This document shows positions 1-64,000 of a stretch of DNA of 64,000 nt, piece after piece. Within the stretch, counting starts at the first letter, position 1, and every line of letters starts with the position of its first letter. The DNA is taken from contig NC_067398.1 of NCBI RefSeq assembly GCF_016432865.1, positions 341,992,001-342,056,000 of the forward strand, written 5' to 3'. The DNA is from Antechinus flavipes. Lineage: Eukaryota. A model generated the notes under the pieces. The model searched no databases, had not been told where the DNA came from, and saw nothing but the letters and a program-made list of their open reading frames with translations. The translations under genes and the position numbers were made by a program.

Positions 1-770
1 AAGCATTATTCATTGGATAGTTCAAACTATATATTCTGAAGACATCTCTAAATCATCATAGCCAAAATAAGATTCATTATCTTTCCCCCAAAACTCTCCC
101 TCTTCTAAACTTCCATATTTCTGCCAAAGCTACCATCATCCATTCAGTCTCCCTGGTTCATAACCTTGGCATTATCCTGGACTCTTCACCCTCACCTCAC
201 ATATCCAATTAGTTGTCACATCTTGACATTTCAACTTTCATTACATCTCTTGCATCTAAATCCCCTCTTTCCACTCATACAGCTAACAGCTTAATTTAGG
301 CCTTCATCCATCTCTTATCTAGATTATTGCTGACAGCTTCCTAATTGGCTTTCCATCTTCAAAAGTCTCATCACTCCCCTGTTACATCTGTTGCCAAAGT
401 AATCATATTTATGGCAGATGTAACTATTCTAAACTGTTATTCCAGTCAGTGATAACAATGTGACCTTTTTCTACTCCAAGACCACTCTCTTTCCATTTAA
501 CATTTATTCCATCTCTTTCTGTTCCAACAGATCTCTGCCAGAATCTTTCTCTCCAATCTTCAATTTTTCCTATCTTCTACAAATATGTCTAGACCTCTCC
601 CATCTTCAAAATACTTAAACTTCGTAAAAAAAGAAAAGTGCATACTCATTGTCTTGATCACTTTTCAACCTTTTACACTATAACTTCACAATCAAATGAA
701 ATTGTCCTCTCTAAAGTTACAAGTGATCTTTTTTCCCTCAATAGTAATTTATTTTTCAATAAATTTCTAA
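1..770 (+). mobile_element. Ancient LINE-2 remnant
   Basis: Pyrimidine-rich sequence with L2-like phrases (e.g. aaccttggcattatcctggactctt); recognised by eye; boundaries rough. Confidence 0.4.
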
Positions 771-940
771 TTTAATTTTCTGATTCCAATTTTTCCAATT
801 AAATTTCCAATTTCCAATTTATTTTTCAACATTCATTTTTATAAGATGTTGTGTTCCAAATTCTGTCTCTCTCCCTCCCTTATCTCCCCCTCCCCAAAGA
901 CAGCAAGCAATCTGATATAGGTTATACATGAACAATCATT

Positions 941-1095
941 TTATTTTTTTTAATTATAGTTTTTTATTTACAAAACATATGCATGGGTAATCCTTCAACG
1001 TTGGCCCTTGCAAAAACTTCTGTTTCAAATTTTCCCCTCCTTCCCCTCACCCCTCCCCTAGATAGCAGGTAGTCCAATACATGTTAAAATATATG
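941..1095 (-). mobile_element. Short 5'-truncated L1 3' end inserted in an older L1 3'UTR
   Basis: T-rich tail; 13-bp direct repeat ATGAACAATCATT at 928-940 and 1096-1108. Confidence 0.65.
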
Positions 1096-1122
1096 ATGAA
1101 CAATCATTCTAAATGTTTTCAT

Positions 1123-1275
1123 GGGGCAGTTAGATGGCACAGTAGGTAGAGCACCAGCCCTGAAGTCAGGAGGACCTAAGTTCAAATCTGGCCTCAGACA
1201 CTTAACATTTCCTAGCTCTGTGACCCTGGGCAAGTAACTTACCCCCAAAAGTCTCAGCAAAAAACAACAAAAAAA
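1123..1275 (+). mobile_element. WSINE1-like tRNA-derived CORE-SINE
   Basis: GGGGCAGTTAGATGGCACAGT...GTTCAAATC (A/B boxes), CORE gtgaccctgggcaagt, A tail. Confidence 0.85.
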
Positions 1276-1559
1276 CCCAACCTATTTTCATATTTGTCAT
1301 GTTGTACCAAAAAAAAAAAAAAAAAAAAATCTGACCCAAAGGGAAAAAAAACCAAGAGAAAGAAAAAGCAAATGAACAAAAAAAGATTAAAATATTATAC
1401 CTTGATCTACACTCAGTCTCCACAACTTTCCCTCTGGATACAGATGGCATCTTCTATTCCAAGTCCAGTGGAATTGTCTGGAATCACTGCATTGCAAGAA
1501 GAACCAAGTCCACCAGGGATCTCTTAGGTGACAGACCTCACTAGGTTTTCCTCAAAAGC

Positions 1560-2340
1560 TCATACTACTTGACTTCTACACTCCGTCTGATATTGTTGAC
1601 CAAGGCAATCTCTCTTTCTTCTCTAGGTTTTTATGACAATGTTTCCCTCTTGGTTCTCCTGATTACTTTTTAGTCTCCTTTGTTGGTTTGAAATCCAAAT
1701 CTTACCTTTTCCAGTAACTCTACATGAACCTTAAGGTTCTGTCTTTGGTCCTCTTCTCTCTACTTTCTCTGGTGACCTCATCAACTTCCATGGGTTTTTC
1801 TTCTCTATACAAGTAACTCCCAGATAACCCTACTGAACATCACTAGGCTTTTTCTTTATAGAAACATTTATCATTATTCAAATCATCACTTTTTACCTGG
1901 ACTAGGGCAAACCTCCTTCTGTCTCCCTGCCTCCAGCCTCTCCCCTATGTAATCCATCCTCCACAGTTTCCAAAGTCATGCTCCTAATAATCTGATCAAG
2001 TCATTTCTCAACAAATTCCATGGATTCCCTATTTTTTTGAGGATGAAATGTAAATGCTTGTTTAATTTTTAAAATCCCTTTACAACCCAATGCCAAAATC
2101 TTTCCAGCCTCATACAGTGTTCTCCTCCCTACATTGCAGCATACATTGCATATGCTGGCCTTGCTGTTTCTTTGAATGCCTTGGCACTAGCTGTACCCCA
2201 CACCCAGAACTCACTTCCTCCTCGCCTCCACTTAGAAATTCATTCTTCCCCCCAAGATTCAGTTCATTCAAACTTTGTACTTGGAACTTTTTTCTGATCC
2301 TTCCAGTTACTGATATTTTCCTTCTCAAAATTACCTTGTA
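1560..2340 (+). mobile_element. LINE-2 remnant
   Basis: L2 3'-region-like pyrimidine-rich sequence; approximate. Confidence 0.4.
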
Positions 2341-2350
2341 TTTATTTGTA

Positions 2351-2545
2351 GGCAGCTAAGTGGCACAGGAGCTAAAAACACTTGATCTGCAGTTAGGAAG
2401 ACCTGAATTTAAATCTTGCTTCAGACACTTACTAGCTATGGTCCTGGTCCAATTTGCTCATCTGTAAAGCGGAGATAATAGTACCTACACCCCAGGACCA
2501 AATGAGATAATATTTAAAGCAAAAATATCATATAAATGCTAACTA
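2351..2545 (+). mobile_element. MIR/Mar-type CORE-SINE
   Basis: ggcagctaagtggcac...ctcatctgtaaa...gagataata. Confidence 0.6.
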
Positions 2546-2697
2546 CGACTATGTATTCATAATATTCACCCCCCCATAATATTGTCTCCCTCAACAGAAT
2601 ATAAGCTTTTTGAGAGGAGAGACTATTTCATTCTTTGTTCCCCAGTGTTTAAAGGCTTTATAACTGGTATATAGATGGTGTTTAATAAAATACTTGT

Positions 2698-4168
2698 TAG
2701 GAAAAGATGACAAAATGTTGGGAGGGGATGTGGGAAAACTGGGACATTAATACATTGTTGGTGGAGTTGTGACCTGGTCCAACCATTCTGGAGAGCAGTT
2801 TGGAACTATGCTCAAAAAGTTATCAAACTGTACATACCCTTTGATCCAGCAGTGTTTCTACTGGGCTTATACCCCAAAAGGATCATAAAGGAGGGAAAAG
2901 GACCCACGTGTGCAAAAATGTTTGTGGCAGCCCTTTTTTTTTTTTTTTTTTTTTTTAAATTATAGCTTTTTATTTACAAGATATATGCATGGGTAATTTT
3001 TCAGCATTGACAATTGCAAAACCTTTTGTTCCAATTTTTCCCCTTCTTCCCCCCATCTACTCTCCCAGATGGCAGATAGACCAATACATGTTAAATACAA
3101 TATATGTATACATGTCCATACAGTTATTTTGCTGCACAAGAAGAATCAGACTTTGAAATAGTATAAAATTAACCTGTGAAGAAAATCAAAAAATGCAGGC
3201 AGACAAAAATAGAGAGATTGGGAATTCTATGTAGTAGTTCATAATCATCTCCCAGAGTTCTTTCGCTGGGTGTAGCTGGCAGTACTCATTATTGAACAAA
3301 TGGAACCGACTTGGTTCATCTCATTGTTGAAGAGGGCCACATCCATCACAATTGATCATCATATACTATTGTTGTTGAAGTAAATAATGATCTCCTGGTC
3401 CTGCTCATTTCACTCAGCATCAGTTCATATAAGTCTCTCCAGGCCTTTCTGAAATCATCCTGCGGCTCATTTTTTACAGAACAATAATATCCATAATATT
3501 CATATACCACAATTTATTCAGCCATTCTCCAATTGATGGGCATCCACTCAGTTTCCAGTTTCTGGCCATTACAAGGAGGGCGTGGCAGCCCTTTTTGTAG
3601 TGGTAAGGAACTGGACACTTTTTATAGTATTGAATGTTATGGAATATTATTGTTCTATAAGAAACGACCAGCAGGAGGATTTCAGAGAGGCCTGGAGAGA
3701 CTTACATGAACTGATGCTGAGTGAAATGAGCAGAACCAGGAGATCATTATACACAACAGCAGGAAGATTATATGATGATCAATTCTGATGGATGTGGCTC
3801 TTTTCAACACTGATGATTCAGGCCAATTCCAATGATCTTGTGATGAAGAAAGCCATCTACACCCAAGAGAGCAGTCTATGGGAACTGAGTGTGGATCACA
3901 ATATAGCATTTTTAACTCTTTTGTTGTTTGCTTGAATTTTATTTTTTCTCATTTTTTCCCCTTTTTGATCCAATTTTTCTTGTGTAGCAAGATAATTGTA
4001 TATATACATATACATAGCTATATTGGATTTAGCATATATTTTTGCCATGTTTAACACCTATTAGACTACTTGCCATCTAGGAGAGGGGTGGAAGGAAGGG
4101 AAGGGAATTGGAACACAAGGTTTTGCAAGGATTTTGAAAATATAAAGCTTCAATTAAAAAAAAAAAAC
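2698..4168 (+). mobile_element. L1 3' fragment (ORF2 C-terminus + 3'UTR) split by an antisense L1 insertion
   Basis: Encodes a CW.GCGK.GTLIHCWW-like motif; A tail near 4157-4168; interrupted at 2934-3581. Confidence 0.85.
2939..3581 (-). mobile_element. Younger 5'-truncated L1, antisense, nested in L1
   Basis: Poly-T 2934-2956; 15-bp TSD GTGGCAGCCCTTTTT at 2924-2938 and 3582-3596. Confidence 0.85.
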
Positions 4169-4571
4169 ATATATATAATAAATACTATACATTGTGTTCA
4201 GAAAAAAAAAGTCCTTCCCTCAAGAAGCTTATATCCATTCAATCCATTTAAAATCTGATCTGTATGAGTTCAACTTCATGTAACAGTTGCCCTATCCAGG
4301 ATAAAGTCATCAATTCTAAACTTCCCACCATGCTGCTAATTTAAGCCTTGACAATCACCAGTTTACCTCAGCCTCCTCTCCTTTGATTAGAGGGCTAGAG
4401 GGCAAAAATTGGACTTTCAGCTCACTCCACTTTGTATCAACTGCTCTGCCTTGTTTCTAACTGCATGTACCCCTCTGTCTACTAGTACCAACTACACCAA
4501 ATCTTCTCCATCTTGACTCCTTTTGTGACATCTTCCCCTTTTGATTATGAAATCTTTGAAGGGAGAAATTT

Positions 4572-4808
4572 TGTGGTTATTCAGTCATGTCCAACTCTTC
4601 ATGATCCTATTTGGGGGTTTTCTTAGTAAAATGTATTGGAGTGGTTTGCCATTTCCTTCTCTACATCATTTTACAGATGAGGAAAATGAACCAAAAAGGT
4701 TTAAGTGACCCAGTAAGAGTCACCTAGCTAATATCTTGAGGTTGGATTTAAACTGGGTCTTCCTGACTCCAAACCTAGGGGTCTATCCGCTGTACTACCT
4801 AGCTGCCC
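4572..4808 (-). mobile_element. Mar1-type CORE-SINE
   Basis: ttcagtcatgtccaactcttcatga...ggagtggtttgccatttccttctc...tttacagatgaggaaa. Confidence 0.7.
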
Positions 4809-4941
4809 AGGACAGGAACTATCTTTTTTACTAATTTTATCTCCATTGCTGAGCATATGTCCTAACACGTAGTAAGTGCTTTAATAAATGTTTACTGGAT
4901 TGGATTTTAAAGATTATAAAGCAATATACAAATAGGTATGA

Positions 4942-5100
4942 GGGGCAGCTAGGTGGTGTAGTGGATAGAGTACCAGCCCTAAAGTCAAGAGGACCTGAAT
5001 TCAAATCTGGCCTCAAACACTTAACATTTCCTAGCTGTGTGACCCTGGGCAAGTCATTTAACCCCAACTATCTCAGCAAAAAAAAAAGAAAAAACAAAAC
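4942..5100 (+). mobile_element. WSINE1-like SINE
   Basis: GGGGCAGCTAGGTGGTGTAGTGGATAGAG...A tail. Confidence 0.88.
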
Positions 5101-5876
5101 TAGAAATAGCCTATGATTACTATTACTGTAGTAATTTTTATGACTTTCTTTGACTTCCTATATACAACCTGCCATAACATCCTGTACTTTATAACCTATC
5201 ATCCTATACTCTCATTCTAGCATTTGTGAAAGTCATCTACCCAAGTAAGCTAATGGACCTCACTTCCCCAAGGCTCAGCATTCAGCTAAAAAGCTCAAGC
5301 TTTTTAAAAAGGCTCAAGGCCTTTCCCTCTCAACAGTCACAAGTGAAAACTCAGCTTATCCATGTTTAGATCTTAATGATTTATGAACCAGACAATCCAG
5401 ACAGCAAGACTTTGCCTTTATTTGTACTTGTACAGAGCCAGGCTCTGACTCCCAGCGAAAAGTAAAATGAAACATAGTAAAGGAGATCCTTGGGTAGGTC
5501 CATCAGCTTCATGCCTCTATCTGGACTTCTCCTAGGAGAGTCAGATATTCAGGTTTGAGATACAAACACAATGTACTATTGAGCACTTGAGACATCTCCA
5601 TCTTGATGATCTCTCCCAAAGACACCTCTGACCTTTTTAAAGGAAGAATAAGAGGCCCAAATGAGCTGAGCACTCAGTCATAGTACAATGATAAAAAGGG
5701 CACTGACTTTACAAAATGCTATATTTTCACCACCTCTATTGCTGAATTTCATGGGCATAGATTAGTCAGTGCATTACCAGAAACAGCATAAAATTGGTTT
5801 GCAGGACAAATTCTTCATTAAAAAAGGTGTTCTACATGTAATTTCATACTGCTCATAATCAAGCAGTTCAAGGCCT

Positions 5877-6154
5877 TTATACTGGAGTTCCTTCAGCTTG
5901 GTTGTTGGCATTTTGCTTTTGAAAAGAGATTTTTTTCTCCAAATCTATCATGGGCTCCTCAATGCTGAAGTTGCCCTGCTTCTGTCGTTCTGCAAAAATC
6001 ATTGCCCGAAGCAAAGGAGGGTAAGGCACATATCGGATAGTTTCTTCCGACTTAGGGATGAAGTTCTTAAAGGCTTCTTCCTCATGCTTGGGCACCAGCC
6101 TCCAATCGTGGTACATGACCTGGTCAATCTCCTTTTCTTCACTCTCTGTCTTAC
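5877..6154 (-). CDS. MRPS34: MRPS34 exon 3 to stop
   Basis: TTTTCCCCAG|GT AAG ACA GAG; contains ORF 5877..6116; candidate AATAAA (minus strand) at 5417-5422. Confidence 0.95.
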
Positions 6155-7388
6155 CTGGGGAAAAGTTGAAGCACAGGGGTATCTATTGCTGGCACAGTCA
6201 GTCTAACCACCATTAAAGATATGGCAGTCTCTCCCCTCCCATAAACAAAGAGAAACACCAAAGAGCAATCGATCTCAAAAGTCTCCCTCCCCCACTTTCC
6301 TTACCTCGGAAAGTCAGGATCCCCCAGGCCTTTCCATGATCCAAATTCTAGAAAGCAATGACAAAAACTTGGATGAGGTCAATCCAGTGATACAAGGACT
6401 TTTCTCCAAATATTTTCCACCTTCAGCCAAGGCGGAGTGGAGAGACGTGATCATAATTATCAAAAAAGGAATCATAGAATCTCAGATGGAAGGGACGTCA
6501 GAGAACACCTAACCTGACACTGAATTGCCAGGAATTCCTGATATGTGTCTAACTTTAAGGTTATCCAGCCTGTGTTTTAAGACCTCCTGTGATGGATTTC
6601 ATTCACTTCCTCCAGAGGCTATCCGTTCCTATTCTGAGCAGCTAATTATTAGGAAAAGTGTTGTCTAGAGCAAGTCAAAACCTGTTTTTCTCTGCTTCTA
6701 CTCTAGACCATAGAAAAGGTAAGTCTATCAAATATAAATTAGAATGAGACAAATTGGGAGGAAAATAACTAGCCTATGACAAGTACAGCAGAGATTAAAA
6801 ATCAAGTGCGACCCTCGGACGCCCTCGATTAAGCCTGGGATATTGAGTCTGCTTAAATCAGGAGAGGCAGAGGCCACGTCCTGCACCCGGCTTTCATGGC
6901 CTTGATGGCTCACAGGGTGACCTTGAGGGAAAGCCCCTTGGTCCCGTCCCCCAACGACAAGGAGGCTTTTCCAGCGGGGGTGTGGGGGGTGGGGGACGAT
7001 CGGGTAAAGAAAAAGGGGAGTCGTGCCGGCGGGTGGCGGCGAGGGCAGGAACGGGGCAGTCACGCACCGGTGCAGTGTAATCGGCGCGGACGCGGGTGAG
7101 CTGCCAGTAGCAGGGCTCGTCGTGCTGCCACAGCCAGGACTTGCGCGTGACGAGGCGGCCCAACCCGAAGCACGGCAGGCGATTAAGCAGCTGCAGGAGG
7201 CGGCTCTCGCGCCGCACGTCGGCCCAGGCTTTCTCGGGGAGGCGGCGGCCGCTGCGCGTACGAGTCATAGTTTCGTAGTCCAGGGCGAAGCGCTCCGAGT
7301 CCCGCGGCCGTGCCTTCAGTTCCCGGTAGGCGCGCACCTTGCGGGCCAGCTCCGCGATCAGCCTCGGCCGTACTTTCTTGCGCCCCAT
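5877..7388 (-). CDS. MRPS34: Mitochondrial ribosomal protein S34 (3 coding exons: 7068-7388, 6305-6347, 5877-6154; 213 aa)
   Basis: Translation [21 protein letters not shown]...[16 protein letters not shown] | [14 protein letters not shown] | [29 protein letters not shown]...GTPV matches MRPS34 as I recall it; GT-AG at both introns, phases 0 and 1, 321+43+278=642 nt. Confidence 0.97.
6305..6347 (-). CDS. MRPS34: MRPS34 exon 2
   Basis: TAG|AAT TTG GAT CAT GGA AAG GCC TGG ([14 protein letters not shown]); donor G|GTAAGG; 43 nt. Confidence 0.95.
7068..7388 (-). CDS. MRPS34: MRPS34 exon 1 coding part
   Basis: ATG at 7388 within ORF 6894..7421; donor CCG|GTGCGT at 7067; 321 nt. Confidence 0.95.
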
Positions 7389-7526
7389 CTCACTAGCCCT
7401 GACTTCCCGCCTCTGCACCAACCTGAAGCTCGGAGAGCGGAGATCTCAGCTCTCCGCCGGAGCCGTAGCACCGCCCACCACGGCCCAGAGCCGGAAAGAC
7501 CTGGTGTCTCCGGCATCCGGGGCCGG

Positions 7527-7763
7527 ATGGCGCACGCCGGAAGGAAAATAACTCGAGGACGTTTGGGAAAGCGAGGTGGCCTTAAAGGGAAGCAGAGCCA
7601 TGATTGTGATGGCTCGGGGCCACTATCTGAAGAGCTGAGGAGGTTAAAAGAAGGCGGAGAAGATTCAAAGGGAGCTGGAGTGGAGGAGACCGGCTAACGG
7701 AACTTGGGAGGAGAGGGACGGGGGGACGATACTGAGAGACGGACCACGGATCTGTAGATACAG
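7527..7763 (+). pseudogene. EME2: Probable EME2 exon 1 remnant
   Basis: ATG in good Kozak (GGCCGGATGG) 139 bp from the MRPS34 ATG; 3' end reads ...ATC TGT -- A GAT ACA G (cf. human VCVDTA), followed by AG instead of GT; in-frame TAA at 7695-7697; 237 nt vs about 247 nt recalled for human. Confidence 0.45.
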
Positions 7764-8829
7764 AGGGCGGGGGCGGGGTGGGGCTTAAATGGCGAAATCC
7801 AAGGGGTGTAGCAGACGGGAGGCGGGGCATTTGGGCCAAATCTGAAGGACTTCCGGATGGCTCGGAAGACCCGCGGCATCCTTCCTTTTCCCGGTTGTTT
7901 TTAATCACTGGGCAGCACGTGGAGCCTGTCACTGGTATTCGAAGCCTCCCCATGGGAAAACTTGTCTGGGCTGCGCAAAAACAAAAATAATGTGTGAGAT
8001 TATATCCCATCAGGGAAACCAAATACCCTTGTACATACAAGGTATTTTCGGGATACGAAGAAGGCACTGTAAGGTAGGGGGCGGGGCCGTGTGGAAGGAA
8101 GTGATGCTTGATTCTAGAAGACAAAAATGGAGAAGCAACTGGTTCCAAGCGTGGAACAGAGGCCCACGCGTGGAATGTCATCCGTGAGGAAAGCCACGGA
8201 GGCCGGTTTGGTCAGACTGGAAAGAGTTCTGGGAAGGGAAATGTGGCAATTAAGTCTATAAGGGTGAGCTGGAGCCAAAGAGTTTTCCATCTTAGAAATG
8301 GAAGGGAGCCGCTGGAGCTTTTGGAACGTTTTAGACTTATGCTTTTAGGAATATCATATTGGCAGCTGTGAATGTTAGATTGCAAATAAAAGTTACTGCA
8401 GGAAGGAGAACCACGTAAGAGCCTATGTAATGTGATAGACTAGCCTGAAGTGACAAAGGACTTAACTAGATTGGTGAAGAGAAAGGAGGAATACAAGAGA
8501 TGTAGAACTAGAACAAAGACTTGACATCTGACATCTGACTGAATGGGTAGGGGTGAGGAGAAGACAGTTATGGATGATTCTGAGGTGGACTGAAAGATGG
8601 TGGCACCTGCAATCAAAATGGGAACGTTTGGAAGCAGAGTGGGCTCGGAGAAAACCATAATGAGTTTTTTGTGTACATGCTGAATGTGGAAATGCCTATA
8701 ACACATTCGGGTAAAAATGTTTTAGGCAGTCAGAGTTAGGTAGGGCATACAGATGGAGGGATCCTCTGCATAGAGAAAACTGAATTCATGGAAATGCAAA
8801 TCAAGACAACTCTGATGTACTATTACACA

Positions 8830-9675
8830 TCTCTCAGATCGGCTAAGATGACAAGAAAAGATAATGCTGAATATTGGAGGGCATGTAGGAAAACAACTAC
8901 TGATGCATTGTTGATGGAGTTGTGAACTAGTTGTTGCTCTGAACAGTACGGAATTATGCCCAAAGGGCTATCAAACTCTGCATGCCTTTTGACCCAGCAG
9001 TGTTTCTACTGACCTTATATCCCAAAGAGATCTTAAAAGAGGGAAAGGGATCTACATGTGCAATAATGTTTGTGGCAGCCCTTGTTGTAGTGACAAAGAA
9101 TAGGAAAGTGAGTGGGTGCCTATCAGTTGGAGAATGGCTGAATGAGTCATGGTATATTAATGTTATAGAATATTATTGTTCTATAAGAAATGATCAGCAT
9201 TGATCAAGAGGCCTGAAGAGACTTACATGAATTGATACTGAGTGAACTGAGTAGAACCAGCAGATCATTGTATCTGGCAACAAGAAGATTATGCAATGAT
9301 CAGTTCTGATGGATGTGGCTCTTCAGGCCAGTTTCAATAGTGTTGTAATGGACAGAGCCATCTGCATCCAAAAAGAGGACTATGTGGATTGAATGTGAAT
9401 CACAACAAAGTATTTTCACCTTTTTTCTTGTTGTTTGCTTCCTTTTTGTTTTTGTTCTTGTTTTTTTCTTTTTTGATCAGATTTTTCTTGTGCAGCATAC
9501 TTGTGGAAATATATATAGAAGAACTGCACATAAGTTTAATATATTGGATTACTTGCAATCTAAGGGAGAGTGGGGGGTAAGGGAAGGAGAAAAAAATTTG
9601 GAACACAAAATTTTATAAGGGTGAATGCTGAAAACTATGCATATATTTTGAAAATAAAAAGCTAAAAAAAAAAAT
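8830..9675 (+). mobile_element. L1 3' fragment
   Basis: ORF 8982..9203 (PFDPAVFLL.LYPKE..YYCSIRNDQ) is L1 ORF2 C-terminus; 3'UTR and A tail near 9664-9675. Confidence 0.85.
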
Positions 9676-10431
9676 CAAACTGAACTCATGGATACAAAGT
9701 TTAAGACAGTCTAGAAGGAGTCAGGAAATGGATGAGCAAAGGAGAATGGGAATGGCATCACCAAAACCCAGGTGGCAGAAGGGTATTTAGGATGTTAGTA
9801 AGTAAAGTCCAACTACTGCAGATCGGACCAATAAAGCACATTGGATTTGTCAAGTAAAAAAATGTTTAAAAATAACAATTTTACTTGAATGATATAGTCA
9901 AAAGCTATATTGAAGAGCTGAATGAGAGGAGATGAAAGCAGACAGTAAAGGAGTATATATGTAATTTTAGGAGTTTGATTCTAAAAGGCAAGGAGATGGG
10001 TTGATACTTGAAAAATTAACTAGAGGTTTTTTAAAAAGGATGGGGGAAAAACAAAAATATCCTGAATAAGGAGAGAGAACAAAGAGGGTATAGAAGCACT
10101 CTGTCCAGGAAAACAGAGGTGATGAAGGCCATTCTTCATCAATATAAAATCAATGTTTTAGAACCTATAGTGTAAATAAAAGAGGAAAGAATGCCTCCAT
10201 TTTGTCATGGGACTTTGAAATGTAGAGTAGGGGAAAGGAAAGAGCTCATGGTAAATGACACGTTTTCTCAAAGTCTCAGTCCAAGACCTCTACAAATAAG
10301 GATAAGAGATGGTCTGGAAGGCCTGAGGAAATATGAAGTTTAAATGAGATGATATCAGCAGGGCATTTCCAATAGACTTAGGATGGAGAGAGCCATCTGC
10401 TCTCTGGAGATGAGAAGGGAGAAGATGAAGA

Positions 10432-10737
10432 GAGAAGACTATGGAGACTAAATGTGAATCACTACATAGTTTTTTCACCTTTGTTGTTTGCTTGTTTTTT
10501 TTTCCTTCATTTTTTCCTTTTTGATTTGATTTTTCTTGTGCAGCATAAATGTGGAAATATGTTTAGAAGAATTGCACGTGCTTAACATATTGGATTACTT
10601 GCCATCTAGGGGAGGGGGAAGAGGGAAGGAAAAGAAAAAATATGGAACACAAGGTTTTTCAAGTATGAATGTTGAAAACTATCTTTGCATATATTTTGAA
10701 AAATGAAATGTTACTATTATTTAAAAAGAAAAAAAAG
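10432..10737 (+). mobile_element. L1 3'UTR fragment
   Basis: Same 3'UTR phrases as the 9380-9675 copy; A-rich end. Confidence 0.7.
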
Positions 10738-11228
10738 ATGAGGTTTAAAACATCACCTTGGAGAATTGATAGCCCTTTAGGGAAGACAATCCAGTGCCTT
10801 GCCACTATGCTACCCTGTCATTCCAAAGGTCATCTGCATCTCTGTAGCTTCATTTTAGATCCGTATTATTCAGACTTGTACCATGGGTTCTAAAGCATTC
10901 AGATTCTACACTGACTACCTTCAAATAGGAAAGAATGGCATGCAAGAAGGATCTCTTTTTTGACATTAACAACCTTTAAAGTAAAAATTTTTACAGAATG
11001 GTCAAAATTTTTATCAAAACCAGGTGACTGGTCATAGATAAGATTCCTTCCCCATTTCCCTGCTCACTTCTTCCATCAGCTTTCATCAGGGAGGTGGTAT
11101 TGAGTGGGAGTAGAGGAGAAAAGAGTGACTGGCCCACTGAACTACAGGCAGCCGCTGAGGCTTCTGGTCAACTCAAGAGTGCTCTTTTCTCCCTGATTTC
11201 CCCAACTCCAGCTATTCTAGAATCCAGC

Positions 11229-13400
11229 TTTTTTTTTTTTTAATTTTTTTTTGTTTTTAAAGTATTAAAAATTTAAATAGAAAATAGAAAAAGAAAAAAG
11301 AAAACGCAAAAACATTGTCATGTGCATAGTTATGAAAATTCAAAATATGTAACAACACTTTCCATTTTAAGAAAGCATATATAATAGAAGACATTATATT
11401 CAAAACTGCCCATCTTTTCTGTTTCTAAGTAGTTTTCTTGTTTTCTGCTATGTATTTTTTATTCTCTCCCCCACCCCCTACATCCCCCCAAGCAGGCTAG
11501 AGTTAAACATGGATATATTTATGAATAAGTTTTATACACATACATTTAAAACTATTAATATGGCTGACTCATAGATTTTTCTTTCGATTAAATTTTTTTT
11601 AACTGAGATTAATGATTACCATCCCTACTTTTTTTTCCTAATTCCACTCTTGTCATTGTTACTATTTGTGTATATCTCATTTCCTACTCTTGTTAACTCT
11701 TCTATTTTACTTCTACTCTCTAGCTTGCCTTGCTATTTATTACTTAACCTCCTGCCCATCTGAGGATCTCTCTTATCCTCTCTCCCCACCTTTTTATCTT
11801 TTACATTAGTTTGGATACCTTATTCTACTCCAGTACTCTATACAACTTCTGTACATCTCATTCCCTTCCCTAATTTTTAAAAATAGATCTGTGTTGTACC
11901 TTTCTAGGTATATATAATATATTGTTACCTTTTTAAATTATCCCTTATGTGAGTAGGATTTCAGAACTACCAGTCCCCCTCCCCCATCTAATTCCTTTTT
12001 GTTGATTCCTGTTCTTATATCTCATTCATATAGTATAATTATTCTTTGCCTTTTTCTACATTTTTGCTTTTTAGAGTCACATCATACTCATCTCCAGTCC
12101 AGTCTTTTTTTTTTTTTTGAATACCTAATTGCTAATAGACAATCTTAGATATGATTTATCTTTCCATATATAAAACATAAAAAAGTTTGTCTTCATTGAG
12201 CCCCTTGAAATTAATCTTTGATGTTGGCTCTTACATATGATTTATACTTAATTTTGCTGGAAATATTTTCGGCACAACCCTAGCTCTTTTGATTACTGAC
12301 CAAAATTCCAGGACTTGTGTTCTTTTATTGTAGCCATTGCTAAAATCTGTGTAATCCTTATTGTAGTTCCAATTGTTGGATTATCTGTTGGTTTTGCTTA
12401 TAAAACTTCTGGGGGTGGTGGTGGTTGAAATTTAGCAGTGATCCCCTCTTGTTCTAGCACATCAGGATAATTTTCTCTTATTTCATGTATTATTATATCA
12501 AGATTCTTTTTTTTTGTCATAGCTTTTCCAGTTCTTTATTTTCTCTTCTTGATTTGTATTTCTTTTGAGATGTCTCACATGTCTCATTCTTTTCTATTTT
12601 TCATTCTGTGTATTTTATTACTTCTAGGTCTCCTTAACTTCACTGAATTTCTTGTCCAATTTTAATTTTCAAAGAATCATTTTCTTCTTTTAGACGGCAT
12701 CTCCTTTTCCTAGTTTTCTTTTCATAAACTTGCTTTTTTTGAATTGTTATTTTCTTAGATTTTTTTCTCAATCTCATTTGATTTTTAAAATCTTTTTTGA
12801 GTTCTTCTGTAAATTCTTTCTGGGCAGATAAATATTTAACATTACTCTTTGGAATAGTGGTTTTTTATGTCAACATCCTAAGATGAACCTTGGTCTTCCC
12901 TATTGCGTATTACCACTTTTTATAGTTATTTTTTTAAGAGCCCTTTTAATGGAGTAGGGATGGGGTCCTTCAGTTCTCCCCTCTGGCCTGGAGCCCCAAA
13001 CCAAGAATTCCACCTTCCTCTAAGTGGTCACAGCCAGCATTCTCTGCCCCACTGGGAATGTGCTGGTTCCATCATCTCAGCAGCACGATTTGGCATCTTC
13101 TGGGACTCAGACTCACAGTACTCATGCTGTCTGGGAGATTTAAGTTTCTCTTCAGCCAGCCCCAGGGATCTCCCCTTGCTGTTTCAGCAGAGTTAGCCTG
13201 AAGGTGTAAACACTTCACTCTGGCCAAACCTCTGTCCTGGCATTTTCAGATCTTCTCCAATTATCCTGGGAGGATCACCATTCTGCCCCAACTCTTGTTT
13301 TTCACTGGTTTCTTTTACAATTTTGTTTTGTCTGGTGGAGAAATCTAGAGAGCTTGGAATTTTCTGATCTGTCCTCTCTCCAGAATCCCCTTCCAAACCC
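11229..13400 (-). mobile_element. L1-family element, possibly HAL1 (5'UTR + ORF1 remnant + 3'UTR, no ORF2 seen)
   Basis: Poly-T at 11229; L1-like 5'UTR at about 12900-13400 (tcagaaaattccaagctctctagattt); about 2.2 kb with no recognisable RT. Confidence 0.55.
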
Positions 13401-13549
13401 TGCTTCTTAAAACTCTTGTTCACAACTTGTTAACAATGTGAGGGTCATGATTTTTAAATCAGTAAATGCTTGATTTGTATACCTATATGCCTAAGAATAT
13501 GAGATAAGTTCTCAGTTGAAGAGGGGTGGTAAGTGGAAAATTTAAGCAG

Positions 13550-13653
13550 CCCTGTGTTAGAAAATGCTAGTTCCAGTGTCCTCAGGGAGGCTTTGGGATC
13601 CCTAGATTGTGAGCGTGTCATAGAGCCCCAGCTGCAGTCTCACCTAGAAGAGA
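13550..13653 (+). pseudogene. EME2: EME2 exon 2 remnant
   Basis: PVLENASSSVLREALGSLDCERVIEPQ vs human AILEDAGADVLMEALEALGCECRIEPQ (15/27 identical); then a frameshift and S-L-T-TAG-K-R (TAG 13645-13647) where human has SLRWTR. Confidence 0.85.
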
Positions 13654-14691
13654 TGTGTGCACAGTGCTTTTCCTATACCTCAGAACCCCAAAGCAGGAGA
13701 TGCCCCGTCTCCTCCCTCAGCAACACTCCTGTTTGTACCATGCCGTCTGTCCCAAGTGTGGTCTAGTTCTAGCAGTACTTCCAGGCAATTTCAGCTCTTC
13801 TGGAAGTTGCTGGCTCGGATAGCCTAATGACAGCTCTAGAGTCAGTCCTATTGACAACCTGAGGTTGTGGGCTTTGGTCTGACCATACAGTAGTATTGTC
13901 TTCACTGACTCTGCTACTGCATAGTTGGTTGCAAAAGCTCAGGAAGTCCTTGATAATTCCGAAATCAGCTTTTCAAAAGCCTCATCTCACTGGCACAGAT
14001 GCCAGAGAGGAGGAAGTCAGGGCTACTTCCTGGCAGTCTTTATTCCGAATACTAAATTGTTTCCCAACCATGTCCTGTTCTTCCTCCCCTCCTTCCCCGC
14101 CCATACATCTAAAGTTGAAAAGTCAGAACCAGATCAGACTGAAAAAGAAAGGGATTAGACTATCTAATGTCCAAGTCTCTCCAGCTATACACTGGTGGTT
14201 TTTACCCATTCACCCTCTGTTGCTCAGCAATCTCTTTTTAACTGAATTATCTCCTACTACTGTCATTCTGGCACCTAATCCTCCTTTGGGGAATAACTAC
14301 TCTTTTTTTCTGGAGCAAAGAAGGAAGTCTCAGGCTAGAATGAAAAAAAGGGAGAGGGGCTGGACCTGCAATACAATTTTAGCAGCAAGGCAAGTCTGGA
14401 GAGCAGACATTAAACTGGACAGGATCCTGAAGAGTTGGAGAAAGGAATTATTGGCATCATATTCTAGGAGCTTTGGGGTGAAAAGGAGAGGTGGGTGGTG
14501 TAAGCCTTATGCATGCCACATTACTTTATGAGTAAGAAAAGAGTTCTCAAGTTCATCAACAAACACTACTGACTTTATTGAAGGCAAAGTTTGAAGAAAA
14601 AATAAGACTCGACACAAAGCAAGACCCCAGTTTCCTCATTGCCCTTTCTCATGAGGGTTCTACCACACTAGCTCCTTTCTTTTGGCGGCAG

Positions 14692-14770
14692 GGTCATTTC
14701 ACTGCTGACTGTTCCTTGGATTGTACCTGAGAATGCTGCTGGTTACTCACTACCACCTGGATTATCAGTG
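14692..14770 (+). pseudogene. EME2: EME2 exon 4 remnant
   Basis: CAG acceptor, then 19 nt (human 21, so a frameshift) before VPWIVPENAAGYSLPPGL vs VPWISPETTARPHLAVIGL; ends TG|GTAG; 79 nt vs about 92. Confidence 0.75.
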
Positions 14771-14991
14771 GTAGTTCCTTGCTTTGCTCTGTTCCAGGGG
14801 CCTTAAGGGATGCAAAGAAAAGCCATCATTCAACAGTGTGCTTAGTGAGATGGGACTTTCCTCAAGTCTCCTTCAGTGTTAGCCATCCCAGACTACCCAA
14901 GGCCACAAAGGAAACTACACCAAGATAGCAGTTTTCTGTGGGTGAGGAGAGGAAAAATGAATGAACCAAAAAGACAAAAGTTTTTGCTCAG

Positions 14992-15064
14992 GCTCTTCCA
15001 ATCTGATGCCAAGGGAGTTCAGCAGGAGTCAGATGGAGTAATATCCAGCTCAAAGGTGGCAGAG
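14992..15064 (+). pseudogene. EME2: EME2 exon 5 remnant
   Basis: TTTTTGCTCAG|G then LFQSDAKGVQQ...ISSSKVAE vs SRQHVSRGTQQ...VSWPEVEE; donor position reads AT rather than GT. Confidence 0.6.
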
Positions 15065-15309
15065 ATGAACACCCTGCTACTAAAGACTAGGGAGGTTGAT
15101 TTCTGGCCCTAAGCAGCTTTGAGGGCCTTTTTTCTGAGGAACTGCCCTAGTGCTGGGGCAGGAAGGGCACAAGAGATGCTGAACATTACTATTTGCAATT
15201 GCAATCATCTGTGATCCTTTAAGTTGCTTTCTAAATCATGTTAGATTAGTAGGGTACTGCCTCCTTCTAAACTGTACTTTTTGTCCCTTTATCTCCTCCT
15301 CCTTCACAA

Positions 15310-15398
15310 ACCTTGGTGCTATTACAACTGCACTCACAGCAGGAGCTAAGCCAGCATGTGTGTGCAATTACAAAGGCCATTGCCCATGGTCAGTACAA
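15310..15398 (+). pseudogene. EME2: EME2 exon 6 remnant
   Basis: TLVLLQLHSQQELSQHVCAITKAIAHGQYK vs ALVLLQLWANLDVLLVASWQELSRHVCAVTKALAQYPLK; 27-nt deletion; acceptor reads AA rather than AG; phase-2 donor AA|GT kept. Confidence 0.88.
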
Positions 15399-16263
15399 GT
15401 GCTTCAAGCCCTGGCCAAGGTAGGCTTAGGAGAGATCACTGCCAATCTTTTAGAATAACAGTTGTACTAGCACACATTTAATCAGAAATTTTGTATTCTA
15501 AGCATTCAGTTCTCAGTTCCAGCCTTGATTTCATTACTCACTGTCTAGCCGAGGAAACTTCTATTCATGTATACTTTCATCTATACAATGAGTAGTAAAG
15601 ATTCCAATCTCATCTATAAAATGACAATTCATAACAAACGGATCTCCAAAGTGTGTCCCTTCTGGCTTGACATCCACAACCCTATGAGTCAGATCATCTT
15701 AAAAATACAAGATTCGGTGTTCTGTGCTTCCCCCTTGGGGATGTAAGTTCTCCAACATCATCCCTTGGTCTGCCTTACTAAATGGGCTGCCTCTTTTTAG
15801 GAGCAATGACAATGCCAATTCAAATCGAGGCCTATCAGGCTCTCTACTAGGAGCCAGGCCAGAGGAAGTAAGTCAAGGTAAACTTAAGTAGAATGGAAAC
15901 CAGGAGCAAGGATGCACAGGCTTGCTGAGCAGGGCACTCAAGGAAAGACAGTGGTCACAGAAACATGGGCTGCTGATCAAGTCTTCTAACACAGACAGGA
16001 CTAAGACTTTTTGCAATCCCCTACCTACAAGTAATCAGGGCCAAACACTTTATCATCTGGCTCAGTTGTCATACTAGCCCTTTAGCTTTCACCCTGTTCA
16101 GCTTCCACAACCCTGTGAGTCAGATCATCTTACATCCCCTCCCCTTATACCCTCCAACCCCAGACCAAGAGGGTTCAAAAGCTGTTATCAGATTACTGGA
16201 TAAGGGGGAAGGACAGGAGGTGTGGGAATTACCAACTTGTACACGATCATCGGGCACCCTTAG

Positions 16264-16437
16264 GCATATGCACCTCGCACAACAGAGCAGGAAGGCCTGT
16301 CTCTGCTCAGTGACACTGCAGTAAAGAAAGATGATCTGATTCAGGTCTGAAGAGTCATCCCAGATTTATCTCTTTGAGTTTCCCATTTTGTGGAATCTTC
16401 ACTTTTTGTGTGAATTGATTTATGGCAAAACCCATAA
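16264..16437 (+). pseudogene. EME2: EME2 last exon remnant
   Basis: TAG|GCA acceptor; gap-free alignment to ALEACSTERERMGLLADLPV...RRVGPDLSRRI with TGA at 16348-16350 and 16375-16377 (both Arg positions in human) and a third TGA at 16411-16413. Confidence 0.88.
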
Positions 16438-17761
16438 AGGTTAAAAAAAAAAATCCTCTCCCTCCATTTCCCAGCTTTTCAGGAGTGTTTGTTAGTACAG
16501 CAATTGCCTTTTTCTGGATGCTTTCCTGCCCAGGCAGAATAACAAAGACATGGGAAATGAGGGTAAGATTTTTTGCAGCAGAAATTATGGGTGGCCAGAA
16601 ACATGGAATGGGGCAACAAAGCAAGAGATGTAATTAAGGAACAAAGTGGGAAATATCAGAAAGCTGAATAAGGCGAGAGCTAAAGGGCTAGTATGACAAC
16701 TGAGCCAGATGATATAAATTGATGGCTATTCTGTTGAGCCAAGATTTTTTTTTCTTCTTCAATGAAGAGGTTCACTAAAGTTTAGAATTTTACCATTCCA
16801 GCCTAGATAGGATGCAGTTACAATTTTAATAAGCAGGGGATTAGAGTGCCTGGCAACTCACATCATCTTAGCAAGATTCTATGAACCTTAAGGCCCCTTA
16901 GCTCTCCAGAGGCACAAGGCCAAAATTCTGCTATTGATTCTGCCACCAAAAATCACTTCCTTCAAGACTTAAGTTTTCTGATTAGTAAAAAAGGGCTAAT
17001 TCCCTACCCCAAGTGCATCACAACAGTACTCAGACCACCCCTCACATATCACATATCCACCCAACTCCTAAATATGGGCCCATTTACTTTTATGGCATCT
17101 GTAATTCAATATAAACTATTTTGACTTTATTACAGTGATTTGATACAGTCTCTGATACAGGAGCAGAAAAGAAGCTGACAACATGCAAAAGCAGGTGTTT
17201 TTTTTTTTTGTTTTTTTTTTTTAAATTCTAGATCCTAGTTCTGAAGCCCCAAGGGGTGAGGAGGGAACACAATATTTATTAATCAGGCTTTTCTCCTTGC
17301 CCCTCTCAGCTGGACATTTGAGAATAACTGAGGCTAGGCTGCAGCATTATCCTCCCCCTCCCCTGAGGCAGGAGTGATTGGAGTGATCATATGCTGTCCC
17401 CTGATGGAGGCAGTAGCACTGCAATCTCCACCACCCTACAGAGGACCTGGAGTGACCCTTGGGCTAAGTCCAGAATAAGGGCTCAGGGAGCCTTACTGTT
17501 ATCATCTGTTTCCAAGCTGATGCTCTTGGGTTCACGGCACAGTCTTCCAGTCCAGGTGAGGAGCAGGTGCTGTGTCCTTAAACTAGTTCCTGAATGAGGG
17601 GAGTATCTTGGCAAATTCAAACCAGTGGAGCTGTCCCCAAGGAAGGGGATGGGCAACCTCCCCTCCCAACCTTCCCTCTTGTCCCAAAAGTGTGTGGAGG
17701 AAAGGGAAAAGAAAGAGAAGCCACCCCAAGCCCAACAAGGCAGTTTTCATTGGAAAATAAG

Positions 17762-18096
17762 TTAAGTCCGTCGACACCTCTTCCTTTGACATGGCTTGGC
17801 CTCTGGGCTCCCCGAGCATGCTGCCGTCTTGGGCGACTGTGACGGTAGGGGGCTACAGTTCATGCTCAGGACCCAGCCCAGTTTGTTGTGCAGCACCTGC
17901 TTGAGGCCAGGAGGTAAAGGCAATCCTTCCAGTGTGTCTCCAGAATCAGGCAACAGTTGACGAAGACGGTAGCAACACAGATACTGCAGGGAAGTGAGGC
18001 TGGCACAAGAACGAATCACCTTCATGCTGCTCTTGGCGGCAGTGGAGCAAACCATGGGGTAGAATTTCTTGTTCTGCAGTTTGGTGGCGGCAACTC
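17762..18096 (-). CDS. SPSB3: SPSB3 last coding exon (SOCS box)
   Basis: [21 protein letters not shown]...CRRT*; AATAAA (minus strand) at 17275-17280. Confidence 0.95.
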
Positions 18097-21000
18097 CTGG
18101 CAGGAGACATGAGGTGAGTGAAAGGGAAATCACTGGCCTCTCTCCTCTATTTGGGGGGCACAGCCCAGGGTACCTAGACCTAATCTACGCTGCCCGGGAC
18201 AAGACAGACCAGGATCCGAGCGTCTGAGAGGATGGAGACCAAAGACTGGGAGAGTCACTTACAAAGGGCCTCCCCTTTCTTTCCCTAGGGAAGAACTACC
18301 CAAAGCAAGCACAGATCCACGGATTCTGGACTCCTCTGATTTAGTCATGCTCTTTCTAAGGGCTCCAGAGGCAACAGCATGTTCTCCCTAGATGCCTTGA
18401 AGTCATCCACATGTAAAAGACATTCCATGTTGTAACTTGAAGCTTCAGCTCCCACCCTTACCTATGCATTTCCTGTTTTTGAAGAAGGTCAGTGTCCCAT
18501 GCCAAGTGTCTAGGTGAACCCCGATGATGGAACCCTGGCCAAACCGTGAGGAGAAGCTCATCTTGTCACCCTTGTGATGGAGAAGTCCTGAAACGGCAGT
18601 CCCAAAGGGAAAACTAGATTTGGTGGATCTCATTTCTAATTCCAGGGCTCCATTTCTAGTCTAATTCCCCTTTCCTAGTCCTACCTTTTGAATGCTACAG
18701 AGATACAGCATGATCTTTCCTACAATTTTTGATCCTTTCTCCCCACACCCTATCCCAATCTGCCCACCCAGAGCTTTCAGTCACCTGTAGGCATAAACCC
18801 TCCCAACCCATCTTCTAATAAGATTTTCACCTCCCCGAGTCTTAGCAACAAGCACCTTTTTCTTTTGTTCTCATCAGTCCTCATATGCTCACCTGTGTAG
18901 GAGAGGCCCCAGCTGTCTTCATCCTTGCCCAGCAAGCTGCAGAATGTATGGCGGTACTTATCCAGATTTACATCTGATGTCCCAATACCAACCATCTACC
19001 AGAAACAGTGGGGAGAAGGGAAGGAGAACACTAAGCCATGGGAGAGGTGTCCTGTAGTCAGCACCCGTGTTCTACAGCAGTATCCCCCACATTCCCCTAA
19101 TATACCATATCGGTGCCGTAGACTGGGGAAGTCATCTTAATTTCCCAAAAATGCTGGCCTTCACATAGTTCCTTGTTCCCTCGTATGGCTGCTGTGCCAC
19201 AGCTATATTCCATGTGGAAATTGACTTTGCGGTTGTCACAACTTAGCAGAGTGGCCGTCGATTTGTTCAGATCATCCCATACCCAATCAAAATCTGTATT
19301 GGAGGAAAAAGAGTCTATCTTGGGGACAAGCAAGAGGAACTGACCCTACAACATACCCAAGGCCAAATCTAACATCTTTCTTTATTGACACCATCTGCTG
19401 ATGTGACTGATGCTAACAGGGTAAGAAAAAGGCCCAGTAAAACAGCAAAACAGGATCACGTTCATTGCTGAATGAGAGAACCACTTGGGAGGTCCAATCC
19501 AGAGACATTCACCGCCCCCTCCCCCCCTCCCCCAAGTTTCTTTGACCTCAACTAGCTACATACAGCAGATCCTGGTCAGGTAAAGAGATACATCCTGCTT
19601 TGCTACTGATGTATCCTCACAACTACTCTTCATTTTCTAGACTTATTCTCAATCCGGGAAAAAAAATAAAGGACAAACTATGGCCACAAAAATTCTTAAC
19701 CTCAGTTCCATGTTCTCTTTTGGGTACTGAACCCCAAGGGTATACTTACTCTGCTCTCCATTAAGAGGCAGTTGTTATAATTTCCTTTCATAAAGCAAAC
19801 TGCCCCCGCATTTTCTTACAGCTGTCCAACGAGGGGAAAAAAACAAGTGAAAGACTACTACAGGATCAGCCAGTTCCCAAATTCCATTGGCCTGGGAACC
19901 AAATGCAGGCAATATTAAGCCAACTACCACCTGAGTCCAGGCAGGCTGGCTCTGACGCCCTTAGAAACAGCCAAGAGCCCCAAGAAAATCATTGCTAACA
20001 GCTAATTAGCTTTGGCTATTGGCTATTGTGGGTCCCCGTAGGAAATCCGGAGGCCCCTTACAGTCATCTTCCTCGCCACACTGGCAGTCCCTGGTTCGAT
20101 GGCTGGTATGGAGGCTGGCACAGTACGGAGTTTCACTTTGGCTCTCACAGTCGCAGTAGGATTCCCCAGTCACAGGCACAGCACTCGGGATGGAGGGTGG
20201 CAGGGAAGGGAACTCTGCCTCTGAGTCTGAGTCACTGTGCTGTCAAACAGAAAGCCAAGGGCAGGTCAGGGTATCAGCCTGTCCAAAACTTAGGCATAGT
20301 GGTGGCCCACGGGCTAAGGCATAGGAAAAGGCGCAGAAAAGACAACAAAGCCATGACCAGGGTTCCTTCCTACCCTTCTAACTGGTTAAGAGGTCTCTGT
20401 GGTAGAGTAGATAGCTTGGGGAACATGCTCCCAGCACCATCTTCTGTGCTAAGTTAGGAGAGCAGAGAACATCATACTTCCTCTCTCCTGGAGAAGAATC
20501 TTGGAATACCTGGCCTAAGACTGTCCCACATAGGTAACATACACCACTTGGAAAAAAACAAGTTACCTGCTTCACTCTCCTGAGTGCCTATGCTTTTCAA
20601 TGTACAGAGATTCCCTGTCGGTTTGCCCTATCTTTAACGTCCACCTCCTAAGAGTTTATTTGAAAAGGTGAGTTATTATATCATCATAAATATTACTAAA
20701 CAAGCTCTATGACATTACATTTTCACACAGGCTTTAAGTTGCTGAATTACCCTCCAAACCAAGCAACTTCCAGCTTTTACTTTATGGAAATTTGACTGGG
20801 ACGAGTGCAAAGTAAGCAACACGTTTTTAATAAAGAACTTCCCTGGGACTGAGGATCCTCAAGAAATCAGAGGTTTACACTAGGGCTTTCACAATCCATG
20901 GATAGCTTCTGAACATTCAGAAACATAGTACTTATTGCAAAGATGCCATAAGGAATTTCAGGCAGCATTTATTAAGTAATCATTACCGATAGCATGAGCT

Positions 21001-24000
21001 ACCTGTCCACTTCTGGAAAATGCTGAGGATTCCTCTCGTCACAAGTGTATTATTATCAATGGTTGCAGAATCAAGAGTGTCTGATGATCAAAAATTCCAT
21101 GGCTAGAAATCCTAGGAGTCAATCCCATGACTCATCAAAACTGAGTTACTACCTGCTTATCCTTCAACGTCAAGGCCAATGCAAGTGAATAGTTCTTATA
21201 AGTGAGCAAAGCCATACCGTTCCAGCCACAGCATCAACTTCTTGCTGGTAGTCCAATGTAAGTCCCTATATTTAAGGATCAGGATGTTAATTTGAGGGAG
21301 GAGAGTTACAAGGGGAAATCTAGGTCTTATAGAACATAGAGGGTGTGCTAAGGAGATAGGAAACCTACAGCTGAACCACTAGCCACAAATGATGAACATC
21401 AGGAATACACACTAACCACATAGAGCCATGTTGAACCTAATGGTGGAGTAAAAGTTAATAGTCAAAAGCAAGCGACCAAGTCTGGAAATTATTATCAGGA
21501 CTAATCACAGCAGTCTGGTAGTCAGAGTTCTTGTGAGAGCCTCACAAGTCTTTATCTGATTCTAAGTCACTGAAACCTATCCCATCAGATTTAACTAGCT
21601 GTCACATCCTACAAAGCTAAAGGTTTTATAGAGAATTATCCTTTGCAAACCCAACCTATCAAAGTGTGGAAAGACTCAGCTTCAGGATTAAGGGAACAAA
21701 GTGATATATATGTTTAATCATAGCTATTCATAAAGCCACAGTATAGATGGTAGTATAGTCTGCATCACTGTAGTACAGTGAAGATTTAGAGATTTGGGAT
21801 TACTAGTCTGTGAAAGGCCACAGAAGAGTAAGAACTTCCCTCAGCCAGAATTTCCTTATCTCCAGCACTCACCTAACCGATCAACATTTATTTTTCTCCT
21901 TTAGAAAGCTCTATTCTAAACTTAGCCCTTGGAGTTCTAATGGCTCTATCATCCAGATGCCTTACAGAGATTTATTATCTAATCTTGGCACTTGACCACC
22001 TGCATAGAAAGGAGGTGGCTGTAGACTCTGAAAGGCCACCCTGATGGAGCTCTCAAAATCCACGAAAGTGGAAATAATCCAGACAACATGTGACTCTGGC
22101 CAACAAATTTATCTCACCCCGTTTTGTTACAAATAAGGAAAGAAGCTGCTTATCAAGAGGTAAATTTAATGCAAAATTAGTCCCTTTTCCCAAAAGTGCC
22201 ATCAGAAAAATATGCTCAGATATTTTATTCAAATGTCTTCCTATGGTTTTCTTCCTGATATTTACAGCTCATATTTATGTTATATGAGGACAAAAAAGAG
22301 ATTGTCTCCACCTTAAAGGATGGAGAAAGTGAGGCTCTTAAAGACTGAATGTTAAAAGTTGTGCTTAAGTCGTTCACATGGCTAGTAAATGAGGAGCCAC
22401 AATTCTTCTCTATCCTAATATAGGCCAGTTGAAGCTGATGTCTGTGTTCGTCTCTATTATTATAAAAGAATGAGCACCACAATTGTGATTTGGTAGTTTT
22501 TCAAAATCTTATGAATGCCTGTTTTTTTCTGTCACACTAACCCAAATAAGCCCTGACACACCCACTAAGAACTTCTACACTTGTCATTCCTTCTGACAAA
22601 AAATGTGAGACAAAAATTGAATTCATCAAATATAATCAACCCCTCAAATTGTACTTGACAACATGCAATAGTGACAATATCTAAAGGGGCCTGGTTAGAG
22701 ATCTAGGGATACCTACCTAGGAGAACAGACTTAGTAGAGAAATGATGGCTCTATTTTAAAGGGCTAGTATATGAAAGAAGGAATTGACTAGACCTGAAGG
22801 CATAATAACAAAGGGCAATTTTAAGTTGTAAATCAACAGGCCTTTATAAAGTGCCTACTCTTTGCCAGGAACTGGGGATTCAAAGATGGGAATAGGAGAT
22901 GGAATAGGAGAAAATAGGCAAATAATTAGGGAATACACAAGCCAGAAGATAAAACAGAGTTAATCTTTGAGAGAAGGCCCTAGGTGGTATAGCAGAAAGA
23001 GCCCTGGATCTATTTTCAAGAGCTAAATTTAAAGACATTTACTTACAAGCTGTGGGATCCTAGGAAAGTAATTTAACCTGCCTTGGTTTCTGTCAATGTA
23101 AAACAGAAATAAGCTCCCAAGAGATCAAATAATATAATAGTTGAAAGATGCTTCAGACATCTTATTTTTTATCCAACTGAATTCATTTTGGAATCCTTTC
23201 TTTACACCACCACATCCCAACATCCAGATACTAGTGTGACTAAAATCAGCCTCAAAGATATACAGACCTACTCTTTCCCTAGAACCTAGAGGTCCACTGC
23301 CTTTGCAAGGATTTCTGTTCTTGACTATTTAGAACAAGGCCCTCAATCTCTTTTTTGCAGCGATGGGGTCTATACATATGTAGGGAACACTGTGTGTATA
23401 CAGGCACTGTTAAGACAACTTAATGTGATTAGATTTCCTGAATTGTGGGTTTATTTATTTGTTTTTTAAAGGGGATGACTCACTGGAATAGAAACTAGGT
23501 ATTTAAACTTCCTTACTGGAGAGAAATTAAAGATCTTTAAAAGAGGTCTTTTAGGCCTGTGCCAACTGTTTAAATGTATTTAGGTTTCTAAAATACTGGA
23601 GAGAGGCATTTTCAGAGTCACCCAGTCCAATTCTAACATCTAGTAAAATAATGTGCTAATCTGCAATTTATCAAGATCCCCCACAAGGGCTGAATCCTAA
23701 AGAGAAGGGCTAGGTCCTAGACGAGCATATTCAGACTAGGTTCTTGGAGATTCTCCAAGATAGAAGGGAGGGACCCTATGTTTTGCATAAGGTACTGAAG
23801 GCAAGGTGCAAAAGGAATGTAAACCATTAGATGACAGGTAAAAACAGCATGGTAAATGTATGTGCTAACAACTGCAACAAATATTATAAATTTCTAAGCC
23901 AAACACTGTCAACAAATATAACCCGCACTCCCCTGATGCAACACTAGATAATGAGTCTCATTTCCTATGATGAAACATACAGGAATGAATTCTCAAGGTC

Positions 24001-25806
24001 ACTAGCTAATCTAAGATGGAAGACATACAGCAATGTAGGCCAGGCCATAGAATGGTCAAAATAAATAAAAGATCAATCAACAATAATTACAAAAAGGTTA
24101 AAAAAAGATAAAAACAAGGCAAGTGGAAAATTATTGAAAACTCCAAGAATAGAAGGCACCCATTACTCCTATGCCTGAAGCTCATTTCCTTAGATACCTT
24201 CTGAAAATGCTCAATGAATTGTACCTTTTTGTTTACATTATCTGATATATTCAGCATATAAGATGTTTTTGCATGATTGCTATTGTCACAAGGGAAGGTT
24301 CATGCTGGTGTGTGGGTTTTATTTCCCCCTACTATCCCCAGAAAGTAACAATAAAAAGATATCAGCATGAAATTTTTTTAAAGAATTGGAAAGAAACCAA
24401 ACTTGAGGAAGAAAACCTGCTTGGATTCACTGTTGCTATGATTCAGAAAGAAAAAAAAAAGTTATGGGATGGTCTTACCCGCTACCTCAGCAACACAAAA
24501 TAACATTTCCTATTGTAACCAGCTCCTTTAGGGTACACACCTCAAAGTTGCAGCACTTTCAGTATCTGTCATAATCTTAAGAGTTCCTTCCCCACAAACC
24601 TTAGTGACTATCAAGCAAGCCTCCCCATCCCATCATTTCAGTTCCATCTGTTGTGTTCATATCATCTCAGATGAAGAAAGCAACTCTCTCTATTCTTTGC
24701 TTCAGCTATGTTTTATATATCACAAATGGGGTTTTCCATTTCCCACTCCCTTCTATAAGAGTCAACTCTAAAACTGGGTACAGAACTCTGACCATGTTCT
24801 CATCAGTGACATGAGAGCAAGGACAATGGTCTACTGACCTAAACATAACATTCAAAATGTAGGTGTCTAATTTGCCACCACGCTGCAGCACTATAGACTC
24901 ACATTCAGCTACATAGCAGAAAGTAAAACAGTTCTTTGCTATTTGAATAAAAACCTAACAGCTCAGCTATATTCCTGGTAAGGAAATATATGCCCTTAAT
25001 CTCTCCTACTGCCTACAAAGTACTGCCTACTCTCCCTTATTCCGCTCTTCTTTTGGCCCCTCTAGGAAAACCTCATAAGATTTGCTTCTCTCTGCCCTCA
25101 GAAGTGTCCTAGGTATATCTTTTTAGACCTACAGAGGTGGCCCCTAAACTACTATGAATAGAAACATGAAGCAACAAGCACTGCAGACATACCCAATATA
25201 GTACCACCAACTATGAGTCCTACCCAAAGAGAAAGCATGCTATTACAGAAATCTAACAATACTTAGCAAGGGTTATAGGTTAAAAAAAAAAAAAAAAAAA
25301 ATCAAACCAAAAAGGCAAGACCACTGATTATAGCCCCAAAGCTCTTTCTCATCCCTCATTTCCCCCACAATGGCATTTTCTCTCTGAAATAGCATTTTGA
25401 GCTTGTTTAACAGATTAACAGGGTTAGAGCCAATCTGCTCTTTTCATACTTCTTGGAACTAAGTTTTTTTTTTTTTTTTGCATTTTAAAACAAAACACTT
25501 TTTACCAACTCCTGGTGTAGACTAATTAATGATAGATAAGAGAATTTGGTCCTGTGGTTTTTCTCATATCCATTCCTCTTATGCCTGAAGCTCATTTCCT
25601 TAGATAACTTCTGAAAATGCTCAAGCCTGAACTAAAAATAACTAATAACTCTTCCTGTGAAGACAGCAGAGACCCACCTGTCCATCAGAATCATAGCCCC
25701 AGTTGGTGGTGCCAGAGGCCAAAGCCACAGCTCGGGCATCTGCCTCCCGGCGGGCCCCGCTCAGAACAAAATGCCAGGCCCGGCTGCTGCGGGTGCGTCG
25801 GGCCAT
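17762..25806 (-). CDS. SPSB3: SPRY domain-containing SOCS box protein 3 (6 coding exons; 352 aa)
   Basis: Exons 25678-25806, 20062-20239, 19106-19293, 18893-18995, 18462-18587, 17762-18096; all GT-AG; 129+178+188+103+126+335=1059 nt; [16 protein letters not shown]...[11 protein letters not shown]...TSLQYLCC...CQRKRCRRT. Confidence 0.97.
18462..18587 (-). CDS. SPSB3: SPSB3 coding exon 5
   Basis: [42 protein letters not shown]. Confidence 0.95.
18893..18995 (-). CDS. SPSB3: SPSB3 coding exon 4
   Basis: [34 protein letters not shown]. Confidence 0.95.
19106..19293 (-). CDS. SPSB3: SPSB3 coding exon 3 (SPRY)
   Basis: [23 protein letters not shown]...VYGTDM. Confidence 0.95.
20062..20239 (-). 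CDS. SPSB3: SPSB3 coding exon 2
   Basis: [31 protein letters not shown]...CQCGEEDD; CAG| and |GTAAGG. Confidence 0.93.
25678..25806 (-). CDS. SPSB3: SPSB3 first coding exon
   Basis: Acceptor TTGTTCCAG| at 25819, 12-nt 5'UTR, CCACCATGG Kozak; donor CAG|GTGGGT. Confidence 0.95.
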
Positions 25807-28374
25807 GGTGGAGAAGATCTGGAACAAAAAAGAGAAACAAGCCACGGGTAAGAGGAAGTCTGTGATGTGGGAAGCTTCTTCAGAACTCAATCTCCAGGAG
25901 GAATTAAAACTTCCCCACGATTGTCCCATGAGTTCTTCAATAGGGACAGTAGTAGTTCATAGCCTGATTACCCAAAAACATGATTTTGATAAAAACTATG
26001 TAGTTCTTGGGACTCCGCAATAGGCTGTTAGAAACACAGAGCTATCTTCTTAAGTATCTAACTATTCTACCATCATCTAGAAATGATGAAGGATCATAGC
26101 CAAAGCCAGCACCCCTCCCGTATTCATTCCTTCTAGGACTTGGGAAGCCAGCAGCTGCACATTCTTCCTTTTTAGCTTGAGTACCGCACCCTAATGCACA
26201 CCTTCAGCCACAGGATCACTAGGGATTTTCCCACTCCCAGTCCTGCCCAATGAGCTTGTCAGCCACAGTTACTGCCCAACACCCGTAATTCTCTACCTCC
26301 TGGAATTACCTCCTGTATCATCGAGACTGTAATTTAAAAGGCTACTGAATTTAGAGTCATAAGAACAACGTTCAAATCCCAGTCTGTCACTTATTATGAC
26401 TGGAAGCTCAGGTTATTTCCTCTTAGCCTCAGTGTCATCACAGATGATTTCTAATGTCTCTATCAAGTATGGAAAACAATACAAATCAATGCAAGGTATT
26501 TTCATATTTGCGAGAATTTTAGATCTTGACTAATTGAAGCTGAAAATTAGAGATGATAGACAGGGGAGAAAAAACTTTTCCAGCTAGGGAGAACGTTCCT
26601 ATGATCTTTGGTGGCCACCCTCATTTGTAGCAGCCCATGGAGCCAGTGTACTATAATCTGAATGCTGACCATCTCTTCCCGTTTCCCACCTCTTGGGTAA
26701 CTGCCAGCTAAGAAGTAGAGCATTTAAGCTGGCTTTGGAGAAAACTCTGGCTTCTGATCCTAGCTCTATGGACTTCAGTTTACCCATCTGTAAAATGGGG
26801 ATAAAAATTCCTACAGTACACAGTTCAAAGGTACCAGGGAAGTTACATGTTAAGGTGGAGGAAGTAATATGGATGCATAAGACTTGGGTTTGAACTACAT
26901 AATCAAAATTTAGTAGTCATGTGACCATGTAACTTCTCTGAAATAGGAAACAGACCCAATTTCCTCATTTGTAAGGTGGAAGGACCCTAACTCTCTACCT
27001 CAGAGGGTGGTTATGAGACTGAAATGAAATGATACAAAGTTTCATTAACCTTCAAGATATTATAGTTCTTGAAGACATCTCAGAGCTTTGCACAGCTTTT
27101 AAGACTATATTTAATCAATTACCTTTATTAATATACTTTCTACCCTACATTAGGGCAAGAACCATATTTAATAATCTTTTGCAACTCATCCAATTTCTAG
27201 TACTGTACTACACAAGGCAGGCAATTTTAGAGGGGGTCTTAACTCTTTCTTCTGCTAATTTCTACCTGAGACCAGAGGCAAAGAGATTTCTTAGCATCCA
27301 GCAGGGATTAAAGGAAAACTCAAATGTCCTCCCAACTTCCCTATTAAAGTCCAGTTCTTTTCACCCACTACTTCCAAGCTTTCCTAAAACCAACATGATA
27401 ATGACAATATTTCCAACCTATTACCCAACAGCTGATGCCCCCCCCAATTCCTCAGCCCTCAACCAAAGGCACCCCACCCAACCAAGACCCCACTCTGAAT
27501 TGCGAAATCTCCTTTAAGTCTCCCTGATACAGATGGAGTGGGAAGGTTTCTAGAGGCTACAGAACATGCTTGACCCATAAACAACAAGCATGTAGTCTGT
27601 AGCAACAAAAAGAACGGTTGCTTCACTGACCCAGAAATCACTTCTAAGAATACAGTTTCCATCTACCAACAATAGAGCTGAGCTCTATTCCCTACAAAAT
27701 GGGTTTACAAAGGAAAAGGAAGATAAAACAGCTAGTATTTACATAGCTTGTAAAGGAAGGAAAACAGAAAGCATTATCATTTTCTTTTCAGTCCCAAGCT
27801 GGCATAAAGCTACCACATAAATAAACAAGGTAAATAATTTGACCACAGCCCCATAAGCTACAAATTCTAACTGAGATTGTTATGTCAGCTATTAATTGTT
27901 GAATCCTACTATCAAAGATAGGGACCATGGAGATCATTACAAATCTGAGTACTGTGAAAACTGGGATAGGGGAAGTATAGGTTCCTCCCTACTTCACAGT
28001 TAAAAAGAAGTCAGGTGAGACTTATATTCAAATCCAGACTTTAATCACTAAGACCAAAACCAAGAGTCAAGAGCACATCAACAGAATTGAGACATCAGGT
28101 AATGCATAGAATCCCTGCTCTGACCTTCCACCACCTTTACACTGCAATGATGACATAATACCCAGAACTTGTAGTAGTCCTCACCTTAAATCTATCCATT
28201 TCAAAGCCACAGCATTTCAGGCTAAACACTTTTAAAAGTCACTAATCCTTAAGGCAGCAAAAAAGAACATACAAATGATTTGTTTAGTTTACACATCCAG
28301 AAATAGAATAAGTAGCCAGAACTTCAACCCCACTGGGTTCAATCCATAGGGCAGCTTGAAACCAACACACTTTA

Positions 28375-29383
28375 TTTTTTTTTAAATAAGTTTTTATTGA
28401 TAGAATCCATGCCAGGGTAATTTTTACAGCATTATCCCTTGCACTCACTTCTGTTCCAATTTTTCCCCTCCCTCCCTCCACCCCCTCCCCCAAATGGCAA
28501 GCAGTCCTCTTTACATGTTGAATAAGTTACAGTATATCCTAGATACAATAAATGTGTGCAGAACCAAACAGTTTTCTTGTTGCACAGGGAGAATTGGATT
28601 CAGAAGGTATAAATAATCTGGGAAGAAAAACAAAAATGCAAGCAGTTTATATTCATTTCCCAGTGTTCTTTCTTTGGGTGTAGCTGATCAATTGAAACTG
28701 AATGGAAGAGATCCACTTCCATCAGAATACATCCTCAAACAGTATCATTGTTGAGGTATATAATGATCTCCTGGTCCTGCTCATTTCACTTAGCATCAGT
28801 TCATGTAAGTCTCGCCAGTCCTCTCTGTATTCATCTTGCTGGTCATTCCTTACAGAATAATAATATTCCATAATGTTCATATACCACAATTTACTCAACC
28901 ATTCTCCAATTGATGGACATCCATTCATTTTCCAGCTTCTAGCCACTACAAACAGGGCTGCCATAAACATTTTGGCACATACAGGTCCCTTTCCCTTCTT
29001 TAGTATCTCTTTGGGGTATAAGCCCAGTAGAAACACTGATGGATCAAAGGGTATGCACAGTTTGATAACTTTTTGAGCATAGTTCCAAATTGCTCTCCAG
29101 AATGGCTGGATGTGTTCACAATTCCACCAACAATGTATCAGTGTCCTTGTTTTCCCACATCCCCTCCAACATTCCACATTATCTTTCCCTGTCATTCTAG
29201 CCAATCTGACAGGTGTGTAGTGCTATCTCAGAGTTGTCTTAATTTGCATTTCTGATTAATAATGATTTGGAGCATATTTTCATATGTCTATAAATAGTTT
29301 CAATTTCTTTGTCTGTTCATATCCTTTGATCATTTATCAATTGGAGAATGGTTTGATTTCTTATAAATTAAGAGTCAATTCTA
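28375..29383 (-). mobile_element. Young 5'-truncated L1 in SPSB3 intron 1
   Basis: Open ORF2 C-terminus 28722..29204 (CWRGCGKTRTLIHCWWNC); perfect 18-bp TSD TGAAACCAACACACTTTA at 28357-28374 and 29384-29401; TTT/AA target. Confidence 0.92.
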
Positions 29384-31666
29384 TGAAACCAACACACTTT
29401 AAAGGACACAGAAGAATCCTAATCACAAACACTTCTGGCTGTCAGAACCAACATTAAAACCATCACATATCTAAGATAGTACCTCGAAGACTGTGACGGG
29501 GGAAGTGAAAGTGCTTCCTACTCCATTTTGTTAGAAAAAGTCAGGTGAGACCTATATTCATATTTTGGCTTTAATCATTTAAGTTTCATGACTATTTTGT
29601 CATGACTGTCACTTGGAAAGAAGGCCAGATGTGGAATCAGAAGACATAGATTAAAAATCCTAGGTTTGACATTTATTAGCTGTTATCGACAAGGTACTCA
29701 ACATTTCAGACTCCACTCCATGGACTCCCTATTACCTGCAGTTTCAAATATATAATTCTCTCGGTAAATTTGTCAGTTCATTAGGCTACTATGTTCCAGA
29801 TACTGCTAATAAGGCTTCCTCCTGCCTTTCCCATTTCTTCAAATACTTCTTTTCTACAAACACCAATTCAGTAAAATTCTTTCTTGAATTCAAATCCCAA
29901 TTTAAAATCTCATCTTCTGCAAGAAGCCTTTCCCAATCCCCTTTTAATATCAATGCCATCCCACTAAGATTATCTCCAATAATCTCTTCACAGGAAGAGC
30001 TATTCCCACAAGGAGAGCCCCTAAGAGGCAGGGTAAGGACTGAAAAGGGAGGGGCAGTAGGAAGGATGAGAGTCCACCTTTTTCAGTAATTCAACGCTTG
30101 CTTAGTATGCATATAAAAGGTAGATTAGCTGAATTTTACAATCTAAATCTGGAGAAAAATCTAAGAAACTGATGAAAGATAAACTCTGGTCAAAGTTCAT
30201 CATAGGGTATGACAGCTTTTAATGGCTGATAAGGAAACTGACTCTCAGAATATCCAGCATGACTACAGTCAATTCTTTATACATAACATCCCTAACATGT
30301 GGGTTCATACAATTCAACTATGTTTAACTATCACTTAAGACTTTATAAACAAACTTCCTCTAGGTAGGCAGTATTCTAACTTTCAAATTGGTCTCATAAG
30401 ACCCCAACTACTAGGAGGTGTGAAGCCAAGTAGGACAAGAGTAGCAGCCAGCAATTACATAGTGCTTCAACGCAAAAGCACTTTATAAATGTTGATTCTC
30501 AACAAACCTTGGGAGGTAGGTGCTATTAATAAGAAATAGAACTGACAGTCACATAACTTCTAAGTTTCTGATTTCAAATCCAGCCCTCTTCAAATAAGTG
30601 TCCCAGCTGCCTTAAGAAATATAAGATTTGTTGGTTGGTGGTTGTCTTCTTGAAGAGAACCAAAAATGACATCACGTTAGCATCAAGGTACAGTGTAATG
30701 TGTCCAATCATGGCAGATAAGAATAGACACTGTACCACAGATCAGACAAAAATAATTCTTATGAACGCAAGATAGTATGAAGGCAAAGCAAAGAAAACAG
30801 AGCCAGAAAAAAATTTCAGCTTGATCTCAATAATATTATCTCCTAAAATGTAACCATGCTTTTTTTCCTTGACTGGGTGGGTCTTTCAGGCTACTGGTCA
30901 CTCACCACTGTAACTTCTACCTGCTCTATTCTAACCAACCGAGGGGAAGGGATGGGGATGCTGTTAAGTGTTCACTACATTGGTGCAAGACTTAGGGGGA
31001 ACATCTCCAGAAGAAAATTTAGTTTCAAGGGTTTAATAGATGTTTTGACCCTGGAACAAGTCCCTTACTGGTCAGTCACAACAGGGAACTAGGGCATTCT
31101 ATAAAGGGTGTTTTGACCAAACTATTCTAGTTCCAAAGAAATGATTAACACCTCAAACTTGTCCACCAATGTTTTAAAACCTTTACCAAGTGCATCTCTG
31201 GATTTTGTAAAAGCCCCATTTTAATGAGACAAGGTTGAGGGGCGGGGTAGGCACAAAGCCTAACTTCAAATTGTAGCACTTTTAATGTCAACATTTATAT
31301 GGTGGCTTTTTGATGTGTATTTCCTTATTTGATGCTAACAAAGTTGGGGTTAGGGGCAAGTATCTCCATTATCATCTTCACTTGGGGAAGAATCTGAGGC
31401 TAAAAAACTGACTTGTCCAGGGAGTAAAATAGTAAAAGTTGGAGGTAGAATCTGACTTCAGATTTCCTGATTCTAAGTCTAGTGCTTCTCCCACAGCATC
31501 AGACTATTTCCCAGCAGCTCCCTCAAAATTACAGAAAACTACCGTAGGTTGGGAGTCAAAGGAGACATTCAAAGAAACAGATGGCAAGAAGATTCAGAAT
31601 CCATCCATACGAAGGAATGAGTTTACATTAAGCGACTCTCCAATGTAAGCAACACTTAGGGCTAAA

Positions 31667-31687
31667 GGGGGGGGGGGGGGGGGGGGG
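31667..31687 (+). repeat. G21 homopolymer
   Basis: 21 consecutive G followed by a purine-rich tract. Confidence 0.9.
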
Positions 31688-32909
31688 AGAGAGGGAGGAG
31701 AGGGGCGTGACTACGCAGGCAGCTAAACTGTAAGAAGCCAGACCTCCTGACTCGGACCCTTCACCCAACTCTCTGACGCCTCAGAGTTTAGTGTCACTCC
31801 TCCCAGGCCAAGTTCCGTTTCATGGACCTTCCCCATCTGGGGCTGCACTCCTCCATGTTTCTTTCACACTTTTTCCTCCTCTGCATATGCCAAGATAATA
31901 ATGCCCCTTTCCACGCCAGTTCGCAGTTAGTTGATGCTTTCAATGCCTCCCCTGCTGCACCTGTAGAATTGCTAATCCCCTTTAAAGCACGACACAACGC
32001 CCCTGGAAAGCGCCGGCCTGGCCTGCGGGTACCCCGTTAGCACTCTAGGGCTCACAGAAATCATTGAGCACATAGGGCTCCCGTTCACCGCAGTCGGAGG
32101 CCGGGCCAGCCCCTTGACCTTTCTTCTCCATCGGCCACTTAGGGGGCTGAGCAGCACTCCGGACTTGCGCGAGGCCGGGATGGATCCCGGAACCACACCC
32201 ACAGGAGCCACCCGAGAAACAAGTCCGGGGGAGGCCGAGGTCAGTGAAGCCCGCGGCCTCTGTCCCCCGCCCAGGGGCCGCCGAAGTGGGAACAAAGACA
32301 GGACTTTCAGGGCCGGTACCCGCCAGCCGACCACAGGGAAGGACGCAGCACAAGAAAAGGCTGGGCCGACCTCGGCCGATCTAGGGACCCCGGGCCTGAC
32401 ACGCGCACATGAGGAGGGCAAGCCTGCGGCCCCGCCTCCTCCGGCCGGCCCCGGAGCTTTTTCCCTCCAAGTCCCCAGGCCTCCGACCAAACGATAAGGG
32501 CCGACGACGAGGCTCCGTGTCCTCGCCGGGAACCCCTCCACATAAGAGTGGGTCCGACTGTCTCCTGCCGCTTTCTCCGGTCGCTCCAACTACCCGCGGG
32601 ATGCCCACTGAGCCTCAGGGAAGTCGGGGCTACCAGGACCCGGCCTCCGCCCCGCCCCGCTACCCTGGGTCCTCCCGCACCAACCGCTGGCACCCCCTCC
32701 CATTGGGCGGTGCAAGCCGTTCGGTCCGCTCCAGAAGGGGAGCGCCGCAAGCTGAGCGAAGAAGATCCGTAAGGAGAGGCCTGAGGGGCGGAGGGAGCGG
32801 GAAGCGCAAGCGGAACCCGTGCTGGGGACTGAAGAGACTGAAGGGACCGGGGGACGCGCGGGGACCACGGAGCCATCAAGGGCCCCACCCCAGGAGGCGC
32901 CGATCTTAC

Positions 32910-32990
32910 CTCAGGCGCCGCCACCGCCGCGCTCCGCTTCAGCCCCGCGCTCTGACCTACTTTCCCCTCCCGAGCTAGACGTAAACAATC
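32910..32990 (-). other. SPSB3: Probable non-coding exon 1 of SPSB3
   Basis: GAG|GTAAGA donor at 32909 inside the CpG island, head-to-head with NUBP2; 5' end is a guess. Confidence 0.6.
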
Positions 32991-33479
32991 TCCTCCCCCG
33001 AGTCCCGCCCCCATCCTCCCATTGGTCCCTCGCCTGGGGGAAGGCGAGTCAGACCTGGTTCGCCATCTCCGTTGGATAAGCCACCCTGAGAGGAATGGGA
33101 GAGGGGAGGGGTTCACGGAGCCAATGGCTAAAAATTCTGTCAATCATCAATCCGCGTCTCCATAGGAGAAACAGAAGCAACTCAGAGCCAAGTCTACCAC
33201 GCACATTGGCCCAAAGACCAATAATTGAGAGGGTAGTCAATTTTTCGGATTTAGAAGAAAGCCCACCTCCATTTCCCAGGAGTCGCGGGGCCGGGTAGCA
33301 GACACGCCTTCAGAGATTTGATTGGTTAATAAGAGAAGACAAGGACAAAGGGGAGGGAGAAGGGAAGAGATGTTGCTTCGGATTGGAGGAAACGCCCCTC
33401 ACTCTAGGCGGGAGAAGAGAAGGGGGTGTGTGTACGCAGATGGAGGCGGAAGTTGTGACGTGAGATAGCGCCCGGCAGA

Positions 33480-33495
33480 ATGGAGGCCGCACAGG
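33480..33495 (+). CDS. NUBP2: NUBP2 exon 1 coding part
   Basis: ATG GAG GCC GCA CAG G|GTGAGT; 16 nt. Confidence 0.88.
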
Positions 33496-36400
33496 GTGAG
33501 TGAGTTCAGGAGGAGCTCTTCCGAGAGCCTCTCCCGAGAGATTCGCTATCCCAAATCTCTTACCTTGAAAGATGTAAATCACTTGCACAGTTCAGAGTTG
33601 GGGCGGGCCCGCGGAAGCCAGGTGGACTAGGCGTTCCCCCCTGGAAGTCGGCGGCTCGTTCTGCTCGAGGGCCTGAGCATGCGCGAGGAGTTCCCTTCCC
33701 CCCACCCCTGCGGGAGGGGAAAGCTCTTCCCCTCGCCGCCCAGGGGTGGAGTCAGGGCCGTGCCTGAATTGAGAGCCTTTGGTGAGCTAGGGCGGTGGGG
33801 GCGTGAGTCTCTGAATTTAGCGCCAGTGTGACCGGGACCAGTGGAGGCGGCACAACCTCAGTTCCCTGTTCTCTGCAAAGCCAGGCCAGCTTCCCCACGT
33901 GACCCCGCGCCGTCGGTCCTACTACACCCACCATCCGGTGTCCGCGGGACTTTATTTTGCAGTAGTGGATCCTCCTCCATCCTTCCTCCCTATGGTCTTG
34001 CGTTCCAAGTGCCCCTCCCTCCCCCAGTCAGTCTTTTAATAGCTATGAAGTTTCTCTTGCGTGCCAGGTACGAGGCTGAGCAATGAGAAAAGCCTCTGCT
34101 TTCTAGGAGTTTACTAACCGATGGTCCCTGAAGGTCCCCGTGGCAGGCCGAAGTCACACAAACACTCCAGCTGTTGGTGACTTCCGCCTCTTCTGTTCCT
34201 CTCCTCCTCTGCCTCACCTGCCCTTCAGGGTGAATGTACAAGTCTGGTTCTCACCCCACAGCCCAGTTCCCCAAGAATAACATTCCCCCTCTAATCTGGT
34301 CTTCTCCAGTGGCCCCCCATTCTAGATTGCTGGGTTCCCCTATCCTATCCCTGTCAATCCAGGCCTTTCTCTTTCCCTTCTCTCCCTCAGTCTGGCTTGG
34401 GGACGAGAAGGGGGAGATCCCCACTGTATTTCAATCCTCTGGGGATGATAAAGGTTGCTGGCTCACATTGGTCAGGAGGTTTCCTTAAACATGATTACTT
34501 CCAAAATATTGTTTCTTATCTTTCCAGAGAATAAGATTTTGTTTCCTGTTAACTTTTTTCCTTTGATTCTTGATCCAAATCTTCATTTTCATTCTCTCAT
34601 CTGAAGCAATTTCAGTGTGTTAGAAATAATATAGAGATCCATCTCGTTATATATCAGAATAAATTCCGTGAGAATTGAGAATTTTTAGTGTCCTTATTAA
34701 ATTACTTCCCAAATCAGCACAAATTCCAATAGTCTTGGGGAAGGAAAGTGCCCTCCTAATCCAGAGAGAAAACTTTGGAGACTGAATATAGATCAGAGCA
34801 TAGTATTTTCACCTGTTTTTGTTGTTTTTGCTTCCTTGTTTGTTTTTCTTAGAAAGGGAGGAAAAGAGAAAAAATCGAAACACAAAGTTTTGCAAAGATG
34901 AATGTTGAAAACTATCTTTGTATGTATTTGGAAAAATAAAATACTGTTGAAAATAAACCAGCACTGAATAAAAGTATACTGTAATCTGTTTACTCAAGAG
35001 AAAATCAGATACACTATCACTGCTGTCATTTTTTGTGTATGTATATTTATGTGTAAATATAGATTTAGATGGAGAGATATTTTTTCTTTTCTCCAAAGTT
35101 AATAGACCCAGAGTAACAAAAAAGCTTTCACAAATCAGTTTTGTTCTTATGAAGAAAGGATGATTAAATTGTTACTTAGGAAAGAATGTGTCCTTGTTAG
35201 CATAGCCTTTTATACTACACTTAAGAAAATTTGTAGTATCCACTTTATTAGACAATCCAAATTTAATCACTTGTTACTACTGCATTCATTATTGGATAGG
35301 ATAAAGAGGCACTAATGGGGATTCTTTGAATTTTCTTTTGTATTGAAGGAGAGACATTTTGCTGTTAGACAGACTAAATGGAGTTAGTTGTGTCAATTCT
35401 TAACTTTTAGGTGTTACAAAGATCTGCCACAAGCTAGATCTTGGAGATCGATTTCAGCTCTTAAAAACATGTTCCTTTAATAGTTTCAAATGAGTGTGTG
35501 ACAGGTATACAAAGTTACATAAAAAATTGGAGGCACAAGAAAAGAAATACCTTTTCCAAGTATGGAGAAGAGACAAGTTTATAATCAAACAAGATAGAGA
35601 TCATAGCTAACAGATAATTCTGATTACATAAAATTAAAGAGGTATTTTTGTTTTCGCACAAATACAATTAAGTTAACCTTAGAAGAAAAGCCCTTCACGG
35701 GGAAAAAATCTTTTTAGCAAGCTTTTTCAATAAAAGTCTCATCCAATAAATAAAAGGAGTCATTTCAGATATGAAATATTTAAATGATCAAACCATTCCC
35801 CAATGAATAAGTGCTCAAAGGATATGAACAAGAGGTACTCAATGAAAGAAATGGAAAGACTGTGCAGCATTATGCTTCAAATCACTGATTAATTAAATGA
35901 ACTACTTTGGCATCTATCTTGGCAAAGATGATAAAAAAGAGAAATGATGGTTTTGGAAAGCTTCTAAGAACACGATGTGGAAGCATATTAATAAACCTTT
36001 TCCAGAATTTTCTCTTTAGGAAAATGTATAAGTAGTCAAGAACAAAAGCTAAACTTAGTAGAAGTATCCCTTATCTTTCTAAGATTATTGATTTTTCCCT
36101 TTAGCCTAGGGTGACTGAACTAGGACCTATCCTTTATTTAAAAGGATTAAGTTGTTGGTTGTTTCTTTAGGGGAGGGGAGTGGTCCTGGAAGAAATTTAG
36201 GAATTCTAGTAGAAGATTAAGTCATTTTTCTGAAATGTTAACTCAAAACCTTTCTATATTCAATATTCCTATAAATGTTGCTTTAAATTTGGGGGGAGTA
36301 GAGAAATGCTTGAAGGCACTGTGGGGATTATGTTAATTAGAACAATTTTCTAAGCTAGAAATTTTTGGATTTAGTGTAATATTAAATCAATTAAAAATTA

Positions 36401-39400
36401 TTTCTGAAAGTTTTTTTAATCTAAAACAAAGTACAATGTTAATTTTCTTCTTTGACAACAGGCACACTGATGTACATTGGTGAAGCTGTGAATTAGTACA
36501 GCCTTTCTGGAAAGCAGTAATGGAGCTATGAACATGTTTTTAAACTGTGCCCCACTATGCTTATGCCCCAAAGGGTCTAAAGAAAAAGAAAATAACATAT
36601 ATGTACAGAAATGTTTATAACAGCTCTTTTTGTTTAGCAAATAACCGGAAACTATCATTTAGGGAATAGCTAAAGAAACTATAGTGTATATACACTTATG
36701 TATATATAATGGAATATTTTAAGAAATTTTTATAAAAGGAATGGTATCTAAGAGACTTAGGCAAAATTTTTATGAAGTGATGCAAAGTGAAATGAACAGA
36801 ACCACAATTTATATCATAACAACAATCTCATAATAGCCAAATTTGAAAGACTTAAGAATCAGATTAGATATACTCCAGAGTACTGAGGAGGGTCTGTGGT
36901 CTTCTTACAAGAGAAGTGATAATCTCAGGGCAGAATAAGAGAGTTTTTGTTATGGCAAATAATAATTTTGCCTGACTGTATATTTGTTATAATGATTTTG
37001 TTTTTATTTTCTTTTGGGAAGAGGGAATAGAAAGAGGGAAGTTGTCCATAGGACTCAATTAAAAAGTAAAAGAGGTGGGGGAAGAGTTTTTATGCTTTTT
37101 TTTTTTTCCGGAGGCAATTGGGTTTATAAATGACTTGCTCAAGGTCACATAGCTAGGAAGTGTTAAGTATCTGCGGTCATATTTGAATTCAGGTCCTCCT
37201 GACTTCAGGGCTGGTGCTCTAAACACTATGCTACCTACTGCCCCCTTTTATGCTTTAGGAAAAAAAAATTCTATATACCAAAGCTGTGAGTTGAGGAATA
37301 AAGTGTCTTTAATTAAGATAATATGGTAGCAATCCTGCCACTCTGTGGAATGTCCCATGAATTCAAAGGATAATGGATTTCCCAACCAAGAGACCCATGA
37401 AAAGTTATTTTATTTTTAGGAAGGGAGAGGAAAGGATTACTATGAAGATTTGTCATATGATCCTAGCCACTCCAGCAAGGAATACCTCTTCTTTCTGGCT
37501 GTTTTGCCCTTTTTGCTATGAATTTCTATGGAAAGAGATAAGGACTTTAGTGACCAAGGTCCAGTTTAAATTAAGTTCCTTTAGGAGGTAAAATCTTGGT
37601 GGGGAGAGGGAAGACTTATTATGTGGTTCTCAATCTAATCAAGAGTAAATATTTTAAGGATAGGAATGTAGAGACCTAAAAGAAAACAGGAGGAAACACA
37701 GGTAAGCAGGATAGCTTTGAAAGTTAGATGTTGAATCTGTTGTGTATGTAGATATATGGATTTTAAGGAAGCTAAGCCTAATAGATGATTTCTATTTTAG
37801 ATAGAATGCTTTTTCTGTTCTACTTTACATACGGGAATGGTCATTTTATTTCATGTTTAAGTTCAGAATTTAAAAAAATAAATAAATTGACTTTGAGCTG
37901 GGCCAAAGGAATTCTAAGTAGAGGAAATGCTATGATTGAAGAAAATCATGAAAATGGGAAAGGACAAAGCATGTTTCAGAGAATGGTAATATAAGAAATA
38001 AAATATAAGATATGAGTAGGGCTTTAATGTGAGAAAAGACAGCAGAGATTGACCACACTTTGTGAATGGTCTTGAATGGTAGACTAATCACTTTCTTTGA
38101 CCTTATGTAGTAAGCAGAAGAAAGTCATTGAAGGTATTTGAACTAGGGAATGGATTGATTAGATCTAGGTGCCAGGAAGACTAATCTGTAGTGGTATTTG
38201 AAGGCTAAAATTAAAGAGGGTACTGAGTAGATACAGGGAGACTTGTTAAAAGATAGATAACACTGAATCTATCATGTTTAACCTTGACCCCAAAGAAAAG
38301 ATAAGGATACGTATTCCTCCTTTTGTAAAAATGGGGGATTGTAAATGTAGAACCTTTAATTTCTGACTTGTTTGGTATATTGATTAGTGGCAATAATGGG
38401 GGGGGGAGGATTAAGTTATTTAAAATATTTTTTAAATCTTTTTTATTATTTGTTATAAAAAGTAGCTCCCTAAAAAAAAAAGTAGCTTCCTAGAAGGGAT
38501 TATACAGCAGGATATATTAGGAAATGTAGGTGATACTACAAAGATACACATAAATGTTTTTTATGAGGCTACAGTGGTAGAAATATGTTAAAGACTAAAC
38601 TAAGTGCATATAAATTTTCGTCCTCATTTCACTCACAGACATTATATTGCTTTATTTCCTTAAGAGACAGGAAATCTTACTGGCATCAGGCAGATCATCT
38701 TGGTCCTTTCAGGAAAAGGAGGGGTGGGGAAAAGTACCATTTCTACAGAGCTGGCCCTGGCCCTTCGGCATTCAGGCAAGAAGGTGAGTACTGCCATTCT
38801 CTCCTCTGCTGAGTTTGTTTCCTTTCATTTGCAACAATTGGAACTTTTCATTAGGTAAAATTAGTGTTGCTAGATCTTTTCTCATAGTAGCTAATATGCT
38901 TGATTGAAGTCCTAAGGCACTGAATATCAGTCTTTCTTTGACCAGTGGCGTGGCTGCATGGAACTTTCTGAACCCCTACTCCTGCTACCACCCTGTGGGA
39001 CATTCTTCATCTTGCCTGGGCAAGACAGCTCTACACTGTCTTTAGACTTCAAATCAACACGAATTCTCAAATCTCATGGCTGACTTCTCCAGTGATGTGG
39101 CAGTAGATCTGAATTTGACCTTAACTTTATTTTTTTGTTAGTTTGTTTATTTGTTTGTACTAACCACTAAAAGAAACTTTGCTCTATGAGATCTTTCAAA
39201 CACTGCCTCACTAGCCTGAACTGGGTTCTGTCTTATCACAGGTTGGGATTCTGGATGTGGATCTCTGCGGTCCCAGCATTCCCCGAATGCTAAAAGTACA
39301 AAACAAGGCCGTGCACCAGTGTGACAATGGCTGGGTGCCTGTGTTTGTGGACCAAGAGCAAACCATCTCCCTCATGTCTGTGGGTTTCCTACTGGAGAAG

Positions 39401-42400
39401 CCAGATGAGGCTGTGGTGTGGAGAGGACCCAAAAAAAATGGTATGGCTGTGTTTGGGCTGTAGTAATAGCTCGGGCTGCTCACTGTTAGCTGGCTGGGTG
39501 TTTTGCAGGACTCCACGCTAAATCCTTCCCAAGGAGAATCCAGAGCTACAAAGTATCTTTGAATGCATCTGATCCATCCAATCTCCCTCCTGGAGCTGCT
39601 AAGTTCCTTATCTCTTAAGTTATAGGTGTCTAGTCTTTGGGTATTTGAGAGAGAAAAATTGGAAAGAATGAATGTTCTGGACTATTTAGAATATAAACAT
39701 GCAGTTTTGTTTTATCCCTCATTTAAAAGCTTACCTTTACTTTTCTACTCTTAAAAGGCCAAGTATGTCTATTTCTTGATTTCTGTTACTTTTACTATTT
39801 AAGAGCCTGGTAATCTCAAAGCCAGAAAATTCAAAGTTTTGACCCAGCTCATATGAATTAAAATTGAGCCCTAATTGCTTTGACTAAAGGGATTGGGGAG
39901 ATCATAGGGATGATAGAAGCTGATGATTGGCTTTGATCCCTGTCTCCTAGGCCTAGTAGACAAGATAGAAGCTCCCTCCTCTGTGGCAGTACTACAGATC
40001 TCCAAGGAGCAGGACCACTGTCACAAGTAGGTAGCTGCTCACTGGCCCTCTGAATATGAGATTCAGTGCTTGCTATTCCATTTGAGAAAATTGTTGTTTT
40101 GGGCCTTGAAGGATCAGGTTACCATACAAATACTGCTGTCAGTGCTCACTTCTTAAGCTCCCATCAGCTAGGATCCTTGTATACATTCCTTCAGAGCAGT
40201 CTTGCAAGATTGCAATAGTAGAGGACTGGAGAAAAGTTGAACAGGGCAAATGTCACAGTTCTGTCCAAAGCTAGTCCTGGAATCTGAGACTCTTTGAGTG
40301 TAACATTAAGAATTCCAATACGGTTTTCAGGCTTCTTATTCGAAAGCAAAAACTCTTACATTGTGCTGACAGAACATTCAGCAGGCTTGGTACTTCTGGG
40401 TTTTGGCTGTCTTTTATAAAATGTCTTTCCTCATGTAAGAGTTTTAGGACAGCTTTTAGAGCAGTTTTAGGATAGTTCCTTAAGAGAATGCCACTTAATC
40501 TTATTTATCCAAATCCAGGTAAAGTTGTAGTTTCCAACCTTTTTGAGAATGAGGAAGTCTTTTTATTCCCTAGACCTGCAGGTAGTGGCTTCTTGTATTA
40601 CTAGTTTCCATTGATGGAAAAAAAAAACACATTAGGAAAGAAAATAGTAATACTTTTAAAATGGATTTTTTTTTTAAGTAATCACATCAGGATCTTCAAA
40701 TATTTGAAAATATAGTAATGTAAAAAGAAGTACTTTTCAGTCTAAAGAATCTGTGTTTATTTATGGGTGTATAGACCCCTAGCAAAAACTCCTTGGTGCC
40801 TGAAGCTTTGGTGGCAACCACTGAACTAATTGGAAGATTATTAGTAGTGGAGAGAATCTGAAAGAGACCTATGACTCTGCCTTCTTTTGCTTTGGCAGCA
40901 TTGATAAAACAGTTTGTCTCTGATGTGGCCTGGGGTAACTTGGACTATCTCATTGTGGATACACCGCCTGGGACTTCTGATGAGCACATTTCTGCTGTGG
41001 AAGCTCTTCGCCCTTATAAGCCCCTGGGAGCTATTTTGGTTACTACACCCCAGGTATGCTATGTTACCATGAGTCTCTTTGCCTGGATCTTTGAAACATC
41101 TGAGCAGCTAAGTGACATGCTGGGTATAACACCAGATCTGGAGTCGGGAAGACCTGAGTTGAAATCCAGCTTTAGAAACTAGCTGGGTGACCCTAGGCAA
41201 GTGACTTAACCCTGTTTGCCTCAGTTTCCTCATGGCAAATCATTTAAGTATCCTTGCCAAGAAAACCCTAAATAGTGTTAAAAGAGTCACATGATTGATA
41301 ACTGAGCAACAAGAAGCCTCTCTTTCCAGGTTTCTTAAACATTTTTGTATTATGAACCCTTTTTGATCTCTGATAAAACCTCTGGATCCCTTTTCAGAAT
41401 AATGCTTTTAAATGCATAAAATAAAACACTTAAATTGCAAGGGAAACCAATTATATTAAAATTGTTATCAAAACATTAACAAAAATAGCTCTTGCTGAAT
41501 ATGGATCAAATCATAGTATTTTCACTTTTTTTTTTCTTTTGGTCTGATTTTTCTTGTACACCATGGTAAATATGGATATATATTTAAAAGGAGTATACAT
41601 GTTTTGCTTGTTATCTTAGTACAGGGGGGAGGTAGAAAAGAGAGGAAGAAAATTTTGAAACACAAAATCTTAGAAAAATGAATGTTAAAATGTATTTGGA
41701 AAACTAAAATAACTTTTGAGGGGGGAAAAAAAATAAGATCTTGGACTCCAGTTTAAGCAAATGCTTCTTTCAATATCCAGTCCAGAAGAACGAACTGCCC
41801 CATTTGCTTTGGTGCTAAATGGAAAGTCACTTCAACCAAATGGCTTTATGTTGTACTTGCTGATTTGTTTTCTTCTTCTTACTCTGATTTTAACAAAATA
41901 TTTAATCCTTTGAGAAAATGTCTCTATGGGAATAAGAAACTAAAAGACAGTATCCTCTTTGTTTTATAACCTGCTGTAAACATGCCAATCCACTTATGAT
42001 AGACTTTTTTTTGTTTTTTTTTCTGTATCTACAGGCAATTTCTGTGGGTGATGTCCGGAGAGAGCTCACCTTTTGCAAGAAGACAGGGTTGCGAGTGCTT
42101 GGAATTGTGGAGAATATGAGTGGTTTTGTCTGTCCACATTGTTCGGTGAGCTGTGGGATAGTTTTTTTTTTAAGGTTTTTACCATTCTGTCACCAGGCAG
42201 TTCATTAATCTAGCAGAGTAAATGATTCAGTGTAACTGAAAAGTAGCTATGTCTTGTTCCATCTTCATTTTCTCATGCACTAGTATAATGCATTGCATAT
42301 AATAGGTGTGTAACAACCTTTTTTGAATAAAAATATCATTCCTTCTTATCTATTTAGCGCAGAAAAGTTTGCCCTGGAGGTAATCAGGACTAGGCCAACA

Positions 42401-44228
42401 ACCTCAAAAGAAATGAATATAGGTACATGAAATGGAACTGAACCTATTCCAGATGATAGATGCCATATGGTATATGGCTCTCAGTGCCTATCTTCTATTA
42501 GTATTTCTTCCTTTTGCACTAGCTTCTGCAATGAACTGTTTTCACCTAAATCTGTGACCAACAAACTGACTTGGCAATCAGAGGTCAAATCCAGTCTTCT
42601 TCCTATTTTCAGCTTAGCAGCTTATTTATTTTTATATATATATTTTTTATAATTTGGATAAGTTTTTAAAAATTATTTTAAAATGTAAAAAACATTCGTA
42701 TTTCATACAGACAAAACCAAATGACAGATGAGGCCTCTACCCTCGTTTACTAACCCATGATCTGTACTTTAAGGTCCCTTATCTTATTATTCTGCCCTTA
42801 TTACTCTCTAATCAGAAGAATGTCATCTGAGAGAAAATTTAAGTAGGCCTCTGATCCTAGTCAACTTTTTTTTTCTCTGATTATAGGAGTGCACTAATCT
42901 TTTCTCTAAGGGAGGTGGGGAAGAATTGGCCAGACATGCAAAAGTTCCCTTCTTAGGTAAGTAGTAGATGAAACTTAAAAACTTTTATGGGGTGACTTTG
43001 ATTTTCTGAGTCCTTGGAAAATATCTTCTCTGTAATCATCATAGTATGATTAGAGATACCGAACTGAAGGGTAATTCCTTTTCATTATCCACTTAGATTA
43101 TTTGCATATCTTCTCCCAACAGATTACAATCTAAGTGACATAATGACTGCATCCTAGGGAGTTACTTGAGCCATGTAGAGCTTAATTGCCCAGAATCAAA
43201 CTACTGGTGAGAGTCAGAGATGGAGTTAGAGCCAGTTGAGTCCAAGTTCATCAAGCTGTTCACAATGCCATGCTGCCTCAGTTTAGGTCCTGGATTGAAT
43301 ATCAGGTGCATTCTTTGTACCTCATTCTCAATCATAAATTGAATATGAAGAGAATTAAAACTGGGGTAAGTTTTCTACACCATCACAGATTTTTGTAATT
43401 GTCTCTTGTGTCCTGCCTAAAGTCATTGGGCAATTTAAAGAGTAGAATTAAGAATTAATAGTGACACAAATTCCCCAGTTCTAAGCATAGTTTTAATTTA
43501 ATGACATGAAACAAAAGAACACAAACTGGCAGGTATTTATAAAAGATAAGAGAGTTGCTACTTACTCTACTTCATGATATTGAATGGGAAAAATAATAGA
43601 GCTGTGGGGTTTGAGGAGACCTCACAGATTATCTAGTTTAATCTTTCCTACTCTTATTTTACATATGAGGAAACTGAGGTCTAGATGAACTGATTTTCCT
43701 GAGGTTACATGGGTAGTAACCATCACAGATGGTATTTGAATCCAGTTTATTTTAAATTTCCACCGTGTGCCATGCACTGTGGTATAAACACTGAGATTAT
43801 AAAGAACCAAGACCCTTCCAGCTAAACCATGCATTCATGTCCTGTTCATATTGATTTTCTATGGAGTCATTTCTTATGGACTTGTGGTTTCATGAGCAGT
43901 AATCTAAATTTGTAGGAAAGATCTGTGTTATGATCACAAATTTAGAAGTGTCAGAAAGTGAAAGTGACTTACTCTGTGTGAATCTTGCTGGTGCCATATG
44001 CTTTCTTTCCCTTTCCTGTTATGTGTAGGCTTTCTGTCAGGCAAGCATCCCCTTCTGACTTCCTCTTTTTCTTCCCTTATAGGCTGTGTGCCCCTGGATC
44101 CTCAGCTTACAAAGAGTTTGGAGGAAGGCCAAGACTTCATCCAGGAATTCCCTAAAAGTCCTGCTTTTCCTGCATTCATTTCCATCACACAGCAAATCTT
44201 GAATGGGACATCGGCTCAAACCTCCTAA
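33480..44228 (+). CDS. NUBP2: Cytosolic Fe-S cluster assembly factor NUBP2 (7 exons; 271 aa)
   Basis: Exons 33480-33495, 38665-38783, 39242-39440, 40899-41053, 42035-42145, 42887-42956, 44083-44228; total 816 nt; deviant Walker [42 protein letters not shown]. Confidence 0.97.
34775..34955 (+). mobile_element. L1 3'UTR fragment
   Basis: gactgaatatagatcagagcatagtattttcac...gaaaaataaaatac. Confidence 0.6.
35560..37070 (+). mobile_element. Old, fragmented L1 3' end
   Basis: Degenerate ORF2-end and 3'UTR phrases (gtgatgcaaagtgaaatgaacagaacc); approximate. Confidence 0.5.
37099..37245 (-). mobile_element. WSINE1-like SINE
   Basis: Antisense copy; TSD TTTTATGCTTT at 37088-37098 and 37246-37256. 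Confidence 0.85.
38665..38783 (+). CDS. NUBP2: NUBP2 exon 2
   Basis: [40 protein letters not shown]; 119 nt. Confidence 0.93.
39242..39440 (+). CDS. NUBP2: NUBP2 exon 3
   Basis: [17 protein letters not shown]...VVWRGPKKN; 199 nt. Confidence 0.95.
40899..41053 (+). CDS. NUBP2: NUBP2 exon 4
   Basis: [30 protein letters not shown]...VTTPQ; 155 nt. Confidence 0.95.
41101..41312 (+). mobile_element. Mar1-type CORE-SINE in NUBP2 intron 4
   Basis: gcagctaagtgac...gtgaccctaggcaagtgacttaacc...ccttgccaagaaaacc. Confidence 0.7.
42035..42145 (+). CDS. NUBP2: NUBP2 exon 5
   Basis: [37 protein letters not shown]; 111 nt. Confidence 0.95.
42887..42956 (+). CDS. NUBP2: NUBP2 exon 6
   Basis: [23 protein letters not shown]; TAG| and |GTAAG; 70 nt. 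Confidence 0.95.
44083..44228 (+). CDS. NUBP2: NUBP2 exon 7 to stop
   Basis: [29 protein letters not shown]...QTS*; ATTAAA at 44407-44412. Confidence 0.93.
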
Positions 44229-46177
44229 GAAGACATCTCAGGCTCATGCCGACTATGATTCCTTTTTTGCTGCTTTTGGAGACAGACCTTTAAAAGAGTT
44301 GTAACCAGAAGAACATCACAGTGAAAAGGCCTCTAAAGAAACTTCCTGGATCATCCACAAGCCCTTAGTGCAGAGGAGCCAGTGTCATTTCTGCAGTCTC
44401 ACTGCTATTAAAATAGGCTCCCTAAAGACCAGTAGCTGTTAAGTCTGGGGCATTGGCTTGTTTGTTTTGCCACAATCCCTAGCAGTATGTCAAGCCTTGG
44501 CATCCTTCTGCTCAGAGTGTGGATCCACAGTGGTTAATGGTACTAAGTTTTAGCTGCTCTTTACAAGACAGGACCATGGAAGGCATGCTGACTTTAGCCA
44601 CGATGTAGCTAACTGTAGAGACATCCCAACATAAATGACATTGTCATTTCTCTCTCTACCTCTGGTACTAAAACTGTTATTGCATATACCATGGACAACT
44701 TTTCCTTGGCTCTGGATGCAGTGCTACTAAGTGCTTCTAAGTATTTGGAGTAGTTCCCTTTTAAGATGTGTAAATACAATATGGCTATTAAATCCATATG
44801 ATAATTTGGAAACATATTTAGTTTAAAGGAATATATCTCTGGTCCCATCATATGATTTCTTCGTTGTTAAACATGCCTCAGGAATGCTTTGGAACTTTAA
44901 AAGAGCTCTCAATTAAAGAAATTCATAGCTCTCCTTTGATCTCTTTTTTTTTAAGTGTTTTTGTGAGTTCTCCTTCCTTGCCTTTTACTCTTTTTAATCA
45001 GTTGTCTTGCTCTTAGTTTCCCCTATTTAACTCTTGGTAACAAGTGAGATCTGCATCTGGACAGACAGCTCCATTTCAGTAGGTTGAAGAGTCCACATAG
45101 TGAAAGTAAATTTGAATCTGGGTTAGCTTGAGTACAGAAAAGTTATAAGATAACTAGCAGAACATGATTGTGATTGCTTAAAGTAACTACTTAACATTGT
45201 AAATAAGGCCTTCAAAGTCTAGTAAACCAGGACATCTTCCTAAAATGTGTCTTGGGTGAGAGGAATTTGTTTACAATCTGATAAGTGTCTTTTTTTTTTT
45301 TTTTTAAGTAACTTCAGCCTTCCATAATTTTTTGTTCGAGCTGAAAGAACCAGTATGTATACACTTCCTCTTTCCTTTGGGGTTTTACTTTTTCCTTTGT
45401 AGAAGTTCACTTCCAGTTTGCTGCTGAGAAATGATGTTAGAAAACAATGGACTGAGAAGATTTAAGTGATAAAAACAGCACCACAGGTTAGAATATCCAT
45501 ACCTTAGCAGTATTTTTCTACATCTCTGTGTACATGTGGGTTGGAGGGGAGGACATGGATTCTGCTCCTGTTTCACATCAGTCTTGTAGAACTAGAACAG
45601 GAAGTATTATGAAAAGATGGAGGCAAGAGATGTCAGGAAAGCAGTTGAAATGGGACACAAAAAGAAAAACCCACTTTTTGGTATAATCCTTTATATGTTC
45701 ACTTGATCCTACAACACATAGTATTCTTAGGTATTGTTCCATAACCATCTTGCCCATCGTGCTGCTGGGGAGAGGGTTTGAGATTCTAGGAGCCCCTGAT
45801 TACTGATTTCAGAAGGAAATTCTGCTGGAACTTTTGTGCCTGAGATCATAACTCAATCTATTAATATATCAATTAGAAAATCACCCAGTTCAGTGAAATC
45901 TATCTATTTAGCTAGATTTCCCCACACAGTTTTTCCAGCAATAGCTTCAATTTCCCTATTTACCACGTAACCTTTATAACATTTTTCTTTTTGGCAGAGA
46001 TGATAGATTTGGCAAATTCTCAAACCCATTGAGCTTGGTTAAGAAAGTAGTATAAGTCTGAGTGCACTGTGACCTCTAGAGTCTTTAGCTTTCTTAAATT
46101 AGGTAAATTTAGGGTGCTGTTTGAAGCATTCTTAGAATCATGTGGATTTGAAGTACCAAGACAACCAGATTTACTCG

Positions 46178-46207
46178 TGTGTATATGTGTGTATGTGTGT
46201 GTGTGTA
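46178..46207 (+). repeat. Imperfect (GT)n microsatellite
   Basis: gtgtgtatatgtgtgtatgtgtgtgtgtgt. Confidence 0.8.
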
Positions 46208-47215
46208 GAGAAAGTGACAAAAAATTCTTTAAATTTGGTCTGATGCAAGCTTGCCTTTACTCAAGAATTGTGCTTGATTCTTATAAAGTTAAAGAATTAG
46301 AATGATAGAATCTAGAAAAGAAAAACTCAAATGATTTCACTACCAGTCAACAAATACATGAAGGAATCCTAGCAGAAAAATGTTGACCCGTTCTAATCTA
46401 CTGCCTTCTAAAAGAAAAGCATAAAGACATTTGAAACAGCCAAAAAAGAAGAGGTGAGGTATGAAAAATGAGAATTTGAATGTCAAGATTCCAAAGTAGT
46501 ATATAAATTCTGGAAAAGTTTTTAGAAAAATCAGAAATGCTGATTGGTGCTTGGTTACTGAAGGTATGGGAAATTGGATGGCCTTTGTGTGTTCCCTTCT
46601 ACTTGAGGATTCTAAGATCGGTCAAGACTAATGAGAAGCAACTCTTTCTGATCTGGGCTAACTCACTTTTTATCGTCTTCATTTGATTCGAGGAGGAGAA
46701 CATGTTATGCTTTTTTTTTGTGAAATTGCTTTTAATCGATAATGAGCATCTTACTGGATAGGAGTAGAAACTGCTTCATCTGCCCCCCTTCCCCCTTTGT
46801 GATTTGCTATTCTTTGTGGTCACAGACCTTTTGGGGACTGGGCCAGTGACCATCTGTTCCAAACCCACAGAAGACCAAGTTGAATGGCAAAGTCCAAAGA
46901 ACTTGTTTGTACCTTGGCCAACCAAAGGCCAAGGCAACCCTACTAGAGTTGAAACACTATGGAAGTATGGGGGAAAAAAAGAAGTTGAACTATGAAGTCA
47001 TCCCTTTGTCTGCTCTGGTCTCCCGTGGAGGCCAGAGGAGCACCACACAGTTCTCTGAGATGTTCAGATACTATTTGCTTGACTACCAGGGGACTGGCTC
47101 ATCTTTTTTTCTTGGCTGGTATAGTAAGGGTCACCCCTAAGGAGTAAGTGGGATTGATTCCACAGCATAACCATCACAGACTCCTGGTTCCACTCAGGGA
47201 AAGTTGGGTACGGGG

Positions 47216-49029
47216 TTAACAGTGAGCAAAATGGTCTTCTCCCACATCACGCAGGTCAAGGCCAGCCACCTCGAGGGGGCTCTGACAGGTGAGGTTATTA
47301 TAGGTGTACACGGGAGTCTGGCAGTCGTCCCGCTCTTGGATGGCTCGGACAAAGCGAGGCACCACACTGGGCTTCTTCAGGGAAAAATCCCTCAGCCCCT
47401 TTAGGGAACAGCTGCAGTTCCATCTGTTTCCTTCCAACCACAGCTGTTCCAGCGCTGGGAGCTGCGTGGAGAAGGTCCTAAGAGAGTTGTTCTTGAGGCT
47501 GAGATACCTGAGATTCCCCAAAGGGGCAAACAGGCCGTCAGCTATGGTTTCTATGTGGTTGTGGGAGAGGTCAAGCCAGAACAGACGCTGGAGGGAGCTG
47601 AAGGTATCTGGGGAGAGATGGGCCAGCTGGTTGTGGGAAAGAAGCAGGTACTCCAGGTTCTGGAGCCCCTGGAAGAGCTGACGAGAGAGGAGCGCCAGCA
47701 TGTTGGCCGTGAGGTCCAGCTCCAAAAGTTCATGCAGCTCCGTCAGGCTCTGGTCCTCGATCTCGGAGATGCTGTTATGCTTCAAGAAGAGTCTCCGCAA
47801 GCCAGGGAGGCCCGAGAACGTGTGCCGCTGGACCCGGCTGAGGCAGCTGCCCTCGAGGTGGAGGCTGTGCAGTTTGCCGAGCCCCTTGAAGACCTGCTCA
47901 GGGAGGCTTTTGATGCAGTTGCTGGACAGATTCATCACAGCCACGTTGAAGAGGCCAGGAAACGCCCCAACCTTGATGTCCTGGATCTGATTGTGGTTCA
48001 GGGTGAGGACTTCCAGTTGGCCCAGACCCTCGAATGTCCTCTCCCCAAGACTCCTGATCTTGTTGTGCCCGAGCTGCAGCTCCTCCAGGATCTGTAGGTC
48101 TTTGAAGGTCCTGGGCCGGAGACCACTGATGGCATTGTTGGAGAGGCGCAGGACGTGCAGGCTGAGGAGGCCCAGGAAGGTCTCCTCGAAGAGGACGCCG
48201 ATGCGGTTGTGAGACAGGTCCAGCCAGCGCAAGGACCTGAGGCCCAGGAAAGCCCGGGGGGCCACGGTGCTGATGAGGTTGTGGCTCAGGTAGAGCTTCT
48301 GCAGCTTCTGCAGCTTGATGAAGACGTTGGCCTTGATGCTCCTCAGAGCGTTCCCGCTCAGATCCAGTTCCCGCAGCTCAGTGAGGCTGCAGAAGAGCTG
48401 GGGCTGCAAGTAAGCCAGCTTGTTCCCGGCCACGACAAGCTCACGCAGGTTGGGCAGGTCGTGGAACAGCGTGTCTGGGAGAACCACCAGCGAGTTCCAG
48501 CCAAGGTTCAGGTCCCAGAGGTTGGACAGCCCCGCAAAGAGCCCCTCTTCCACCTTGCTGAAGTGGTTGTTGTTGAGGCTCAGGGACACCAGGTTCTGGG
48601 TGTGCAGGAAAGTGTTGGGGGCCAGGGACTTCAGCCGGTTTCGCTCCAGGTGGAGGTGATAGAGGGCCCTGAGTCCATGGAAAGCGTGCGGCTCGAGGCT
48701 GCTCACCTGGCTGCTCTGCAGGTTGAGGAAATCCAGGCTGGAGAGGTTTTTGAAGGCCCCCGTAGGCAGCGTGGTGAAGTTGTTGCCGTCCAGCCACAGA
48801 GCCTTGGTGGGCCCAGGCAGGTCACTGGGGAGCTGCGTGAGGTTCTTGGAGCTGCAGTAGACGTTGAGCTCTTCGCTGTAGTCATCGTAGCTGCAGGCGC
48901 AGACACCCGGGCACTTCAGGAGCTCGGGATCGCCGGCCTCCGCTCCTTCCAGGCCCAAGGAGCTCCTTGCTCCGGGGCCCACCATTGCCCAGGGGAGCAG
49001 CAGCAGCCGCACTGCCAGGGGGATGGCTC
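47216..49029 (-). CDS. IGFALS: IGFALS exon 2
   Basis: ORF 47216..49012 extended to the AG acceptor at 49030-49031. Confidence 0.97.
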
Positions 49030-51428
49030 CTGCGGGGCAGGGACAAAGCCTGAGTTAGGGATGGTGCCGGGACCAACAACTATTGTTCCCCCATTCAAAT
49101 TAATACAGGTAAAACAGCCATCTTCTCTGTGGAAGGAAGCACGGCTTTGGGGAGTCAGTCAATCTCTCTCCTCACTCCCACTCACTCAGTATGATGCCTG
49201 ACGGTTCTTTCGGGGTCTCTGTTTTCTAAAACCTCTAAAATGAAAGAGTTGGTTCTCTTAAAAATCCCCAAAACATTTCCAGTTCTTTTTTCTGTGGTGC
49301 TGTGATCCCTGAAACCTTTCCCTTGTGAATATTATGCCTTCCCCTCCCGTCGTTTTACTGGGGGAAAACAAACTCATCCATTGTCACGCAGGCCCCAAGC
49401 ACGGCTTGTTTTGATGGGCATGGATTTGTCCTTCTGTGCAGGAGTCCTCCTCCAGAGCCAGAGCTCTACCTCAGAACCACCTGCCCTGGCATCTCCATCC
49501 CGGTCAGCCCTCTTCGACCTCTCACCTTGGAGAGACAAAGAGTGCACCCTTCTGTCTGTGGGGCGCCCTGTCGCACCCTCGATCTTCAGACCAGGACTCT
49601 CTCCTCCCCCTGTAACACCGGGGGCCCCAAGTTTCAGGATAAGTGGACTGAGAAGTTCTATAAAAATACCCCATCTCAGCTTTTGAGCCTGGGACTTGGA
49701 GACCTGAACCTTCATGGATGGAGACTCAGAGTGGGAGAGAAAGCCCGAAGGCAGGATGCTGGAGTCCACAGTGGGAAGGGATGCTGCACTTTTATATATT
49801 TTGACCTCTCCACGTTAGAACATGAGCTTGCTTCCCTGCATTTTGTTCCCGGATCTTACTTCTTTTCCGTCCTAGTGAATGGCCAAATTTTAATTACCAA
49901 TTTCCTCTCTTGTGTACCTAGGACATAGTGCTTAATAAACAGTGATGAAATCCACAGAGTCAGAATTTAGAACTGAGACAGACCTCAAAGACTAGAAATC
50001 TAGTCTTAAAGTCATTTTACACAGAAGGCAACAGGGGCCCAGTGGGGGAAGGAACCTGTCCAAACTCAAGCAAGCGCTGGACAGATTTATCATAGGCATG
50101 GAAGTGGCCATACTGAATAGGAAGTAAGGAAAGGACTGGAATTTGAACTCTGATCTGGTTTTGAATCTAACTCGTTCCACTCCCCCAAAGGGCATTGTTT
50201 GTGGGGGCTCCTAATTCATTCCAGTCACAAGGGAGTGTTGGACACCCACTGACCCTAAGGACTTTGGCCAGGGGGCTAGGTGGGTGCTTTAGGGGCAATG
50301 GGGTTGGCAATGGGATCATTTCATGGCGGAAGGCGGTGAAGGCAAGATAATTCTTAGGCCTTTCACTGATCCCAACAACCCATTCATGGAAGGCTTTAAA
50401 TGGGGAAACCGAGGTTCACAGAGGCTCAGGGGTATGTCAGCTAAGTAGCTAAGTATGTGCTGTGGACCAGAAGGGGTCCTTATCCCCTGAGGCCCGAGGC
50501 TGGTGCTGAGGGAATCTGGGTTTCCAGCTGCCAGTCCTGCTGGAGGAAGGCTGGCCAAGGAGGACTGGAGCCCCTTACGGGAGCCCTGGACTGCCCCAGC
50601 AGATGCAAGGGTCCTCAGTCACACTTTAGCACGTCCACTGACGCCGCCTGGAGCTGGGGGAGTTCTTGCCCCCTCCTTTAGCTTGCTCTTGTTCCGAGGG
50701 CTCAGAGCGGCCGGGAGAAGGACCTCCTTAAAGCACTGGCCAAGGGGCTGATTGACAGGGAGAGGAAAACTCCTGCTTTTCTTCAAATAGGAATTTAATC
50801 CTTTTGAGATGTTGGCAAAGACCTCAGCCTACCCTGTGCTCCTGAATAAACCCCTATTGCTTCAAACTCACTTCTGCTCCTTTAAGACCATGTGTATATG
50901 AGGTGGGGGAGGGAAGGGAGAACCCAGTAGCAGCCCAGAGACCCTCCAGGGCCCTCCCCACCAGACACCAATTCCCTTGTCCCCCCACAGCCACATTCCT
51001 GGCTCCACACAAACTGCCACCTCTCCAGCTGAGGGGCTGAACCTGACCACCTGGGAGACTTGCTGTCCTTCCCCTGCTCTGGGGGGCTTGTTGCCTGAAT
51101 ACTAGCATCTTCCCCCTCCCCACTCCAGCCATGGGAATCTAGCTAGCTCCGAGCTGGAGGCTGCACCCGGGCACCTGGATAGACCATTCATGGTGTGGGG
51201 TCCCTGGAAAGATGGAGTTGGATACAGAGAGCCCTTGTTCCCCAGAAAGGGGAGAAAACCTGGAGACCCAAGCCATGCTCCTGCTTCCAACTTTGGAGTA
51301 AAGAAGTCGGGGGTGGGGGAAGGTGTCTCTCTCTGCAGGAGGTTCCCATAGGAACCTGCTCAGTCTCCAGGGCATGGGGTACCCCTCTCCACCGTCCCAC
51401 CCCCTGCCTTACCTTTCCTCTGGGTCAT
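47216..51428 (-). CDS. IGFALS: IGF-binding protein acid-labile subunit (2 exons: 51413-51428, 47216-49029; 609 aa)
   Basis: ATG ACC CAG AGG AAA G|GTAAG exon 1; CCCCGCAG|GA GCC exon 2 with signal peptide, LRRNT ([11 protein letters not shown]), about 20 LRRs and LRRCT ([15 protein letters not shown]), ending DHFAHC. Confidence 0.97.
51413..51428 (-). CDS. IGFALS: IGFALS exon 1 coding part (MTQRK G)
   Basis: 16-nt phase-1 exon like human MALRK G; GTAAG donor. Confidence 0.9.
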
Positions 51429-52483
51429 CCTAGTGGAGTGGCCAGGCTAGGCAGCAGGGTCCCGTCTAGCAATGCTGCTCCTGCTGTCTGGATTTCCCCA
51501 CTGCTAGTAGTGCAGCAACCACCCTGACACCCAGCCAGCACAGCCCAGCTTGGCCCAGGTTCCTTTAACCCTCCAGGTGCCAGGTGGAAGTGGAGGGAGG
51601 CTGTGTGTCTGGGCGGGTGCGGGGCACCTAGCAGAGGGGCTGCTCCAAGTTCCTTCTCTCATCCCTAATTCTTTCCCGCTGAGTCAGAGGTGCTTGGAGC
51701 AGCATCTCTAACTGGAAACAGATGCCCAGAGCCGTTCAGCAGAGCCGGGGATGGGCTGGGGGGCTTCTGGGCTGGGGGCAGTATAAGGATCAAATCCGCC
51801 GCCTCAGGGAGGCTCACACAGATACCTGGCAGGTGTGGGGAGTTCAGCTTGAAAAGCTAGTTCTGTGGGCCCCCGAGAAGCATTCGGCCCTCTTGGGCTA
51901 CTCTTCCAGGAACTAGACTGCCTACTTTGGAAAATTACCCCCTCCCTTTATTAATATAAACTCCCAAGGATCCCACACCCCGAACCCCCAGAAACCCAAG
52001 TACAACCTGTGACTCGGGGGCAGCTAAGAGTCATTCCTGCTCTCAACTTGGCTCAGAGGAGATGCTGGGCCTTGGACAAACGGCCCCTCGAGGGGATTTG
52101 GGGGCAGTTGGGGAAAAGAGGGATCGCTGGGCTCCCTCAGAGGTCCCTCCTCCCAACTCTGAATGGGCAGGGTATGCCAGGGGTCAAGAAGCTGCCATCG
52201 TATTTCACCATGAGTCTGGCTTTCTGGTCTGGATCAATGGAACAACCTGCCCTCAGACTGAAGTTTCCTAAGAGCTCTGCTGGTGTCAGCTGCCTTGGGC
52301 TTTCAAGGATCCCTGGGGGAGGTGAGAGAAGGGAGCTGTCTGACTGACAGTGCCCTGCTCTCAGGCTCACCCCTGCCTCTTGCGGGGACCCCGCTGTAGC
52401 CCCAGGATCTCAGTCTCCTCCCCTCCTGGCTGGGATGCAATGGCTGCCCAGGCTCTGGCCCCCGTGCCACAAGCAGCCCCCTC

Positions 52484-52492
52484 TTCTAGGAA
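52484..52492 (-). promoter_or_regulatory. GAS/STAT5 element TTCCTAGAA upstream of IGFALS (ALS-GAS1-like)
   Basis: Plus-strand TTCTAGGAA = TTCCTAGAA on the IGFALS sense strand, followed by GAGG; about 1.06 kb upstream of the ATG. Confidence 0.65.
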
Positions 52493-54529
52493 AGCTTGGC
52501 AGGGTTATTCACTAATCTATGTTTGCTTTCCCCAGTGGCTCTTCTCCCCCATTGGGGGGGCTGAGCCGTCAGAGAGGAGGCAACCGAGGTGATTCTTTTT
52601 CCCCACGAGCAGCCCAGGCAGACGGTCATTTCCTGAGCCACCTCAGGTGCCCTCACTCTAGAACTCACCGGAGCTGGTTTTCTCCAGGCCTGGCCACCTG
52701 TCCGAGCATAAAAACAGGGCTTTGGGGGGGGGGGGTGGAGGAGAAGGGGGGAAGCTTCTGGCAGAGCCTTCTGACCTCTTTCCGTGTCTCCAGGAATTCT
52801 CGAGCCCCTGGCTCACAGATCCAGGACTTCTGGTCTGCTGAAGGCTCTTTCTTGAGCTCTGCAAACATTTGTGAACACTAATGAGGGTGGGCCAGACAAC
52901 TATCGCTGCTTCTATTAGGGAAGGAAGGAAGGGAATGAAAATAGTGCAGAAAAGAATGAATCCTCATGCTTTTGTGTTGTATTAGCTCTGGGGAATTTCT
53001 TTAACCTTTCTGAGCCTCATCTGTAAAATGGGGATAATACCTATAGTCTCTAACTCACAGGAGCTTTCTAAGTGCTTCACAAGCTTCCAGAAGCACAAGT
53101 CTGTTCTCCATAGCGATCCCTCTATCAGTGTACACTGTGTTTCTGTCTAATTCAGGAGAATATAGACTTTCTCTCAGGGCTATTCAGACTTTGCCTGCTA
53201 GGCCTCTGGCTTGGCTCTCTCCGCACTGGGACTCATTCAGAGGGAGAGGGGAGAGCAGAGGGCTCAGGGACTGTGGGCTCCACAAGTTACAGCCGGGCCC
53301 TGGATCCTGAAAAACCTGACCTTCCCTCTCTGGCCAGGTTCTGGCTTCCAGTCTGATCCACGTAAAGAAGGACAAAGAGGCAGCTAAGTCCATCCATCCA
53401 TCTGCCTCTTTTTGTATCCCCAGTGCTTAGTATAGCATTCATAGTTTAATGAATGTTTATCGATTGATTAAAAAGATTAAATGACTTGCTCAAAGCCATA
53501 AATTTAATAAAACATCCTGTGTGAGTCTTTCTGATTTTAAAATCTGTTCTTTCCAGCAGACTTCTGTACTAGTCATTAAAATAATACATTTTAGAACTCT
53601 TATATTTGCATAAGAGATTTATATACAAGATGTCCCAAAAGATATAGTCTAGGTGATAAGAGTATCACCATGGAGTCAGACAGATCTGAATTCCAATCAG
53701 GCCTCAGATAAAAGCTAAGATGACTTTTGATCATGTGACTTAATCAGTTTGCTTTAAATTTTCTTGATCTATAAAATGGGGATAACAATGGCACTACCTT
53801 CCAGGGTAGAAGCCACTACTGTCCAGAGGAACAAATGAGATGACTGTAAAATTCTTGCTCTATGTCTGGCATATGGTTAGAACTTTATAAATTTTGAAAT
53901 TAGTATTATTATTTCATTTGATCCTCCCAACAGCTCAGAGCTGTAAATTCATTTACCTCAATTATAGAGAAGTAAAGGGATCTTCCTAAGGTCATCTTGC
54001 AGGGTGGCAACATTAGATAAGATTGGAGATCTGGGTTCTTTCCATTTTATAGCTCTCCCTTTGTTCTAGCATGATTTGTTTGGTTAATTTATTATCTTTA
54101 TCTAATACTTATGTGTCTTTTTCTAGGAGTGACACTGGGCTAAAACAACTCATCACCTTTGTTGCTCAAACTCCTTCTGTCTCCTCTGGCACTCCTTCTG
54201 CGCTTCTGATTATACATGCTCATTTTAACTTTGGGTTCTCTCCCCAAGATTACCAACTCCACTTCAAGGGCCTGGGTCATGTCTGTCATCGGGATCTCAT
54301 AGTCATCGCTCTCCAAGTCCCCTTCCCACCTTAGTGTCCCTGCCCTCAAAATGAATCAATCACTCTTCTCATTTGCTTATCCTAAGTTTGACAGCAGTTG
54401 GTCAAAACCTTTGGATCCGGGGAAACCATGAGTGTGTTTGTGGCAAGTGAACACTCAAATTCCCTTATATTTTTTGAATTATGGATGCTGAAGGGGCTAG
54501 GAAAAGAGAGCTCCAAGGAACCCCAAGAT

Positions 54530-54669
54530 TTTTTTTTTTCCGAAGGCTATTGAGATTGATGGATCCAGAGCATACAACTAGGAAGTGTTAAGTGTCTGAG
54601 GCCATATTTGAATTCAAGTCCTCCTGACTCCAGGGCTGACACTCTATCCACTGTACCATCTATCTGCCT
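54530..54669 (-). mobile_element. WSINE1-like SINE
   Basis: Antisense copy flanked by AACCCCAA(G/C)ATTTT direct repeats. Confidence 0.8.
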
Positions 54670-55819
54670 ATAACCCCAACATTTTTAGAATCTCTTTGTG
54701 CAATTAATATAAAAGATTGCAAACATGGAGTGTAAATCTGAAGGGATGAGGTGAATATAATGTAATATAATTATAATGAATATAATGGGTGTAGTAAAGG
54801 GACAGTGTGGGGATATATATCCCCTGGCTTGGCTTCTTACTTCACTCAGAATAGGACTAGGACTCATAAAGCAGACCCCTGGTTGGGGCTCAGGGGCTTT
54901 GATCAGTCCAACCAAGCCATTTAGAACTTTGGGGACTGGTTGCTGATTCCTTTCTGGATCTCGGCCTTTTCTCCATTAGACTTGTCCAAGTGAGGTGGAG
55001 AACATGGCCAGGTTTCCAGGAAAAGGACCCAGCCTAACCCTGTTGGCCTTCCTGATCCTGTGTCCTCCCTCCCCCCAGCCCATGCAGCTTTGTTCCTCCC
55101 CATCAGTCCCTTGAACTCAGCAAGACAGGGACAACCCTCCAGATCTGGGAAAGTCTCCTAGATCTCCCATTATTTCACCCTCCTTAAGATTTGAGGCTTC
55201 TTTCTTTCTGACATCCCACACCAAAATCCCAGGCCTTGTCCCCTGCTCTCCCACCTACACATTGCTCAGTGGCAATCAACTTTATCTCTTTTCCCTTTAT
55301 TGAGCTTTGATTCTTTTCCAGATCATTTCTCAGCTTCTATTCTGAGAAATTATAGATCCACAGGGAGAAAGTCCACACCCAGAAAGGCCTGAGGACAAGT
55401 TTACACAGTAGAAAGTGCAGATTCAGCAGGGATTCTGGGGCCAGGAATACTGGAACTAGGGACTTCTCAGGATTCAGAAACTCAGCTCGAGAAAGTTCTT
55501 CAATCATAACCTTTTTCCTCTAGTTTAAAGCCTGAAAAGGCAGAGGTCAGTCTCTCAGGGAACACGAAAGCCGAGGGTCCCTTTCCTCCCCCCCCCCAAC
55601 AATCAACAAAAGAAACCCCCATTATTTTCCCCCTAGGCCTTTAGATTAACCCAATTCTGGGTCACTATTAGCCAAGGAGCCCTTATCACTAACTTCAGGA
55701 CAATGTCATGAGCTCCTCAGGCCATTCATCACGTGTGGGTGGAATGGGGCCGGAGTAAAGAAAAAATCCCCCTAGGTTTTTTGGAGGAAGGCGGGAGGAA
55801 AGGAGCTTGTGCCCCCATC

Positions 55820-56070
55820 TGCGCCGGCACTCTGAGACAATGACCTCACTATCTAGAGATGGATAGTATGTCTCATTCTTCATGAGTCTGCTGGAATCGT
55901 GGTGGCCAGCATGTTGCCCAGAGTCCCAGTTCTTTGTGCTCTTGTTATATCGTGTTCTCCCGTGCCTCTCGCTGTCACTTTGTATCCATCGGGGCAGATT
56001 TCCCAGGTTTCTCCCAAACCGTGCCCTTCGTTATACTTTCTCATACAATAGCATTCCGTCACATTTCTGA
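55820..56070 (-). mobile_element. Old L1 3' end fragment, unusually CpG-rich
   Basis: Minus strand aaatgtgacggaatgctattgt...gggagaaacctgggaa parallels the L1 phrase aatgtaatggaatattattg...cagagaggcctgg seen in other copies in this window. Confidence 0.6.
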
Positions 56071-56299
56071 GGGGCCAGATGGACCTTGACAGAGAAAGCC
56101 TGAATCTCTGCAAACAATCTGGGAGCCCAGCTACTCCCGGAGGCCGGCTGGAGGAGCACTGATAGGATTATATGGACACTTTTCACTTTGTTTAGACCTT
56201 TTGTGCTTATCTAGGCTTTTGTTCAACTGGACTTTCAATTATAGTCCCCCCTCCAGGTGGAGGTCTCCAAAACCTCATCTATTGTAGCTAATCGGAGCC

Positions 56300-56586
56300 A
56301 AATTATGTCAAACCCCGGAGATTATATTCCCCTTGTAAAAGATTGGCTCATATTGTAGATCTTTTTAAGTTCTTTTTTAGGGCTAGCTTGCCAGTCAATG
56401 GCGTATCCTTATTATAGCTAACTTTTCTATATGAGTTCAGCTCACCAGTCAGTGGCGTACTTCTGTGAGGTGGTAGTCTCATCCAGCCTTGGGACAAGAT
56501 CCATCTGGTCTCAGTATCTCTCTCCATTTAATAAACTATTGAATCGGTCTCTAACCTCTGTTTTGTTCAGTTTCTTTGGCATTACA
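56300..56586 (+). mobile_element. Solo LTR (ERV) 3' part; 5' boundary uncertain
   Basis: AATAAA at 56530-56535 followed by a U5-like end ...TTTGGCATTACA typical of marsupial LTRs. Confidence 0.55.
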
Positions 56587-56757
56587 AGTTCCATAAAGAA
56601 TTATTACGATAATATACATACATTAATATGCTATTGGTAAAGTTGTGAACTGATCCAACCATTCTGGAGAGCAATTTGTAACTATGCCAAAGGGATATAA
56701 AACTATCTATAATCTTCGCTCCAGCAGTGCAACTATTGGGTCTTTATCCCAAAGAGC

Positions 56758-56912
56758 TTTTTTTTTTTTTTTTTTTCCTCAGCCAATTGGGGTTAAGTGA
56801 TTTTCCTGGAGTCACACGGGCAGAAAGTGTTAAGTGACTGAGGGCAGACTTAAACTAGGTCCTCCTGACTTCGGGGCTGATACTCTAGCTACTATACCAA
56901 GTAGCCGCCCCC
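56758..56912 (-). mobile_element. WSINE1-like SINE nested in L1
   Basis: Poly-T, cctcagccaattggggttaagtga...gccgcccc. Confidence 0.8.
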
Positions 56913-57004
56913 CACAGACATCTTAAAAGAGGGGAAAGGACCCACATGTGAAAAAATGTTTGTAGTAGCTCTTTTTATAGTGGCAAGGAATTGGAAATTG
57001 AGGG

Positions 57005-57484
57005 TGTAAAGGACATGCTGGACCTTAATCCTGAGCCCCAAACTAGCAAAATCGCTAAAATTATGTCTAGACTTGCTGGGCTCATAGAAGGAACATTTGC
57101 CTTGTAAACTGTTCCTTGAACCCACGTAACCAAGTTGAATGTTAATATGTTTATAGAGCTGCTAAGCCCCCAGAAGGAATACTTACCCTGTACATTTTTC
57201 CTTGAATCCAGGTAACAAGTTCCTGTTTTGACTAACTCTGTTTTTAACAGATCCTGCGGTTAAGCTACAGTCTGAAAAAGATTCTGTTTTTAGCAGCCTT
57301 AGTATTCCTAACATGGCTTAGAGCCAAAATTATAGTGCAGAAGCTTCCTCCCCCTTTTCCCCCCACCCTAATTGCCTATTAATCACCCATACTATTTGGC
57401 CTGCCTACTTTGTGGAAAGACTTCAAGAGAATTCTGTTTGAGTGTTCTCAACTGTGACTCCAAGCCAAATGCTCTCCCGCAGTA
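57005..57484. mobile_element. 480-bp LTR-like insertion in L1
   Basis: Starts TGTAAAG; flanked by AGGG direct repeat (57001-57004, 57485-57488); removing it restores L1 ggaaattgaggggatgttcatcag; right end reads TA rather than CA. Confidence 0.6.
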
Positions 57485-58029
57485 AGGGGATGTTCATCAG
57501 TTGGGGAATGGCTGAATAAGTTGTAGTATATGAATGTAATGGAATATTATTGTTCTACAAGAAACGATGAACATATTTCAGAAAAACCTGGACTTAACAC
57601 AAATTGATGCTGAGTGAAATGAGCAGAATCGAGAAAACATACAGCAACACTGTGTGATGATCAACTATGATGGACTTAACTCTTCAGCAAAATGGTGATC
57701 CAAGATCCTTTCCAATAGCCATTCATATTTAAAGAAAGAATCTATAGAAACTGAATGTGGATCGAAGCAAACCATTTTTACTTGTTTTTACCTTTCTTGT
57801 GGTTTATCCCTTTTGTTCTGATTTTTCTTTCACAACATAACATGGAAATAAGGATTCTACATGTATACCCTATATCAGATTGTTTGTGATCTTGAGGAAG
57901 GAGGAGGTAAGGGAGGGAGAAAAAAATTGGGGAGCTCAAAACTTGACAAAAATGTTGAAAATTATCTTTACATATAATTGGAAAAAAAATAAAATATTGC
58001 AAGTGGGAAAGAGAAAAAGTATACTTGTT

Positions 58030-58180
58030 GGGGCAGCGAGGTGGCGCAGTGGATAGAGCACCAGCTCTGAAATCAGGAAGACCTGAGTTCAAATTTGACT
58101 TCAGACACAACACTTCTTAGATGTGTGACCCTGGGCAAGTCACTTAACCCCAAGTGCCTCAGCAAAAACAAAAGAAAAAT
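58030..58180 (+). mobile_element. WSINE1-like SINE
   Basis: GGGGCAGCGAGGTGGCGCAGTGGATAGAGCACC...A tail. Confidence 0.88.
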
Positions 58181-58819
58181 TTGTTTTCCCATAGTCCCTC
58201 CATCATGTTATTTTCCTTTTTTGTTATCTTTGTTAATTTCATGAGTGTGAAATACTTCAGAGCTGTTTTAATTCATATTTCTCTAATAATTGGCTAGGTG
58301 GTACCATGAATAGTATTGGGCCTGGAGACAGAAACACCTAAGTTCTAATGTGGCCTCTTATACTTTTAGCAAGGCAAGTATATATTTGCCTTAACCTCTG
58401 TCCACCTCAATTTCTTAACTGTAATATGGCAATAATAATAGCACCTACCTCCCAGTATTATGAGGATCAAATGAAATAATGTTTGTAAAGAACACGATGG
58501 GATCATAGTAAGCATTTAATATATAGATTTTTAATGTAGAGCAACTTGGATATTTTTAATATGGAACATATAGGTAGCACAATAGATAGAGTACTAGGCC
58601 TGGAGTCAGGGAGATCTCATCTTCCAGAGTTCAAATCTGCCCTGAGATACTAGCTGTGTGACCCTGGGCAAGTCACTGTTTGCCTCAGCTCCTCATCAGT
58701 AAAATGGGAGAAAAAAAATCACAAATTACTCTATTATTTGTTAAATGACACTAATTTCTGCTATTTTGGTAGGAAAAGACCAATCTTAAAACTGAATTCA
58801 CTTTAAAGGAACTGAGTTG

Positions 58820-59602
58820 TTTTTTTTTTTAATTTTTTATTATAGGTTTTTACTTACAAGATATATGCATGGGTAATTTTTCATCATTGACAATTGCCAA
58901 ACCTTTTGTTCCAACTTTTCCCCTCCTCCCCCCCACCCCTTTCCCCAGATGGCAGATTGAGCAATACATGTTAAATATGTTAAAAGTATAAGTTAAATAC
59001 AAAATAAGTATACATGTCCAAACTGTTATTTTGCTGTACAAAAAGAATCGGACTTTGAAATATTGTACAATTAGCCTGTGAAGAAAATCAAAAATGCAGG
59101 TGGACAAAAATAGAAGGATTGGGAATTCTATGTAATGGTTCATGTTCATCTCCCTGAGTTCTTTCACTGGGCGTAGCTGGTTCAATTCATTACTATTTTA
59201 TTGGAGCTGATTTGTTTCATCTCATTGTTAGAGAGCCATATCCATCAGAATTGATCATCATATAGTATTGTTGTTGAAGTATATAATGATCTCCTAGCCC
59301 TGCTCATTTCACTCAGCCTCAGTTCATGTGAGTCTCTCCAGGCCTTTCTGAAATCATCCTGCTGGTCATTTCTTACAGAACAATAATATTCCATAACATT
59401 CATATACCACAATTTACCCAGCCATTCTCCAATTGATGGGCATCCACTTAGTTTCCAGGTTCTGGCCCCTACAAAGAGGGCTGCCCACAAACATTCGTGC
59501 ACATACAGATCCTTTTCCCTTCTTTATGATTCTTTGGGATATAAGCCCAGTAGTAACATTGCTGGGTCAAAGGGTATGCACAATTTGATAGCTTTTTGAG
59601 CA
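58820..59602 (-). mobile_element. 5'-truncated L1, antisense
   Basis: Poly-T; ORF 59245..59502 is L1 ORF2 end; direct repeat AAAGGAACTGA at 58805-58815 and 59603-59613. Confidence 0.88.
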
Positions 59603-59759
59603 AAAGGAACTGATTTTTTAAAAAATCAATCTCAAGTTCCTCCTGCCAGCAAAACTCTTCCACCAGGTCCCAAAGAATAGGATACTACTGAAAAAAAGTG
59701 AAGAACTGAGTGACTTTTTAATTAAATGTGGTCATTTTTCTTATGCTGGCTTGACAGCA

Positions 59760-60470
59760 TTAACACACAGTTACTATTTCTCCAGTTATTTAGATGTCTT
59801 TGTGTGGAGAATGTTTTACTGTATTCATGTCATTTCTGTGTGTGTCTTGGCAGGTAAACTCTTCAGCGTTTTATACTATCTGTAGTTATTTTAAATGGAA
59901 TTTCAATTTTTTCTTGCTGGATTTTTGGTAATAGAAATGTTGATGATTTGAATGGATTTATTTTCTATTTTGCAACTTTAGTAAAGCTGTTGTCTTAATT
60001 AAGTTTTTTTAAACAATGCTAGGATTTCCTAGTAATATAAATCACCTGCAAAAAGTGATAATTTTGCTAGTTTTTTTTTTTTTTGCCAGTCCTTATTCCT
60101 TCACTTTTCTTTCTTCTTACTATAGCACAGTATCATTTATAGCATGGTATTTAATTGTAACAATTATTATGAATGTCCTTGCTTTACCTTTGATCTTAGG
60201 AAAGGCCTCTGACTTATTCCCATTATAGATAACTGACTGTTGGTCGATAGGTACAACTTATCATTTTAAGTAATATTCCATTTATTTTTATGTTTTCTAG
60301 TGTTTTACATAGGAATAGGTGTCACAGCTTATTAAAACCTTTTTATGTACTTATTGATATAGAATTTTTGTTGTTTTTGTTATTTATATGATCAGTTATA
60401 TAAAACAAATTTTCAAAAAATTAGATCAGCCCTTCATTCCTGGTACCAAATCCTGCCATCTTTTTGATGA
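59760..60470 (-). mobile_element. Old L1 ORF2 remnant
   Basis: Antisense L1 ORF2 phrases (tcacctgcaaaaagtgataatttt, tatcattttaag). Confidence 0.5.
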
Positions 60471-62647
60471 GAATTTTCTTAGCAGAAATATGGGACATGT
60501 TCTCTTCTCTGAAAGTCTATCCACAGGAAGGCAACAACCTAGGTACAGAACCCCAACCCCCCAACATGTGGTGCAGTTAAAGAGAATAGTTGACGGGAAC
60601 TCAGGACACTTGGGTTCTCAGAGAGGGATACTGAATCTTCCAGGAATCCCAATTCTACCATTAACTCACTGTGTGACATTGGAAAATTACTTTCTCTCTT
60701 GATCTTAGTTTTCTCCTTTAAAATGAGTGAGATGATCCAGAAGTCCCTCCCTACTGATAATCTATGATTTTTGGATTCTAAAAGAGTTGAAGTAACCATT
60801 TTCACGGAGCTCAGAGGTTGCAGAGCATTATCCACATCCCTAATTGTGTTGCCTACTGGCAGGTTATAGGGCAAGAGAGGGAAGTAATCTGGTTCCTGCA
60901 GGAATGCCCAGTCAAATAACCAGGAATGTTCTAACCTCAAAAAGCCCAAATAGCCAGTTTTACTGAGGCTTGAGAAAGCCAGCAGTGCCTTGGATGCTAA
61001 TTTAGGGGCCCAAAATGTGGAGACCTGAATCATAAATATAGCAAGACTATCCAACAAGTCATACTCCTGAACTATCAAGAGTATTTCAACTGTGGATGAT
61101 AAATCATATTAAGAGTTCTTGGATGATTTTTTTTTGATGACACTATTAAAATTATTCTGCTGATGATTTCTTACTCTAGCATGCAAATATTGTATGCATT
61201 TTAGGTAGCTTGTGTCCAGTGATGTTAGCCAGGGTCAGAACTGGAGGGTTTAAGGGTCCTAAATCCTTGAATGCGTTAGTGTCATGAAAGTATTACATGG
61301 GATAATCCTTGAGGTCTCCCCAACTCTGGCAATCTATAATGCTAAATGAGGCATGTAGGAGGTTTTCTATCATAAATAGAAAGGAGCTTCAGGAAACTTA
61401 GTAAATTCAGGGCATCATGCTTAAGCCCATATGTCTGTTGGCTAAGGCGATATGATTTCCATTCTAGAGGAAGATGTAGGGAGTAGCATAGTTCCTAGAG
61501 GGCCCTTCAGTTTATTAAGTTGCATGTATTAATTGGCCGAGTAAAGGAGCAAGGATTAATCTGGGGGGCCATGAAAACCATCTAACCTATAAAGAAGATT
61601 CTTTTCTCAGATTTCCAAAGGAGAGCGGGGGTTGGTTTGCAATCAAATGATAACATTTCCAATTCTAGACAGCAAAGTAAGAGAAACTAATAGATCCAAT
61701 GCAACAATCTTCTGTTTTCAACAGTGAAAGGTTTATTAGTGAAACCATTACACGCTATGTCTATTCAACACTTATCACAAAAGATAAAATTTAATTCAGA
61801 AACAAGAATAATACTCCACAGTGCTTCTCTTTGAGGAGCTCAAAGTGCAGAACAGACACAGGTTCCATCTTCCCCTCCAACAGGGAACAGCAGGAATTCT
61901 TCCCCTCCCACAGGAGAATGGATACACATCCCTCACAGGCTCATTGATTCACAGCTGCCCCTGGGCTTACACACCGGCTTCATCACCTTGCATAGCACAA
62001 AAGGGGCAAGCCAATGGCTGCCTATTTTTCACAAAATTAAACTCAAACTTATTAAAAAAAAAAAAAAAAGATTTGCCATCCCCACTGCCTTCCAAATGCA
62101 GAAATGAATCTTTGTAACTAGAAAGTCTGTGAGCTGGGGATGAAGGGGGAGGGGGGGGAGGGAAGCAGCTAGAGTGCTGGAAGCTCTCTTCTCGCCAATC
62201 ACTTGACAGGCAGTTATAGAACAGGGACCACCTCATCCCCCTACCTCGACACCTCCTAAAAAGTCCAGGGTGAAGTTACCCAGCTTCCCAGGGATCCTGA
62301 TCTGTTTTCTGAATAAGATCTAAGCAACCCTGCAGACTGATCTGCGCTTGGGGAACAGGTCAGTGCTTGGGTGGTCTTAAGCCCCAGCTCCTACTGCAGG
62401 GTAACAATGGCCACGCTGGAGAACGGCTGAGGGAAGAAATGAGCTGGCAGCCAGTTACAGCTAATCATGTTCCGTTTCTATCTTGGGCACGAAAGGACTA
62501 CGGCGAGGATTCAGAAAGGCAAGAATTTTCTCAAAGCTGGGTGACACTGAAGAGCCCTCCCATTGGATGATGGCAGGGGACAAAAAGAGAAAAAAGCCCC
62601 TTCTCTGAGTCATAAGGCTTAGCAACTCTAACGGTTTTCCCATGATT

Positions 62648-63097
62648 CTAGACCCCCAATCGAGACCTGGTGTCTTCTCTGGAAGCCTTCTCTAGCTTTA
62701 GGACAGTCTTCCTCACTTCTTCCTTCTGGCTTCTGCCGAGGGAGCTGCCAAGGCCCTCGTACTTGCTCTGTTCAGTCACCACCAATCTAGGAGTCAGATT
62801 TTTGTGGAGGTCGAGGAGACAAAAAGGGACCGGGGCAGGCTTATGTCCTCACTCATAGGCAAGGCAAAGAGAGGAAAAAAGTGATCACGCCAACCTAACT
62901 CTCTCTGGGCCCCCAATCACTTTCTCATTAAAAACAAACCCAAAACACAGCCCACTAACTGCCACCAAAAAAAAGTCGCTCGAACAGCCATCAAATAAGC
63001 GCCCACTGTTTTGGTTTCTTCGTCCCTGGAGGAGAACTCACTCAGCAGTCGTGTGGTCTGAAGCAGAGCTCTCAGGGTTCCACTGTGAGCCCGGCTT
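62648..63097 (-). CDS. Last two coding exons (63042-63097, 62648-62786) of an unidentified gene entering from the right
   Basis: CTCAG| 56-nt exon |GTGAGT, 255-nt intron, CTAG| then open frame: KPGSQWNPESSASDHTTA-E-LVVTEQSKYEGLGSSLGRSQKEEVRKTVLKLEKASREDTRSRLGV*; phases compatible; AATAAA (minus strand) at 61732-61737. Confidence 0.45.
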
Positions 63098-63439
63098 CTG
63101 AGCCAAAATGCAGGTGTGGCCATATAGAAATACAACAGATTTCTATGGTAACTTAGGGAAATTAAGTCTCATTACTTGATGATCGTGTTGTGTTTGAAGG
63201 CCCTGACCTACCCCCTTTCCCTCCCACTAAGAAACATAGAAAAAAAATTAAATGTTAATGAAATCCTGCCAACACTGAACTCACAACTTATTCTCTGAAT
63301 TAACGTGCCCAAAAGGAATCTTGCTAACCTAATGTTTTGGGTCAATATTATTAAGAGAGACATTGGAACTTTAGGGCTTAAATGCAATTAGCAAAGTTGG
63401 AGAAGGCTTACTCTGAGCATCCATTGCATATGGCAACTA

Positions 63440-63880
63440 CATCTCTATGGCAAAGAAATTTCAAGTTCCCTTTGATAAAAACTTTTCCAGGAAAACCTGT
63501 GAATGTGTTTTTGAAGACATTTGACAAGATGAATCACTATAGCTGGAAAAACATCATAAAATACTGCTTATTTCACAACTGGAGAAAAACAGTTATGGAG
63601 ACCAGTTTCAGTCATGATGGAGCCATGAAGGAGCAAACAGGAGTTACGTGGACTGGTTAAGAATGGAATTTTCAAAGAATTCCTTGCCACTGCTGGTTAA
63701 CCATTTCTCATCTTTCCAGACACATTTCTGTTCAAATAGGGGAACAGACATGGCATTATCTTTGTCAAATGCTATATCAAAAGGACTCCAGGTTGCCATG
63801 GGTCTTCAGTCTATCACTGAAGCGAGAGGTGAGGCCACTTAATGTTTAAAATGATAACACAATCTTGGACAGACTGAAAC
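63440..63880 (+). mobile_element. L3/CR1 reverse-transcriptase remnant
   Basis: PVNVFLKTFDKMNH resembles CR1 VDVVYLDFSKAFDTVSH; downstream aaaatgataacacaatcttgg resembles KFADDTKLG. Confidence 0.45.
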
Positions 63881-64000
63881 TACTTGTAGGCATCTGCCTA
63901 GATAGAGGCTAAATAGGCAATTCATATCAAGTCAACAGACAGAGCAAACTGCAAAGCATATGTCCAGGTTGTTTGGCTCTGGTGGAGTTAAAAGTCCTTA

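Follow-up and report, generated by a model that had tools for sequence, protein, structure and literature searches.

What has become of EME2 in the marsupial Antechinus flavipes? The protein is not itself catalytic and pairs with the MUS81 endonuclease in S phase. Its paralogue EME1 partners MUS81 in G2/M. In human cells, MUS81-EME2 acts in S-phase fork cleavage and restart as well as in ALT telomere maintenance (Pepe & West 2014, PMC5092538), in agreement with the roles given to the two complexes in an earlier sequence-only reading of this DNA. We analysed a 64-kb stretch of A. flavipes DNA (hereafter the window) together with 21-kb comparison loci of other species; over positions 1-17388 it shows 100% identity to assembly GCA_016432865.2.

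The slot in which EME2 is expected is well delimited on both sides. MRPS34, which is intact, lies head-to-head with it on the minus strand (5877-7388), with matches to Pfam family PF16053 at 6894-7421 (E 1.9e-18) and 5880-6116 (E 2.8e-15) and 98% identity to Sarcophilus MRPS34. Tail-to-tail with the slot, at 17762-18633 on the minus strand, are the 3' exons of a gene carrying SPRY (PF00622) and SOCS-box (PF07525) domains, which we identify by synteny as SPSB3; the orthologous SPRY gene borders the slot in other marsupials too. The Pfam matches on both flanks thus agree with the placement given by the sequence-only reading. The same arrangement encloses an intact, functional EME2 in a bat (376-aa product), in Monodelphis domestica, where a 433-aa protein with ERCC4 and PF21292 domains is annotated, and in Dromiciops gliroides. 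In the latter, the gene (locus L004, 3759-9482) has an open frame of 430 codons, equal in our reconstruction to the annotated length, GT-AG introns and an EME1-MUS81_C domain. The copy in the window shares with these two marsupial genes its place between MRPS34 and SPSB3, its orientation and the eight-exon layout.

Several searches point to EME2 as the source of the sequence in the slot. With the protein assembled from the bat EME2 locus as query, tblastn gave colinear plus-strand matches for exon 2 (13554-13640, E 2e-5), exon 4 (SLLTVPWIVPEN), exon 6 (15295-15408, E 2e-6) and exon 8 (16264-16401, E 1e-3). When the whole 64-kb window was searched with Dromiciops EME2, matches fell in the slot only; the exon 5 remnant was 80% identical to the Dromiciops protein over 20 aa. 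At the DNA level, blastn aligned the slot colinearly with the intact Dromiciops gene, and the exon remnants were 62-73% identical to it. Remnants of exons 2, 3, 4, 5, 6 and 8 lie in the correct order on the plus strand, in line with the earlier statement for exons 2, 4, 5, 6 and 8.

EME1 shares with EME2 a C-terminal EME1-MUS81_C fold and an ERCC4-like domain. Against the whole PDB, the top match of the exon 6 remnant was human EME2 (7f6l_B, E 0.0015, 21.8 bits), whereas EME1 aligned weakly (E 1.5, 12.5 bits); the exon 2 remnant matched residues 82-110 of the same EME2 chain (E 0.031). The Dromiciops orthologue likewise favours EME2, its exon 7 scoring 87.9 bits (E 1.7e-24) against human EME2 and 56.6 bits (E 1.5e-14) against EME1. 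Moreover, EME1 resides at a different locus, outside the window. Syntenic position and greater similarity to EME2 than to EME1 are both as expected of orthology by descent, and together they support the identification of the slot as a non-functional EME2 remnant at its ancestral position.

The 5' end of the gene is missing. Between MRPS34 and the remnant lies the promoter region shared by MRPS34 and EME2 (7389-7828, no strand assigned), which corresponds to L004 10008-9565 in Dromiciops, where the EME2 ATG is at L004 9482. It holds an open reading frame at 7527 that the sequence-only reading had taken for a probable exon 1. We rejected this candidate and consider it promoter or intergenic sequence, because 7381-7828 aligns upstream of the Dromiciops ATG. 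Four-way alignment and blastn instead place a plus-strand deletion of about 510 nt at the junction 7828/7829, which took the 5' leader and the whole of coding exon 1 together with the exon 1 donor (in Dromiciops this coding exon measures 388 nt); its breakpoints are the same in Sarcophilus, while koala retains exon 1. The plus-strand intron 1 remnant that follows (7829-13551), defined by colinear blastn blocks to L004, has grown to about 5.7 kb compared with about 2 kb in Dromiciops and contains dispersed repeats; 8855-9674 and 10428-10739 each find several matching places in comparison locus L005 (blastn).

All remaining exons, which lie on the plus strand, are damaged. Exon 2 (13552-13665; tblastn, alignments and PDB match) carries an 8-nt deletion after 13635, which shifts the frame just 5' of a TAG at 13645-13647. 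Two further deletions follow, one of 15 nt after 13660 and one of 9 nt after 13666, the latter taking out the GTGAGT donor. The frameshift and the TAG on a Trp codon had been read before, the TAG at its exact coordinate. Bat and Dromiciops have TGG at this codon, whereas koala and Antechinus have TAG and Sarcophilus has CAG; since Sarcophilus has CAG and parsimony prefers shared ancestry by one step only, the change from TGG to TAG could be parallel. Exon 3, which the sequence-only reading could not place with confidence, was located at 13909-13998 by cross-species alignment, and has lost its acceptor AG with a 2-nt deletion, gained a 1-nt insertion, suffered a 5-nt deletion and changed its donor from GT to AT (13999-14000). 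In exon 4 (14692-14770; alignment and tblastn), two 2-nt deletions, one of them the frameshift already seen at the start of the exon, and one 18-nt deletion add up to a net loss of 22 nt, and the literal frame reaches a TGA at 14728. Exon 5 (14992-15064; alignment and tblastn) has a 21-nt deletion and the GT>AT donor (15065-15066) described earlier. Exon 6 (15310-15398; PDB match, tblastn and alignment) shows the acceptor change from AG to AA (15308-15309) and the 27-nt deletion that had likewise been read from the sequence, as well as a 4-nt deletion weakening the donor. The latter falls within GTGAGTG, a motif prone to slippage, and a GT is still present after it.

Exon 7 is reduced to scraps at about 15954-16001, with about 45 of 190 nt left; deletions have taken the rest of the exon along with both of its splice sites. 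A trace at 15908-15924, previously proposed for this exon, was rejected, as it aligns to intron 6 of Dromiciops. In exon 8 (16264-16423; tblastn and alignment), the TGA codons at 16348 and 16375 arose from CGA, both sitting on CGA Arg codons of Dromiciops; an 8-nt deletion is present as well, the literal frame meets a TGA at 16411, and the region of the original stop has been deleted. All three TGA positions were exact in the sequence-only reading, as was the Arg assignment of the first two. The EME1-MUS81_C domain (PF21292), through which the protein pairs with MUS81, has its first half encoded by exon 7, the Dromiciops exon covering positions 2-32 of the family. With that half deleted, the domain is incomplete, and the exon 8 remnant, which carries two stops, matches PF21292 weakly (E 0.11, 13.2 bits against a cut-off of 27.4).

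Set against Dromiciops EME2, the window copy is thus missing exon 1 together with most of exon 7, and stops, frameshifts and broken splice sites are numerous in what is left. It contains at least five frameshifting indels (frameshifts fall in exons 2, 3, 4 and 8), in-frame stops (13645, 16348 and 16375) and at least four broken splice sites, namely the exon 2 donor, both sites of exon 3, the exon 5 donor, the exon 6 acceptor and both sites of exon 7. Positions 7829-16423 are unable to encode the protein. The exon remnants, furthermore, drift at the neutral rate: identity between Antechinus and Sarcophilus is 92.0% in exon remnants versus 92.1% outside exons (Fisher p 0.87), and divergence between koala and Antechinus is 22.9% in exon remnants versus 18.3% in flanking non-coding DNA, so the exons show no extra conservation. 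Koala-Antechinus differences are flat over the three codon positions (26.4, 26.3 and 25.0%), whereas the positive control, intact Dromiciops versus bat EME2, gave 34, 25 and 50% (p 1.5e-9). Exon losses, stops, frameshifts, splice breaks and neutral rate all bear out the earlier verdict of a dead pseudogene.

Could an intact or otherwise useful EME2 nevertheless be hidden behind these lesions? Sequencing or assembly mistakes in an otherwise intact gene are refuted for practical purposes, since Sarcophilus shows more than 20 of the lesions again, the loss of about 510 nt included, and does so in two separate, independent assemblies. A residual role of the remnant, for instance as a short peptide or through a non-coding transcript that starts at a bidirectional MRPS34 promoter, finds some support in that the CpG-rich promoter on the MRPS34 side has been kept (GC 0.54 at 6-8 kb) and aligns to Dromiciops. 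However, the 5' leader and exon 1 of EME2 are deleted, the exon remnants change exactly as introns do, no Rfam family is found in the slot, and the longest open frame (13863-14528) has no significant Pfam match and is broken in Sarcophilus, which makes such a role highly improbable. It is also highly improbable that a functional EME2 survives at another site, after relocation or duplication, with the syntenic copy dead. The tblastn search with Dromiciops EME2 found no second EME2-like match in the 64-kb window; to our knowledge, EME2 is single-copy at the MRPS34-SPSB3 locus in the mammals examined, and a multi-exon gene rarely moves in working order and leaves a decaying parental copy behind.

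We next considered when the gene was lost. The alignment of the orthologous locus that the sequence-only reading had suggested, run with Sarcophilus, koala and Dromiciops, did reveal shared lesions. Nearly all Antechinus lesions are common to Sarcophilus, and EME2 had died before these two lineages separated. The koala slot, too, is an EME2 pseudogene, which has its own stops and indels besides lesions in common with dasyurids, so the loss is peculiar neither to this lineage nor to dasyurids. The RefSeq annotation has no gene in the slot in Antechinus or Sarcophilus, nor is one annotated in Trichosurus, Vombatus, Notamacropus or Macrotis (brushtail possum, wombat, wallaby and bilby are known from annotation alone), and koala and the sugar-glider Petaurus have domain-less gene models only. 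These models sit on the dead gene, which corrects their annotation.

Because three lesions are shared with koala (TGG>TAG in exon 2, the 9-nt exon 2 donor deletion and the 4-nt exon 6 donor deletion), EME2 was probably inactivated once, before koala and dasyurids split and after their split from Dromiciops. Independent losses in dasyurids and diprotodonts (perhaps also bandicoots or bilbies) after relaxed constraint, with the koala-shared lesions as homoplasies, appear unlikely. In their favour, most lesions are lineage-specific and only three link koala with dasyurids, the Sarcophilus Trp codon is not TAG, the exon 6 donor deletion falls in a repeat-like motif, and convergent EME2 loss in two mole-rat lineages (PMC8851862) marks the gene as prone to loss. 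Against this, the 9-nt donor deletion begins and ends at the same nucleotides in all three species (koala and the two dasyurids), an ancestral TAG is the more parsimonious state of the Trp codon, and no intact gene is annotated in any Australian species examined. The flat codon-position profile also means that no constraint is detectable after the koala-Antechinus split. In the case of a single loss in the ancestor of koala and dasyurids, later decay would have removed exon 1 and most of exon 7 in dasyurids and turned two CGA codons there into TGA stops, and koala would have gained stops and indels of its own, with MUS81-EME1 or other nucleases as putative substitutes in fork restart.

Taken as a whole, we put at roughly 90% the explanation that 7829-16423 is a neutrally decaying EME2 at its ancestral locus, dead in the dasyurid ancestor and most likely the product of one earlier loss. 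We lean towards one loss in the stem lineage of the Australian marsupials after the split from Dromiciops, which would make Diprotodontia, Dasyuromorphia and, on the usual tree, Peramelemorphia natural MUS81-EME2 knockouts for about 50-60 million years.

EME2 loss has a precedent in the pseudogenes of the naked mole-rat and the blind mole-rat (PMC8851862), which, like the marsupials, represent a natural loss in a mammal with an otherwise normal genome. The gene is therefore dispensable in some lineages, and the marsupial loss is less surprising. The mole-rat losses are two, recent, independent and read as subterranean adaptation (PMC8851862), whereas the marsupial loss seems to be much older and to span a clade, and no ecological trait obviously goes with it. 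Full-text literature searches turned up no account of a marsupial EME2 loss.

The sequence-only reading had also speculated that the loss might be tied to the telomere biology of dasyurids. Reports of dimorphic telomere length are confined to Dasyuridae (PMC3458001), but the koala gene at this locus is dead as well; this weakens the link, and since the loss is not limited to dasyurids, it alone cannot explain the dimorphism. ALT-like germline telomere elongation has been proposed for dasyurids (PMC8853506). If there was a single stem loss, this elongation would proceed without EME2, on which human ALT cells depend (PMC5092538). As the same wreck and some of the same breaks occur in the Tasmanian devil and koala, a large part of the marsupial radiation in Australia may have been without EME2 for tens of millions of years. 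If radiation-wide, the loss would be a natural experiment on how far EME1 or other nucleases can cover the roles of EME2, with the opossum and the monito del monte, which retain the gene, as close controls.

Intact reference genes for EME2 were located by synteny, on the contigs that encode marsupial and bat MRPS34 proteins. In the bat Desmodus, a 376-aa gene carrying the EME1-MUS81_C domain (PF21292) lies head-to-head with MRPS34, Dromiciops carries a 430-aa gene with PF21292, and a 433-aa gene with both ERCC4 and PF21292 is annotated in Monodelphis. We rebuilt the bat and Dromiciops coding sequences from the best-scoring GT-AG introns, and the top-scoring rebuilds, with eight coding exons each, matched the annotated lengths exactly (376 and 430 aa). 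When searched against PDB, Dromiciops exon 7 matched human EME2 (7f6l_B) with an E-value of 1.7e-24 and EME1 with 1.5e-14, and the EME1-MUS81_C domain proved to be encoded jointly by exons 7 and 8. Since exon 7 favours EME2 and exons 7 and 8 together hold this domain, the two genes are true EME2 orthologues.

The sequence-only reading had proposed that a dead EME2 gene lies between MRPS34 and SPSB3 in Antechinus, and both flanks were borne out. MRPS34 is on the minus strand, with its exon 1 within the ORF at 6894-7421 (Pfam PF16053, E 1.9e-18; product 98% identical to Sarcophilus MRPS34) and its last exon at 5880-6116 (E 2.8e-15). On the other side, likewise on the minus strand, a gene with a SOCS box (17762-18133) and a SPRY domain (18445-18633) adjoins the EME2 slot in every marsupial examined, and can be assigned by synteny to SPSB3. 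The window contains no N bases, and its positions 1-17388 align without gaps and at full identity (17388/17388) to CM028217.1 of Antechinus flavipes assembly GCA_016432865.2.

The identity of the remnants was likewise upheld by several searches. Using bat EME2 as the tblastn query against window positions 7001-18000, we obtained three colinear matches, all on the plus strand, which correspond to exons 2, 6 and 8. The exon 2 match (13554-13640) reaches 59% identity at E 2e-5, that to exon 6 (15295-15408) has an E-value of 2e-6 and is interrupted by a gap of 9 residues, and the exon 8 match (16264-16401, E 1e-3) runs through two stops in frame. Dromiciops EME2, searched against the whole 64-kb window, matched with exons 2, 5, 6 and 8 in the slot only, and at the DNA level the Dromiciops gene was colinear with the entire slot. 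Against the entire PDB, the exon 6 piece retrieved EME2 at the top (E 0.0015) and EME1 second (E 1.5), while the exon 2 piece matched EME2 residues 82-110 (E 0.031); the alphaRep/HEAT proteins heading the latter search are an artefact. The 28-aa exon 8 piece had no PDB match, Pfam returned nothing for the pseudo-exon pieces beyond a weak PF21292 match on exon 8, and the 37-aa exon 2 piece, too short a query for a library of 1.8 billion proteins, found there four repeat-type proteins, each with at most 8 matching stretches, but not EME2. The remnants in the slot are real and are those of EME2, and their description as a real pseudogene, probably of the unitary type, is well supported.

Lesions were called by alignment against Dromiciops EME2. 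Exon 1 is absent: at the 7828/7829 junction ~510 nt have been deleted, and with them the leader, all 388 coding nucleotides and the donor. Exon 2 (13552-13665) carries an 8-nt deletion and a TAG at 13645 on a Trp codon, and its end has lost 15 nt and a further 9 nt that included the GTGAGT donor; these two deletions emerged with koala and bat aligned, and a 17-nt insertion suggested at the same place by a three-way alignment was thereby ruled out. Exon 3 (13909-13998) has lost its acceptor together with 2 nt, has a 1-nt insertion and a 5-nt deletion, and ends on an AT donor. In exon 4 (14692-14770) there are deletions of 2, 2 and 18 nt and a TGA at 14728 in the literal frame; exon 5 (14992-15064) has a 21-nt deletion and an AT donor at 15065; and exon 6 (15310-15398) shows an AA acceptor at 15308, a 27-nt deletion and a 4-nt donor deletion. 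Only ~45 of the 190 nt of exon 7 are left (15954-16001), with both splice sites lost. Finally, exon 8 (16264-16423) contains CGA-to-TGA changes at 16348 and 16375, an 8-nt deletion and, in the literal frame, a TGA at 16411, and its original stop region is deleted. Every lesion that the sequence-only reading had listed was recovered at its position by this alignment. Two of its exon calls had to be revised: the ORF at 7527 taken as exon 1 belongs to a stretch (7381-7828) that aligns upstream of the Dromiciops ATG, and the exon 7 trace proposed at 15908-15924 aligns to Dromiciops intron 6. Exon 3, which it had missed, was placed by DNA alignment. The same placement ruled out another candidate for exon 3 at 14560-14620 (QTLLTLLKAKFEE).

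Nearly all of these lesions are also carried by Sarcophilus harrisii, in two assemblies that are ~90% identical to the window. The exon 1 deletion has the same breakpoints in both species, which also have in common the losses in exon 7, the two TGA stops, the deletions of 8, 15, 21 and 27 nt and the altered splice sites (AT and AA). Sarcophilus has lesions of its own, including a larger exon 4 deletion and, in its exon 2 remnant (~3700 in assembly locus L002, ~3702 in L001), an in-frame TAG on a Gln codon that lies upstream of the 8-nt deletion common to both. The pattern indicates that the lesions are old and not an artefact. Between Antechinus and Sarcophilus, identity was 92.0% (597/649) in the exon remnants and 92.1% (2194/2381) outside them (Fisher p 0.87). 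EME2 was already dead when the two dasyurid tribes separated and has drifted neutrally since then.

We extended the DNA comparison to three Australian species from two orders by adding koala, whose MRPS34 locus likewise contains an EME2 pseudogene. There, the start codon has changed from ATG to GTG and exon 1 has several indels. Exons 2 and 6 contain stops, the reading frame is shifted in exons 3, 5, 6 and 8, exon 5 has lost its acceptor, and a ~690-nt deletion has taken exon 7. Three lesions are common to koala and the dasyurids. At the Trp codon of exon 2, bat and Dromiciops have TGG, koala and Antechinus TAG, and Sarcophilus CAG, a codon that differs from TAG by a single substitution and from TGG by two. 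The 9-nt deletion of the exon 2 donor has identical boundaries in koala, Antechinus and Sarcophilus, whereas bat and Dromiciops keep GTGAGT; the third lesion is the loss of 4 nt at the donor of exon 6. Koala-Antechinus differences are flat across codon positions (26.4/26.3/25.0%, p 0.95), whereas the usual skew is seen between the intact orthologues of Dromiciops and bat (34/25/50%, p 1.5e-9), and between koala and Antechinus the exon remnants are not better conserved than the adjacent non-coding DNA.

The simplest reading of these data, to which we give a probability of roughly 60-65%, is a single inactivation, later than the split from Dromiciops but earlier than that between Diprotodontia and Dasyuromorphia, followed by independent decay, with the three common lesions dating from the shared ancestor and the remainder added later in each lineage. 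Parallel loss, by which koala and dasyurids would each have inactivated EME2 on their own, would fit the many lesions found in one lineage and leave the three common ones, two of them deletions, to have arisen twice; we consider it unlikely. The loss probably extends to the whole Australian marsupial radiation and not to dasyurids alone. Current annotation is in agreement: no protein-coding gene occupies the slot in Trichosurus, Vombatus, Notamacropus, Macrotis, Antechinus or Sarcophilus, and the only models there, of 308 aa in koala and 172 aa in Petaurus, both lack a Pfam domain and are probably annotation artefacts. The koala model sits on the dead slot (7100-9775 of koala locus L006), where the WEICDSEPESPASS stretch of exon 1 is still recognisable (ORF at 8973-9446), yet with a GTG start and indels.

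Other features were seen within the slot. In EME2 intron 2 (13794-13847, plus strand) lies an exon-2-like peptide, ALLEVAGSDSLMTALESV, with 61% identity to bat EME2 aa 80-97 (E 0.23); koala has the same peptide (E 0.017), in Dromiciops, the DNA of intron 2 matches that of exon 2 more weakly (24 nt, 83%), and no such copy was seen in bat. This stretch may go back to an ancient duplication of part of exon 2 in marsupials. The expanded intron 1 holds dispersed repeats at 8855-9674 and 10428-10739, with two related copies ~1 kb apart. At 68-78% identity they match several other sites of the 21-kb Antechinus locus, and ORFs in these stretches had no Pfam match. A 222-codon stop-free frame at 13863-14528 (plus strand), which overlaps the remnant of exon 3 but in a different frame, is open by chance; it has stops and frameshifts in Sarcophilus and no significant Pfam match.

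Because the start exon and half of the MUS81-pairing domain are lost and the remainder is out of frame, the remnant most likely does nothing, and an Rfam search of the slot gave no match. EME2 pseudogenes are known from the naked mole-rat and the blind mole-rat (PMC8851862), which provide a precedent for loss of the very same gene and imply that EME2 is dispensable in some mammals. Our full-text literature searches on EME2 loss or pseudogenes in marsupials, including the Tasmanian devil, found no marsupial loss. Telomere length dimorphism is said to be unique to Dasyuridae (PMC3458001), and EME2 loss alone cannot explain it, since koala also lacks the gene. For the male germline of dunnarts, a mechanism resembling ALT has been proposed (PMC8853506); if that proposal is right, the mechanism would run without EME2, which we raise as a question and not as a result. 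Marsupials without EME2 would, we infer, have to cover its S-phase role otherwise.
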